Part shown: positions 1-64,000 of the stretch, piece after piece | How positions within the stretch are numbered: position 1 is the first letter of the stretch | How the letters are laid out: every line of letters starts with the position of its first letter | DNA from: an uncultured Planctomycetota bacterium | Lineage (GTDB): Bacteria; Planctomycetota; Planctomycetia; Isosphaerales; Isosphaeraceae | Direction: 5' to 3' | DNA length: 64,000 nt | NCBI GenBank assembly: GCA_963845755.1 | Contig: CAWJTV010000025.1 | Coordinates: 64,001-128,000, forward strand | Program-made: the position numbers and the translations under genes | The notes under the pieces: generated by a model | Told to the model about the DNA's origin: nothing | Database searches by the model: none | What the model saw: the letters and a program-made list of their open reading frames with translations, nothing else

Positions 1-101
1 GTGAGTCGAGGCGGCCATGTTGTCAAGGAGACCGGCCTCGGCACCCAAAATCATACGGCGGGGAATCGCCCGGAGGAATCGGACCATCGCGAGGAGGCAG
101 T

Positions 102-749
102 ATGCGCCGCTTCTCCATCCGGACCCTGATGGCATTCATCGTCCTCGCCGCCGTCGGTCTGGCGGCTCTCCGTAACGCGAATGAGGACTGGGCCGAGATG
201 ATGCTCCTGACTGCCCTGTCCGCCGTCGGAGTTGCGGTCCTTGGGGCGAGCCTGATGCGAGGCCGGGAGCGGGCGTGGTGGCTGGGGTTCGCCGTCTTTG
301 GCGGTGGGTATCTGTCTCTGTCCGTCGGCCCGTGGGTCGGCGATCCGTTCCGGCAATAGCTCGTCACGACGCATTGGATAGGCCAGCTCCGCGACCTATT
401 GTTCGAATCGAACGCCGGAGCTTTGCGGCTTGAAAATCAGGAACTCGAGACTGAGTTGGCCAGGCTGAGACAGGCGACGCCGAAGTTCAAATACGACCCC
501 GTCGTGGCGACCATGACGAATAATCTTCGGTCGATACAATCCCAACTGACCGCAAGCAAGTATGCGGGGCTTCGCTACGACGAATTCCAGCGAGTCGGCC
601 ACTGTCTGTTCGCCCAGATGTCCGGACTGCTGGGAGCGATGGTGGCCACGTGGTTCCTCGCGAGGCGGGAGAGGGGTGGAGGTGACGCTGGGTCGTCGCC
701 ACACCCGACGCAGGAGCGAGCCCAAGTCGTTGACGAGGGCGGCACGTGA
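102..749 (+). pseudogene. Planctomycete-type membrane protein interrupted by an in-frame TAG at 357-359
   Basis: GAGGAGG RBS at ~90-97; MRRFSIRTLM start and three hydrophobic segments. ORFs 102..359 and 399..749 are in the same frame, with plausible coding sequence (LVTTHWIGQLRDL) right after the TAG, and a C-terminal TM segment. Confidence 0.65.
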
Positions 750-817
750 GGCCAAGACGTGATTAGCACCCGACAGAGGTTTCTCGATGCCGGCACGAAT
801 CACGATAGGAGGCAGCC

Positions 818-1002
818 ATGTTCCGGGTCAGCTACCAGGCGAAGGCATCGACGACGCCGACACCCTCGAGGGAGCCCGGGAGATCGACCGGAGTGGGCGG
901 CAGAGTCGGGACGACGTGGACGAGATCCGGTCGGATCGGTTCCCGTCGGGGCATAGCAGCCGGCCGTGGGGCCGGATGATCCGGCAGTCGGATGGGGGTT
1001 GA
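818..1002 (+). pseudogene. Small hypothetical protein, frameshifted or degenerate
   Basis: AGGAGG RBS then ATG at 818 (MFRVSYQ); a frame change gives EGIDDADTLEGAREI...DVDEIRSDRFPSGHSSRPWGRMIR. Confidence 0.35.
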
Positions 1003-2130
1003 GGAGGTTCCTGTCTGTGGTCGCACCGATGATGCCTCGCCGCTTCGACTACGCGATGAAGGCGGAACCGGTCCAACACGGCCATTTCGCCCGATCGATC
1101 GGATTCCACTCGTGAAACGAGCCGAGTCCTGCCGGGACCACTCGCCGGGCAGATGCTTCGTGCTGCGACAACCGATCGTCACCGTTCGCAACGGCGTGAC
1201 GGAGGCAAATCGTGATGAACGTCCCTGCGGTTTCCACCGGCCGGCCATGATCAGGCGAGGAATCTCCCTGGGGATGGGCTCGTTGAGCGACTAAGGTATC
1301 TCTCGTCGCCAACAAGTCCGTGAGCCGGGACGCAGCGACGGATCGTCCGCTTCGCTGACTCGCTGCCAGGAAGACTACCAGGAAGACAGCGATGGCTTGG
1401 AGGGAGAACTTTCGATGGATGGCCCGCCCGGAAGGCTTCTCATAACGGCTTGAGAGCGCGGAGATATTCGAGAACGAGGCCATGGTTCGGCTCCACTCAT
1501 TTCCATGTCATCGCGCACGATGCACCGGAGCATCTGCGGGGGCGATGTCGTCGCACTCGGTTGTTAGGACCGAAGCTCGTCCCCGGCGCGGGGGTGCTGG
1601 CGCCAATGAAGCAAGAGGGCTTGGAACTGGCCAGGGGTCCGAGTTTCGCGCATCGGGGCAACTTCTGCTGATCATGGCGTGTGATGCCACTCAACTCTAT
1701 CTCACTCCCGAACGACATCGGGCGATATCGCGAAACCGTTGGGCGCCGGTGATGCCACGGAGCATCATCTCCTTGACAGGATGTAAATCGCGACTTAGAC
1801 AGAGGCGACGGCCTTCACGACGGGCTGCCCTCGCGGTAATTGGACACGACGGGCAGCCTGCAACACTCCCGGCCAGGGGGGGTCCGAGGATCCGCTTCGT
1901 CGTCGTGCGAACCCTCACGGGGGTTGCGGTTCCGGGCTTGATGCTCGTGGTCTTGCTCCGTTGAGTCATCCGGAGCGATGAGCTGAACCGCTGGGGCCCG
2001 GCCTAGTGGATCCGGACGAGTCATGTTTCGCAAGCATGTCGGCGGAACCGGTGTGTCGCGACAAGCCAGATGGCCAATACCGGTTGGGCTCCGCTCTCGC
2101 GGTCGGATGGAAGTTCTCTTTCAAGGGCCA

Positions 2131-2175
2131 AGAAAAAGAGCAGGCCGGCCACGGCCGCAGCCGTAGCCAGCCCGC
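2131..2175 (-). terminator. Rho-independent terminator
   Basis: Minus strand GCGGGCTGGCTACGGC-TGCG-GCCGTGGCCGGCCTGC (16-bp stem with G-U pairs) followed by TCTTTTTCT, about 20 nt after the 2197 stop. Confidence 0.75.
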
Positions 2176-2196
2176 CTCGCGATCGTGCCGTGAACC

Positions 2197-2523
2197 TCAG
2201 GGCCGATAGAACCTGTGCTTTCGCATCAGGTGATCGCCGAACACGAGGCCGCCTCCGAACCCGAGGATGGCAACCAGGGGTCCGGCGATGCCCGATCCGA
2301 TCACGCCGCCGATCAGAGCGATCGCGATCGTGCACCAGGCGCTCAAGCCGTTGAAGAGCTTCCGGCGATCGCGCCCGCGAATGTCGGGGAAAACCCAGTC
2401 GCAGATGTGTCTCGCCCCGAAATCCTGCAACGAGTTCGGCCGGACCTGGTAACCGCCGCGATAATGATGCGGCGGTCGCCGGCCCGGCCGCTTCCTGCGT
2501 CGGTTTGGATAGTGTCTTCCCAC
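2197..2523 (-). CDS. Hypothetical membrane protein
   Basis: 108 aa, basic N-terminus, two hydrophobic segments; abuts the upstream gene and is followed by a terminator. Confidence 0.6.
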   Translation of the reverse strand: MGRHYPNRRRKRPGRRPPHHYRGGYQVRPNSLQDFGARHICDWVFPDIRGRDRRKLFNGLSAWCTIAIALIGGVIGSGIAGPLVAILGFGGGLVFGDHLMRKHRFYRP

Positions 2524-3069
2524 TCAGACCCCCTCTTCTGCCGGCGCGATCGCCAGCGCCTCGCGTTCGAGGTGGGTGAGCTCGTCGCCGAGCAACTCTC
2601 CGACCTTGGTCCAGAGCTGGCGTATCTGGGCCGGTGAGCGGGCGAGCCAGACGGTGTCGAGCAGGCGATCCTTCTCGGCGCGGAGCCGCAGGATCTGCCG
2701 GCCCAGCTCGTGCACGGCCAGCAACTCGTCCTCGTGAACCGCCTGCCGATGGGAAACAGCCCTGGTGATATCGGACTCGTGACGGACGTAATAGACCTCC
2801 TCGATCTGGTCGATCTCGACCCCGCGCACCCGGGCGAGCATGGTGCGCTGGGCCTGCCGCTCGCGACGGGCGAGCGCCTCTTTCTGGGAGGCGATCTGGT
2901 CGAGTTCCGCCCGGAATCCGGCCAGTCCCGGCGAGGTCAGGGCGCGTCCTCGAGCCGAGGCCTTGATCCGGTCCATCAGGCCCGGGTCGCCAGCCAGGAT
3001 CGCCTCGATCCGCCGATTGATCTTGGCCTCGATCCGATCCTTCCAGTGGGTTTTCTCTGCTACCGTCAA
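2524..3069 (-). CDS. Hypothetical helical/coiled-coil protein
   Basis: 181-aa ORF with natural composition (TVAEKTHWKDRIEAKINRRIE...), in an operon with its neighbours. Confidence 0.7.
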   Translation of the reverse strand: MTVAEKTHWKDRIEAKINRRIEAILAGDPGLMDRIKASARGRALTSPGLAGFRAELDQIASQKEALARRERQAQRTMLARVRGVEIDQIEEVYYVRHESDITRAVSHRQAVHEDELLAVHELGRQILRLRAEKDRLLDTVWLARSPAQIRQLWTKVGELLGDELTHLEREALAIAPAEEGV

Positions 3070-3136
3070 ACCTATGCAGGTCCTCCATTCGATGGAAGGT
3101 CATTCCGGGTTGTACTCGAAGCTTACCGATGGCTGC

Positions 3137-3618
3137 TCAGATCTGGCTTACCGCCTTGAGGGTGTCGATCATCCGGCTGGCCTGGGGCAGGCTCAGATCC
3201 TCCGGCCGATCGACTCCAAACTCCAGCAGCAAGCCCTCAAGGTCAGCATGCTGCCGGGTCGCGATGGAGCGAATCGCCCGGATTTGGTTCTCGGTCGCCA
3301 GCTTGCGGGTTCGGGATCGCCCGGCCGGCGGAGGGTCGGTGGGACCGTTGCCGTTGGCGTGGCCATTGGTCGTCTGGCGGGGCGGTGATGCCGGCGGATC
3401 TTGTGGCGCGGCGACCGGGGCCTGCAAGCGGGCCAGTTCATCGTGGACCGCCTGATGGGCGGCGACGTAGGCACTGCGGACCCGAGCATGGAACCCCTCC
3501 AGGTCGCGATCCAGCAGGCCGGTGTCGATCTCCAGCTCGAGGTGGCACGAGGCGCCGACCGAGCCGTAATCCGGCTGGCCGACCTTGCGCGAGACCCGAC
3601 GTTCAACTTCAAGGACAC
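3137..3618 (-). CDS. Hypothetical protein (xLKLNVGVSRKVGxPDYGS type), 1-nt frameshift near 3595
   Basis: AGGAGG RBS then GTG at 3618 (VSLKLNVG); continues in another frame as VSRKVGQPDYGSVGASCHLELE...ATENQIRAIRSIA...LSLPQASRMIDTLK. Confidence 0.6.
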
Positions 3619-3705
3619 GGTGTGGGCCTCCTTCATGACACGGCATGGGACTGGGCCGGCGATTCTGCCTTAGCCGTGGGTTTCGGTTGGCGACGCCGAC
3701 GTCCG

Positions 3706-4660
3706 TCACTCCTTTCGTTCCGGTTTCTGGGCCGGCTGCGCCTTCCGGTTGGAGCGATCGGCGCTCGCGTTGTTCTTGCGGCGGGCCTCCAGCAACTCTG
3801 GCTCCCACTGGAACCTCGGTCCCTTGCCGGGTTCATAGCCCGCAAGGTGACTTTCGGCCAGGCCCGTTCGCTTGTCGGGCCGCACATAATGCCACGAGCC
3901 ATCGCCGAAGACCTCCTCGACGAGCTTCGCCAGCGCCGGGTCGTAAGACTTCAATTCGGCGCGCGTGTCGACGTGGTTATGCGAAGAGTCGTTCTGGCGA
4001 TTGGTGTCGAACCACGACTGGACGCCTTCGGCCCAGTATTCACTGATGTTGCTGATGGCATAGGTATTCTTCCAGAGGCCTTTGGCCTTCGCATCTTCGT
4101 AGACCTTGCTCAGCCGCGGCTGGAACGTCGGGTTGACCATTCGCAGGCCCATCGAGTGGATCGCGTGGGCGAACTCGTGGATCATGATGTTCTCGGTCGA
4201 ATATGGGTCGCCCTTGTAATTGAGCAGGTTCTCCTCGGCGCAACTGACGGCCGGGCGCTGGCGGCTGGCTCCCAGGCCTCGCGCGGATGTTCCAGTAGAG
4301 TTTGGGCTGCAAGTCGCGGTGCTCGGGAATGTCCGTCGTCCGCTCCGAGTAGGCCATGACCGCCAGCCGAACCTTGTTCCGGATCATCGCGTCCCGGACC
4401 TCCGGTCGATGGGCCAGCATCTGGTCGGCCAGGTAGGCCGCCTCACGCAATGCGTAGTCCGAGACCTTCGATGAGCCGACGACCGGCAGGCCGTGGGCGC
4501 TGAGATACTTGGTGTAGAACGGGTCGAGGCCCAACTCCTTGGGCGGGGCGGTCACCGCGGGCAACTCCGGCGGCGCCGCGGTTGCATTCCATGCCCCGAC
4601 CGGGAGCAGACAGAGAGCGACATGGAGCAAGAACCCGTTCCGAGCTGTGCGTTTCATCAT
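3706..4660 (-). CDS. Secreted zinc metallopeptidase (HExxH; lethal-factor/Pro-Pro endopeptidase-like), frameshift near 4278
   Basis: Signal peptide; joining ORFs 4040..4660 and 3706..4185 restores RARGLGA...CAEENLL...ENIMIHEFAHAIH...EYWAEGVQSWF (HExxH plus a downstream Glu ligand). Confidence 0.8.
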
Positions 4661-5274
4661 CGCGTTACCCTCTTTGCGACCGATGACTCGTGATGCGTCT
4701 GTCGCAAATCGAAAGGTTGGATTCGCGAGTGTGGCGAGTCCTCGCGATCGAGCGACCGTCGCCCGGCGTCCGCGGCACGAAACTAGATTACAACCGGCCC
4801 CAGCAGTTCGGGTCGAGGGTCAAGACGAGAAAAAGCCGGCCATGATGGCTCTGGGACGAGACGTTGAGGGCGGACCTTCGACGGCCTCACCGACCGCGAG
4901 AGATAAATGCGGGCAACGGCCGGGCGCATGAAGCCACGGCGGGCGCCGGGCATACGACGGACTTACGTGGCGTGGTCGGTCACGCCATGATCGTCGCTTT
5001 CACGGAACTGGCCGAACCAAGCCCGAGGACTTCCTCTTCGCCCGGAGTCGCGATGGTGCGTGCTGGCCACACCGGGACTGCTGGTAGTTGCAGCGTCCCG
5101 GCACTCGCCAAGGGCTCGACGTATGTGACCGCGACCGATCGCCAACGCCGATCGCCGAATCGATCGGTACGTGCCCCCGATCCACGAGGCCGCCTCGGGT
5201 CGCATGAACTGCACGGCACTCGGCACCGAGCACCCCTCGCGGGTTCCGATCCGATCGAGAGGCGCGACGTCCGG

Positions 5275-6678
5275 TCAGTCCCTCACCCGCCTCGCGGTGA
5301 ACGTGACGCTCCGTTCGTCGCCGATCTTCAGGCCCTTGCCCGCGTCCCAGATGATCGTCTCCCCCGGCAAGACCACCTTCGAGAAGTCGGTCTTCTCCAC
5401 TTTCACGTCGGTCACCTGGTACGGCAGCAGGTAGCAGAAGATCCGCCACCCGTCGTACTTCTCGGTCGTCCTCTTGTTCCCCTCGCCGACGAAGTTCACT
5501 TTCACCTTGTAGGTCATCCGCACGACGTCCTTGTCCCCGGTCTCCCGGACGTCGAGCGTCTCGGTGAGGGCCGGCTCGCGGGTCTTCTCCACCCGCCCTT
5601 CGAGGGCCGGGTCGCCGTAAAGGACGAAGATCCCGTCGGTGAACTCCGTCCCTTCCCTTTCCCGGCCGGTCACGATGTCCTCGGCGAGCAGATAGTTCGA
5701 CCACTGGCGGAGGAGGAACAGTGACTCGGAGAACGTCCAGCGGCCCTCCTGCTTGAGGAACCAGTCGGCCATGTTCCAGTTGAGCTCGTACCAGGTGGAC
5801 TGGACCGCGCCAACGTACTGTTTGGCCCCGTTCTTCATCCAGGCCAGGGCGTAGGAGTCCTTGAAGCTGTTCCGGCCCGTGTTCACCACGCCGGTCAGGC
5901 AGTTGCCGACGGCCCAGTAGATCTTGGGCCTCGACGCGGTGAGCGGCAGGTCCACGCCCGGGGCGGTCATGGTGAGCCGGCCGCCCCTGGCGGTCAGGTA
6001 GCCCTTACCGCGGGGGTACATGAGCATCCAGTTGTGATGCCCGCCGTGGCCAGACCCGATGATCAGGTCGAACTTGTCCTCAGACAGGAGCCTGTGGACG
6101 TACCTGGAGTCTTCCGCGTCACTGGTCGGCCCTCCGGACGTTACCGTGAAGTCCTCCCCCGCCTTCTTTTCGCCCAGCTCGCCCCGATCGCGAGTCCACT
6201 CGGTCACATAGTCCCCCTCCGGCACCCAGTTCAGCCACGCGCCGAGGGTCTTGGTGAAGGCCCGCTTGATCACCACCGGTTCCGCCTTCGCGAGCTCCAG
6301 CGCGTGCTCCTCGTCGAACCCGGTGAGGATGCCCCAGATCGCGTTAACGTACGGGTCATCGTCGAGCGTGCGGCAGAACTTGTTCGCCACCAGGGCGAAG
6401 TCCGGGAAGTTCTCGGTCGGCTGGCAAACGAAGCAGACGTAGCGGGGATGGTACACCCCGACATTCTGGCGGACGTCCTCGGGGGACTTGTCGTAGGCGA
6501 AGGCCTTCCCCTTGTACTTCGCTTCGAGGAACTGGACGACCTTGCCCCACGGGCCGGCTGCGACATCCTTCTTGACGACGATCGCGTACGGCCCGGCCGA
6601 CTCGGCGGCCCCGGCCATCCCGTCCGGCACGACGAAACCGGCCACCGCCACCAATCCCGCGACGAACTTCCGAGTCAT
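5275..6678 (-). CDS. Secreted protein, probable clan CD (gingipain/C25-like) cysteine peptidase
   Basis: GGGAGGGG RBS, ATG at 6678, signal peptide; LIIGSGHG and YWAVGNCL motifs resemble the His/Cys dyad, and VLYGDPAL resembles the C25 end motif. Confidence 0.65.
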   Translation of the reverse strand: MTRKFVAGLVAVAGFVVPDGMAGAAESAGPYAIVVKKDVAAGPWGKVVQFLEAKYKGKAFAYDKSPEDVRQNVGVYHPRYVCFVCQPTENFPDFALVANKFCRTLDDDPYVNAIWGILTGFDEEHALELAKAEPVVIKRAFTKTLGAWLNWVPEGDYVTEWTRDRGELGEKKAGEDFTVTSGGPTSDAEDSRYVHRLLSEDKFDLIIGSGHGGHHNWMLMYPRGKGYLTARGGRLTMTAPGVDLPLTASRPKIYWAVGNCLTGVVNTGRNSFKDSYALAWMKNGAKQYVGAVQSTWYELNWNMADWFLKQEGRWTFSESLFLLRQWSNYLLAEDIVTGREREGTEFTDGIFVLYGDPALEGRVEKTREPALTETLDVRETGDKDVVRMTYKVKVNFVGEGNKRTTEKYDGWRIFCYLLPYQVTDVKVEKTDFSKVVLPGETIIWDAGKGLKIGDERSVTFTARRVRD

Positions 6679-7000
6679 GGCACCCCTCCCCAGGAGAAAA
6701 GCGGCCCCAATCGGCCGATCGTACCCGCTCGCAAGGGAAAGGTCACGAAATAATCGCCGCCCTTGCGCTGCCGCCGTAAGGGGAAGCCGGTCACTCCGGT
6801 CTCCACCGCCCCGCAGGTCGGGCTCGCCGGCAGGCACTCCGGGGACGACACGGCATCCGACCAGATTCTATCAAACCGTAACCACTCCGGGCGATGTGAC
6901 CGTCACGCGCCAGCCGTTGAAACGAACAGGGAGTATTCCCCTACGAGCATTGGCAAAAGTTTGTTCAAAATAACACGCTAGAAATAAGGGGGATTGAGCG

Positions 7001-7480
7001 ATGCTAAAAATTGAGGTGGTTTCTGATGTCATTTGTCCTTGGTGTTTCATTGGCAAGCGGCGCTTGGAGCAAGCGATCGGCCGATTCGACGAAGAAGTCA
7101 GTATTCGCTGGCTCCCGTTGCAACTAAATCCGACCATGCCGTCGGGAGGAATGGATTGGCGCGTATCGCTCGGCCAAATTGGGGAGTTGGGAGCGGTCTC
7201 TTGCCTTCGATGACCAGGTCACAGCCGCCGGCGCGATGGAAGGCATGGCGTTCGATTTCACGCGTGTTGAACGGACGCCGAACACCCTCGACGCCCACCG
7301 GCTCATCTGGCTTGCCGGCGAGCGGGGCGTCCAGGACGCGGTGGTCGAGGGGCTGTTTCGCGGCTACTTCGTGGCGGGCAGAGACCTCGGCGACCGGGAG
7401 GTGCTGGCGGGCATCGCATCCGAAGCCGGACTCGGCCGCGAAGAGGTTGACCGATTCCTGCATGGCGATGACGGTCTCCG
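7001..7480 (+). pseudogene. DsbA/FrnE-family oxidoreductase, frameshifted and C-terminally truncated
   Basis: SDVICPWCFIGKRRLE, QLNPTMP and PNTLDAHRLIW motifs; frame change near 7165-7180; similarity ends after FLHGDDGL, before the GVP cis-Pro loop. Confidence 0.75.
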
Positions 7481-7615
7481 CAATCGTCCGTTTAGTATCC
7501 CGAGGCCTAGTTGCATCTTGCTTGCCCCTGGACCATAACACTGTTAGCGTTTGAGCGAAACCGAAACTGACGACTTTCTCTATGCCCGCGCCCCAAGTAG
7601 AGAGGAGCGACGATC

Positions 7616-10469
7616 GTGTCACGAGTCTTGACGACCTGGACGGCGGCGGCACTGGTGGCCCTGATCTGCGACCTACCGGCCTCGGCGGGGGATAAGACCA
7701 ACGGGGCTGTCGCACCCTCGGTCAAGAACCTGAGACTCAAGATCAGCCCGAACGGGCGCTACTTTGTCGATCAGGATGGCAAGTCGTTTTTCTACCTCGC
7801 AGACACCTGCTGGCTACTCTTTCAGAGGCTGAATCACGACGAGGTTGATGAGTACCTGAAAGACCGGGTTGCCAAAGGGTTCACCGTCATCCAGGCCTAC
7901 GTCATCCGTGGCCTCGGCCAGCGCCATCCAGATGGGAACGGCTCACTCCTCGGGGAGTCCCCGTTTATCGACCGCGACGCCACGAGGCCCAATGAGGCGT
8001 ACTTCAAGAACGTCGATTACGTCGTCAATCGAGCTAACGAGCTAGGCCTGTTCATGGGCCTGGTCACCGCCAAGTCGTGGCACGTCAACAAGACCCCAGA
8101 GCAGGTATTCAACGAGAAGAACGCCTACACGTTCGGCAAGTTCCTCGGCGAGCGTTACAAGAACAACGCCGTCATGTGGTATCCGGGCGGCGACTCCGTC
8201 CCCGGAAAGGACGACGCGGTTTGGATTGCGATGGCGAAGGGTTTAAGGGACGGCAGCGGCCGTACGCAATTGATCTCCTATCACGGGTCCGGGCAGACAT
8301 CCTCCTCGACCTGGTATCACAACGCCGATTGGCTCGATTTCAACACGATCCAGTCTGGCCATAACTTCAGGTCGGACAGCTTTGCCTTCGTCAGCAAGGA
8401 CCACGCCTTGTCACCCGCGAAACCGACCGTGGATATGGAGCCGGCGTATGAGAACCATCCTACCGGCGCCGGGAAGCCGCGCGTTGATGCACATAAGGTG
8501 CGCACTCAAGCTTACATGGCGATGCTCGCAGGCGCGGCGGGCCACGCTTACGGATCACTCGACCTTTTCTGGTTCTTCAAGCAGGGCGATGGCCCATTCC
8601 CCAGGGACGGATTCCGGGACTGGCGCACGGCGATGAATTACCCGGCTGCCGGACAGATGAGTGCGATGCGGCGGCTGTTCGAGCAAAGGCCCTGGTACAA
8701 GTTGATGCCCGATCAGTCGGTCCTGGCCTCGGATCCGGGCAGCGGTCCGTTTCAAGTCGTCGCCGCGCGGGCCGAAGAGGACAGCTTCGTCATCGTCTAT
8801 GCGCCCGCAGGCAAGCCCCTCAGCATCAACATGGAAAAGGTCTCTGGCAAGGCCGTGAAGGCACAGTGGTATGACCCCCGCGAGGGTACATGGCAGCTCA
8901 TCGGCGAATACCCGAACACGGGCCGCCGTGAGTTCGTCGCCCCCTCCCAAGGCGGAGCAGAGCGATTGGGTCCTGGTCTTGGAAGATGCCGCGAAGGGTT
9001 TCCCGGCCCTGAATTCCGCTGGTGACCTGTTGCGAGGCGAGGGCCAACCCATCAACCTCCCGATCAGCGGCCCGCTTCGGGCCTCGAAGAACCCGCACTA
9101 CTTTGAAGACGCCCGCGGCGCTCCGCTGATCCTCTGCGGATCCCATTCCTGGAACACGCTCCAAGATTGGGGTATCGATGGGTCAGTACGGCCGTTGGAT
9201 TTTGATGCGTTCATCCGCTTTCTAAAGGCGCACGGCCACAACTGCACCTTGCTCTGGTATACCGAGCTGCCCAGGTTCCACGGCCTACCGACCACGGATG
9301 CCGACCCGCCGAATTTCACCGTGAGACCTCATCCCTGGTTGCGGACAGGTCCTGAGTTCGCGACCGACGGCGAGCCGAAATTCGATCTGAAGAAGTTCAA
9401 TCCGGAGTACTTCGACCGATTGCGCACGCGGGTGCAGGCGCTCGAGAAGGCCGGCATCTATGTCGGCGTGTATTTGTTCACGGGCGAGTGGGTCCTGCGA
9501 TTTCGGTGTCCCACCGACGGCTACCCGTTCTCGGGGCCCAACAATATCAACGGAGCCGACGACGGCTATCGGGATAAGTCGTCCGCCGTCAGTTCCGTCA
9601 CCATGACTGCGCCCAACGCCATCACCGGTTTTCAGGACGTTTACATCAAGAAGATGATCGATACTCTGAACGACTTGCCGAACGTCCTCTGGATCGTCTC
9701 GGAAGAAGCTCCGACGTCCTCAACGTGGTGGAACAACCACCTGATTTCGGTCGTCCGCGCGTACGAGAAAGGAAAGCCCTTCCAACATCCGATCGGCTAC
9801 GCAACGCTCGGCGAGCGGCCCAACGATTCGATCCTTTATAACTCCGACGCGGATTGGGTTGCCCCGTGGGCGCGCGTATCCCCCACCAAGTCGACCGGAA
9901 CGGGTAGCCCCTCGGCCAAGGTCAACATCAACGATAGCGATCACAGCTATTACCGGATGTGGGACGACACACCTCAGAAGAACCGGAATTACCTCTGGGA
10001 GAATCTCGCGAACGGCAGCCAGGTCCTGTTCATGGACCCCTACCTGGTGAATTGGCCCAAATGGAAGCGGAACCTGTGCCTCGCTCCCGTTAACGGCATC
10101 GGCACCGCGCCCGACCCGCGCTACGACAATTTCCGGGACAATATGGGCTACCTCGTGCGTTACTCGCACAAGCTCAACCTGGCTGAAGTCACTCCGAGGG
10201 GCGAACTCTCGTCGACGGGCTTCTGTCTCGCCCAGACACCCGCCGTCGGGGCGGAGTACCTCGTCTACGCCCCCGACGGAGGCTCGTTCACGCTGGACCT
10301 CTCCGCCATGCCGAACACTCGAAGCCTTGCCGTCGAATGGTTCGACCCGGCGAACGGGAAGACGATCACGCAGAGCCCCGTCCCCGCCGGATCGTCCTCC
10401 CAGTCGTTCCGCGCCCCGTTCCGCGGCGATGCAGTGTTGTACGCGGTGGATGTCGCGGGCCACAACTGA
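7616..10469 (+). CDS. Secreted two-module glycoside hydrolase-like protein (DUF4038/GH140-like + beta-sandwich, then a second TIM-barrel-like module + beta-sandwich), frameshift near 8954
   Basis: Signal peptide; FFYLADTCW, KGFTVIQ, QSGH, DMEPAYE and AQWYDPREG...DWVLVL motifs. Removing one G joins it without a stop to GSHSWNTLQD...YFDRLRTRV...VEWFDPANG...GDAVLY. Confidence 0.75.
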
Positions 10470-10681
10470 TCGTCCGCCGGATCCCCGTAAGTCGGGAGGG
10501 TGAGTAGCGATGGATGCTGCTGGCGAGGTCCGATCAGGCCGCCAGCCTCGCGAATCGCGACATCCGTGTCACTGCACACGGGACGCCCCCCAGCCAGTCC
10601 GAGATCCGATAGAGGGGCGTGAGTATCAATGGAGAATTCAAGGAATATATTCTATATATCTTCTTATATAAAATACTCTCC

Positions 10682-10780
10682 ATGGCTTCCGACGCCGGTC
10701 AGCGCCTTGACCAGCTCGTCGATCATGATGACGCACGGCACCTCCGCGTCGGCGATCTTCAGGGCCTGTCGCGTCCGTCC
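10682..10780 (-). pseudogene. Short fragment of an AAA ATPase (Walker B region)
   Basis: Translates TRQALKIADAEVPCVIMIDELVKALTGVGS, resembling the hhhhDE Walker B context of Ycf46-like AAA ATPases; no start codon or Walker A. Confidence 0.5.
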
Positions 10781-10809
10781 AAACAGGGGCTACACGTTCG
10801 TCAGGCGCA

Positions 10810-13800
10810 CTATGCGGCATCGCCCGCGGTTCGTAGCAACTCCTGGAAGTCTTTTCGCCCGCGGATCGGTTCGAACGCGGGCTCGCCCTTGATGAGGTCG
10901 AGCTCGTTCGGGCCGGCGGCCGACTTCTTCCAGAGCTTCAGTGCCTGGCGAAGCAGCGCGATCGAGACATCCTGGTAGGAGGCAGCCTGCGCGTTTTCGG
11001 TTTTCGAGAGGGCCGCGTAGATACAGGCGACATTGTGCAGCACGAGGTAATCGTCACTGCCGTGCAACAAGGATAGGTCGGCCTCGCGCTGGGCGTCGCG
11101 GGGGAGCTTGCTCAGGGCCTGGACGTAGCCGAGTCCGGTGTGGGCTTCGGCGTTGTCGGGAGCGACCTGGACCGCGGCAGCGAAGTCGGCCGACGCCTTT
11201 TGGTGCTGATTCAATTGCTCCCAGGCCCAGCCGCGCTTGATCCGCAACTTGGCGAAGTCCGGCGCCAACGCGAGGCCACGAGTGTAAGCCACGATAGCCT
11301 GGTCGAGCCGGCCAGCGTGCTCCAGGAGCGCGCCCAGGTCGTCGAACAGCCCCGCCTGCTTCCCGCCCATCTGGACAGCCTTGAATAGCTCGGCGAGGGC
11401 CAGTTCGAGCATCGTCCGCCCGGTGGGGCCGCCGCGCTTCTCCTGGGGAAGTTCCGTGTAGAGGAACCGGAGCAATCGGCCGCGCAAGCCGTGGACTTCC
11501 CAGCCGCCGGGGTCGATCTTGCGGACGAGCGAGACGTAGGTGTCGAGGTCGGCCAGGGCGCGAGCGGTGTCGTTTCTCGAGAGGTAGATCAAGGGCCTGT
11601 CGAGGTAGACAGATCGGAAGCCCGGGCTCGCGGCAACCACCCGGTCGAAGTCGTCGAGGGCCTTCTGCGCCTCGCCCCGTTCCAGGTGAAGCTGGCCCCG
11701 ATAGTAGGCGGCCTCGACGAGCCGCTTGTCGTCGGGGGGGGCGAGGACGGCCTCGAAGTCGGCCAGCGCCTTGTCGTACTTCTTCTGCCGCCAGGAGACG
11801 ACGCCGCGATGCAGGCGGGGTGGGCGGGCGTCGGCGTCGATGTCGATGGCCTGGTTCAGCGCGTGCTCAGCTTCGTCGTAGCGGCCTTGCTCGGCGAGGG
11901 CCAGGCCGAGGGCGCTGTAACCCCAGGAAGCCTTGGGGCGGATCGCGACGCAGGCGCCCAGCGCCTCCACGGCCTCGGGGAACCGCCCGAGGCTTTGCAG
12001 GCAGCGGCCAAGTTGGAGCCGCGCCCAGTAGTGGTCAGGGTCGATCGCCAGCGCCTGGCGGTAGAGCGCAACCGCCCTCTGCATCCTCGCCGGGTCGAGC
12101 TGCCAGGGCTTCAGGTCGGTCCGGTCGCCAATCCGCGCCGCCGACTCGTCACGCTCGCGTTCGCCCAGGAGGAACAGATCCAGGGCCGTCCTCGGGGACT
12201 TCGGGTCCTCGGCCCGCCGGCGCATCTCGGCCGCCTGTTTCTCGTCCCCGAGCTGCTCGTAAGCACCGGCCCTGAGCCGGAAACTGCTAACCGACGAGCC
12301 GCCCAGCCGCGTCGCCCGGTCGAGGGTCACAAGCACGCGCTCAGCACCGGCGTGACCGGGCTCGGCCCGGAGGGTTTCGGATGCGGCGAGGATCAGCAAG
12401 CCGTGGAGCTCGGACCTGACCGCCGTGCGATCCTCGGGCAACGGCAGCGCTTCGAGGGCAGGTCCCCACGGTTCCGCCAGCTCGATGGCGACCCGTGAAA
12501 TGGCCACACCCTTGTGCGGGTCGAAGTAGGGGGCATGCTCGGACGCCGGGTTGGTCGTGGCGGCGAAAAAGTTCGCCTCGTCCGCGAGGTGCCGGAACGT
12601 CCTCAGGTCGCCCCGTGCCTGCTCCTGCGCCTTCAGGCGGTTGGCCTCGAGGCTGGCCTCGGCGCGGAGACGCTCGGCGTCGCGGACCTTGATGGCCGCG
12701 AAGAGCGCCGACGAGCCGATCAAGATGGCCGCCGCTGAGCGGCCGAGGGCCTTGCGGTTCCGCCTGGCCCAGCGCCAGGCGCGGGCGGCGAAGCCTTCGC
12801 GGTACGCCGAGACGGCCTCGCCGGCAACGAACCGCTGAATGTCGTCAGCCAGCTCGGTCGCGGTCTGATACCGGTCCGCCTTCGCGTGCGCCATCGCCTT
12901 GAGGCAGATGGCGTCGAGAGCCTTGGGCACCAGGGGTCTGATCGAGCGAACGGACTTCGGGGGTTCTTCCTTGGCCTTCTTGAGGATCTCGCGCATGGTC
13001 TTCGCCGAACGGGGCGGGTACCCGGAGAGGATCTGATAGAGGGTTGCCCCGAGCAAGTAGATGTCGCTCCGCTCATCGACTTCTTCGTTCAGGCCCGCCG
13101 CGACCTCCGGGGCCATGTACGTAGGCGTGCCCATAATGGCGCCGTCGTGTGTCTCGGTGTCAGGGATCGACTCCCTCAGCCGGGCGGATGGGCTCGACTC
13201 ATCGCGCCCGGCAGGGTCGTTGTGGCCCAGGACCTTGGCGATGCCCCAGTCGAGCAGGATGGTCTCGCCGAAGGGGCCGAGCATCACGTTCTCGGGCTTC
13301 AGGTCGCGGTGGAGCACGCCACGGGAGTGCGCGTAGGCGACCGTCTGGCAGAGAGCGAGGAACATCTGGAGCAGTCGGAGCTGCTCGACCTCGAGGGCGC
13401 CTCCGGTCAGCTTCCTGGCGTGGAACTCCTCGACGACCTTCTGGAGCGTGCGCCCCTGGACGAACTTCATCACGTAGTAGGGCTCGCCTTCGGCGTTGGT
13501 CCCCAACTGGTGGACGGGGACGATGCCTGGGTGTTCGAGCTGGCCGGTGATCTGGGCCTCAACGCGAAACCGCAACTGCTGGTCGGAACTCTTGCCCAGC
13601 ATCCGCTTCAGCGCGACCGACCGTCCGATCGCGGGGTCCTCGGCCAGCCAGACCTCGCCCATGCCCCCCTTGGCGAAGAACCGCTTGAGGACGTAGTTCC
13701 CACAGCGCTGCTGGGGCGAGACCGGCTCCGCGGCTTGGCCTCCCCGATGCCTGGGATCATAGGCGCCGGTGCCGACCTCGGTCGGGTCGAAAGCACCAGT

Positions 13801-14097
13801 GGGCCCCGGCCTGCCCTGGGGATTGAGTTCGTACCCCCCCGTGGGGTCAATCGGTTGCGTAGCGTTCGCGTCCAGGGCCTCGGTCGCATCCATACCGCTC
13901 GATTCACCCGGATCAACGGCTCCGGTGGCCTGGAATGCGATCGGTAGTTCGTCAGCCGAGGGAGCGGTTTCGCAGTCCGTGCTGGCCCATCCCCGGTCGG
14001 TGATGTCGGCGGCGGTCGCGGCGGGCTCGACTCGCGGGGAAGCCCCGGTTTCGCGCGACGCGATCGTCGAACTCAGATCGATTGTCTCGTCAGGCAT
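10810..14097 (-). CDS. Ser/Thr protein kinase with TM segment and C-terminal TPR repeats
   Basis: Intact 1095-aa ORF: KGGMGEV, VALK, HRDLKPEN, DWG, GTPTYMAPE; hydrophobic SAAAILIGSSALFAAI; multiple TPR-like repeats; GAGGAGG RBS. Confidence 0.92.
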   Translation of the reverse strand: MPDETIDLSSTIASRETGASPRVEPAATAADITDRGWASTDCETAPSADELPIAFQATGAVDPGESSGMDATEALDANATQPIDPTGGYELNPQGRPGPTGAFDPTEVGTGAYDPRHRGGQAAEPVSPQQRCGNYVLKRFFAKGGMGEVWLAEDPAIGRSVALKRMLGKSSDQQLRFRVEAQITGQLEHPGIVPVHQLGTNAEGEPYYVMKFVQGRTLQKVVEEFHARKLTGGALEVEQLRLLQMFLALCQTVAYAHSRGVLHRDLKPENVMLGPFGETILLDWGIAKVLGHNDPAGRDESSPSARLRESIPDTETHDGAIMGTPTYMAPEVAAGLNEEVDERSDIYLLGATLYQILSGYPPRSAKTMREILKKAKEEPPKSVRSIRPLVPKALDAICLKAMAHAKADRYQTATELADDIQRFVAGEAVSAYREGFAARAWRWARRNRKALGRSAAAILIGSSALFAAIKVRDAERLRAEASLEANRLKAQEQARGDLRTFRHLADEANFFAATTNPASEHAPYFDPHKGVAISRVAIELAEPWGPALEALPLPEDRTAVRSELHGLLILAASETLRAEPGHAGAERVLVTLDRATRLGGSSVSSFRLRAGAYEQLGDEKQAAEMRRRAEDPKSPRTALDLFLLGERERDESAARIGDRTDLKPWQLDPARMQRAVALYRQALAIDPDHYWARLQLGRCLQSLGRFPEAVEALGACVAIRPKASWGYSALGLALAEQGRYDEAEHALNQAIDIDADARPPRLHRGVVSWRQKKYDKALADFEAVLAPPDDKRLVEAAYYRGQLHLERGEAQKALDDFDRVVAASPGFRSVYLDRPLIYLSRNDTARALADLDTYVSLVRKIDPGGWEVHGLRGRLLRFLYTELPQEKRGGPTGRTMLELALAELFKAVQMGGKQAGLFDDLGALLEHAGRLDQAIVAYTRGLALAPDFAKLRIKRGWAWEQLNQHQKASADFAAAVQVAPDNAEAHTGLGYVQALSKLPRDAQREADLSLLHGSDDYLVLHNVACIYAALSKTENAQAASYQDVSIALLRQALKLWKKSAAGPNELDLIKGEPAFEPIRGRKDFQELLRTAGDAA

Positions 14098-14147
14098 TGG
14101 GGGGCCTCCTCAAAAGGTGGACCGGGGCCGCTCGGTGTCAGGTGGGG

Positions 14148-17100
14148 CTACTCCGGCGGCTCGAGGCTCGGCTTCCGCGCCGAGGGCGACCCGGCCGGAG
14201 GCCGTTCGTTGAGCTGGGAGACGACCAGACCGGAAGCCAGGAAGGCAGCCGCCCAGAACGCGCCTGACCCCGATCGATTGCAGCTCGGAGTCGACCGGGA
14301 CACGCTCCTGGAGCAGCCCGTCAATCCCGTGGTCCCAGAGTACGAGATCGATCTGGTCCTGGTCCGGCGTCGACTCGGGAGCGATGTCCGACGTCGTGAT
14401 GGGGGCGGCCTGGGCCGGCCCTGGGTTCGCGTCCTTGACCTGGTGATTCCGCATTGCGCGGTCTCTCGCCGCCCCGGGGATGGCAGGGCGGCCCAGTTTC
14501 TCGAGCATCTCGTGGAACTGGCGGAGCACCGCGGCCGCCGGCTTCCGGCCCAGGGAGTCCATCACCCCGCTGACCCTGGACAACCCCTGATTCAAGACCT
14601 GGAAGATCGACTGGAAGGACAGAGGGCCGTTCTTCTCGTCGATTTGTTCCACGGCGAAGTCTTCCGACAGGCTCAGGGCGTACGACTTCAATATCGGCTG
14701 GCCGGGCCCGGTGGCTCCGCCTGTCGGGGCGGCGGCCGTGGCCCCGCTGGAATCTGTGGAGGAATTTTCGCTCGTCTCTTCCTCGAACGTGACCAGCCCC
14801 ACGAGCAAGGCCGCGCTCGTAACCGCCGCATTCGAGGCCAGCGTCGCGTCCACGCTGGACGACGTTTCTGGTTCCACTGTCGGGCTCGCGGGGCTCCCCG
14901 GGGATCCGGGAGACGAGGCGGCGCCGGTCTCCCCGCCCAGGGCAAGCTCGAATGCGGTCTCCCCGCCCTGCAACTGCGCGGTGAACTCCTCGGCCGAGAC
15001 GCCGGCGGCGGATAACACCACCGCGCCGCCTTGCGCCGTGGCCGCGACGTTGGCCACATCGAGATTGAACGTCCCCGCGGCATTCTCCATCACGATCATC
15101 TCGACGTTCCCGCCGACAGATACGAAGGACGAGCCGAGCCCGTTGGACACCGCATTGGTCGACAGGTTGTAGGAGAGGTTCAGGCCCTGGGGCGATTGGA
15201 GGCTGATCGACACGGGGTCGAGCCAGATAATCGCGAACGACGGGAGCGTCTGCTTCGTCGACCCGGAACCCGGCGACGCGTACAGCGGGAGGTACCGCGC
15301 GAGGATCTCGTCGTTGACGGCCGCCGTGATGGCCGAATCGCCGAGGGCCGCCTGGAGCCCCTGGTCGAGCACCGCGGTGAGGTCGCCCACGAGCTGGGTC
15401 AGGAACGGCGAGGCGACGACGCCCGACCTGGGTGTCGGGACGGTCGGGCCGACGGGGGCCTGCACCAGCCCTGGCTCGTAGAGGCTGGCGCCGTTGACGA
15501 CGAGCGAGCCCGTCACGGTTACGACCGGATGCCCCGCGAACGAACCGTCGCCGGCTGCCAGCTCGCCGGCCTCGGCCGCGTTGAAAGCGGCGGCCTGGAT
15601 CGCGGGGGAGAGCACGATCTCGTACGAACCGGCCGCCAGGGGTTGAGCGAAGAGCAGCGTCACCGTCTGGTCCACGGCGGTCGGGTACGTCAGGCCGCTC
15701 GTCACATCGACGTTCACGCCCGGGTCATAGATGATCGACTGGCCCCCGGATGTCGCCGCGATCGGGACCACGCTCTCGACGCCTGGTCCGAGGAAGATCA
15801 CCGAATAGTTGGCGGGGTCCTCGGCGGACGCCGGGTCGAGGCTGTCGCCCTGGAACGTCAGGACGATGCTCGTGATCGGCCCGCCGGGGATCGGCGAGAG
15901 CGCGCGGACCGACACGACCTGGGGGAGCACGTCGATGTCCAGCGTGTAGTCGCCACTGCCCTGCGCAAGGCCGCCGGCCTCGGCCGGTTCGCCGAAGACG
16001 TGGATCGTCAGCACCGACCCCTGGGCGACCACGACCCGGAATCGATCGCCGGTGCCCAGCACGTCCCCGGCGGCGTCCATCACCTTCATCCCGAGCCCGG
16101 CGCCCCCGACGTCCTGGAACAGGGCGGAGAAATCGACCACCTCGGGGCCGCTGCCCGGGACGTCCTCGGTCGGGACCTGGTAGGTAAAATACGCGTCCTC
16201 GAATCCGGGGACGATCGCCTCCGAATCGGTGACGATATGAACGGAACTGCCCAGGTCGCGGGCGGTGGCGAGCGTGGTATTGGGCGCGACCGGCAGGGAC
16301 GAACTGCTCGACCCCTCGGGCACGCCGGAAAGCACCCAGACGCCCCCGGTGTCGGTGGCGACCAGGTCGGTGTTCCCGTTGTCGTCGAATGCGGTGATCT
16401 TCCCCGCCGACTGGAGCGTGGCCTGCAACTGGGGCATCCGAAGATGGTGAACTGACCCTGGGCGTCGAACTCGGCCGGGAGGAAGTAGACGGCGCCGCCG
16501 CCGCCGCTGGTGGACTCGGCGGTGGCATAGATCCCGGGCGTGCCGGCGATCTCCGCCTGGCCGGCCGGGGGCGTGCTGCCGGAAATGGTGCTGTCGAAGC
16601 CGACCACGGCCAGGCCGAAGACGCTCACGTCCGAGCCGGCGGTGGGCGGCATGACGGGGTACGCTTTGGGGGACCCGAAGGTGCCGTTGCCGTTGCCCAT
16701 CTGGACGTAGACGTTGCCTCCGTTGGTGCTGGTGGTGATCAGGTCGAGGATGCCATTGTCGTCGAGGTCCACCGCCTCGGCGGCATTGGTGTTCTCGCCG
16801 ATGGTGAACACGGTCCCGGGCTGGAAAGTGCCGTTGCCATTACCCAGGAAGATCTCGGCCAGGTCCGAATTCTTGCTGAAGACGATGACATCGTCGATGC
16901 CGTTGCCGGTGAAGTCGCCGACGACCATCGGGCCGGCGCCCTGGGTGAAGACGGTTGGGTAGAGTACCTCGGGCTCGAAGGTCCCGTTGCCCCGGCCGAT
17001 CAGGATGGCGAGCTGCGAGGTCCCGACGCCCTCGGGGAAGTTCTCGAGGACGGCCATGTCGACGTTGTTGCTCCCCGCGACGAAGTTGCCGGTGACCAGC

Positions 17101-20100
17101 GAGTCTGGGTTGGTCACGGCGTCGTCGGTGCGCTGGGGCTGGAAACCGCCGTCGCCGTTGTTGAGCAAGACCGAGACATCGCCCGCGCGGTAGTTGGGGA
17201 CCGCGACGTCGAGCTCCCCGTTATCGGTGAAGTCGGCCACGCCAATCTGCCGGTAGCCCGCGTTCAGGAAGGACGTGCTCAGGCCGGGGCCCACGGCGTA
17301 TTGCTGGGGCGCCTGGAAGGTCCGGTTGGCGTTGCCCGCCAGCACCTGGAGCGTATCGGTGGTGTCCACGTTGGAGACGAGGATGTCCGGTTCCGAGCTG
17401 CCGCCCAGGTCGGCGACCCGGACCGAAGCGGGGTCGCCCGCCGTCGGCAAGAAGAGTGCCGTGGTGCCCGGCGTCTCATACTGGTCGAAGTTGGTATAGG
17501 TGAAGGTGTAGTCCCCGTTGTCGGCGGGACCGTTGCCCGCGACCTGGATCAGCAGGACCTCGCCCTGAGTGACGGGCAGGCTGACGGTCTGGGGTACGCC
17601 GGCCGGCGTACCCCCGGAGGTCCCCGACATCAGCACGGTCTGGCCATCGGCGCTCAAGATGTTGAGGACCAGGTCCCCGGAGACGACGGCAGACGGGTTG
17701 AGCGTCACGGACAGCGATCCGGAAACGGCTGCCTCGATGCGGTAAAGCGTCTGTCCCCCCGCAGCGATGTTGCCCGCCACATTGCCCCCGACCAAAGTGC
17801 CGAGGTCGCCGGTGAGCGACTGGAGCACCAGCGAGTACGCGATGGTGGACGTGCCGCCGCTGACGTGCACAAGGTAGGTCTGACCGCCGACGCTGTTGAA
17901 CACGAGCTGGCTGCCGATGACGGCGCCCGAGGAATTCACGACCGGCGTCACAATGGCCGGCAGGACGTTGCCGCTGGAATCCGTCAGCTCGACCTGGAGC
18001 TCGGCGGCGTCGCCGGAGGTCGCCGTCGCGACGACGTCGAGCACGCCGGAAGCACCGGCCTGGAGGCTGTACCAGTTGTCGTCGCCCGGGCCCACGGTCA
18101 ACTGGGGCACCTGTCCCTGGGTCGTGATCGTGCCCAGCGCGGTGGCCGTCGCCGGACTGTCATCCGGATAGTACCGATCCAGCGGCGGGGCCGGCGGCTG
18201 GTCGAGGCTGTATTGCTGGAGCTCGATCTCCTGGTTGCCGTTGACCACGGTCGTCCAGACGGCGTAGCCGATCCCGTTGACCGCGGCCAGTCCGATCTGG
18301 TCGCCCAGGTAGTCGGTGGTCGTGCCGTCGCCGTCGGTGAAGGCGCCGGCGGACGGGTTGAAGGAATCGTCGCTGAGGCGGAAGTTGGCGCTGAAGTTCT
18401 GCCCGCCGTTGTTGCTCACGGTGCCGAAGACGTCGAGATCGTTGTTGAGCGGGTCCTCGCGGGTGTCGTACCAGACCACCGTGACCTGGCCCTGGGCGTC
18501 GACGGCCAGGCTGGGAAGGACATGGCCGGCCACGACTTCCTGGGCCAACTGCTGGGGCGAGTCGAATAACGTGAAATTGCCGTTGTCGTCGTCGTTCAGG
18601 ACCGACATGTACAGGGCGTCCGCGTAGGAGGGCAGGTCCGCCAGGTTGGTCGTCTCGCTGCCGACCTGGAACATGAACTGCCAGGTCTGGCCGTAGTCAT
18701 GGGAATAGGCGAACACGATCTCGGGCGCCAGGTCCTCTTTATTATCGAAAACATCATATGACTGGGCCGCGGCAATGTAGACCCAGCCGGGATGGCTGGG
18801 ATCGGCGACGATGTCTTGGAGTGGCAGGGTCAGGAAACTGTCGTCGCCCACGCCGCCCTGGGACAGCGTGGGCGACGGGTCAACGATGGCGGCCTGGTAC
18901 TGAAGGATGCCCAGACCGGTACCAAAGTTGGGCTGAGTGAAGCTGGCCCCGTTGTCGAGCGAGTGGTATACGGTGAAACGACCTCCATCCCAGGTGGACA
19001 CGTAGAGATCGCCCTGGGGACCGATCGAGACCTGCGGGTAGTAGATATACCCCTGGCCCGCGTTCCCTTGATCGTCGGGGATTCCGTACGCCGCGGCGTA
19101 CTGCTCCTGGATCACGGTCTCCTGGACGTTGCCCGGTTCCCCGGTTGCGGGCTCGGTCTGCAACCGGGTCTGCCAGGTTTGGCCGCCATTGCGGGAGACG
19201 GCGAACATGACGTCCGTGCCGTCCTGGGAATTCGGGTCGCCGGGGAACTGGCCCGGTGCATAAGCCCGGACCCACGTCACGTAGAGGTCGTCGTAATCGG
19301 GGTTGGGCTGGCCGTTGGGCAGGCTCTTGTCGGTGTCGATGGCGAAACTGGGTATCATCTCGAAGTTGACCTGCGTGCCCGTGAAGGTATGCGAGACCAC
19401 GGCGACGGGCTGGCCCCAGTTGAGGCCGCCGTCGGTGCTCCCGGACACGAAGATCCCATTGTTCGACGCGAAGCCGTCGTCCATCTGCTGGGGGATGCCC
19501 GGTTCCGGCAAGGTCAGGGGTGGCTGTTGCGGCCCGAGGTAGGTCGCCGCCATGAACGCGATGAACACGTTCCCCTGGCCGTCGAACTCGACGGTGGGCT
19601 GGGCCGCCCCCTGGTTGAACCCGCCGGGCAGCGGGACCGACGAATCGGTCCAGGTCGCCCCGTCGTCCTCCGAAACGGCGACGCCGATGCCTGCGTAGCC
19701 GGTGTTGACCAGCGAGTAATCCATGGAGGCGACGACGATGTGGTTAGGGTTCGACGGGTCGACCGCGATCGAGGGGTTCTGCTGGATGCCCGGCGCGGTG
19801 GTCACCGCCTGGTTGGGCGCGATGGATAGCGCCGCCTCGTCGGTGCCGAGCCCCTGATTGGCGTCGTCGGCCGCATCGTTGTGCGTCAGAGCGTGGTTGG
19901 GATCGATCAGGAAGCCGACGATCGTCTGCGAGGTCGAGCCGAAGCCGGCCGGCGGCGTCGAGGGGAGGGCCACGGTCACCTGGCCGGTGGTCGAGGACTG
20001 CGCGGCGAGGCCGTCGAAGTGGAGCGTCGCGATCGATGGGTCGGAGGCCGCGATCGTGCCGTCGTCCGAGAGGAAAACGCCGACATCGAACGCGGGCGCG

Positions 20101-21138
20101 TCGCCGTAGCCTTCGTTCGCGATGGTGTAGTTGATCGTGATGGCCTGGCCCCAGGTCGTGGCCTGGGTCGAACAGGAAGAACGAGGTGGTGGTGAGGTTG
20201 GAAGCCGGCTGGAGGCCGAAATCGACGCCCGTGGCGTTCTGTCCGTCGGTGACGGTGACAGTCTGCTCGGCGCCCGCCGCGGGGTACGTCTGGACGTCGC
20301 CGGGGGCGGGGACCAACCCGACCTCGTACGTGCCGGAGGCCAACCCGGTGAAGGAGTAGTTGCCGCTGCCATTGGTCACGGCGATCGGATCGGGCGTCGT
20401 GATCGTCAGGGACCAGCTTTGAAGAGTGATGCCACCCTGGGCGCCGGGGAACAACAGTCCCCAGGTGCCGTTGGGGTCGGTGCTGTCGATATAGGCGTAC
20501 GGCTCGTTGAAGAACTGCTCGGGGATGTACGTGCCGGAGATGTTGGAACCGGTCGCGTCGGTGATCGGGGTCGAGGCGTTCATGGCGAACGAGCCGTTGA
20601 ATGTCTCACCCGGATTGAGCAGGAACGCGATGGGGAAGTCCCCATTGATCTGTGCGGCCGGGCTGACGACGCACACATTGATCGGGTAGGGGTTGGTGTT
20701 GGTCAGGTCCATCGTCACGGTCAGGTCCGTGACGCTCGACGGGAGGCCCTGGACCGTCAGCGGCGCCCAGAGCGAGGGACCGACGAAAGAAACCGAGCTG
20801 GGCTCCGGCCCCATGGCGGTGGACCCGGCCAGTGTGGTCACGTCCTGGTCCTGATGGTCGTTGTTCAGGTCCAGGAAGACGTTCTCACCCCCTACTCCGG
20901 CATTACTCGGAGACAGCACGCCGGTGCCGGCCTGGTCCAACTCGACGGTGCCGGCGATCGACGCCGAGAGGAGGACATAGTCCTCGAGCCACTCGAACGC
21001 CGGCCGGGCCGGGAGTCGACTCCAGGAAAACTTGCCTCTGCGCCGGCGGGTTCGCCGTGTCGAGCGAGCGGTCGTTGACCGAGAGAGGTGGAGGAGGCAG
21101 TCGCGAAGTGTGGGACCACTCGCCGTCGAGATAGACAT
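14148..21138 (-). CDS. Large (~2,300 aa) surface protein: LEDYVLLS leader, P-domain-like, SdrD-B-like, CARDB-like, Asp-box propeller, PPC-like and FG-GAP/VCBS repeats; frameshifts near 20175, 16435 and 14280
   Basis: Stitched from ORFs 19744..21435, 16086..20372 and 14110..16437. Motifs: FEWLEDYVLLS; TNGSGNYSFTGLASGTY; six S-x-[DN]-x-G-x-x-[WF] Asp boxes; ADFTDNGELDVAV, GDFTGNGIDDVIV and DLDDNGILDLI. An alternative final frame gives AFWAAAFLASGLVV with a stop at 14148. Confidence 0.75.
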
Positions 21139-21205
21139 GGGCCAGGGTCCTGGAGAGCCAAGGAGACGGTGGCGTCCGCTGTTCCGGAGACACAGGGTTG
21201 TCTCG

Positions 21206-21325
21206 GAGTCTGTTCCCGAAGGGGCGGGTCCGGGCGAGCGGGGGGCGTCAGCCCCCTGTCCGGTCAGCGACGGCACTCGAAGACAGGGGGCTGACGCCCC
21301 CCGCTCGCCTTTCCGGAACAGACTC
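21206..21325. mobile_element. 120-bp palindromic MITE (copy 1, intergenic)
   Basis: Terminal inverted repeats GAGTCTGTTCC...GGAACAGACTC enclose an inner inverted pair, GGCGAGCGGGGGGCGTCAGCCCCCTGTC / GACAGGGGGCTGACGCCCCCCGCTCGCC. Confidence 0.8.
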
Positions 21326-21867
21326 GCAGTCGGCGACGAGGGCAGGGAGCCATTGGGCCACCTGTCGAGTATACCCCATGCGGCCAAGCGTCGCCGGTAT
21401 CCAGATTTTCTGAAGTATGTGGTCATCTGGGTCAACCTTTCATTGGTAAGGTCCCAACTGTCAACCTACTTCACCGTCTTGCCCATCCCTCTCGCACGGT
21501 ATTCGGTGGGCGGTCCGACCTCAACCTTGCGCTGCCGGCGCCGCCCGAGACGCTGAAACGCCGTCCTGGCTCCCAAGGCGATCAGGCCGGCGGCAACGCC
21601 GATCGGGAACCGCCCGACGGTCTTTCCACCGGCTTCCGGCAAGCCGCCCAATTCCTCCTCGGAGGCGCTCGTCCGTGGGTCGGTACGCGGTCCCGCCCTC
21701 CTCGGACATCGGACGGCCCGCAATCTCGGACACCACCGCATCGGCCGGTTCCACAACCGAGCCGGACGCGGTCAACGCGTACCGGGAACCCCACTCCGCC
21801 AGGATGGAGTCCCGGACGCCGTTGTGCAGGTCCGTGGATTCCCTGTGCTGCGAAAGTGCGAGCCAGA

Positions 21868-24800
21868 TCATCGAGGCCGCGTACCGTCTCTCGATGGACG
21901 AAAGCGGCTGATCGATCGAGTTGGCCGATTCCGCCCGGGTGTTTTGCGCCGGAGAATCGAGGCGTTTGAATCCCAGGATGCGCCCGCGGTCATTGCGAGG
22001 GGAACGGTCGGAGGAGCCATCACGACCGTCAACGAGGGCGAACCGATGATCAGGAGGACCGGTGACACTTGGCTGCTGGAGAAGGTGGCTCCCATCGCCG
22101 ACGTCGTGATCGGGGAGAGGTGGGTCACACCTTCCGGGAAGCCGGTCGCCGTCACCGTGCTGGAGGCCGCGGAGAGAGCCGGACTGGGACTCAGGTCGTG
22201 GCCGGATCCGCCGCTGTTGTTCGACACGACGAAGGAATCGAAGACGCTTAAGACGTCGATCGGACCGCCGTCATTCGTCCAGCTACCGTCGAGGTTGGCA
22301 TCTTGCAAGGGCCCGACCGTCGGTCCCGAGTAGGTCGTCTGCGGACCTTGATACGCCACGAGGTCGGAAACGAGAAGATTGGCCACGGGCGTTCCCAACC
22401 CGGTCACCAGATTGTAGCCCGATTCGGCGGTGTAACCGTTGGAGCCGCTGTCGATCTCGTGATAATCGGCCTGCGGCAAGCGGTACAGCGCCTGAAGCGT
22501 CTCGGTGGGGTCGGTGCTATTCAGCAGTGGCTGCGCCGCCTTCGCCCGCGCCTGGTTCACCAGCAGCAACAACCCCGCCCAGGAGGGCGCCGACAAGCTC
22601 GTGCCGCCCACGACCTCGAACGGGTCGCTGGGATCCAGATCGTACGGGTCGGCGATCCAGGCGCCGGTGGCTGGGTCGGCAACCAACGATACGTCGGGCG
22701 TCGTCCGGCTACCCAGGGACTGGACGCCCTGCTGATACGCCGGTTCGGGCTCATACAGGCTGATGCCGCCTCCCGAGCCGATGGAGGTCCCTGCGGCATC
22801 GGAATAGTAACCCCATCCCGTCTCGCTATTGTAGGAGTTATCGCCGTTGAGCGTGAGGCTGGTACCGCCGACGGCCACCACGTTCGGCGAGAACGCGGGA
22901 TACTCGGGATCCGCGACGCCATAGTCGCCGGTGCTGGCGACGAACGTCACGCCGGGCACGTTGAACTCGCTGTCGTAGGTCGCTTCATCGGCAGCGAAGA
23001 CGGCCTGGCCTTCGGGGAAGCCCCAGCTCATCGACACCACCGACACGCCGGGCTGGCTGGCTGCGGTGGCCACGCTGGCCATCAGGTCGGATAGCGACTG
23101 ACTATTGGCTTCGACGAGGATGATCTGGGCTCCGGGGGCGATGGAATGGACCCATTCGACATCGAGGGCTTCCTCGAGCTCCCAGTTGTCGGTGCCTGGA
23201 CCGGTGGGATCGGTGGAAGGCAGCGAGGTCGCCTGGCCCTGCTGGTTGAGCACGGTCAAGAACGAGGAAGCCGGGCCGTACTGGGCGAACAGCGCCGATC
23301 CGGAGTCGGTCAGGCTGAACTGGGAGTCGTAGGCGTCGAGAGACTGGTCGATGTCGGGATCATCGTAGGCGTCGACGATCGCGATGGTCTGGCCGGAGCC
23401 ATCCTGAGTCAATGCGTTGATGCCATAAGCATCCCGAATCTGGGCCGGGGTGTAGGCGACGGTGCCGGAGGGCGAGCTCAAATTGAGGCCGTCGGCGATC
23501 GCGGCGCCGCTGAGCGTCATCGTATCGACGATGATCGAGATCGTGTTCTTCGAGCTGCCGACCTGGGCGCTGCCGCTCTCGACGAGCTGGGCCGCCGGCG
23601 CGTAGATCGTGCCGGTGATCCCTTGCAAGGCGGAGCCGCTGAAGGTCAGGGCCTTGGTATTGTCGCGCCCCTGGAAGATCAGCATGCCGGCGTAGGTCCC
23701 GCTGGAGGGCGGGGTCAGGCTGACCGAGCCACTGCCGCTGAGCGTGATCGGGCCGAACGTGCCGCCGTCGGTCGTCCCGTTGTAGGCTGTACCGAAGTTG
23801 AAGATGGTCACATTGGTGCCGCTGACGGCGGCGGCTCCGGAGACCGACAGGCCGCCGCCCTCGAGGATGATCGAGGTCCCTGCGGAGATCGTGACGACGG
23901 CGCTGCCGGATGCGGTGAAGCCGCCGCCCTGGATGACGTACGTACCGGCGGCCAGGGTGACCTTGGCGGCCCCCGAGATGCTGATCTGGCTGTAGATGCC
24001 GGACTGAATGGTCGTGGTCGTGCTGCCGCTGATGGACTTCGAGCCATAGTTCGTCAGCCCGGTGGGAATCGCCGGCATCGGCAGCGCTGCGAGCGGGTCG
24101 GAGACCGCCGTGATGCCCGTCAACGGTTGCGGGCTGAGCGTCGGGCTGCCACTCTTCTGGACGCCTCCGACGACCTGGATCGCGCCGGCCTTCACCGAGG
24201 CCGTTCCGCTGATCGCGAGGGCGCTGGACGACTTTGAGTCGATCACCACGTTTCCTGGAATGTTGATGCCGGCGCTGCCCGATAAGGTGAGCGCGCCTCC
24301 GGCCGTCGGGTCGAGAATGTAGAACCCCGTGGCCATGGTGACCGTCAAGGTGCCGGACAGGAGGGTCACCGTATAGTTGGACGTCGCCCCCGTACCATTG
24401 GACAGCGTGCCCGTGATGGGATACGTGCCGGCGATGGCCGTGGTGGTATTGCCCGTGCTGCTGTAGGTGATGTCCAGGTTCTCGCCGTTGACCCCAGTAC
24501 TGATGGTCGTGCCCAGGTCGGCCGCGAGGTTGGCTGTGCTGCCGTAAAGGTGCGAGTCGTTGCCGATCTGGTCGTTGAAGGCATAGGCGGTGATCGATCC
24601 GGGACCGCTGGCCGTGGTCGGCAGCGTGTAGTTGCTGGCCAGCGTTCCGGTGCCGGCCGTGAAGTTGGTCGCGGACAGGCTGGCGGTCACCGTCGTCGCC
24701 GACACCACATTGGGGCTGTTATAGGCGCCCGTGGTCTGATTGACCGTGAAGCTCTGGCCGCTCACCAGGCCCGACAGGCTAAAGTTGGCCGAGGTCAACG

Positions 24801-27800
24801 TCGCGGTGGTCGTACCGTTGTAGGCCCTGGTGGGATCGCCGATGATCGAGGCGGTTACCGTCGCGGGAGTGATCGATCCGGCGCCGCTGGCCGTGGTCGG
24901 CAGGGTGTAGTTGCTGGCCAGCGTTCCGGAGCCGGCCGTGAAGTTGGTCGCGGAGAGGCTGGCGGTCACCGCGGTCGCCGTCGTCACATTGGCGCTGTTG
25001 TAGGTGCCCGCGGTCTGATTGACCGTGAAGCTCTGGCCGCTCACCAGGCCCGAGAGGGTGAAGTTGGCCGAGGTCAACGCCGCGGCCGTCGTGCCGTTGT
25101 AGGCCCTGGTGGGGTCGCTGACGATCGAGGCGGTCACGGTCGCGGGCGTGATCGCGCCGGCGCCGGTGGCTGTGGTCGGCAGGTGTAGTTGCTGGCAGCG
25201 TCCCCGTGCCGGCGGTGAAGTTGCTGGCGGAGAGGCCGACGGTCACCGTGGTCGCCGTGGCCACATTGGGGCTGTTGTAGGTGCCCGCGGTCTGGGTCAC
25301 CGTGAAGGTCTGGCCGCTCACCAGACCCGAGAGGCTGAAGTTGGCCGAGGTCAGTGTGGCGTTGTTCGTGCCGTCGTACGTCTTGGTGGGATCGCCGACG
25401 ATCGTGGCCGTCAACGTCGCCGGTGAGATCGTGAAGCTGGTCGTGGCGCGGGAGGCCGCGAAGTTGGCGTCGCCGGCGTACGATGCGACGACAATATAGG
25501 TTCCGACGTTGGTCGGGGCCGTGGTGCCCAGATCGCTGACGGAATCGCCCGAGACGGCGTAGTACGTCACGATGGGCGTGACGCCATCGAGGCTCGAGGA
25601 CGGCTCGATGGAGTGCGTCCCCACCAGGACTTCGGCCACCATCGGCGACCCGGTATAGGTACCGCCCGGAGCGCTCAAGGTGACCATGGTCGCGGTCGTC
25701 TGAGAGACCGTAAACGAGGACCCACCTTCTGAGCTGCTCTCCCCGGCATTCTGGAGCAGGTTCGCTCCGGTCCCGAAGGTGACGATGGCGCCGTACGGCG
25801 TACCCGGGACGACTCCCGTCGAACATCGTGACCTGGGGCGTTGTCGATACGGCGGGAGACGCCGCGGTGTACTGGATCGAGTCATTGCCGGAAGTCGCGT
25901 TTTGCGCCGAGAACGTGTACATGAAGAGCTCGTACGCCCCGTGCTCGGCGTCGTAGTACGCGGCCGGGAGGTAGTTCTGCGCGGAGGGATCGTTGAACGA
26001 CGGGTCGGTCGAGTGGAAGGCATTCACCTCCACCGTGTAGGTGCCGGTCAACGGCAGCGACACGTCGAAGATCGACGAGTCGGACGGCTCGAACTGGTCG
26101 TCGTTGAACGCGACCACCTGGCCGTTGGGACCGTAAACCGTCAGGACGGTGTCCACCGGATCCTTGATCGAGGTGACCGACGTCAACATCGCCTGGAAGC
26201 TCATCAACTGTCCGGACTGACCGGTGAAGGTGTAGTAATTGGGCTGGCTGAGCGTGAACGCGGCACTCGTCTTGGGGTCGGTCACCGGTTTGCCGCTGGC
26301 GTTGAGCACCGGCTGGGTGCCGCCGATGTAGCCGTCGATGTCCACGGCGGAGACGTCGAACGTCATGCCGGCGTCGAAGCCGGTGGTGATCGGGTTGGGC
26401 ACGTTCAGGTCGTACAGGCTCACCGGCTGGGCGATGACGGTCGTCGCGACGCCGGCGACGTTGTCGTTCGTCGAATCGACGTCGCCCTCGGCCTCCGGCA
26501 CTCCGGCGACGCCGGGCAGGTCGGGATCCTGGTCGAGCTGCACCGGATCGGTCGCTTTCTGTGCCGCCGGCACGGTCGGCACCGGCATGCCGGACCAGCT
26601 CGGGTTCGACGGGTCGGTCGCGTCCGAGGCGACCGTGGTTCCATCCGAGATGAACGCCAGGGTGATCGCGTCCCGCTCGCCGAGCTGGGCCTCGCCATCG
26701 GCCGCGTTGACGAGCGTGGAGCCCACCGACGCGGGCGACGCGATCACGTCCCCCTCCGTCGTGAACGCCCCGACCGTACCCCCGTAGGCCGGGTAGTAAC
26801 TGGACCCGCCCGGGGGACTCGAGATCCCGAACCCGACGGGGCCGATGGCGTCCATGTGCTCGAGGCCCAGCGTGTGACCCGCCTCGTGCGCCGAGATCGT
26901 GATTGACATGTTCACAAAATCGGGCAGCCCATTCATCGAATCGGCGGTCGAGTCGGGCACCAGGCCCGGTCCGGTTCCCAGGAAGCCGTTGACGTCGAGC
27001 TGCACCGTCGTCTTCTGGTTCAGGTTGCCGAAGTCGACCTCGTTGGAGAACCCGCCGGGCGACGGCTGATTGTTGAAGATCGGCGTGTCGTTGTAATAGA
27101 CCGTCACGTAGTTGCCATTGCCATTTTCGTAGACTGAATTCGTGAACGTGGGATTCACCAGGCTCGCAAGTGTCGTCACGTCGGCCGGTGTCAAATCGAT
27201 GGCCGCAAGCTGCGCCGTGGTCATGCTCCGGAGCTGTGTAATCTCCGCGGGGTCGATGGTGAATTGAATGCTCGGGCTGAGTCCCGCGTAAATCGTCTCC
27301 AGCGCCTGAAGCACCTCCTCCTGCTCGACGGCCGAATACGATCCGTTGCCGTTGTGGAAGGTCTCGGTGGGGCTGAGCACCGTGGGCGCAAACTGGGTGA
27401 AATTGAGCGCCACCCACTGGACCGACGGCGTCGAAGGGGGCACGGCCGGCAGTGCATTGGGATTGGGATTGTTCAGCGCGCTGCCCTGAAGGATGTCGTT
27501 GGTGCCGTTGCCGATGATGGTGTCGTCGCCGGGGCTGCCGACGACATTGGTGAAGGCACCGCTGGCCGGTAGGGTGATCGACAGGTCCGCGGTCGCGTTC
27601 ACGACCTGTGCCTTGCCGGTCGTGCTCAGGTTGATGTTGACCCCGCCGCCCGTGAAGTTCGAGAAGTCGAGCGTGTCGTTGCTGGCCCCGGCCGGCTCGT
27701 TCAGCGTGACGTTGCCGATGGGATTCGTCGCGGACCCGCCGACGAAGTAGACCGTGTCGTTCGACCCGCCGCCGGTGAACGTCCCACCCATCGACAGGGC

Positions 27801-30800
27801 GGCCCCGGGGACCGACGTCCCCGACGGCAGGCCGAGCTGGCTCGTGTCCCCGATGATGATGTTGTTGTCCCCACCCCCCTCGGCCGTGACGTTCGAAAGC
27901 AGGCCGCCGACCAGGGAGTTGAAGCCGCCCTGGGTTGTGACGTTCACGGCGTAGTCGGCCAGGGACGCCCCGCTCGTCACGGCCTGGTTCAGGAGCGCGA
28001 GCTGCGCCGGCGTGATCGACTCGGTGAACGTCCCCCCGGTGCCGATATTGAACGTGGAGAGCAAGCCGCCGGTCGCCTCGTTGCCGCTGCCCGGCAGGGT
28101 GACGTTCAGCCGGAAGAGGTTCAGGACCGCGGCGTTCAATGTCTGCTGGAGGGCCTGGGCGTTGGTGCCCAGGAAGGTCTGCAAGACGGACGGATTGGCG
28201 ACGAGGAACTGCTGGAGCTGGGTCGGGTCGCTCGAAAGGAACTGGACGAGGGCACTCGGGTTGGAGGTCAGGTATTGCTGGAGCGAGGCCGGGTTGGTGT
28301 TGAGGAATTGCTGGAGCACCGTCGAGTTGGCGGACAGATACTGCTCCAGCGAGGTGGGGTTGCTGGCGATGAACTGCTGGAGCACCGTGGCGTTGCTGGC
28401 CAGGTACTGCTGGATCACGGTCGGGTTGGCGGTCAGGTAGCCCTGGAGGACGGTGGAGTTGCTGTTGATGTACTGCTGGAGGTCGCCCGGGTTGCTGGTC
28501 AAGTAGGCCTCGAGTCCGGCCTCGTCCCCGCTGACGTACGCCTGGTTCGCCGCGCTGTCGCCCGCGAGGAACGCGTTCAAGGCGGTCGAGTTCGAAGCGA
28601 GGTAGGCGGTAATGCCAGCGACGTTCTGCTGGATGTAGGCCTGCTGCGCGGCCGTGTTGCTGTTGAGGTACTGTTGCAAGATCGCGGGGCTGGACGTGAG
28701 ATATTGCTGGAGGGCCGTCGTGCTGCTGGTCAGGTATTGCTGAAGCACGGCGGGGTTGGCCAGGAGGTACTGCTGCAATCCATCCGGGTTGCCCGTCAAG
28801 TACCCCTGGAGTCCGGTGGCGCTTCCTTGCAGGTAAGCCTGGTTCGCCGCCGGATTGTTGCCCAGGAAGGCGCTCAAGCTGGCCGGGTCGGTGGCGAGGT
28901 ATTGCTGGAGACCGGTCGAGCCGTTGGTGAGGTAGGCCTGATTGGCCGCCGAGTCGCTGCCGAGGTAGGCGCCGAGGCTGGCCGGGTTGCTGGTCAGATA
29001 AGCCTGGAGACTGGAGGCACCCCCTTGCAGATACGCCTGGTCGGCCCCCTGGTCGCTGCTGAGGTAGGCGCTCAAGCTGGCCGGGTCGGTGGCGAGATAC
29101 TGCTGGAGGCCGGCATCACCGCCTTGCAGGTAGTCCTGATCGGCCGCGTTGTCGTCGCCTAGGTAGGCGCTGAGGCTGGTCGGGTTGCCGGTCAGGTAGG
29201 CCTGGAGTCCGGTCGTGCCGCCGTTCAGGTAGGCTTGCTGGGCCGCGGAGTCGCTGCCGAGGTAGGCGCTCAGCGCGTCGGAGTCGCCGAGGATGTAGGC
29301 CGAGACCCCGGCGAAATTCGCTTGCAGGTAGGCCTGCTGGGTGACCGCGTTGGCCGCGAGGTACTGGGCGACGGCGGTCGCGTTCTGCTGCAAATACGAC
29401 TGGAGGGCGGCCGGGGCCGTCGCCAGGTATTGCTGGAGCGACGCCGGGCTGCCGGTCAAGAACTGCTGGAGGGCGGTCGGGTCGCCGGCGATGTACTGCT
29501 GCAACGCGGTGTTGCCGCTGTTGAGGTACGTCTGGAGGACCGTGGGGTCGCCCGTCAGGTACGCCTGCAGGCCGGTGGCGGCACCTTGCAGGTAGGCCTG
29601 GTCGGCCGCCGAGTTGCCGCTCAGGAAGGCGCTCAGGATCGACGGATTGCCGATCAGGTAGGCCTGGAGGCCGGCGGTGCCGCCTTGCAGGTAGGCCTGC
29701 TGGGCCGCGGTGTTGCCGCCGAGATAGGCGCTCAGGCTGGTTGGGTTACTGGCGAGATACGCCTGGAGGCCGGAATCGCCGCCTTGCAGGTAGGCCTGGT
29801 CGGCCGCCGAGTTGCCGCTGAGGAAGGCGCTCGAAGCTGGTCGGGTCGGTGGCGAGATAGGCCTGGAGGCCGGCGGGGCCGTTCTGCACGTACGCCTGCT
29901 CGGCACTGGAATCGCTGTCGAGGTAGGCGCTCAGGCTGGCCGAGGCGCCACCGAGGAACGCCTGGAGCGTCCCGGGGTTGGCGCCGATATACTGCTGGAG
30001 GACGGTTGGGTTGCCGGTGATGTATTGTGCCAGGACGGTCGGATTGGCGCTCAGGTACTGCTGGAGCACGGTCGGATTGGCGGAGAGATACTGCGACAGG
30101 GCGGTGGGGTTGACGCTGAGATACTGCTGGAGGACGCCCGGGTCGCCCGTCAGATAGGCCCCCAGGCCGGTGCTGCCCCCTTGCAGGTACGCCTGCTCCG
30201 CCGCCGGGTTGGTGCTGAGGAAGGCGCTCAAGCTCGTCGGGTTGGTGGCGAGATACGCCTGGAGGTTGGCGCCGCCGCCTTGCAGGTAGGCCTGGTCGGC
30301 CGAGGCGTTACTGCTGAGGAAGGCGCTCAGGCTGGCCGGGTTGGTGAGGAGATACGCCTGGAGTCCGGTCGAGCCGTTGGTGAGGTAGGCCTGGTTGGCC
30401 GCCGAGTCGCTGGCGAGGTAGGCGCTCGAAGCTGGTCGGGTTGTCGGCCAGGTAGGCCTGGAACCCCGTAACACTTCCTTGCAGATAGGCCTGCTTCGCC
30501 GCCGAGTCGCTGCCGAGGTAGGCGCTGAGGCTGGCTGGATTGCTGGTCAGGTAAGCCTGGAGGCCGGAGGCACCCCCTTGCAGGTAGGCCTGGTTGGCCG
30601 CGGAGTTGCCGCTGAGGAAGGCGCTCAGGCTGGACGGGTCGGTGGCGAGATACGCCTGGAGTCCGGAGCCGCCGCCTTGCAGGTAGGCTTGCTCCGCCGC
30701 GGAGTCGCTGACGAGGTAGGCGCTCAAGCTGGTCGGGTTGCCGCCGAGGAATGCCTGGAGCGATCCGGGGTTGGTGCTCAGGTAGCCCTGGAGGCCGGTG

Positions 30801-33800
30801 CCGCCCCCTTGCAGGTAGGCCTGGTTCGCCGCCGAGTTGCTGCTCAGGTAGGCGCTCAGGCTGGCCGGGTCGGTGGCGAGATACTGCTGGAGTCCGGTCG
30901 AGCCGTTGGTGAGGTAGGCCTGGTTCGCCGCGGGGTCGCTGCCGAGGTAGGCGCTCGAAGCTGGTCGGGTTGGCGCTGAGGTAGGCCTGGAGCCCGGATC
31001 CGCCCCCAGTCAGGTAGGCCTGGTCGGCCGCGTTGTTGCTGCCGAGGTAGGCGCTCAGGGCGGTGGGGTTGGCGCTGAGGTAGGCCGAGACGGCGGCGGA
31101 GTTCGCCTGGAGGTACGCCTGCTGCACGGCCGGGTCGGTGGCGAGATAGGCCGAGATGCCGGCCGAGTTCGCAGTGAGGTAAGCTTGCTGCGCGGTCGTG
31201 TTGCTGGCGATGTAGGCCGAGACGCTGGCGGAGTTCTGGCTGAGGTAGGCCTGCTCGGCGCCGCTGTTGCTCCCCACGTACTGGCTGACCGCCGTCGCGT
31301 TCTGCTGGAGGTAAGCCGAGAGCGAGGTCGGGTTCGCGGCGAGGTACTGTTGCAGGACGCTCGGGTTGCCGCTGAGGTACGCCTGCAAGATCGTGGGGTT
31401 ATCCGACAGATACTGTTGCAGCGCGGTCGAATTCCCCGCGAGGTATTGCTGCAAGACGCTGGGGTCGCCCGTCAAATAGGCCTGGAGGCCGGCGGCACCG
31501 CCTTGCGTGTACGCCTGATTGGCCGCGGAGTTGTTCCCGAGGAAGGCGCTCAAGCTGGCCGGGTCGGTGGCGAGATACGCCTGGAGGCCGGTGGGGCCGC
31601 CTGAAGTGTACGCCTGATTGGCCGCGGGATCGCTGCCGAGGTAGGCGCTCAGGCTGGCTTGAGCGCCGCCGAGGAACGCCTGAAGCGTCCCGGGGTTGGC
31701 CGTCAGGTAGGCCTGGAGGCCGGCACCGCCCGACGCCAGGTACGACTTCGAACCGGGGTAGGCCGTCTCGAAGGCGCTCAGCGCGGCGGTGTTGCCCGCG
31801 ATGTAGGCCGTGACGCCGGCGGAATTCGCCTGGAGGTACGCCTGCTGCGACGTCGGATTGCTGACGATATAAGCCGAGACGGCGGCCGAGTTCGCCCCCA
31901 GGTAGGCCTGCGCGGCCGCCGGGTTGTTGGCCACGTACTGGGCGACCGCGGCGGAGTCTTGCTGGAGGAAGGCCTCTTCCGTGGTCGGGTCGCCGGTGAT
32001 GTACTGGGCGACGGCCGTCGAATTCTGAGCGAGGTAGGCTTGCTCGGCGACCGGGTTGGTGACGAGGTACTGCTGGAAGACCGCCGGGCTGCTGCTGAGG
32101 TATTGCTGGAGCGCGGCGGTGTTGCTGCCGAGGTACTGTTGGAGGACCGTCGGATTGCTCACCAGGAATTGCTGCAAGGACGCCGGGTTGCCGGCGATGT
32201 ACTGCTGCAACACGGTCGCGTTGCTGGCCAGGAACTGTTGCAGGACCGTGGGGTTGCCCAGGATGTATTGCTGGAGCGTGGTGGGGCTGCTCCCGAGATA
32301 CGCCTGCAAGACCCCTGGGTTCTGATTGATGAAGGACTGGAGCGACCCGATGTGGCCCGCCAAGTACGACTGAAGGCTGGTGTTGCCCCCTTGCAGGTAG
32401 GCCTGATTGGCCGCGGAGTCGCTGGCGAGGTACGCGTTCAAGGCGGCTGGGTTCGAGGTGAGGTAGGCGCCGATGCTGGCAACGTTCTGCTGGATGTACG
32501 ATTGCTGGGCCGTGTTGTTGCTGCCGAGGTACTGCTGGATGATCGTGGGGCTGCTGACGAGGTATTGCTGCAACGCAGCCGGTTCGCCGGCCATGTACTG
32601 CTGGACAACCGTGGGGCTCAAGGAAAGGTATTGCTGGAGCGTCGTCGGGTTGCCCGAAAGGTACTGCTGCAAGGTGGACGGGTCGCCGCTCAGGTATTGC
32701 TGGAGGATGGCCGGGTCGCCCGCCAGGTACGCCTGGAGGCCCGTGCCGCCCCCTTGCAGGTACGCCTGGTTGGCAGCCGAGTTGCTGCCGAGGTAGGCAC
32801 TCAAGCTGGTCGGGTCGGTGGCGAGATACGCCTGGAGGCCGGCGGGGCCGCCTGAAGTGTACGCCTGATTGGCCGCGCTGTCGGTGGCGAGGTAGGCGCT
32901 CAAGCTGGTCGAGTTGGCCGTCAGGTAGGCCTGGACGCCGGCGCCGCCCCCTTGCAGGTACGCCTGATCCGCCGCGGAATTGCCGCTCAGGAAGGCGCTC
33001 AAGGAGGCGGGGTTGGTGGCGAGGTACGCCTGGAGCCCGGCACCACCGCCTTGCAGGTAGGCCTGGTTGGCCGCCGAGTCGCTGCCGAGATAGGCGCTCA
33101 GGCTGGCCGGGTTGCCGACGATGAAGGCTTGAAGGACTCCGGGGTTGCTGCTCAGGTAGGCCTCGAGCGAGGAGACGCCCGACTGCAAGTAGGCCTGGTC
33201 GGCCGCGGGGTTGCTGTCCAGGAAGGCGCTCAGGCTGGTGGAGTTCGCAACCAGGTAGGCGCTCACCCCCGCGGGGTCCGACTGCACGTACGCCTGGGTC
33301 GCGGCCGAGTTGCCTGCAATGTACTGGGCGACGGCCGTGGCGTTCTGCTGGAGGTAGGCCTGGAGGCCGGTCGGAGAGCTGGCCAGGTACTGCTGGAGGA
33401 CCGTCGGACTGCCGCCGAGGAACTGCTGGAGCACGCTCGGATTCGCGGAGAGGTACTGCGACAGGGCGGTCGGGTTGGCCAGGAGATACTGCTGGAGGAC
33501 GGTCGGGTCGCCGGTCAGGTAGGCCTGGAGGCCGGAACTGCCGCCTTGCAGGTAGGCCTGATCGGCTGCCGGGTTGGTGCTGAGGAAGGCGCTCAAGCTG
33601 GTCGGGTTCGTGACCAGGTAGGATTGCAAGCTGGCGCCGCCGCCTTGCAGGTAGGCCTGATCGGCCGCCGGGTTGGTGCTGAGGAAGGCGCTCAGGCTGG
33701 ACGGGTTGGTGAGGAGATACGCCTGGAGTCCGGTCGAGCCGTTGGTGAGGTAGGCCTGGTTGGCCGCCGAGTCGCTGCCGAGGTAGGCGCTCAGGCTGGT

Positions 33801-36800
33801 CGGGTTGTCGGCCAGGTAGGCCTGGAACCCCGTAACACTTCCTTGCAGATAGGCCTGCTTCGCCGCCGAGTCGCTGCCGAGGTAGGCGCCGAGGCTGGCC
33901 GGGTTGCTGGTCAGATACGCCTGGAGGCCAGTGCTGCCCCCCGTCAGGTAGGCCTGATTCGCCGCGGAGTTGCCACTGAGGAAGGCGCTCAAGCTGGACG
34001 GATCGGTGACGAGATACGCCTGGAGGCCGGCGCCGCCGCCGAGCAAGTAGGCCTGATTGGCCGCGGAGTCGCTGGCGAGGTAGGCGGTCAAGCTGGTCGG
34101 GTTGCCGCCGAGGAATGCCTGGAGTGAGCCGGGGTTGGTGCTCAGGTAGCCCTGGAGGCCGGTGCCACCCCCTTGCAGATACGCTTGATTGGCCGCCGAG
34201 TTGCTGCTGAGGTAGGCGCTCAAACTGGCCGGGTCGGTGGCGAGATACTGCTGGAGACCGGTCGAGCCGTTGGTGAGGTAGGCCTGATTGGCCGCGGGGT
34301 CGCTGCCGAGGTAGGCGCTCAAGCTGGTCGGATTGCTGCTCAGGTAGGCCTGGAGCCCGGTGCCGCCCCCCGTCAGGTAGGCCTGGTTCGCCGCGTTGTT
34401 GCTCCCGAGGTAGGCGCTCATCGCGCCGGGGTTGGCGACGAGGTAGGCCGAGACGGCGGCGGAGTTGGCTGCCAGGTAAGCCTGCTGGGCGGAGGGGTTG
34501 CTTGCAACGTAGGCCGAGATGGCGGCCGAGTCCTGGCTCAGGAACGCCTGCTGCGCGGCCGGGCTGCTGGCGATATAGGCCGAGACGGCGGCGGAGTTCG
34601 CGGCCAGATAGGCCTGATCCGCGGCGGAGTTGCCCGTGATGTACTGGGAGATGGAAGTCGCGTTCTGCTCGAGGTACGCCTGCTCGGCCGATGGGTTGGT
34701 AATGAGGTAGGCCGCAAGGCTGCTGGGGTTGCTGTTGAGGTACTGCTGGAGGGCCGCCTCGTTGCCGGCGAGGTATTGCGACAGCGCCGTCGGGTTGCTC
34801 TCCAGGTACTGCTGGAGGACCGTCGGGTCACCCGCCAGGTAAGCCTGCAAGCCGGTGGCGCCCCCTTGCACGTAGGCCTGCTGGGCTCCCGGGTTGCCGC
34901 CGAGGAAGGCGCTCAAGCTGGACGGGTTCGTGATCAGGTACGACTGGAGGCCGGAACCACCCCCTTGCAGATACGCTTGATTGGCACCCGGGTTGCCGCC
35001 GAGGTAGGAGCTGAGGCTGGCCGGGTCGGTGGCGAGATACTGCTGGAGACCGGTCGAGCCGTTGGTGAGGTAGGCCTGATTGGCCGCAGCGTCGGTGGCG
35101 AGGTACGCATTGAGGCTGGCCGGGTTGTCGATCAGGTAGGCCTGGAAGCCGGTCTCGCTTCCAGTCAGGTAGGCCTGATTGGCCGCCGAGTTGCCGCCGA
35201 GGTAGGCGCTCAGGCTGGCCGAGTTGCCGATCAGGTAGGCTTGGAGGGCGGTGTTGCCCCCTTGCACATAGGCCTCGTTCGCGGTGGGGTTGCCGCTCAG
35301 GAAGGCGCTCAAGGAGGCGGGGTTGGTGGCGAGATACGCCTGGAGCCCGGCACCACCGGCTTGCAGGTAGGCCTGATTGGCCGCCGAGTCGCTGCCGAGG
35401 TAGGCGCTCAAGCTGGTCGGGTCGCCGCCGATGAAAGCCTGAAGCGTTCCGGGGTTGCCCGTCAAGTACCCCTGGAGACCGGTGCCGCCCCCTTGCAGAT
35501 ACGCTTGATTGGCCGCCGAGTTGCTGCCGAGGTAGGAGCTGAGGCTGGACGGGTCGGTGGCGAGATACTGCTGGAGACCGGTCGAGCCGTTGGTGAGGTA
35601 GGCCTGATTGGCCGCGGGGTCGCTGCCGAGGTAGGCGCTCAAGCTGGTCGGGTTGCTGCTCAGGTAGGCCTGGAGGCCGGTGCCGCCCCCCGTCAGGTAG
35701 GCCTGGTTCGCCGCGTTGTTGCTCCCGAGGTAGGCGCTCAAGGCGGTGGGGTTGCTCGCGATGAAGGCCGAGACGCCCGTGGGGTCCGCCTGGAGGTACG
35801 CCTGCTGCGAGGCCGGATTGCTCGCGATATAGGCCGAGACACCCGTGGAGTTCTGGCTCAGGTATGCCTGCTGCGCGGCGTTATTGCCGGTGATGTACGC
35901 GGCGACCGACGATGCGTTAGCTTCGAGGTACGCCTGCTCGGCGTCCGGGTTGCTGGCGATGTACTGGGCGACCGCCGTCTGATTCTGCTGGAGGTACGCC
36001 TGGGCCACGGCCGGGTTGTCGGCGATGTACTGGGCGACCGCCGAAGAGTTCTGGCTGAGGTACGCCTGCTGCGCCGCCGAGTTGCCCGCGACGTACGCGG
36101 TGAGAGCCGCCTGGTTCGAACTGAAGAAGGCCTGGACGGACGTGGGATTGACGGCGATGTACTGGGCGAAGGCCGTCGCGTTGGCCTGGAGGTAGGCCTG
36201 CTGCGCGGCGATGGAGCTGTTCAGGTAAGCCTGTGCGGCCGTCGCGCTGCCGGTGACATAAGCGTTCACCGTGTTCAACGTTGACGAGTCGGACGACTGG
36301 ACGACCTCGTTGCCGCCGCTGAAGGCCTGGACGTTCGAGCCCTGGGCGCCGAAGACCTTGTTGCCGGTGCCCACCAGGACGATGCTCGTGCCGGGTTGCT
36401 GCGTCGTGCCGTTGCTGGATGCCGGCGCTGCATAGAGGGTGTCGTCGTTGCCGCCGACGACGGTCTGGATCGTCCCCTTGATACTCAGCGACGCCGTCGA
36501 GTTCGACTGCAGGAGGCTGGGGTCGACCAGCGACCCGATGTCGGGATCGTCAACCGCGGTGCTGTAAATGATCTGGCTCTGCCCGACGTCCAGGTTCATG
36601 TTGACGGTCACGCCGATCACTTCGGGCGTCGAGGATTTCTTGACCAGCGTCGTCGACAGGAAGGCCTGGGTGAGGTCGAGGGTGTTGGACCCGCTATTGG
36701 TCACCACGGTGTCGTTGAAATTATTGTTGGGATCGACCTGGAACGTATTCTGGCTCCCCGTCGGGCCCCCCACGAATGTCACGTTGGCGAGTTGGGTTCC

Positions 36801-39800
36801 GGTCTGGATGAACGTAGTACCGACCGGACCGCCGATGACGGTCAGGGGGTCGAGGTTGCCCTGGACGACGACCGTCACGGGGACCTGGGTGTTCGAGAGA
36901 TCGAGTCTGGCCGTGATGGGGCTGACCACGATCGTTACCGAGGAGGACGACGCGTCGTTGATCGACCTCTCAGCGCCGGTATTCTTCGTGATCGTCCCGC
37001 CGAACGTCAGGCCTCCCTCACCGTTGATCGTGGCCTGCGACCCGATGACCACGTTATTGTTCAGGCTGGCCTGGCCGGTCGTGGTGATCCCGCTCCCGTC
37101 GATCTCGGTCGTGCCGAAGGGCGCGGTCGTCATCGAGGCCACCGACACCGCCCCGAGGAAGGTCGTGACGCCGACGGTGCTGACGTCCAGCGCGAACGGG
37201 CCGGTCACGGTACTGGCATACCGGAGGTTGCCGTCGTCGGTGCTCGTGAAGGTCGCGTCGGCGCTGAGCGTCACTGGCTCTTCGTAGTCCTGGTCGCCGG
37301 TGGTCGTGACGCCGCCGCCATTAATGTCGGTCGTACCCCCGCCTTTGGTGGTCAGCCTGGAGAGCCGCTGGTCGCCGCCCACGAGCCCGAGGAACGTGAT
37401 GACGCCCAGCGAGACGAGCGTCAGCGCGGCGACGCCATCAAGTGCGTCGGAGAACGTGATGTTGCCACTTGAGGTGCTCGTCAAGGTCAGGTCAGACCCG
37501 AACGTGACCGCCCCTGTGAACGACTGATCGTCGGTCGTGTTGATCTGGGAAACGCCCAGGCCCAGCGTCGTGGTCCCGATAACCGTCAGCGAACCGAGCG
37601 CGAGCAAGCCGGCGCCGGCATCGCCCACATCCCCGGCGAAGCTGGCGTTGCCGTGGACCGTCAGGTCGTTGGCCTGGTTGACGTCCTGAATCGCGCGGCC
37701 GAAGGAGACGGTCGAGCCGGTCAGCACCGCGCTCGAACCGAGCGTCACCGCCCCCGAAAACGTCTGCCCGTTGACCGTGTTGACCTCCGACAGGCCCGGG
37801 CCCAGGAGGGTGCTCCCGGTGACCGTCAACGAATTGAGCGCGAACAGGCCGGCGCCGGCGGCGCCGACATCCCCGCCGAAGCTGACGTTGCCGTCGATGG
37901 TCAGGCTGTACGAGGCATTTTCGTCTTGAATCGCGCCGCCGAAGTTGATCGTCGAGCCGGTGAGCACCGCGTTCGTGGCCAGCACCAACCCTCCCTCAAA
38001 CGTCTGGTCGCCGACTGTGTTGATCTGAGACAGACCCGGATTCAACGTGGTGGTCCCCGTGACGGTCAGCGAATGGAGAGCAAAGTCGCCGGCGCCCGCA
38101 TCGCCCACATCCCCGTTGAAGATCGCGTTGCCGTTGACGGTCAGATCGTTGGGTTGGTTGACGTCGACAATCGGGCCGTTGAAGGCGACCGTCAACACAT
38201 TGAGCACGGCGCTGGTACCGAGCGTCACCGTCCCGCCGAACGTCTGCCCATTGACGGTGTTGATCTGGGAGAGACCCGGGTTCATCGCGGTCGTCCCGGT
38301 GACGTTCAACGAATTGAGTGCGAACAGGCCGAAGACGGGATCGCCCACGTCCCCGCCGAAGCTCGCATTGCCGTTAACCGTCAGATCCCACGGCTGGTCG
38401 AAGCCGTCAATCGCGCCGCCGAAGGTGACCGACGACCCCGTGAACACTGTGTTCGAGCCCGCGATGTTCATCGTTTCGGCATAGGCCTGCGCCCCGGTCG
38501 TCTCGATGGTCAAGGAGGGATTGAACTGGAACTCGCTCACGTCGGTGACATCGCCGGACACATCGAGCGAGGCGAGCGGGACGCCCACTCCGACGTTCCC
38601 GTCGAAGACAATGCCGCCGCCGGCGCCGACGATCGAGACCGGATCCGCGCCCGGGGTCGTCCCGTCGAGCGTGGAGAGGAACCAGATGCCGTATCCGTTA
38701 AAGGTGATCGAGGAATCGACCGTCACCGGGCCCTGGTATTCTTGTTCGTTTGTCGCATTCGTGGTGTTGACCTGAGATACCCCCGTACCGAACGCAGTGG
38801 TCCCGGAGACATTCAGCGAGTCGAGCGGGAACAAGCCGGCGCCGGCGTCGCCGATGTCGCCGTCGAAACTGGCGTTGCCGTCGATCGTCAGGTCGTTCGG
38901 TTGGTTGCGGTCGTTAATCGGCCCGCCGAAGCTGAAGTTCGGCCCCGACAACACCGTGCTGGCATCGAGGTAGGTCGTTCCGGTGACGGCAAAGGAACCG
39001 GCCGACGAAACCGAACCGCCGGACACGAAGAAGGTGCCCAAGGTGACCGTACTGCCGGTCCCGACGGTGAATGTGCCCGCGTTCGTCAAGCGGTCCACGG
39101 AGAGACTGCCACCGTTGGCGACATCGAGTTGGCCGCCATTGAACAGCCCGCCAGCAAGGCCCGTCACGAAGTTGGAGGTGACGTAAGAGTTGGACAGCGT
39201 GATCGTGCTGCCACCCGCGTTGTACAGGCCGCCGCCGTCCGTGGCGGCGGTGTTGCCGGTGACGGTGACACCGCTGAGCGTAGCCGTGCCATTCTTGTTG
39301 TACAGCCCGCCGCCGACCGTGGAGGCGGTGTTCTCGGCGATGGTGACATCGCTGAGCGTAGTCGTGCCCGCGTTGGACAGCCCGCCGCCGCTACCGGTCG
39401 CATTGCCGTCGGTGATCGTCAGTCCCGAGATGGACGCGGTGACATTCGCGTCGACCTGGAACACCCGGCTGAGCCCCCCGCCGCTGATGGACAGCGCGGC
39501 GGCCGGACCGCTGATCGAGGTGGAGAGCGCCCGATTGCTCAGCTCGAGCTGCGTGCCGGTCAGCGTGATGGTCTGCGCCGTGTTGAAGACGGTGGGATCG
39601 AAGGAAATCGCCGTGCCGGCGTACTCGTCCGCGAGGCTGACGGCGCCGGAGAGGGTCAGGCCGGCGGGGTTAGTGACGACCGTCGCGGACGACGACTCGA
39701 CGACCAGGGAGACCTGGAAGGCGCCGATGTCCACGATGTTGCCGCGGATCAGGCTGCGCTGGTCGGTGGTGAGGCCCGGGACGCTGGTGCCCGCGCCGAT

Positions 39801-42800
39801 GGCCGGGCTGCCGGGCAAGAGCGGGATCACGTCCGTGAATCCGCCGTAGGTGTCCAGGGTGCCCAGTCCGGGATCCGCGACGCCGACCTGGTTGCCGTTG
39901 ACCCCGTCGGCCAGCCCGCCGGAACCCCCCGTCCCGATCAGGTTGTGCGTCCCGGAGACCGATCCGACGCCGCGAATGTCGTTGGCGACGCCGCCGAAGT
40001 AGCTAATGTTCCCGGCGACGATCGTGTCGGTGAGTGCGACCGATCCCCCCGCATACAGGCCGGCGCCGTGAGGCGAATGGTTCCCGGTGACCGTGCAGGC
40101 GATCATCTGTAACGTACCACCGCCCTGGTTCACCCCGCCGCCTTGGAAGTCGGCCGTGTTATTGAAGATGGTGGAGTTCGTGATCGTCAGAGACCCGCTG
40201 GCTACGCTGATCCCACCGCCCAGAGCGGCGTTGTTACCGCGGAAGGTCGAGCCCGTGATCGAGCCGGACGCGCTGTTGGCGATGGAGAAGCCGCCGCCGG
40301 TTGACGTGGCCGTATTACCGGTGAAATCGCATTTCTCGATCTGGAAATGGGACTGGCCGATGGCGCGGAAAGCCGCGCCATGATTGAGGGCACGATTGTC
40401 GAGGAACGTCGAGTCGAGAACCGTGATCGACCCGTCATCCAGCACCCCCCCGCCGACCGCGCCCGTGTTGCCCTGGATCGTACATTCCCAGAGCGTGAGC
40501 GTGCCGGCGTCGTCGATCCCGCCCGCATGTCCTGAGGAGGTGTCCTTGCCCCCGGTGATCGCCAGGCCCCCGATGTAGGCCGTGACGCCCAAGTCGATCT
40601 GGAAGACCGTGCTCAGGCCCCCGCCGCTGACCGTCACGAATCCGTAGATCGAGGTCGTCAGGCTGCTAGTGTTGCTCAATTCGAGCGGGGTGCCGGCCAG
40701 CGTGATGGTCTGCGATGAATTGAAGACCCCGGAATCGAACGTGATCGATGACCCGGCGAACTGGTTCGCGAGGCTGACGGCGCCGGGGAGAGTCAGCCCG
40801 GTGGCGGTGGTCACGACCGCTGCGGACGGCGACTCGACGACCAGCGAGGTCTGGAAGGCGCCGATGTCCACGGTGTTGCCGCGGATCAGGCCGCGCTGGT
40901 CGGTGGTGAGGCCGCTGACGGTCGTGCCCGCGCCGATGGCGAGGCTGTCGGGCAACAGCGGGATCGTCTGGGTGGGACCGCCGTAGTTTCCCAGGGTGCC
41001 CAGATCGGCATCCGCGAAGACCTGGTTGCCGCCGACCCCGTTGGTAAACTGGCCGGAACCGTCGCTCCCGATCAGGTTGTACGTGCCGGAGAGCGTGCCG
41101 GGATTGGCCCCACCTCTGGAGGCATCGATGTCGCTGTCGATGCCCGCGTTGCCGGAGACGATGGTGTCGGTGAGGACCGTCGCACCCCCACGGGCGTAGA
41201 TCCCGCCGGCGTACCACGCCGTGTTCGCCGTGATCGTGCAGGCCGTCAGGTAGGCGGTAGAGCCAAGACTGTCATCAACCAACACGCCGCCTCCTAATCC
41301 CAGGCTGGCGACGGTGTTCCCCGTGATCGTGCAGTTCACCATCGTCAACGCTTTCGGGCTGTCGGAGTCCGTATACACCCCGCCGCCGTTGACGGCGGTG
41401 TTGCTGACGATCGTGCAGTCGGTGATCGTGACGAGAAAGTCGCCCACGTAAAGGCCGCCGCCATTCCCGGTTGCGGAGTTGCCGCTGACGGTCGAGTCGG
41501 TCAGCGTGGCTGAGCAGTGGTCGAGGTTGAGGCCGCCGCCGATTCCGCCCGAATTACCGGTGATGCTCGAGCTGTAAATAAAGAAGATCCCTCTATAGCT
41601 CGTGACACCGCTGTCGCCTGTATTTCCGCTGATGGTGCAGCCAGTCAGCCGGATCGTACCAAAGAAGTTGTCCAGTCCACCGCCCGTGTTGCCACTGATG
41701 GTGGAGTTCGTGATCGTGGGATTGGAACCATAGATACTTGCGAGGCCGCCCCCGCTGCTGGCCGTGTTGCCGCTGACGATGCAGTTGGTAAACGTGGGAT
41801 CGGCGTCTCTGTAAAACGCTCCGCCGCCACTCCCGGTTGCGGAGTTGCCGCTGAGGGTACAGCCGATCAGAGTGAACGGGAGTAAGCCGACGCTGTAGAT
41901 GCCGCCGCCATTCCCGGTTGTGGAGTTGCCGCTGAAAGTACAATTGGTCATCGTCAGCGTACCGCTGTTGCTCACGCCGCCGCCGTTGCCGGTGACCGAG
42001 CCACCGGTGATCGTCAGCCCCGAGAGGGACGCTGTGACACTCGCGTCAACCTGGAACACCCGGCTCGTCCCGCCGCCGCTGACGATCACGCCCGCCGGCG
42101 TGCCGGAGCTCGTGATCGTCTGGGTCCCGCCGGTGTTGCTCAGCGTGAGCTGGCCGCCAGTCAGCGTGATCGTATGCAAGCCAGAGGTGAAGACGGACGA
42201 GTTGAAGGTGATCGACTCGGCGGCGCCCAGCACATTCGCCAGGTTGACCGCCTGGCGGAGGTCCAGGTCTCCCGACGGGGAGACGTTGCCATCGATCGTG
42301 GTGTTGACGACCAGGGAGTTGGTCTGGAAGGCGCCGATGTCGGGATTGGGCGAGTCGAGCGGGAAGCCGCGCTGGTCGGTCGTGACGCCATTAAGGGCCG
42401 CGCCCCGCCGATGGCGGGGCTGCCGGGCAAAAGCGGGATGGTCTCAGTCGGCCCGCCGTACTCGCCCAGGGTCCCGAGATCCGCGCTCACGCCGATCTTG
42501 TCGGTGCCGACCCAACCGCTGTTGCCGGAGGTGTTGCCGATCAGGTTGTGGCCCTGGGAGGTGAAACTCCCATCCGCATCGGGGTCGGTGGAGGCCGTGT
42601 TTCCCGCCACGATGGTGTTGCCGAGGGTGAAAGTGCCGCCGCCAGTCACCTTGTACACGCCGCCGCCTTCGTTCGCGGTGTTGCCGCTGACGGTGACGTT
42701 GGTGAGCGTGGGCGTGCCGCCGCAGTCCATCGCGCCGCCGTAGTTTGCGGCGGAGTTTCCGGAGAAGGTGCAGTCGGTGAGCGTGGCCGTGGCGCCGTTG

Positions 42801-45800
42801 TAGTTGTCCAGCCCGCCGCCGTTGATGGCCGCGGTGTTTCCGGAGAAGGTGCAGTCGGTGAGCCTGACCGTGGCGTTGGGCCAGTTGTTCAGCCCGCCGC
42901 CGTAGTTTGCGGCGGAGTTTCCGGAGAAGGTGCAGTCGGTGAGCCTGACCGTGGCGGATTCCTCGGCGAACAGCCCGCCGCCGATGGCGGCCGAGCCGCC
43001 GCTGATCGTCAGGTCGGAGAAGCTGGCCGTCACGCTGGTACTGATCTGGAACACGCGGCTGGCACCCCCGCCACTGACCGTCACGCCCACGGCCGGTCCG
43101 GTGATCGAGGTCGTCAGGCTGGTATTGCTCAGCGTGAGCTGTGTGCCAGTCAAGGTGATGGTCAGCACCGTGTTGAAGACGCTGGGATCGAACGAGATCG
43201 CCGTGCCGGCGTACGAGTCCGCGAGGCTGACGGCGCCGGGGAGGGTCAGGCCCGCGGCGGTGGTGACGACCGTCCCTGAGTTCGACTCGACGACCAGGCT
43301 GATCTGGAACGCGCCGATGTCCACTGTGTTGCCGCGGATCAGGCCGCGCTGGTCGGTGGTGGGAATGGTGAGGCCGACGATCGAATCGCTCCCCGCGCCG
43401 ATGGCCGGGCTACCGGTCAGCAAGGCCCTTGCCTGGGTCGGGCCGCCGTTATTGCCCAAGGTTCCCAGGTCGGGGCTGGTGTTTTGCAGGTCGGTGCTGA
43501 TCCAGCCGGAGCTTCCGGTGGTGTTGCCGATCAGGTTGTAGCCCTTGGAGGTCACGCTTGCGTCGACGTCGGGATCGACGGTGCCGGCCGTGTTCGTCGC
43601 CACGATGGTGTTGGCTATGATGATCGCCGACCCGTCAATACCGCCGCCGGGGCCGCCGGCGGTGTTGCCGGCGATGGTGCAGTTGATCAGCGTGGTTGCA
43701 CCGCCAGAGATCGAAGAAACGCCGCCGCCAGAGGAGGCGGTGCCAATGTTGGTGGCGCTGTTGCCGCTGAGCGTGCAGTTGGTCATCGTGATCGTGCCGT
43801 CGGAGTTTCGCACGGCGCCGCCGTAACCGGCGTGGTTGCCGCTCATGGTATCGCCGGTCGCCGTGGCCGTGCCGCCGTGCACCCACAGCGCGCCACCATA
43901 GTCGCCGGTGTTGCTGGTGAGGATGGAGTCCGTCAGCGTCAGCGTGCCAGTTTGCTCCTCCACGCCACCGCCACTGGTGGCGGAGTTTCCGGTGACGGTG
44001 ATGTTGGCCAGCGTCATCGCGGTCCCGTCGTCGTACAGCCCGCCGCCGTTACCGCTGGCGGTGTTGCCGCTGACGGTGACGTTGGTCAGCGTCACGTTTC
44101 CCTTGTTGTACAGCCCGGCGCCGCTGTTGCTCGGGTTGCTACCACCGGTCAGCTTGCCGTCGGTGATCGTCAGTCCCGAGAGGGACGCCGTGACACTCGC
44201 GTCGACGAAGAACACCCGGCTGATCCCGCCGCCGCTGACGATCACGCCCGCCGCCGGGCCCGTGATCGTTTCCGCCGTGCTCGTGTTGCTCAGCGTGAGC
44301 TGGCCGCCGGTAAGGGTGATGGTCTGCTGCGTGGCGAAGACGCCCGCGGTGTTGAAGACAATCGTGTTGGCGGCCGTGGGGCTGTTGGCCGGGTTGACGT
44401 TGGTGTTGACGTTGGCCCAGCCGACCGCGGCGCGCAGGGTGCCGACGTCGCCCGAGTCGGCGGTGCTCGTGTCCAGGTACGACGAGCTGGCCTCGTAGGC
44501 GCCGATATCGACGGCGGATCCGGCGTTGAGCCCGGTCGGTCCGCGCAGGGCACCGCGCTGGTCGGTGGTGGGAATGGTGAGGCCGGTGATGGAATTGGCC
44601 CCCGCGTCGATGGCCGGGCTGCCGGTCAGCAAGGCCATGGTCTGGGTCGGGCCGCCGAAATTGCCCAGCGCGGCCAGCAGGGGGTTTTTCGGACTGGCGA
44701 CGGTGCCGGTCACGTCCCCGGTCGCGGTGAACGAGGTGCTGCCGTCGGTCTTGCCGATCAGGTTGTACCCCTCGTCGGCGAACGTTCCGTCGACATCGGG
44801 ATCGGCGGTGCTGGCCGAGTTTCCTGCCACGATGGTGTTGCCGATGTTCACCGTCCCGGACTGATCATACATGCCGCCGCCGAAGATCGCCGCGTTGCCG
44901 CTGAAGGTGGAGTTGGTCAGCGTGGCCGTGCCGCCTCTGGTGTCCAGGCCGCCGCCGCGGGCGGCGAAGTTGCCGCTGACGGTGACGTTGGTCAGCGTGG
45001 CCGTGCCGGCGTTGATGTACAGGCCGCCGCCTTGGTTAGTGGCGGTGTTGTTGTTGACGGTGACGTCGGTCAGCGTGGTCGTGCCGCCAACCATAGCCAG
45101 GCCGGCGCCGAGAATATTGGCATGGTTGCCGCTGACGGTGACGTCGGTCAGCATGGCCGTGCCGGCGTTGATCAGGCCGCCGCCGCCGACGACGCCTGCG
45201 CCAGTGGCAGTGTTGCCGGTGAGGAGGTCTCCCGTCAGCGTGGCCGTGCCTCTGTTGTACATCCCGCCGCCGTTAACGGCGGTGTTGCCGCTGACGGTGG
45301 AGTTGGTCAGCATGACCGTGCCGCCGCTCTTGCTGTACAGACCACCACCTACGTTGGCGGTGCTGCCGCTGACGGTGACGTTGGTCAGCGTGGTCGTGCC
45401 CGCGCTGTACAGCCCGCCGCCGCCGCCGCTCACGGAGCCACCGGTGATCGTCAGGCCGGAGAGCGAGGCGGTGACGCTGCTATTGACGTGGAACACGCCG
45501 CTGGCGTTATTGCCGCTGATCGTCACGCCCCCCGACGGGCCCGTGATGTACTGAGTCCCGGTCGTGTTGCTGATCGTGAGCTGGCCTGACAACGTAATCG
45601 TCTCGCCGGAGAGGCCCGCGGCAAAGTCGATCGTGTTAGCCCCCGAGTTCGCGTTCGCCAGGCCGAGCTCATAGGTCAGCGAGCCGGAAGTGCCGACGTT
45701 GCCGCTGTTGTTGGTCACCTGGAACACCGACATCAGCCGCCGGTCCTCCAGCGTCATGACCGTCGGTCGCACCCTCAGTTGCCGCCATGGCCGGCCCGCG

Positions 45801-45850
45801 ACCGTCAACTGCCTGCGTCGTCGCTGATCCTTCGCTCCGTTGCGACCCAT
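21868..45850 (-). CDS. Giant (~8,000 aa) surface protein: beta-helix modules, 11-mer repeat tract, metzincin, Ig-like repeats and S53 peptidase; multiple frameshifts
   Basis: GAGGAG RBS, ATG at 45850, TLEDRRLMS leader. Continuous across ORFs 42161..46144, 30327..42233, 30308..30727, 29746..30474, 25134..29906, 24779..26023 and 21868..25137, with single-base shifts near 42400, 30957, 30428, 29833, 25830 and 25190. The true C-terminus may extend to ~21466. Confidence 0.8.
22360..23460 (-). other. Sedolisin (peptidase S53) domain of the giant protein
   Basis: YTPAQIRDAYG, GQTIAIVDAY, ELEEALDVEW (Glu/Asp), ASTGDYG, RTTPDVS, VGGTSLSAP (catalytic Ser), YNLVTGLGTP. Confidence 0.9.
26640..27420 (-). 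other. Metzincin-type zinc metalloprotease domain of the giant protein
   Basis: HEAGHTLGLEH (HExxHxxGxxH) at ~26855-26888, preceded by RTX-like GDDTIIGNGTNDILQG and followed by a PPC-like domain. Confidence 0.8.
28140..36270 (-). repeat. Coding tandem array of roughly 240-250 11-residue (33-bp) repeats
   Basis: Units such as ANQAYLQGGGT / GLQAYLATDPA / SLSAYLGSDSA / VLQQYLTSNPT, with Y or F followed by L or I every 11 residues over ~8.1 kb. Confidence 0.95.
39100..45720 (-). repeat. Five parallel beta-helix (Pmp-like GGG[ILV]) modules, each closed by a choice-of-anchor-Q-like motif
   Basis: Recurrent T(V/I)SGN(S/T)AxxGGG(L/I) units; LGxxGGxT...LLxGSPAIxAG...TTDQR...DIGA(F/Y) motifs near 44600, 43400, 42400, 40930 and 39790. 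Confidence 0.8.
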
Positions 45851-46750
45851 CAACTTCTCCTCTGGTGATGTACAACCCCGGATGATGAATGTAATGATCA
45901 GAACTCCACGAACGCCCCTACACGGCTGGCTGTGGGTCTCGACCGGACCTGCCCCGTTCCGAGTTAGTACGGCCCGCACCGCGTCGGGCACTACGAATGA
46001 TTTCTCCAGCATGAATCCCGGTAATGCCCGCGACGTGGCGGGCGCGAGGCCAGTGGCCGTCGTCGTGCCGGCCGGAAGGGTCGAGGTGGGCTGCGACCGG
46101 ACGAACCGCGACGACATCACGGACAACATCCCGGAGGTCGTCACGGCCCGCAGTCGGCTCGCGGGGCGAGGCCGCTGGATCCAACGTTTCGATCATCAGT
46201 TTGCTTCTTCAGCGCAAGGATTCAAAACGTGCGTATGGCATCAGCGATGCCGTGTTTTCTCGCGTCGTCCCAATCGCCTTCGGCGGCGATGTAAGAATCC
46301 AGCACGTGGCAGTATAGAGCAACGCACTTATGTGTGCCTATCCCTTGGGATGTTGTTCGTTACGAGGTTCGAAACACAGGAACCTTGGTCGTCTTGAAGA
46401 TCTCCGGCCGCCCCATCGTCGGTCCAATGCCAAACTCGCTGGAATCAACAACTTCGGCCTGCGAGGGGATCGTCGTTGTTTGCCCGTGGCCTTCGTTGAC
46501 CTCGTGCGCCCCCAACCACGGATCGTATCCGCACGCTTTCTTTCCAAAAGGTTCGCCTTTTTTGGCGCACCGGTCGTGCGAATCGAAGGTTCGAGTGATG
46601 CCATCATTCTTCTCAATGGGTGCGAGGACGGAACACCTTGCGCGGCGAGGACCTTTCGACGCAGCGATCGCCGATAGGATGTGTCCGAGCCGCGACCGGC
46701 CCGAGCACCTAGGCCGCCCAGATCACCGGACGACCGATCCATGAAGGTGC

Positions 46751-46795
46751 GATACCTCTTATCTGTGCGCCAGTCTGAAAGCGGGACAAAAAAAA
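46751..46795 (-). promoter_or_regulatory. Orphan copy of the putative ECF-cassette promoter, followed by a sigma-like start (MDRSSGD, ATG 46742)
   Basis: Minus strand TTTT-GTCCCGCTTTC...CAGATAAGAGGTATC-GCACCTTC-ATG; matches the leaders of the sigma genes starting at 54922 and 50003. Confidence 0.6.
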
Positions 46796-46899
46796 TCGAA
46801 AATGGCAAACTCAATGCGAGACACCGGCGGCTCCAGGTCGTTGAAACAGGCATCCGGATTGTGGCGGTATCGGCGCGGCGTCCGCCCCGATTCACGCCG

Positions 46900-47271
46900 C
46901 AAGTCCAACTCGGCTCTCAGGTTCTTCCAGGCCTCCCCGGAGCCCGGGCCCAACGCCAAACCGTCTTCTCTCCGCAGCCACGTTGCCAGCCCCGAGATCA
47001 CCCGCGCCGAGTCCATCACGACCAAGTCCGGCGCGGCCCGGCACCGACCGCTGGCCCGTGCTCGCGGCCCGGCGCGGGTGGCAGCTGCCTTGGCGGCGTC
47101 AGTCCGACCGAGCGCGTGCTCGGCGAGGGACAGGTCATGCCAGTCGGCGAACTCGCCGCCGTGAGGGTGGAAAGGTATGGCGTCATGCGGCGCCGCCTCC
47201 TCCCGGGACCGGCCGACCCGGCACAAGAGCTCACCGCAGTCGTTGCAGTGCACCCACCAGACTTGCCGCAT
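46900..47271 (-). pseudogene. Degenerate TPR-like fragment (probable kinase tail remnant)
   Basis: GEFADWHDLSLAEHALGRTDAAKAAATRA resembles the adjacent kinase tail PTDWAYLAMAHAKKGDLAEARRTLER. Confidence 0.35.
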
Positions 47272-47334
47272 CCGACCTTCGCCGCCGCCTCGGCCTTCTT
47301 CGTCGCGACGAGCGAGGCCAGGCGAGGGGTCGGT

Positions 47335-49363
47335 TCATCTCGGCCCCGGACTCAGAAAGGGATCGCTTGGAAACCCGATATCGAAGAGCAGTGACTCGGC
47401 CTCGCCTCGGAGGAGGGCCAGTTCCTGGAGATCCCAGAAAGATGACGACGAATCCGGACCCGCAGCGCGGAGGCGTTCGAGCGTCCTGCGAGCTTCGGCA
47501 AGGTCTCCCTTTTTTGCGTGCGCCATCGCCAGGTAGGCCCAGTCGGTGGGAATCTCCACCACCGCGGCAGTGATTCCCTCCTTCAGGCGGACGATCGCCT
47601 CATCCACCCGGCCGGCTCGGAGGAGCAGTCCTCCCAGGGCGTTCGAGAAGATGTGCCGATACAGGGGTGGGGGCGCGGGGACGGCGGACAGCCGCTTCTC
47701 GCACCATCCCATCGGTACGCGGTAGTCGTCCAGGCCCCCGGCTCCCAGGGTGAAGAACCCGGCCCCGGCGAGAGCGTTCGAGACGACCGTCGGGTCGGGT
47801 CCCTGGCCGGCCAGGAACGCCGCGCAGGCCTCGCGGTAGCCGGCGCGATCGCCCGCCTTCAGGGAGGCGATCACCCAGGCCTGGGCCAGCTCCCGGCTCA
47901 GCGGACCGGTCCGTCCGCAGCGTGCCAGCAGGCCCGCGGCCTCGGACCAGCGGCCGGCGCGGCCGAGCTCCTCGGCGCGGGGACGACCAGCCCCTCGTCG
48001 GCCCCCAGCTCGAATGGATCGGGGCCTCGGCGGCTCCTCGGTCTTGATCTGCTCGATCAGCTTGAGCCGGTCCGACGACTCGAAGCCCGGGCGGAGCGTG
48101 AGCAGTTCGTAGAGGGTCAACCCCAGTGCGTAGACGTCGGCCCGGGCGTCCCCTTCGCCCCGGGAGCGTTCGGGGGCCATGTAGCGGAGCGTCCCCAGGA
48201 TGTCGCCGCTCTGCGTCAGCCCCTCGTCATCCCCTTTGGCCAAGCCGAAATCGGCAATCCAGACCACGCCCTCGGTGTCCAGCAGCAAGTTTGACGGCTT
48301 GACGTCCCGGTGCACGATCCCGCGCGTGGGCGTAGGCGAGGCCGCCGGCCACCTGCCGGCCGATCTGAGCCAGGCTGCGGAAGAACGCGCGCCGACCCGA
48401 CTCGACCGAGGAGAGCTGAGTCCCCCCGGGTAAGATCGCCGAGGTTGATGATGGGGAGGCCGAGGGCGACAAGGCGGGTGCGGACGGATGGGCCATCCCC
48501 AGGTCGGTTGCCTGGCCCACGGTCGCGGTCCGCGTCAGCGCGTGGTCGGATCCGGCCGCTCGACGGTCCGTCCCCGTCGCGGTCGGTGCCGCGAGGCCGT
48601 CGGTGAGGGTGCCGGCCCGCATCGACGGCGAGGCAACCAGCGGATCCGGGCCCTGGCCGCCGGGGTCGAACCGACCGGTCAGGATGGACCGCACGACCGC
48701 GCTGACCTCGACCCCTGAGTCGAGGGTCGGCGTGTCGATGCCATGGCGAGAGGGCTCTCCCTGGGGCCGCGGCGACCGGCCCCCGAAGGGCGCTTTGATC
48801 CCGGGCCGGGATCGGGCCCGGTCCAGAAGCTGCCGCAACTCGTCAATGACGGCGTCGAGCCCCAGGCCATCGATGAACTGCATGGCATAGAACCGGACAT
48901 CCCCGTCCTGGCCGATCTCATGGACCGGCACGATGTTGGTGTGGTGCAGCTTGGCCGCGGCGCGGGCCTCGCGGCGGAACCGCTCCTGGACCACCCGGTC
49001 GGCGGAGGCCTGCCCCGGCAGGACCTTCAGCGCCACGCGGCGGCCCAGCGAGATCTGCTCGGCCTCGTAGACCACCCCCATCCCGCCCCGGCCCACCTCG
49101 CGGAGGATCCGGTAGTCGCCGAGCTGCCTGAGACGCGGGATCGGGGCCGGCGGCGGCTGGATCGCCTCGTCGCGGGCGTCCTACTCGACCTGCTCGACCT
49201 CGACCAGGGCCGGGAACATCTCCCGGATCTCCTCGGCCATCGCTGGCAGGCGGTCGACATACTCCTGCACGCTCGGCCGCTCGCCCCGGCGATAACGCTC
49301 GGCGTACTCCTCGGCCAGCTCATCGAACCGGCCATAGTCGCGAGTACCGGATTCTGTGGACAT
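47335..49363 (-). pseudogene. Ser/Thr kinase A: nonsense codon, frameshift and internal deletion, with TPR-like tail
   Basis: [19 protein letters not shown] start; TAG at 49181-49183 where paralogue C has Glu; GRGGMG, VALK, HRDVKPSN, DFG; shift near 48318. After PPRPRSI the end of the kinase and the TM region are missing. Confidence 0.8.
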
Positions 49364-49365
49364 CG

Positions 49366-50003
49366 TCAGAGACCCTCCCAGCCGCCGGGCAGCGTCGCCA
49401 GTGCATCCTTGAGCCGCTTCAGGGCGCGGAAGTACCGCTTCGCCCCCGCCTCCGGCGTGATCCCGAGCACCTGGGCCACCTCGGCGCGGCCGAGCTGCTC
49501 GAAGTGTCTCAGCGCGAGCACTTCACGGTCAGTGGGGTCGAGGCTGTTCAGCGCCGCCTGGACCCTCAGCATCCGCTCGGCGCGCTGGGCCGCCTGCGTC
49601 GGTGAAGTGTGCCGGCCCAGGAGCATCGCGGCCAGCGCGGTCGAGCTGGCCCGGGGCAGGGCACCCTGGTAGAGCGAGATCTCCTGCCCCGCGTCCCGCA
49701 TTTTCGTGCCCAGGTGCTTGCGATGCAACGTCGTCAATCGCCGGCCGACGTGCAACCGCAGCCAGAGCAGGGGGGGAGCTTCGGGTCGGCCAGGTAGGCG
49801 TCCAGGTCGCCGGCGACGTCGAGGAACGCCTCCTGGACGACATCCGACGCGTCGAGTCGGGCGCGCAGCCGCTGGTCCAGGCGCAGCTCCACCATGCGCC
49901 GGAGCTGGTCGCGATACTGTTCGAACAGGATCGCCAGCGCCTGGCGGTCGCCGCCGCGGAGCTGCTCGATCGGGTCGATCGGGTCGCCGGGTGTTTGATC
50001 CAT
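49366..50003 (-). CDS. ECF sigma factor A (planctomycete kinase-associated type), frameshift in G-run near 49772
   Basis: [24 protein letters not shown] (sigma2) and TSPTQAA...[22 protein letters not shown]...[10 protein letters not shown] (sigma4); stop 2 nt before the kinase ATG. Confidence 0.85.
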
Positions 50004-50016
50004 GGGGGTCCTTAAC

Positions 50017-50123
50017 GCGGCCTTCGGCCGCAACCCAATCGGGATTCCCGATTCGAGATTCCGGATTCCCGAAGGGGAATGATCCGGGAATCCGGAATCG
50101 CGAATCCGGAATTCGGAATCCCC
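50017..50123. repeat. Inverted heptamer array plus small hairpin in the sigma A leader
   Basis: (NNGATTC)x4 at 50041-50068 facing (NNGAAT[C/T])x5 at 50086-50120, next to GCGGCC-TTC-GGCCGC. Confidence 0.7.
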
Positions 50124-50162
50124 AGAGGCGCGGCGGCGCAGGGATCCTACGGAGGACGACTC

Positions 50163-50208
50163 TATACCCTTTATCTGCGCGTCGGTCGGAAAGCAGGACG
50201 GGAAAAAA
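50163..50208 (-). promoter_or_regulatory. Putative ECF-cassette promoter (sigma A)
   Basis: TTTTTT..GTCCTGCTTTC...CAGATAAAGGGTAT; one of three similar copies. Confidence 0.6.
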
Positions 50209-50299
50209 GGGAATTGGGATCGTAATGGGCCCTCCCGGATTCGCGGAGGGCTTCATGGTGTTATGGGTGGAGTTGCATCCGACGACCTCGAACCCGACT

Positions 50300-53200
50300 G
50301 TGCACCCTGGCGGATCGCTTCCCGGGCTGCTCTGCGGCCGTGCATCGGCCGCCTCGGTCTTACCGTTGGGCGCGGTGGCGTTGCCAGCGGCCGAGAGGGT
50401 GGCCTCGGGAGCGGCTTCCCAGAGCTTCAGGCTACGGTCCTCGCTGACCGAGGCGAGCGTCCGGCCGTCGGGGCTGAACGCGACGTTCCGGATGTGTCCC
50501 GCGTGCCCCTTGAGGACCAGCAAGGTCTGCTTGCTGGCCGGGTCCCAGAGGCGGATGGTCTTGTCCCAGCCGGACGAAGCGAGCCGGCCGTCGGGGCTGA
50601 ACGCGAGGCCATAGACTTCGTCGATGTGCCCTTCCAGAATGCCTCGAGGCGAGCCGTCGGCGCCATCCCACAGCCGCACTGTCCTGTCTTCGGACGCCGT
50701 CGCGAGGGTCCGGCCGTCGGGACTGAACGCGACCGTGTTCACATCGCCGGTATGTCCCCGGAGTGTGACGCGGGCCTGCCGGGTGGCCGGGTCCCAGAGG
50801 TGGCACGTCCCGTGACTGCTGGCTGAGGCGAGCGTGCGGCCGTCGGGGCTCAGCGCCAGGCCAAAAACCTCCGCGGAGTAGCCTTGGAGGACATACCGGA
50901 CGGCCCCGGTCGTAGGGTCCCAGGCCCGGATCGTGCCATCATGGCCGCCCGAGAGGAGAGTCTGGCCGTCCGGCGTGAAGACCAGCCCGCCGATCTCGTC
51001 GATGTGTCCGGTGAGCGTGTGCCGGTGCTGGCCGTTGGCGGCGTCCCAGAGCCGCACCACGCCGGCTTTGTCACCGGAAGCGATGGTGCGGCGATCGGGG
51101 CTGAACGCGACGCACATGATGGGATGCGTGTGGCCCATGATCACGTGCAGTGCCCGCCCCGACGGGAGTTCCCAGACCCGCAGGGCGCGGTCGTCGTGGC
51201 CCGAGACGAGACGGTGGCCGTCGGGGCTGTACGCCAGGCATTCCACGGTCCCGCCGTAGGTCAGCACGGAAGGGCTCCGGAGGGTGCGGGGACGGGGCGG
51301 GCTGGCGGCATCCCAGACCCGCACCATCCGGTCGGCGCCCGCCGAGGCGATGTCCTTGCCGTCGGCGCTGAAGGCCACGGCGCGGACCTCGTCGGTGTGA
51401 CCCTTGAAGGTGCGAAGGTCCTGGCCTGTGGCGGTGTCCCAGACCTTCACCGTCTCGTCCGCTGAGCTCGTCACGATCGTCGCGTTATCGGGCCCGTAGG
51501 CCAGCGACGTCATTGGACCGTTGTGTCCCCGGGTCACCGATAGCTCCGCCCCCGTACGGGCATCCCAGGTCCGGAGGGACCGGTCGAGTCCGGTGGAGGC
51601 GATCCGACGGCCATCCGGGCTGAAGGCCACGGCGCGGACCTCGTCGGTGTGCCCGACCAGTTCGGCGAGCGGCGTCTGGGGGTCGTCGTGGTTCCAGAGC
51701 TTGACTTTCTTGTCGAAGCTGGCGGAGGCGATCGTGTGGCCATCGGGGCTGAACGCGACGGCGGCGACCGGGCCTTGGTGTCTACCGAATCGTCTATGGA
51801 TCAGATGGCCGTCGCGGGCATCCCAGACCCGCATGGTGTGTTTCGCGAGGGCGGCGACGAGGGTCCGGCCATCGGGGCTCCAGGCCAGCCCCAGGACCGC
51901 GCCCGGAGGACCCTCGAAGCTGAGGGTGAGCCGGCCCGAGTCGAGGGCGTAGAGCGAGAGGCTCCTGTCGGGGCCCGGCCCGGCGAGGCGGCGACCGTCG
52001 GGGCTGAATGCCAGGGCAGCGACGCCGCCGGCCAGATCCGCTCGCCGGCGCTCAGTCGTAACTCCCGTCGTCAGCCGGGATTTCCCGGTGTACCGGTCCC
52101 AGAGCTGAATGCGGCCTCTCCCCTCGAGACCGGCGAGGGTCTGTCCGTCGGGGCTGAACACCACATCGACGAAACTGTCATCCTGGGCCGGGAGCGCGAG
52201 CCGTTCCTCGTGGCCGAGCTGCCAGAGATAGCGCCACTCCCAGCCGCGGAAGTCGGACTCGTTTGGGGTTGGCCGCAGCAGGTCGAGGAGAGTTCGAAGG
52301 CGGCCCACGTCTGCGGTGCTCCAGGCGGCCAGGGCCAGGTTGGAGCGGGTGGCGTACACGGTCCGGCGCAGCTCCTCCTGAGTGTCGAGGAGGCTGGCGT
52401 TGGCCCGGTCGGCCTTCGTGCGGGCCGCGGCCTCCTCTACCCGTGCGCGATCCGCTCCCTGTCGTGCGGCCTCACGTGCGTTGGCGAGATTGCGGAACCG
52501 CTCCATCGCCACCAGCGAGCACACCGTGGCGATCACCAGCATTCCGGCAAGCAGCGCCGACCGAGCGCGGCGACGCCCGGGTTGCGCCTCGCCCATCGCC
52601 AGAGTCGCTCCGCGGCGCCGACCTGACGGGCCCGGATCGGCTCGCCGGCCAGGAACCGCCCAAGATCCTCGCCCATCGCGTCGGCCGTCTGGTACCGCGC
52701 CTTCGGGTCCTTCTCGATCGCCTTCAAGACGATCGTCTCCAGGTCCCGCGGGATCCGCCCATCGACGGAACGCGGCCGCCGGGGCTCTTCGCTCTTGATC
52801 TGCTCGATCATCTCGAGGCGGTCCCGGGACTCGAATCCCGGGCGGAGCGCGAGCAGCTCGTAGAGCGTCAACCCCAGCGCGTAGACGTCGGCGCGGGCGT
52901 CTGCTTCGCCCCGGAACCGCTCGGGGGACATGTAGCGGACGGTGCCCAGGACGTCGCCGCTCAGGGTCAGCCCCTCGTCGTCCCCCTTGGCCAGGCCGAA
53001 ATCGGCGATCCAGACCACGCCTTCGGTGTCCAGCAGCAGGTTCGACGGCTTGATGTCCCGGTGGGTGATCCCGCGCGCGTGGGCGTAAGCCAGGCCCCCG
53101 GCGACCTGCCGGCCGATCTGAGCCACGCTGCGAAAGTACGAGCGCCGCCCCGACTCGACGGACGAGAGCTGGGTGCCCCCGGGCAGGATCGCCGAACTTG

Positions 53201-54281
53201 ACGAAGATGAGAAGGATGACGACAGGGTCGCTGCTAGCCGATGCGGCCAGTCTGGGCCGTGCCGGTCGCCCGCGGACGCACCGGCGATCTCGGTGAGCTT
53301 CAATGCGGTGTCCGAGTCTGTTCCCGAAGGGGCAGGTCCGGACGAGCGGGGGGCGTCAGCCCCCTGTCCGGTGAGTGGCCCTCGAAGACAGGGGGCTGAC
53401 GCCCCCCGCTCGCCCTTCCGGAACTGACTCTCAGACCCGGTCGCGACCCGTTCCATCCCGGTCCCGAACTCGGTCGTGGGGCCTCCGGCGGGGGCCGTGG
53501 CCCGCATCGATGATGAGCCGGCCTCCCGCTCCGGGTGCCCGCTGCCAGGGTCGAACCGACCGCTGAGCATCGACTGCAACACCGGGCTGACCGCGATGCT
53601 CTGGCTGGAGTGCTCCGGGCGAGGCCAGAGCGACGGGTCGGGCGAGCGGGGGGCGTCAGCCCCCTGTCCGGTGAGCGACGGCTCTCCAAGACAGGGGGCT
53701 GACGCCCGCGCTCGCCCTTCCGGAACTGACTCTCAGACCTTTCTCGCAGCCGACGCAGTTCGGTGATGACCAGGTCCAGGCCCTGACCCTGGATAAACTG
53801 CATGGCATAGAAGCGGACATCGCCGTCCTGGCCGACCTCGTAGACCGGCACGATGTTGGTGTGGTGCAGCTTGGCCGCGGCGCGGGCCTCGCGGCGGAAC
53901 CGCTCGCGGCACGGTCCGGTCGCCGGACGCCTGCCGCGGCAGAACCTTCAGCGCCACGCGGCGGCCCAGCGAGATCTGCTCGGCCTCGTAGACCACCCCC
54001 ATTCCGCCACGGCCGATCTCGCGCACGATCCGGTAATCGCCGAGCTCTCTGAGAAGCGGGGCGGCGGGCTGCCGCGGGTGCGCGTCGTCGCAGACGTCCC
54101 GCTCGACCAGTTCGACCTCAATCAGGGCCGGGAACATCTCCCGGATCTCGTCGGCCATCTCGGGCAGGCGGTGAACATACTCCTCCAGGCTCGGCCGCTC
54201 GCCCAGGCGATACCGCTGGACGAACTCCTCGGCCAGCTCGTCGAACCGCCCATATTCGCGGGTACCGAATTCCGTGGACAT
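50300..54281 (-). CDS. Ser/Thr kinase B with TM, coiled coil and WD40 repeats; frameshifted, 3' end approximate
   Basis: Stitched from 53733..54299, 53300..53851, 52533..53582 and 49366..52596: [34 protein letters not shown] and more than 10 GH...VAFSPDG...LWD repeats. Confidence 0.8.
53314..53430. mobile_element. Palindromic MITE (copy 2), inserted in frame in kinase B
   Basis: 117 bp plus a 3-bp flank (TCC left, TCA right) adds [40 protein letters not shown], which is absent at the equivalent site of kinase A. Confidence 0.85.
53640..53732. mobile_element. Partial palindromic MITE (copy 3) in kinase B
   Basis: Inner inverted pair plus right end TTCCGGAACTGACTC followed by TCA; left terminal repeat missing. 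Confidence 0.75.
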
Positions 54282-54283
54282 GG

Positions 54284-54922
54284 TCAGGGGCCTTCCCACC
54301 CACCTTGCAGGGTCGCCAGGAGGTCTTTGAGCCGCTTCAATGCGCGGAAATACCGCTTCGCCCCGGCATCCGGACTGATCCCGAGTACCATCGCCGCCTC
54401 GGCGCGGCTGAGCTGTTCGAAGTGTCTCAACGCCAGCACCTCGCGGTCAATAGGATCGAGGCGATTCAGGGCCGCCTGGACCCTCAGCAGCCGCTCGGCG
54501 CGCTCGGCCGCCTGGGTCGGCGAGGTGAGCTGACCCAGGAGCATCGCAGCCAGCGCGGCGGAGCTGGCCTGGGGCAGGGCACCCTGGTAGAGCGAGATCT
54601 CCTGCCCGGCGTCCCGCATCTTGGTCCCCAGGTGTTGGCGATGCAGCCTCGTCAGCCGCCGCCCGACGTGCAAGCGCAACCACAACAACGGGGGAAGTTT
54701 CGGATCGGCCAGGTAGGCGTCGAGGTCGCTGCGCGACGTCGAGGAACGCCTCCTGGACGACATCCGACGCGTCGAGCCGGGGCGCAGCCGAGGGTCGATC
54801 CGCAACTCCACCATGCGCCGGAGCCGCTGGCGATGCTGTTCGAACAGGGTTGCCAGCGCCTGGCAGTCGCAGCCGCGCAGCAACGCGATCGGGTCGTCGG
54901 TGTTGCCAGGTGTCTTGTTCAT
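54284..54922 (-). CDS. ECF sigma factor B, with two compensating frameshifts (~54780 and ~54730)
   Basis: Close paralogue of sigma [12 protein letters not shown] is read in the alternate frame; the sigma4 HTH is intact. Confidence 0.85.
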
Positions 54923-54931
54923 GAGGGTCTC

Positions 54932-54977
54932 GATACCCTTTATCCGGCGCCAGCCCGAAAGCAGGACCGGGAAAAAG
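54932..54977 (-). promoter_or_regulatory. Putative ECF-cassette promoter (sigma B)
   Basis: TTTTT...GTCCTGCTTTC...CGGATAAAGGGTATC-GAGACCCTC-ATG. Confidence 0.6.
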
Positions 54978-55232
54978 AAGTCGGGAACGAAAAGGGGTGT
55001 TCGTCATCTATCAACCATGGGCGATTGATTGATGGTATACTTTACAAGCATGCGATGCCACGATGAGTTTCTCCATCATGGAGATCCTCGAAAGGTGCGG
55101 CGAACCGAAGAGACCTCTCAGAGTCTAGTCCCAAGAATCCCGATTTGGGATCGCCGGGGGCGCGTTTCCCTCGTTCTCGCGGGGACTGTGGGAATGAGAG
55201 CGCGTCCGAGCTGGTTCTGGTCAAGCAGTTAA

Positions 55233-55518
55233 TCCAGGGTGCTCGCCTGCGCGACCCCTGGCTTTGTTGTGGATCCCCTTCGGGGAAATGTTCTTACGCC
55301 AACGGCGTTACACAGCAAAGCCCAGGGTCGCCGAAGGCGCACCCTGGGGTCGGGTTTGTCTTTACGCCGAAGGCGTTACATAACAAAGCCCAGGGTCGCC
55401 GAAGGCGCACCCTGGGGTCGGGTCGGGTCGCCGCGATCCCGTCCCACCCCTCCGCCCGTACCCCAACGGGGTTGCACAACAGGGCCCAGGGTCGCCGAAG
55501 GCGCGGCGCACCCTGGGG
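55233..55518. repeat. REP-like palindrome cluster upstream of the Y1 transposase
   Basis: CCCAGGGTCGCCGAAGGCGCACCCTGGG at 55321 and 55389, with variants at 55485 and ~55233, each paired with a small hairpin (e.g. ACGCCGAAGGCGT, TCCCCTTCGGGGA). Confidence 0.8.
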
Positions 55519-55539
55519 ATGCTTGCGGAAGGCGGACCC

Positions 55540-55995
55540 ATGCCCCAGTCGTTAGCCCAGATTTACCTGCATCTCATCTTCTCAACCAAGGACCGCGAGG
55601 CCTTGCTGGTGGACAAGGCCTTCCGCGAGCGGGTGCATGCGTACCTGGCGGGGACCTGCCAGAAGTACCAGAGTCCAGCCCTCATCGTTGGCGGGGTTGC
55701 CGACCATGTGCATATCCTGAATCGCCTGGGTCGTACGATCGATGTGGCGACGTTGATTCGTGAGCTCAAACGCGAGAGTTCGAAGTGGGTCAAGGAGAAC
55801 GAGCCGAAGTTGCGGGGGTTCCAATGGCAGGCCGAATATGGCGCGTTTTCGGCCAGCCCATCCCATGTGGAGGCGTTGGTTGAGTATATCAAGAATCAAG
55901 AAGATCACCACCGAACGGTGACGTTCCAGGAGGAGTTCCGCCGCATTTGCCAGAAGTAGCGGGTCGCGATCGATGAGCGTTACGCGTGGGATTGA
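55540..55995 (+). mobile_element. tnpA: IS200/IS605-family Y1 transposase (REP-associated, RAYT-like), premature TAG at 55957-55959
   Basis: MPQSLAQIYLHLIFSTKDR, DHVHIL (HuH motif), FQWQAEYGAFS and YIKNQEDHH (catalytic Tyr); the typical tail IDERYAWD follows the TAG in frame; no tnpB. Confidence 0.85.
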
Positions 55996-55997
55996 GC

Positions 55998-56098
55998 GTT
56001 GTGGAACCCCGTTGGGGTACGGGAGAAAACCATGGGCCAGAAGTACCCAGGGTGCGCCTTCGGCGACCCTGGGCTTTGTTGTGGATCCCCTTCGGGGA
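55998..56098. repeat. REP-like palindromes downstream of the Y1 transposase
   Basis: ACCCCGTTGGGGT hairpin and an inverted REP CCCAGGGTGCGCCTTCGGCGACCCTGGG at 56046-56073, followed by TCCCCTTCGGGGA. Confidence 0.8.
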
Positions 56099-56157
56099 AA
56101 GGAACGAAGAGAAACGCTCCGTGTTCGGCTCCCAGGGGCGCGCCTTGGAACGCTGAC

Positions 56158-59100
56158 TCAGCCCAATCGTGAACCGCGCGAGCGACCCCGCTCGGGCGCC
56201 GCCGGGGCTGTGGCGTCGGGTCGGCGGATAACCGGGACCGCGGGCCGGAGGGGCTCGCCCGCGGGGGCCGGGCCCGTTGAGGAGACGACCGCGGGCGCCG
56301 GCCGGTCCCAGGCCAGGCCGAGATCCGCCAGGCCGTCGGACAGGGCGGCAAGGTCCCAGAGATCCACGTCGCAATTGGTGCCGACGATGGCCAGACGGCG
56401 GCCCGTGGAGTCGAAGGTCAGGTCCCGCAGAGTCCCGGTCCACAACGGGAAGCTCAGCAGCGTCTCGAACGAGATCGCGTCACGCAGCACCACGCGACGG
56501 TCGGCGGCGCCGGTGGCCAGCAGGCGTCCGTCGGGGCTGAGGGCCAGGCAGTCCACGTTGCCGTGGTGCGCGCCGTCGAGACGTGGGCCAGGAGTGAGGT
56601 CGGGGAGCGAAAGGCTGGCGATCGCCCCGCTCCCAAACCCGACCACCAGGCGACTGCGCGCCCGATCGGCCGCAAGCCTCCGGATGCCCCCACCGCCAAG
56701 ATCGACCGTCTTTTCCAGTTCACCGGACTCGAGGTTGAAGAGGAGCACCGCATCCTTGCCGTGAGTCACCAGGCGGCGAGGATGGTCAAGAGTGACGATC
56801 GACCAGACCGCGGAACCCGTCACGAATTGCCGGACGGGGCGGCGGGTGACGAGGTCCCAGAAGACGACGTGACCCACCCGATCGCCGCAGGCGAGCCGCT
56901 CACCCGTCGGATCGAAGGCGAGCGCGTAGACAATGTCAGGCCCGGAGATCCGGTCCCGGACTTGACCCGTGTTCCCGTCCCGGATGCTGACCTCGCGAGG
57001 GTCGGAACTGCCTCGCCAACTCGCCGTGGCCAGGAGGGAGCCGTCCGGGCTGTAGGCCAGGGCCGTGACCGCCCCGGGATTGGGCTCCATCGCGACCGGG
57101 GAGGGGCGGGAAGCGGGCAGGTCCCAGGAGATCAACTCCGCATATCCGGAAGTCGCGATCCGTTCCCGAAGCGGATGTGCTTCCACGGACCTCGACCTCG
57201 ACTCCGGTGGCCGGTCAGCCACTGCTGCACACCGTGCCGGCCCGTGATCCTGTAGAGGAAGAGCGTGTTGCCATAATTCGGGCTCGTCGCGAGATAATCA
57301 CCCGTGGGAGACCACTGCACCCGTAATGCTGGGCCGTCGTTGAAAAGCGTGGCCACGCTCTGCCCGGTCCGTGTCTCCCAGATCCGGGCGGTGTAGTCGA
57401 GGCTCCCGGTGGCGATCCACTCGCCGTCCGGACTGAACGCCACGTCGGCAACCGCTTCATGGTGGCCCCGAAGGGCGCCGAATTGCTCGCGCTTCGCCAC
57501 ATCCCAGAGCACCGTGGTGTGGTCCCGGAACGCGACGGCGAGCAGGGTGCCGTCGGGGCTGAAGGCGAGGGCGGAGGCGCCGCCGTGCCGGCCGAGCACG
57601 AACCGAGGTTCATCCGAGGCGATCGGCTGCAACACGATGTCGGACGTTCTCCTGGCGAGCGAGCCATCGCCCGTCGGGGCTGAGTGCGAAGAGGGAACCG
57701 TCGAAGCTGTCCAGGAGGGCGCCGCTGGCCGCATCGTGGACCGTGATCCCGGCGCCATCGGTCCAGGCCACCGCGATCCGTCGTCCGTCGGCGCTCGATC
57801 GCCAGCTTGGTCGGCCGGCGGGATCCCCGGGTGATCGGGGCGCGGGTCGTGCCGATGCCCTGCGTGTCCGTGAACACGACGCCGTGATCGCGGGTCGCCA
57901 CGGCCAGGCCCTGCCCGTCGGGAAGATACAGCACCTTGTTGAACAGGGACTCATCGACCGTCAAGCCCGTCCACGGAGGACCGGTGAGCACGGCTCGCCA
58001 GGTCCCAGAAGTCGAGGCCCGTCTTGCAGCCGGCGGTGACGAGGGTCCGGCCGTCCGGGCTGAAGGTGAACGAGCCGAGGTCGTCGGACAGGAGCTCAAC
58101 CTGGGCCACGAGGCGAATGTCGGGTGTCGCCAGGGTGGCCGCGGCCTCCGTGCGAAGCTCGGCCAGGTCGCGGCGGGGGGTGGGCATGACGGCGAGTCGC
58201 GCGAGGTCGCCCAGGGCCTCTTCGCGCCAGCCGGGCTGATGCCCGGCCCGCAGCGATCTCGCTTCGCTGAGAACGGCGCGGTAGGTCTCGGCCTGGGCCG
58301 CCGCCCGGGACTTTCGCTCGTCCTGGGCCAGGCGGGCCATGCGGCCCGCGACGAAGAGCGAGGCAAGCGTGGTGAGGACCAGCACGACGGTCAGCCCGGC
58401 GACCAGCACCGCGAGCCCCGGGTGGTGCCGCGCCCAGCGCGGCCGACCGCTCGGCGACCGAAGCCCGCCGCGCCAGGATCGGCTCGTCGTCGAGGAACCG
58501 CCGCAGGTCCTCGGCCATCGCGTCGGCCGTGGCATACCGCTGCTTCGGGTCCTTCTCGATCGCCTTGAGGACGATCGTCTCCAGGTCGCGAGGGATGCGG
58601 GAGTCCAGCGATCGGGGCCGCGCCGGGTCCTCGTTCTTGATCCGTTCGGTCAAGTGGAGCCGGTCGCCCGTGGCGAACGCCGGCCGGAGCGTCAGCAGCT
58701 CGTAAAGGGTCAGCCCCAGGGCGTAGATGTCAACGCGGGCGTCCCCCTCACCCCGGAACCGCTCCGGCGCCATGTAGCGGATCGTCCCCAGGATGTCGCC
58801 GGTGGCAGTCAGGTCGTCGTCCTCGGCCTTGGCCAGGCCGAAGTCGGTGATCCAGACGACGCCCGCGGTGTCCAGCAGCAGGTTCGACGGCTTGATGTCG
58901 CGGTGGACGACGCCGCGCGAATGGGCGTAGGCCAGCCCGTGCGCCACCTGGCGGCCGATCTGCGCCACGCTCCGGAAGTACGGCTGCCGGCCGCGAGTGG
59001 ACTCGACCGTGGATACCGCCGTCCCACCCGGCAGCACCGCCGAACTCAATACGTCGGCCGCCGGTGGAGATCCGGGCGAGCGGAGGGCGTCAGCCGCCTG

Positions 59101-59981
59101 TCGGGTGAGCGACGGCCCGCGAAGACTGGTCGGATGAGCGACGGCCCGCGAAGACAGGGGACTGACGCCCCCCGCTCGCCCTTCCGGAACAGGGACAGGT
59201 GCGGGCGAGCGGGAGGCGTCAGCCCCCTCTCCGGTGAACGACGCCCCTGTAGGACAGGGGGCTGACGCCCCCCGCTCGCCTTCGGGCCCCAGCCGGCCGC
59301 TCAGCAGCGATTCGGCCACTGGCCCGAGCTTCCGGCTTTGCGGGCCGGCCGCTGATGAATGCGTTCTCTCGATGATTTCCCGGGCCTCACCGAGCCCCCC
59401 GACCCGTCGCGTTCGCTCTCATCCGGTTTCCGCTCCGCACCACCGAGCCGCCGCAGCTCGTCGATGACCTGCTCGAGCCCCTGGCCCTGGATGAACTGCA
59501 TGGTGTAGAAGGCGACCTCACCCTCCTGCCCGACCTCGAAGACCGGCACGATGTTGGTGTGGTGCAGCCGCGCCGCGGCCTTCGCCTCGCGTCGGAACCG
59601 TTGGAGGGCCTTGGGGTCGCCAACCACGTGTCGGGGCAGGACTTTCAAGGCCACGTGGCGACCCAGCGAGAGCTGCTCGGCCTCGTAGACGACCCCCATG
59701 CCGCCCCGGCCGATCTCGCGCACGATCCGGTAATCGCCAAGCTCTTCGAGACGCGGGACGGCAGGCTGCTTCTTCCGGAGCGCGTCCTCGCGGGCGTCTT
59801 CCTCGACCTGTTCGACCTCGACCAGGGCCGGGAACATCTCCCGGATCTCATCGGCCATCGCCGGCAGGCGGTCGACGTACTCCTGCAGCCTCGGCCGCTC
59901 GCCCCGGCGATACCGCTCGGCGAACTCCTCGGCCAGCTCGTCGAACCGGCCGTAGTCGCACGTACCGAATTCCGTCGACAT
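56158..59981 (-). CDS. Ser/Thr kinase C with TM and WD40 repeats; multiple frameshifts
   Basis: Stitched from six ORFs: [51 protein letters not shown], and WD40 repeats. Confidence 0.8.
59074..59283. mobile_element. Two tandem degenerate palindromic elements (copies 4 and 5) read through in kinase C
   Basis: Inner inverted pairs at ~59074-59192 and ~59203-59283, translated as GERGASAPC...GADASRSP...; internal duplication of GAGCGACGGCCCGCGAAGAC. Confidence 0.75.
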
Positions 59982-59983
59982 CC

Positions 59984-60190
59984 TCAGCGACCCTCCCCGC
60001 CACCTGGCATCGTGGCCAATATCTCTCTGAGAGTCTGTTCCGGAAGGGCGCGGCGGGGGGCGTTAGCCCCCTGTCTTGGAGGTACGTCGCACACCGGGCA
60101 TGGGGCAGACGCCCCCCGCTCGCCCGGACCTGCCCATCGGGAACAGACTCTGAGTGGCTTCAGGGCACAACAGCAGCACTTCGCTCCGTA
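59984..60190 (-). pseudogene. C-terminal remnant of ECF sigma factor C, interrupted by a MITE
   Basis: GAKCCCCALKPLR-[MITE]-EILATMPGGGEGR* aligns with [26 protein letters not shown] of sigma A, with the same 2-nt spacing to the kinase ATG. Confidence 0.7.
60031..60150. mobile_element. 120-bp palindromic MITE (copy 6) with a 3-bp TGA/TCA target duplication
   Basis: TGA-[GAGTCTGTTCC...GGAACAGACTC]-TGA; opposite orientation to copy 1. Confidence 0.85.
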
Positions 60191-60571
60191 TGATGGATGA
60201 TAGCCATCGCGGGAGAATCCCCGCAACAGCCGAGCCGCCGACCGGCGCACTGGACGGGTCCAGAGAATCGACGGGGCGGGAGAGTCGGCCGGGCCGGTTT
60301 GATGCGGCTTGTAATCCTCGAATCAGCAACTGTCCGAATGCGTTTCGACTCCGTCTGACGAGGCGGACCCCTTCATCATCGGTTCTGCCTCCGCGCCATC
60401 CAGGTCGAAGCAGAGCGCGGATTGGATCACGGACGCGATGCATCGTCCGGTCGCAATTCACCTGATCCATCGGACAAGATCGAAAACCTGACATACCGTT
60501 GTGGTATGAGGGGTGGCGATGTGCCGCTCGGATGGGGCCGCCTCGATCCTCTGGCATCAGCGGGGAAGGAA

Positions 60572-61051
60572 ATGAGCGATCCTGCTGCGCGCGTCGCCGA
60601 TCAACCGACGAATCCGAGCGAGGTGTTGGTGAGCAGGCTGAGCGGCGGGTCCCCTCTCAAGGGCACGCTCTCCGGCCTCGGAAACGCCGGTGCCCGCGTG
60701 ATTCTCGATCGCCCGCTGGATAGCGGCGAAGTGATCCGGCTGACCTTTCCCCGCAAGCCCGGGGAGACCCGCCACCGAGGCCGGATGATCATCGGCCAGG
60801 TGCTACATTCCCGGTACGAGTCCGGACATCATATCGTCGGAGTCGCCTTCGGCTGGTCTACGGGCTTCAAGAGAAAACCGAGTAAACGGTCCGCGAGTCC
60901 GTTCAATCACGGGTTGTGGTCCTGGTTGTGTGACTATTTCGTCAAGGTGAAGTCGCGAAGCCCGGCTCGCTGCCATCAGGCTCGGTCTCAACAATCGTAT
61001 GGGGCGGTCCCCCGGTCGGGCGATCCCTCGAGCGCATCGCCGATGGCCTGA
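60572..61051 (+). CDS. PilZ-like domain protein with degenerate c-di-GMP motifs
   Basis: AAGGA RBS, ATG at 60572; GTLSGLGNAGARVILDRPLDSGEVIRLTF...GQVLHSR...IVGVAF fits the PilZ barrel pattern; no RxxxR motif. Confidence 0.55.
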   Translation: MSDPAARVADQPTNPSEVLVSRLSGGSPLKGTLSGLGNAGARVILDRPLDSGEVIRLTFPRKPGETRHRGRMIIGQVLHSRYESGHHIVGVAFGWSTGFKRKPSKRSASPFNHGLWSWLCDYFVKVKSRSPARCHQARSQQSYGAVPRSGDPSSASPMA

Positions 61052-61865
61052 TTGCGAGGCGCTCGGGGCTTTCTAACGCACCCGCAAGAACTCCCGATCC
61101 ACGACCACCCACGGCACCGACAGCCTTCTGCCTTTTCGCAGCGGCCGCCACCAGGTCGATCGCCCCTGGCAGTCCCATTCCCCGCCCATCGCCGTCCCTA
61201 TGGGCTTGGGCGGCCGATCCGGGTCGGGCTCCTTCCGCCGGTTAGCACGGGACTACGAGCGCCATAGCGAGCCTCTGGAGCGTCTGCACGATAAGGCTGC
61301 TCCCCATTCTTGCCGGAGTTCATCATTGCCGGCGGCAGGCTGCCGCGACCGCAGCATGGTCGCGGACCTCTGATGGGGAACCGCGTCAGCCCGTCCGCTG
61401 GAAGCTCGCGTATCACCGGAAATGCGGCGCGGCAGACCTGAAAACACTCCCATTGGCAAAAGAGCCGGCATGGATGCAATTATGTTAAGTTCGCCGGTAA
61501 CAGACAACGATTCTTCGAGGATCCTTGGCATTACCGGTTCCGGTTGCACCACTCCCGGGCCATGAGTGAATCCCGGCGCGAGATATGCCCTCTTTCGGAA
61601 CGATACGCCGACCGGGTTCAATGGGATGGCCGTCGCTCCAGGGCAACCCCTCTCCCACGCCGTGCGTCGGCACGATCGGACCGGACCATCGTGCGTAGAC
61701 GAACCGGTCAGCCCATCGCGGTCGCGACGATCGGGCCTCTCCGTTCGCGGCGGCCGTCGCATCGGCCCATCCCGACCGGAAGGTCCCCGAGACCGGCCTG
61801 CGTCAGCATCGGGGCCGGCAGCCGCATCGGGGAAATCGAATCGCAGAGAAGGGAGATGATCGCCC

Positions 61866-62738
61866 ATGTTGATCCGGATCGGATTCGAGATGGTGTTCGA
61901 GGTTCCGGCGCCTGCCGCGATGCTGCTCATGTTGGGGCTCCGGCCCGAGCGCGAGGGATCGATCCGACGCCCCGGCGGGCTGAGCGTCGAACCGGACGTC
62001 CCCCTCCAGTGGTACACCGACGGCTTCGGCAACCGTCCGGCGCGACTGCTTGCGCCGAACGGTCCGTTGATCCTCCGGGATGACCTGATCGTCGAGGACG
62101 ACGGGCAGCCCGACCCCGTCGCCTCGGATGCGAAGCAGATCCCGGTCCAGGACCTGCCTCCCGACGTCCTGGTCTTCCTGCTCTCCAGTCGATACTGCGA
62201 GGTTGACCGCCTCTCGGACACCGCCTGGCGCCTCTTCGGGGGCACGCCCGAGGGCTGGGCCCGCGTCCAGGCGATCTGCGACTGGGTGCATGGCAACGTC
62301 CGGTTCGACTATCAGTCCGCGCGCCCGACCAAGACGGCTCATGATGCCTATGAGGAGCGAGCTGGAGTCTGCCGCGATTTCAGCCACCTGGCGCTGACGT
62401 TCTGCCGATGTCTGAACATCCCGGCCCGGTACGCGACCGGTTACCTCGGTGACATCGGCATCCCGCCCCAGCCCTATCCGATGGACTTCAGCGGCTGGTT
62501 CGAAGCCTATCTGGACGGCCGCTGGTTCACCTTCGACGCCCGCCACAACGTCCCCCGGATCGGCCGGATCCTGATGGCCCACGGTCGCGATGCGGCGGAC
62601 GTCGCGCTGACCACGACGTTCGGGACGTCCCGGCTGGACAGGTTCGCCGTCTGGACCGACGAGGTCTCCGACCGCGAGCTCGGCGACATGCAGGAGCGTC
62701 GCACCCCGGTCGGCTGGAATGCGACGTCCCAGGTCTGA
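61866..62738 (+). CDS. Transglutaminase-like family protein
   Basis: FLLSSRYCE, GVCRDFSHL (catalytic Cys), PARYATGYL and WFEAYLDGRWFTFD motifs. Confidence 0.9.
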   Translation: MLIRIGFEMVFEVPAPAAMLLMLGLRPEREGSIRRPGGLSVEPDVPLQWYTDGFGNRPARLLAPNGPLILRDDLIVEDDGQPDPVASDAKQIPVQDLPPDVLVFLLSSRYCEVDRLSDTAWRLFGGTPEGWARVQAICDWVHGNVRFDYQSARPTKTAHDAYEERAGVCRDFSHLALTFCRCLNIPARYATGYLGDIGIPPQPYPMDFSGWFEAYLDGRWFTFDARHNVPRIGRILMAHGRDAADVALTTTFGTSRLDRFAVWTDEVSDRELGDMQERRTPVGWNATSQV

Positions 62739-62882
62739 TCGCCTCGCCCCCGGGAGCGGCGATCGGGTATCATGGGGATCTCACTCACTCGGCCGGGTGG
62801 GCCGGCGGCTTTGGCACCAAGACGGGTGTCCCGCCCGGCCCGCCGGTTCGGTCCATCGGAAGCGGACGGGGGCTGTCTCACG

Positions 62883-63649
62883 ATGACGTATTGCCTGGGG
62901 ATCAAGACGAAAGACGGCCTGGTCCTGGCCTCGGACTCTCGATCGAATTCGGGGGCCGACCAGGTGAATGTCTGTCGCAAGATGCACACCTTCGTGCGCA
63001 CCGGGGAGCGGCTCTTCATCCTGCTGACCAGCGGGAGCCTGTCCTGCTCCCAATCGGTCATCACCCTGCTCGGGCGCGACTTCGACCAGGGGCTCGGCCT
63101 GGCCTCCGCCGAGACCTTCTACGACGCCGCCCGCGTCGTGGGCGACCGGATCCGCCGCGTGGCCGAACTCGACCGCCAGGCCCTCGAGCAGGACAAGTTT
63201 TCGTTCAACGTCCACGTGATCCTCGCCGGGCAGATCCGTGGCCAGGCCCATGATCTCTATTTGATCTACCCCCAGGGCAATCCCTTGCGGGCCACGGAGG
63301 ACTCGCCATTCCTCCAGATCGGCGAGTGCAAGTACGGGCGGCCTATCCTGGACCGGGGAGTCCGCTACGACGGCACGACGCTGGACGACGCGGCCCGCTA
63401 TGCGCTCATCTCGCTCGACTCGACCATGCGCTCCAACGTGACGGTCGGTCCCCCGATCGACCTGCTGGTTTACGGCCGCGACGCCCTCCGGATCACGCCG
63501 CCATCGGCGATTCCACGCCAAGGACCCCGATCTCCTCGCGATCCAGACCCACTGGGAGCAGGCGCTGACGGAAGGCCGTCCAGGAACTGCCTCCCATCGA
63601 ATTCGGGGAGTCCGGCCTCACCGACCGACCCTCGGACCCGCTTCGCTGA
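62883..63649 (+). CDS. Proteasome-type protease (Anbu-like Ntn hydrolase), frameshifts near 63498 and 63568
   Basis: MTYCLGI (N-terminal Thr nucleophile), LASDSRSNSG, LIYPQGN, QIGECKYGRPILDR and DSTMRSNVTVGPP; the corrected tail ...WEQALRKAVQELP ends at TGA 63647-63649. Confidence 0.85.
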
Positions 63650-63734
63650 CGCCTCCGCCCGCTTCGCCCGTGGCGGGACCCGACGAAGCGGATCCGGATC
63701 GACGACTGACTTTAAAGACGATCCGAAGAACTGA

Positions 63735-63793
63735 GTAGGGTGGGTGAAACCCACCAGGATCGAGCGACTTCTTGGTGGGTTTCACCCACCTAC
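63735..63793. repeat. GTAG-type REP doublet
   Basis: GTAGGGTGGGTGAAACCCACC ... GGTGGGTTTCACCCACCTAC inverted pair. Confidence 0.75.
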
Positions 63794-64000
63794 CCCTTCC
63801 AACATGCAAACTCGTTATAATCAAACTCTTGATGCCATGTGGGTTGCGCCTCACCCCGCTCTGGGCGGGCACATCCCCTTGGCCTCGTCCAGTAGCTTCT
63901 TGGTGGCCAAATGATGGTTTCGGTCCCCCTTGCTCCGATGCGGTTTCTTCTTCTTCGGCCCGCGTCGTACCCGGAGCATCCACTCCACCGACATCCGAGC

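Follow-up and report, generated by a model that had tools for sequence, protein, structure and literature searches.

A single-copy array of about 246 eleven-residue repeats in a giant planctomycete gene: a candidate almost uncharged helical spacer

The genome of a soil member of the Planctomycetota encodes an array of about 246 back-to-back units of an undescribed 11-residue repeat, the only one of its kind in 14.27 Mb of sequence. The array sits inside one giant gene of approximately 8,000-8,100 codons if one reads through seven single-base changes of frame. The explanation that we favor, at just short of an even chance, is that it constitutes a length-variable helical spacer in a giant exported multidomain protein; as such, it would probably be an almost uncharged helical spacer of a kind not known in other giant surface proteins. 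Each unit would fold as a 9-10-residue amphipathic helix, started by an Asn/Asp N-cap plus a Pro and closed by Gly/Ser, with its Leu-x-x-Tyr-Leu face packing on the adjacent units. The resulting long, low-complexity and potentially rod-like stalk would separate N-terminal beta-helix modules, with a possible surface-binding or anchoring role, from C-terminal beta-roll, metzincin-motif and sedolisin modules, and its length would be tuned as whole units, doublets and triplets are gained or lost. We infer the stalk or fiber role from the context of the array and its length variation among orthologs.

The repeat array and its flanking modules

The following parts of the giant gene were delineated in the 64,000-nucleotide stretch of DNA that was analyzed (the window):

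42406..46144, minus strand: N-terminal part, with an Arg-rich leader bearing 'TLEDRRLMS', followed by right-handed beta-helix modules and choice-of-anchor Q domains
36267..42405, minus strand: beta-helix, choice-of-anchor Q and Pmp-like modules with beta-rich repeats of ~100 aa, preceding the array
28131..36266, minus strand: array of ~246 11-residue repeats
31749..31778, minus strand: sole irregular unit, of 10 residues, 'SAFETAYPGS' ('...AALSAFETAYPGSKSYL')
27483..28130, minus strand: conserved post-array beta domain ('LFRLNVTLPGSGNEATGGLLSTFNIG...') ending in an RTX-like roll
26856..26888, minus strand: HEAGHTLGLEH, a metzincin-type zinc-binding motif
21868..25242, minus strand: C-terminal part, with YDG/MBG Ig-like modules, a beta-rich region and a sedolisin (S53) peptidase domain

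On the minus strand the first unit starts at 36266, after '...TLNTV', and the last ends at 28131, just before 'AVLNLFRLNVTLPG'. The array spans 8,136 nt, which, minus three inserted bases (see below), corresponds to 2,711 aa. The units follow the consensus [Q/S][A/Q][Y/F][L/I]x[G/S/T][N/D/G][P/S][A/T][A/S/G][L/N/V]. Unit statistics were taken on 241 complete in-register units (2,651 aa) drawn from four frame segments: position 3 is aromatic in all 241 (Tyr in 206 and Phe in 35), position 4 is L/I/V in 236, position 7 is N/D in 179 and position 8 is P in 113. The hydrophobic residues L11, Y3 and L4 form an i, i+3, i+4 pattern, and together with the G/S/T at position 6 and the N/D-P caps they constitute helix signals. 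The composition is dominated by A (18%), L (13%), S (12%), Q (11%), G (9%), Y (8%) and N (7%), while basic residues amount to ~0.1%: the 2,651 residues include only 3 K, no R and 1 H, alongside 74 D, 20 E and 2 Met. The phase is equally strict, with frame A alone keeping an exact 11-residue register over 1,769 residues save for one 1-aa deletion. The 10-residue unit that breaks the register is a punctuation element, found about five times in the ortholog L001. The units further group into doublets (for example, AQQAYLSQNSS/AVAQYIADNPA), triplets whose turns are D/N-S, GGG and D/N-P (class string 'SGP', occurring 25 times) and runs of VLQQYLxxNPT. A first-pass annotation made from the sequence had placed 240-250 consecutive units at 28140-36270, with a Y/F plus L/I core, almost no Lys or Arg and these same three sub-grammars; each of these points holds, the coordinates to within 10 nt.

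The N-terminal part corresponds to the ORF at 42161-46144 (Pfam Beta_helix, 7.8e-18; NCBIfam choice_anch_Q, 4.9e-43, three stretches), and the region between it and the array continues in the same vein (Beta_helix, 7.8e-25, six stretches; choice_anch_Q, 2e-28; POMP_repeat). What points to export of the protein is the leader motif, which is lineage-typical and common to at least 36 long ORFs of this genome; neither a classical signal peptide nor a recognized cell anchor was found in the giant protein, which counts against a role as an exported spacer. The post-array domain is predicted to be all-beta at high confidence (AlphaFold2 pLDDT ~88-92), with an RTX domain as its top, albeit weak, Foldseek match (E 0.036); its relatives carry PF08548/PF00353, and it accompanies the array in all five genomes with matches to the array profile. 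The HEAGHTLGLEH motif is present in P0001 and P0008 as well, and a PDB sequence search with the domain bearing it retrieved no solved relative. Further downstream, the C-terminal part shows YDG (2.3e-17) and MBG_2 matches in Pfam, and the sedolisin domain at ~22384-23244 matches PDB sedolisin (2.8e-15; residues 87-373 of window:21871-23502).

Age of the copies and distribution among relatives

The array is far beyond chance expectation and its copies are old. At the DNA level 232 of the 241 units are distinct, the mean pairwise identity between units is 54%, and no stretch of at least 150 nt matches another part of the array at more than 84% identity. This divergence rules out a recent or artificial expansion, including the assembly expansion that the first-pass annotation had named as a finding that would undo its interpretation. 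The conserved residues are specified by varied synonymous codons (for Tyr, TAC 165 and TAT 41; for the Leu at position 4, CTC 108, CTG 80 and TTG 9). The maintenance of a fixed phase and fixed residues despite this DNA divergence and codon variety suggests that selection has acted on the peptide and its period.

A profile survey of the Planctomycetota, as had been proposed earlier, gave array matches for 5 of the 121 genomes from the organism's family, against none of 400 genomes from elsewhere in the phylum. The family orthologs are single open frames of 3,429-6,533 aa running through the array, whose size varies widely: ~30, 70, 110, 111 and 138 units. L002 has more than 80, and the array described here ~246. 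At the same time, the ends of the array are conserved: its first and last units match those of L001 unit by unit, and the C-terminal third of the array together with the post-array domain is 58% identical to L001 over 926 aa. The orthologs combine a very long ORF, terminal modules and a central array of variable copy number, as does the present locus if its seven frame changes are read through, an arrangement that favors the spacer reading. Giant genes are described as typical of Planctomycetes, and most of their products are presumed to be structurally uncharacterized surface proteins (PMC5177795).

These patterns also bear on an alternative, namely that the array is a disordered or elastomeric sticker-and-spacer tract, with Tyr/Leu stickers at regular intervals in a polar uncharged Q/N/S/G/T/A background, which could tether entropically, form a self-adhesive matrix or gel, or be cross-linked through its Tyr residues. 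The A/L/S/Q/G/Y/N-rich composition with hardly any basic residues, the low Atlas language-model recognition score (789) and the moderate to low confidence of the structural models (below) are in line with it. However, a single indel in 2,651 residues at 54% identity is unexpected of a disordered linker, the hydrophobic spacing and Asx-Pro caps are a helix signature, and the terminal units are individually conserved between species; accordingly, we consider such a tract decidedly unlikely.

Known repeat families and predicted structure

Searches of Pfam with the array yielded no model with a single significant stretch, only summed weak STI1/ubiquilin-like scores; NCBIfam gave no match, and the PDB, searched by sequence and by profile, no relative. 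The first-pass annotation had not recognized the repeat as a named family, which is borne out, and its loose comparison with STI1 coincides with the only Pfam signal: STI1-HOP_DP (PF17830) reaches 49.9 bits as a whole-sequence sum against a cut-off of 29.1 with no stretch passing alone, UBQLN1 (PF23195) attains 20.1 bits, below its cut-off of 27, and Ddi2_HDD is also weak. Precomputed assignments to PF17830 or PF23195 are found on 7 of the 11 proteins listed, the window's ORF among them (PF23195 on seven and PF17830 on two).

The STI1/DP domains (Sti1/Hop DP2, Sgt2-C and ubiquilin STI1) consist of short amphipathic helices of ~10 residues starting with Asx-Pro, as predicted for the array, and both are Gln/Leu-rich with an ~11-residue recurrence ('NPxxLQQYLxxNP'). 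STI1 domains, however, are single, five- or six-helix units of ~55 residues in cytosolic cochaperones, Met-rich and charged, whereas the array has ~246 consecutive units with Tyr replacing Met and near-zero charge in a giant, putatively exported protein. Given that no domain-level Pfam stretch is significant, we rejected assignment of the array to the STI1/HOP DP or ubiquilin STI1-like domains; a Met-rich groove in a cytosolic cochaperone context was likewise rejected in view of the two Met residues and the beta-helix, choice-of-anchor Q, RTX-like and sedolisin flanks.

A functional analogy is conceivable, wherein the array forms flexible STI1-like helical hands whose hydrophobic grooves grasp amphipathic peptides, lipids, hydrophobic polymers or each other. 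Instead of spacing passively, the tract would then bind or condense its ligands in a multivalent manner. The hands of STI1/DP2 and SRP54M are described as flexible, with five helices and with grooves that are hydrophobic and Met-rich (PMC8010706), and flexible helices with a hydrophobic groove are also described for STI1-type domains in PMC13083928. Such flexibility would explain the low pTM of the models (below), and the low-scoring top structural matches, the SRP54 M domain, Ddi2 HDD and Rad23, are themselves helical-hand folds and point the same way as the summed Pfam scores. Nevertheless, all of these structural scores lie under the noise level, the PDB profile search retrieved no STI1 chain, the array nearly lacks the Met in which the described grooves are rich, and the protein is no cytosolic TPR/UBL cochaperone. 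We therefore regard this alternative as unlikely; should the array prove to be a flexible binder with many grooves, it would give the STI1-type hands their first extracellular counterpart in bacteria.

Amphipathic 11-mer repeats are also seen in group-3 LEA proteins, alpha-synuclein and perilipin, and in apoA-I Pro punctuates between helices as in the array. The exchangeable apolipoproteins, with their 11/22-residue repeats, share with it the period, the helix propensity and a hydrophobic stripe; they differ in having strongly charged Lys/Glu polar faces and mostly 22-residue helices, as opposed to an uncharged polar face and helices capped or broken every 11 (or 22) residues. An apolipoprotein repeat was rejected owing to the missing charged face and a weak Pfam score (Apolipoprotein, PF01442, on the downstream piece) of 27.7 bits, which falls far short of the cut-off of 90 and includes no significant stretch. 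The extenders and stalks of giant bacterial surface proteins are built of tandem Ig-like, G5-E or beta-helix repeats. Like the array, these form long tandem tracts in the middle of giant exported multidomain proteins, with functional modules at the ends and a copy number varying between relatives; however, they are beta-rich domains of 50-110 residues, and no Pfam or NCBIfam extender family matches the 11-residue, predicted helical unit. A beta-solenoid stalk (RTX roll, right-handed beta-helix or pentapeptide) was also rejected, since the array is predicted to be all-helical and such signals occur in its flanks only.

Two AlphaFold2 models are all-helical in the repeat, with one ~10-residue helix per unit broken on the Asn/Asp preceding Pro, which agrees with the helix caps proposed earlier at N-P and D-P. 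The other proposed turns fared differently: GGG and D/N-S are bridged by helix, which for GGG is physically doubtful. Confidence is limited, with pTM of 0.58 and 0.35 and a repeat pLDDT of mostly 50-80 (up to 86-91 at residues 11-50 of model 1), and neither Foldseek nor VIA matched a solved fold above noise. The best VIA rows (SRP54 M domain, Z 4.3; Ddi2 HDD, Z 3.4; Rad23, Z 3.2; all for the pTM 0.35 model) are under the noise level that the tool states for helical models. Hence, the solenoid with a stacked Tyr ladder envisaged by the first-pass annotation finds no backing in these models. The low pTM and the helices modeled through GGG weigh against the spacer reading too, and a solenoid of one rigid geometry does not accommodate the three super-periods, of 11, 22 and 33 residues, that the array contains.

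We view as unlikely an ordered alpha-solenoid in which every 11 residues form one capped helix of 9-10 residues, with an unbroken Tyr/Leu ladder and near-zero charge. If true, its 2,711 residues would make a rod of ~80-400 nm (~400 nm with helices end-to-end and ~80-120 nm at two or three helices per 1-nm turn), and no shorter helical repeat would be known; both the fold class and the design principle behind such a bacterial surface stalk would be new. More generally, the locus would add an 11-residue, Tyr-laddered, nearly charge-free helical repeat, in register over 2,700 residues and covered by no Pfam, NCBIfam or PDB entry; should the array fold, its unit would be smaller than that of any known helical solenoid, and protein design and materials research would gain a simple and tunable scaffold.

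Frame changes in the assembled locus

As assembled, the array is not one open frame. The single-base frame changes, seven over ~24 kb with three of them in the array, are as follows:

42400..42410, minus strand: one base missing in a G run (GGCGGGGCGCGG), from three-frame reading
30957, minus strand: extra C (AGCTTGAGC written as AGCTTCGAGC)
30428, minus strand: identical extra C, the incoming frame then stopping at 30327
29833, minus strand: identical extra C, missing from a short-read contig
25190..25820, minus strand: three changes, with an extra base at ~25815 and two missing at ~25195, from three-frame reading

Those within the array had gone unremarked in the first-pass annotation.

One interpretation of these changes is that they are real: the gene would be truncated or in decay, or part of the array would stem from the assembly, such that the full array is never made as one protein. 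The number of changes and the stop at 30327 would fit this, as would the lack of an array match in G046, a genome of the same genus (87% complete), and of any short-read contig spanning the whole array. Against it, each shifted array segment keeps perfect, stop-free units in its own frame, short-read contigs agree with ~2 kb of the array at 0-1 mismatches, and the array lacks internal duplicates of >84% identity. Moreover, record 5 of run X1 (151 nt, window 29717-29868) aligns with no mismatches while leaving out one base at 29833. We hence deem this interpretation very improbable.

For the spacer reading, in turn, the stop in the assembled frame is a difficulty, and random error would hardly be expected to place the same insertion at three homologous sites; four units have the identical 11-mer context without the extra C, and the read evidence covers one of the three sites, at a depth of 2. 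Nonetheless, the insertion at 29833 is contradicted by the short-read contig and all five orthologous loci stay in one frame across the array, which argues that the assembly consensus is most likely in error at the three sites in the array. Consensus errors are likewise indicated by the changes outside it, which sit in short G/C runs, and by the neighboring kinase gene, which is also split. At 42400..42410, '...SPAIGG' carries on as 'AALNGVTTDQRGF' in the next frame on three-frame reading. The locus also shows that giant genes can be broken up by frame errors where long-read metagenome genomes contain repeat arrays, a matter of consequence for gene calling in such data.

Repeat units and the giant protein around them

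Very long open frames are chained along the minus strand from 46144 down to 21868, and from 36266 to 28131 their translation consists of 11-residue tandem units that follow one another without interruption. When the units were counted after cutting the tract into its four frame segments, 241 were complete and in register: position 3 is aromatic in 241 of 241 (Tyr in 206, Phe in 35), position 4 is Leu, Ile or Val in 236, position 7 is Asn or Asp in 179 and position 8 is Pro in 113, with [Q/S][A/Q][Y/F][L/I]x[G/S/T][N/D/G][P/S][A/T][A/S/G][L/N/V] as the consensus. With partial and junction units included, the tract comprises about 246 units in 2,711 residues, and a single unit is irregular (10 residues, near 31778). 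Across 2,651 residues of the array the charged residues are limited to 74 Asp, 20 Glu, 3 Lys and 1 His, with no Arg. A triplet cycle uses D/N-S, GGG and D/N-P turns, 'SGP' occurs 25 times, and the array also holds doublets and runs of D/N-P units. The first-pass annotation had located this tract, estimated its unit number, remarked on its near-zero charge and distinguished three sub-grammars (triplets, doublets and D/N-P runs); the coordinates, count and composition obtained here agree with it on each of these points.

An irregular 'punctuation' element (...AAF-x-x-S-x-LY-x-x-YL...) occurs once in the window (31749-31778) and about five times in the orthologous locus L001, where it partitions the array (protein residues ~640-1450) into super-repeats some 135-265 residues long. 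Open alternative-frame or antisense ORFs of 700-1,140 codons also lie across the array, one in the +1 frame of the minus strand (31399-34827), with a Pro/Arg-rich reading 'RLPRQRLGG...', and one on the plus strand (34173-36284); both were rejected as genes, being by-products of the GC-rich repeat. Out-of-frame stretches of the Pro/Arg type are likewise found within the metagenome homologues P0005 and P0007, suggesting that assemblies often place arrays of this family in the wrong frame.

The array is embedded between diverse modules of a giant protein:

Features of the giant protein from N- to C-terminus (window positions)
46000-46144, minus: Arg-rich N-terminal leader, 'TLEDRRLMS'
After the leader: right-handed beta-helix modules, five choice-of-anchor Q domains and a Pmp-like repeat
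After the array: conserved beta domain (AlphaFold2 pLDDT ~90), its end resembling serralysin-type RTX rolls
26856-26888, minus: metzincin motif HEAGHTLGLEH, next after the post-array domain
Following the metzincin-motif domain: YDG/MBG Ig-like modules
22384-23244, minus: C-terminal sedolisin (S53) peptidase domain (E 2.8e-15)

The sedolisin domain and the metzincin-type motif mark two putative peptidase modules, and the domain bearing HEAGHTLGLEH has no detectable solved relative. The whole protein is acidic and has few Lys and Arg residues (K+R 0.8-3.6% over the non-array segments), the array being its most extreme part. Similar leaders ending in '[LVM]E[DEQ]RxL[LMP][SA]' precede at least 36 open frames genome-wide, with at least 200 residues after the motif (median 905). 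The Arg-rich leader resembles an export or sorting leader that is specific to the lineage and dispenses with the classical hydrophobic signal peptide, and the giant protein may accordingly be exported. The genes adjoining the giant gene encode Ser/Thr kinases with TPR or WD40 domains, and secretion genes are absent among them. Downstream, large minus-strand ORFs with FG-GAP, CARDB, BNR and SdrD-B-like domains occupy 16086-21435; overlaps of 350-630 nt between their frames point either to additional frame errors or to another large surface protein. Two genes next to each other at 7616-10469 (plus strand), which encode an apiosidase-like glycoside hydrolase domain together with 'collagen-binding' domains, have no relation to the array.

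Frame changes in the giant gene

Three frame changes are present in the assembled array, at 30957, 30428 and 29833, and all three are the identical insertion, with AGCTTGAGC present as AGCTTCGAGC; the incoming array frame terminates at 30327. Within every shifted segment the units are flawless in their own frame, and a contig from the soil-metagenome run X1 (151 nt, 29717-29868, depth 2, no other letters) lacks the inserted base at 29833. Moreover, the array is in one frame at all five orthologous loci read, as well as in the orthologous locus L002. Four further single-base frame changes occur elsewhere in the giant gene, at ~42405 (in a G run), ~25815 and ~25195 (two). On the same strand, a Ser/Thr kinase domain is split over overlapping ORFs (Pkinase profile positions 7-90 in 48227-49096 and 120-212 in 47335-48315), probably through another single-base assembly frame error in 47335-49096. 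Taken together, the flawless shifted units, the X1 contig, the one-frame orthologues, the other frame changes and the split kinase gene make it likely that the giant gene forms a single ORF of some 8,100 codons and that the shifts are consensus errors.

Two of the sites, 30957 and 30428, have zero cover in X1 and X2 and only ~20-nt fragments in X3, and apparent read 'joints' resting on pieces of 20-30 nt were disregarded. The 11-mer context of the insertion is also found in four other units that do not carry it, so that neither a random nor a context-driven error fits neatly. The frame changes would also be those of a truncated or decaying gene, a reading that we regard as quite improbable beside the intact units and the one-frame orthologues. 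We rejected programmed +1 frameshifting at AGC-TTC-G, since neither a slippery nor a hungry-codon context is present, the orthologues read on without a shift and reads lack one of the sites.

Predicted structure and comparison with known families

The sequence of the units signals where helices end and begin, with Gly/Ser at position 6 followed by Asx (7) and Pro (8), and L11, Y3 and L4 form a hydrophobic i, i+3, i+4 face; hence, their prediction as short capped amphipathic helices is well supported. Two AlphaFold2 models point the same way. Model 1, comprising the last 15 units and the post-array domain (alignment of 11 sequences), has a 10-residue helix per unit, with a pTM of 0.58 and a pLDDT of 86-91 at residues 11-50 and 46-63 at residues 71-180. 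Model 2, of 21 triplet-zone units (alignment of 21 sequences), is all-helical with a mean pLDDT of 67.6 and a pTM of 0.35; its breaks fall on Asx preceding Pro, while helices traverse the GGG and D/N-S turns. Foldseek gave zero matches for model 1 against the PDB at E <= 0.001 (best E 0.036, an RTX roll, to the beta domain), and VIA-align gave none for model 2 against 48,161 chains at Z >= 5, its best rows, within noise, being the SRP54 M domain (Z 4.3), then Ddi2 HDD and Rad23. Given the limited confidence of both models, these nulls indicate neither a new nor a different fold. An ordered Tyr-ladder solenoid, which would represent a fold class of its own whose helical repeat unit is shorter than any other known, appears unlikely. 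A disordered tether or matrix with Tyr stickers would suit the moderate to low confidence of the models, and is rather improbable next to the capping signals of the units.

The first-pass annotation had not recognized the repeat as a named family, and the searches bear this out: no Pfam model has a significant single stretch on the array, NCBIfam yields zero matches, sequence and profile searches of the PDB return no relevant match to the repeat, and a usable match was not found in the ESM Atlas. Summed over the whole sequence, Pfam scores reach 50.6 bits for F54D1_6_C, 49.9 for STI1-HOP_DP, 36.2 for BCA_ABC_TP_C and 27.6 for N_Asn_amidohyd, those for UBQLN1 and Ddi2_HDD being weaker and under their cut-offs. 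We read all these sums as a reaction to repeat composition and period. For Apolipoprotein, the score on the downstream piece is 27.7 bits, with the cut-off at 90. Among the models with summed scores, only the STI1-type ones appear to share the grammar of the array; the likeness to their 'NP' helices is real at that level, and membership in STI1 fails on domain-level score, Met content and context. It is this likeness that would favor flexible STI1-like hydrophobic grooves binding hydrophobic ligands or each other, an unlikely reading in our estimate. An ice-binding 11-mer resembling that of type-I AFP was dropped as a candidate, a continuous helix being ruled out by the Pro/Gly breaks. A limited literature search found no description of an 11-residue Tyr/Pro helical repeat of this kind in bacteria in general or in planctomycete giant genes, for which one report served as background (PMC5177795); helical hands are described in another (PMC8010706). 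The repeat is a new family, most likely in the already known role of an extender of a giant surface protein.

Relatives, age and length variation of the array

A phmmer search of 1.84 billion cluster representatives, with 60 units as the query, returned 82 matches at E <= 1e-3 (22 at E <= 1e-10), and 10 of the 82 have the post-array motif 'G[TS]GN.A[ST]GG'. About 60 were rejected as family members, being unrelated Tyr-periodic 11-residue tandem repeats or low complexity (among them P0012, P0023, P0027, P0031, P0043 and P0053). The 227-residue post-array domain retrieved 11 relatives with absent or generic names. The two named records are uncultured Planctomycetota MAGs. The survey of Planctomycetota proposed in the first-pass annotation found the array profile (A4) in 5 of the 121 genomes in the organism's GTDB family, representing 4 of 53 genera, and in 0 of 400 sampled from the rest of the phylum, with no match in the same-genus genome G046. 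The same five genomes contain the full post-array domain.

The 241 array units comprise 232 distinct DNA sequences, the mean pairwise unit identity is 54%, and synonymous codons are mixed at invariant residues (Tyr TAC 165, TAT 41; Leu4 CTC 108, CTG 80, TTG 9); purifying selection acts on the repeat. Tandem Repeats Finder reports periods of 33, 66, 99, 198, 231, 297 and 330 nt with 61-84% matches, and the array matches itself best at 84% identity over 227 nt and at 78.7% over 2,145 nt. The second of these matches is a 2.1-kb segmental duplication (29552-31658 versus 32918-35021), which we judge to be ancient; the three identical 1-nt insertions all lie in its downstream copy. Over about 2 kb of the array, short-read contigs from the soil-metagenome runs X1 and X2 agree with it to within 0-1 mismatches; no contig bridges the whole array, and the run possibly represents the source sample. 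No second array was found in the genome (14.27 Mb, 49 contigs searched). The array is old and under selection, not an expansion artefact.

The arrays differ widely in length, with ~30 and ~70 units in G054, ~110 in G100, ~111 in G106, ~138 in G070 (the L001 locus), more than 80 in L002 and ~246 in the window. The first and last units are conserved one-to-one between the window and L001 and the C-terminal ends share 58% identity over 926 residues, while the middle of the array differs in blocks. The best-supported reading of the array, at about even odds, is a long uncharged helical spacer. Such a spacer, conceivably rod-like, would determine how far the N-terminal beta-helical modules stand from the C-terminal ones that bear the proteases, with its length adjusted by gain or loss of units, doublets and triplets. 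The triplets and doublets of L002 are nearly identical, which points to a recent local expansion in that locus.
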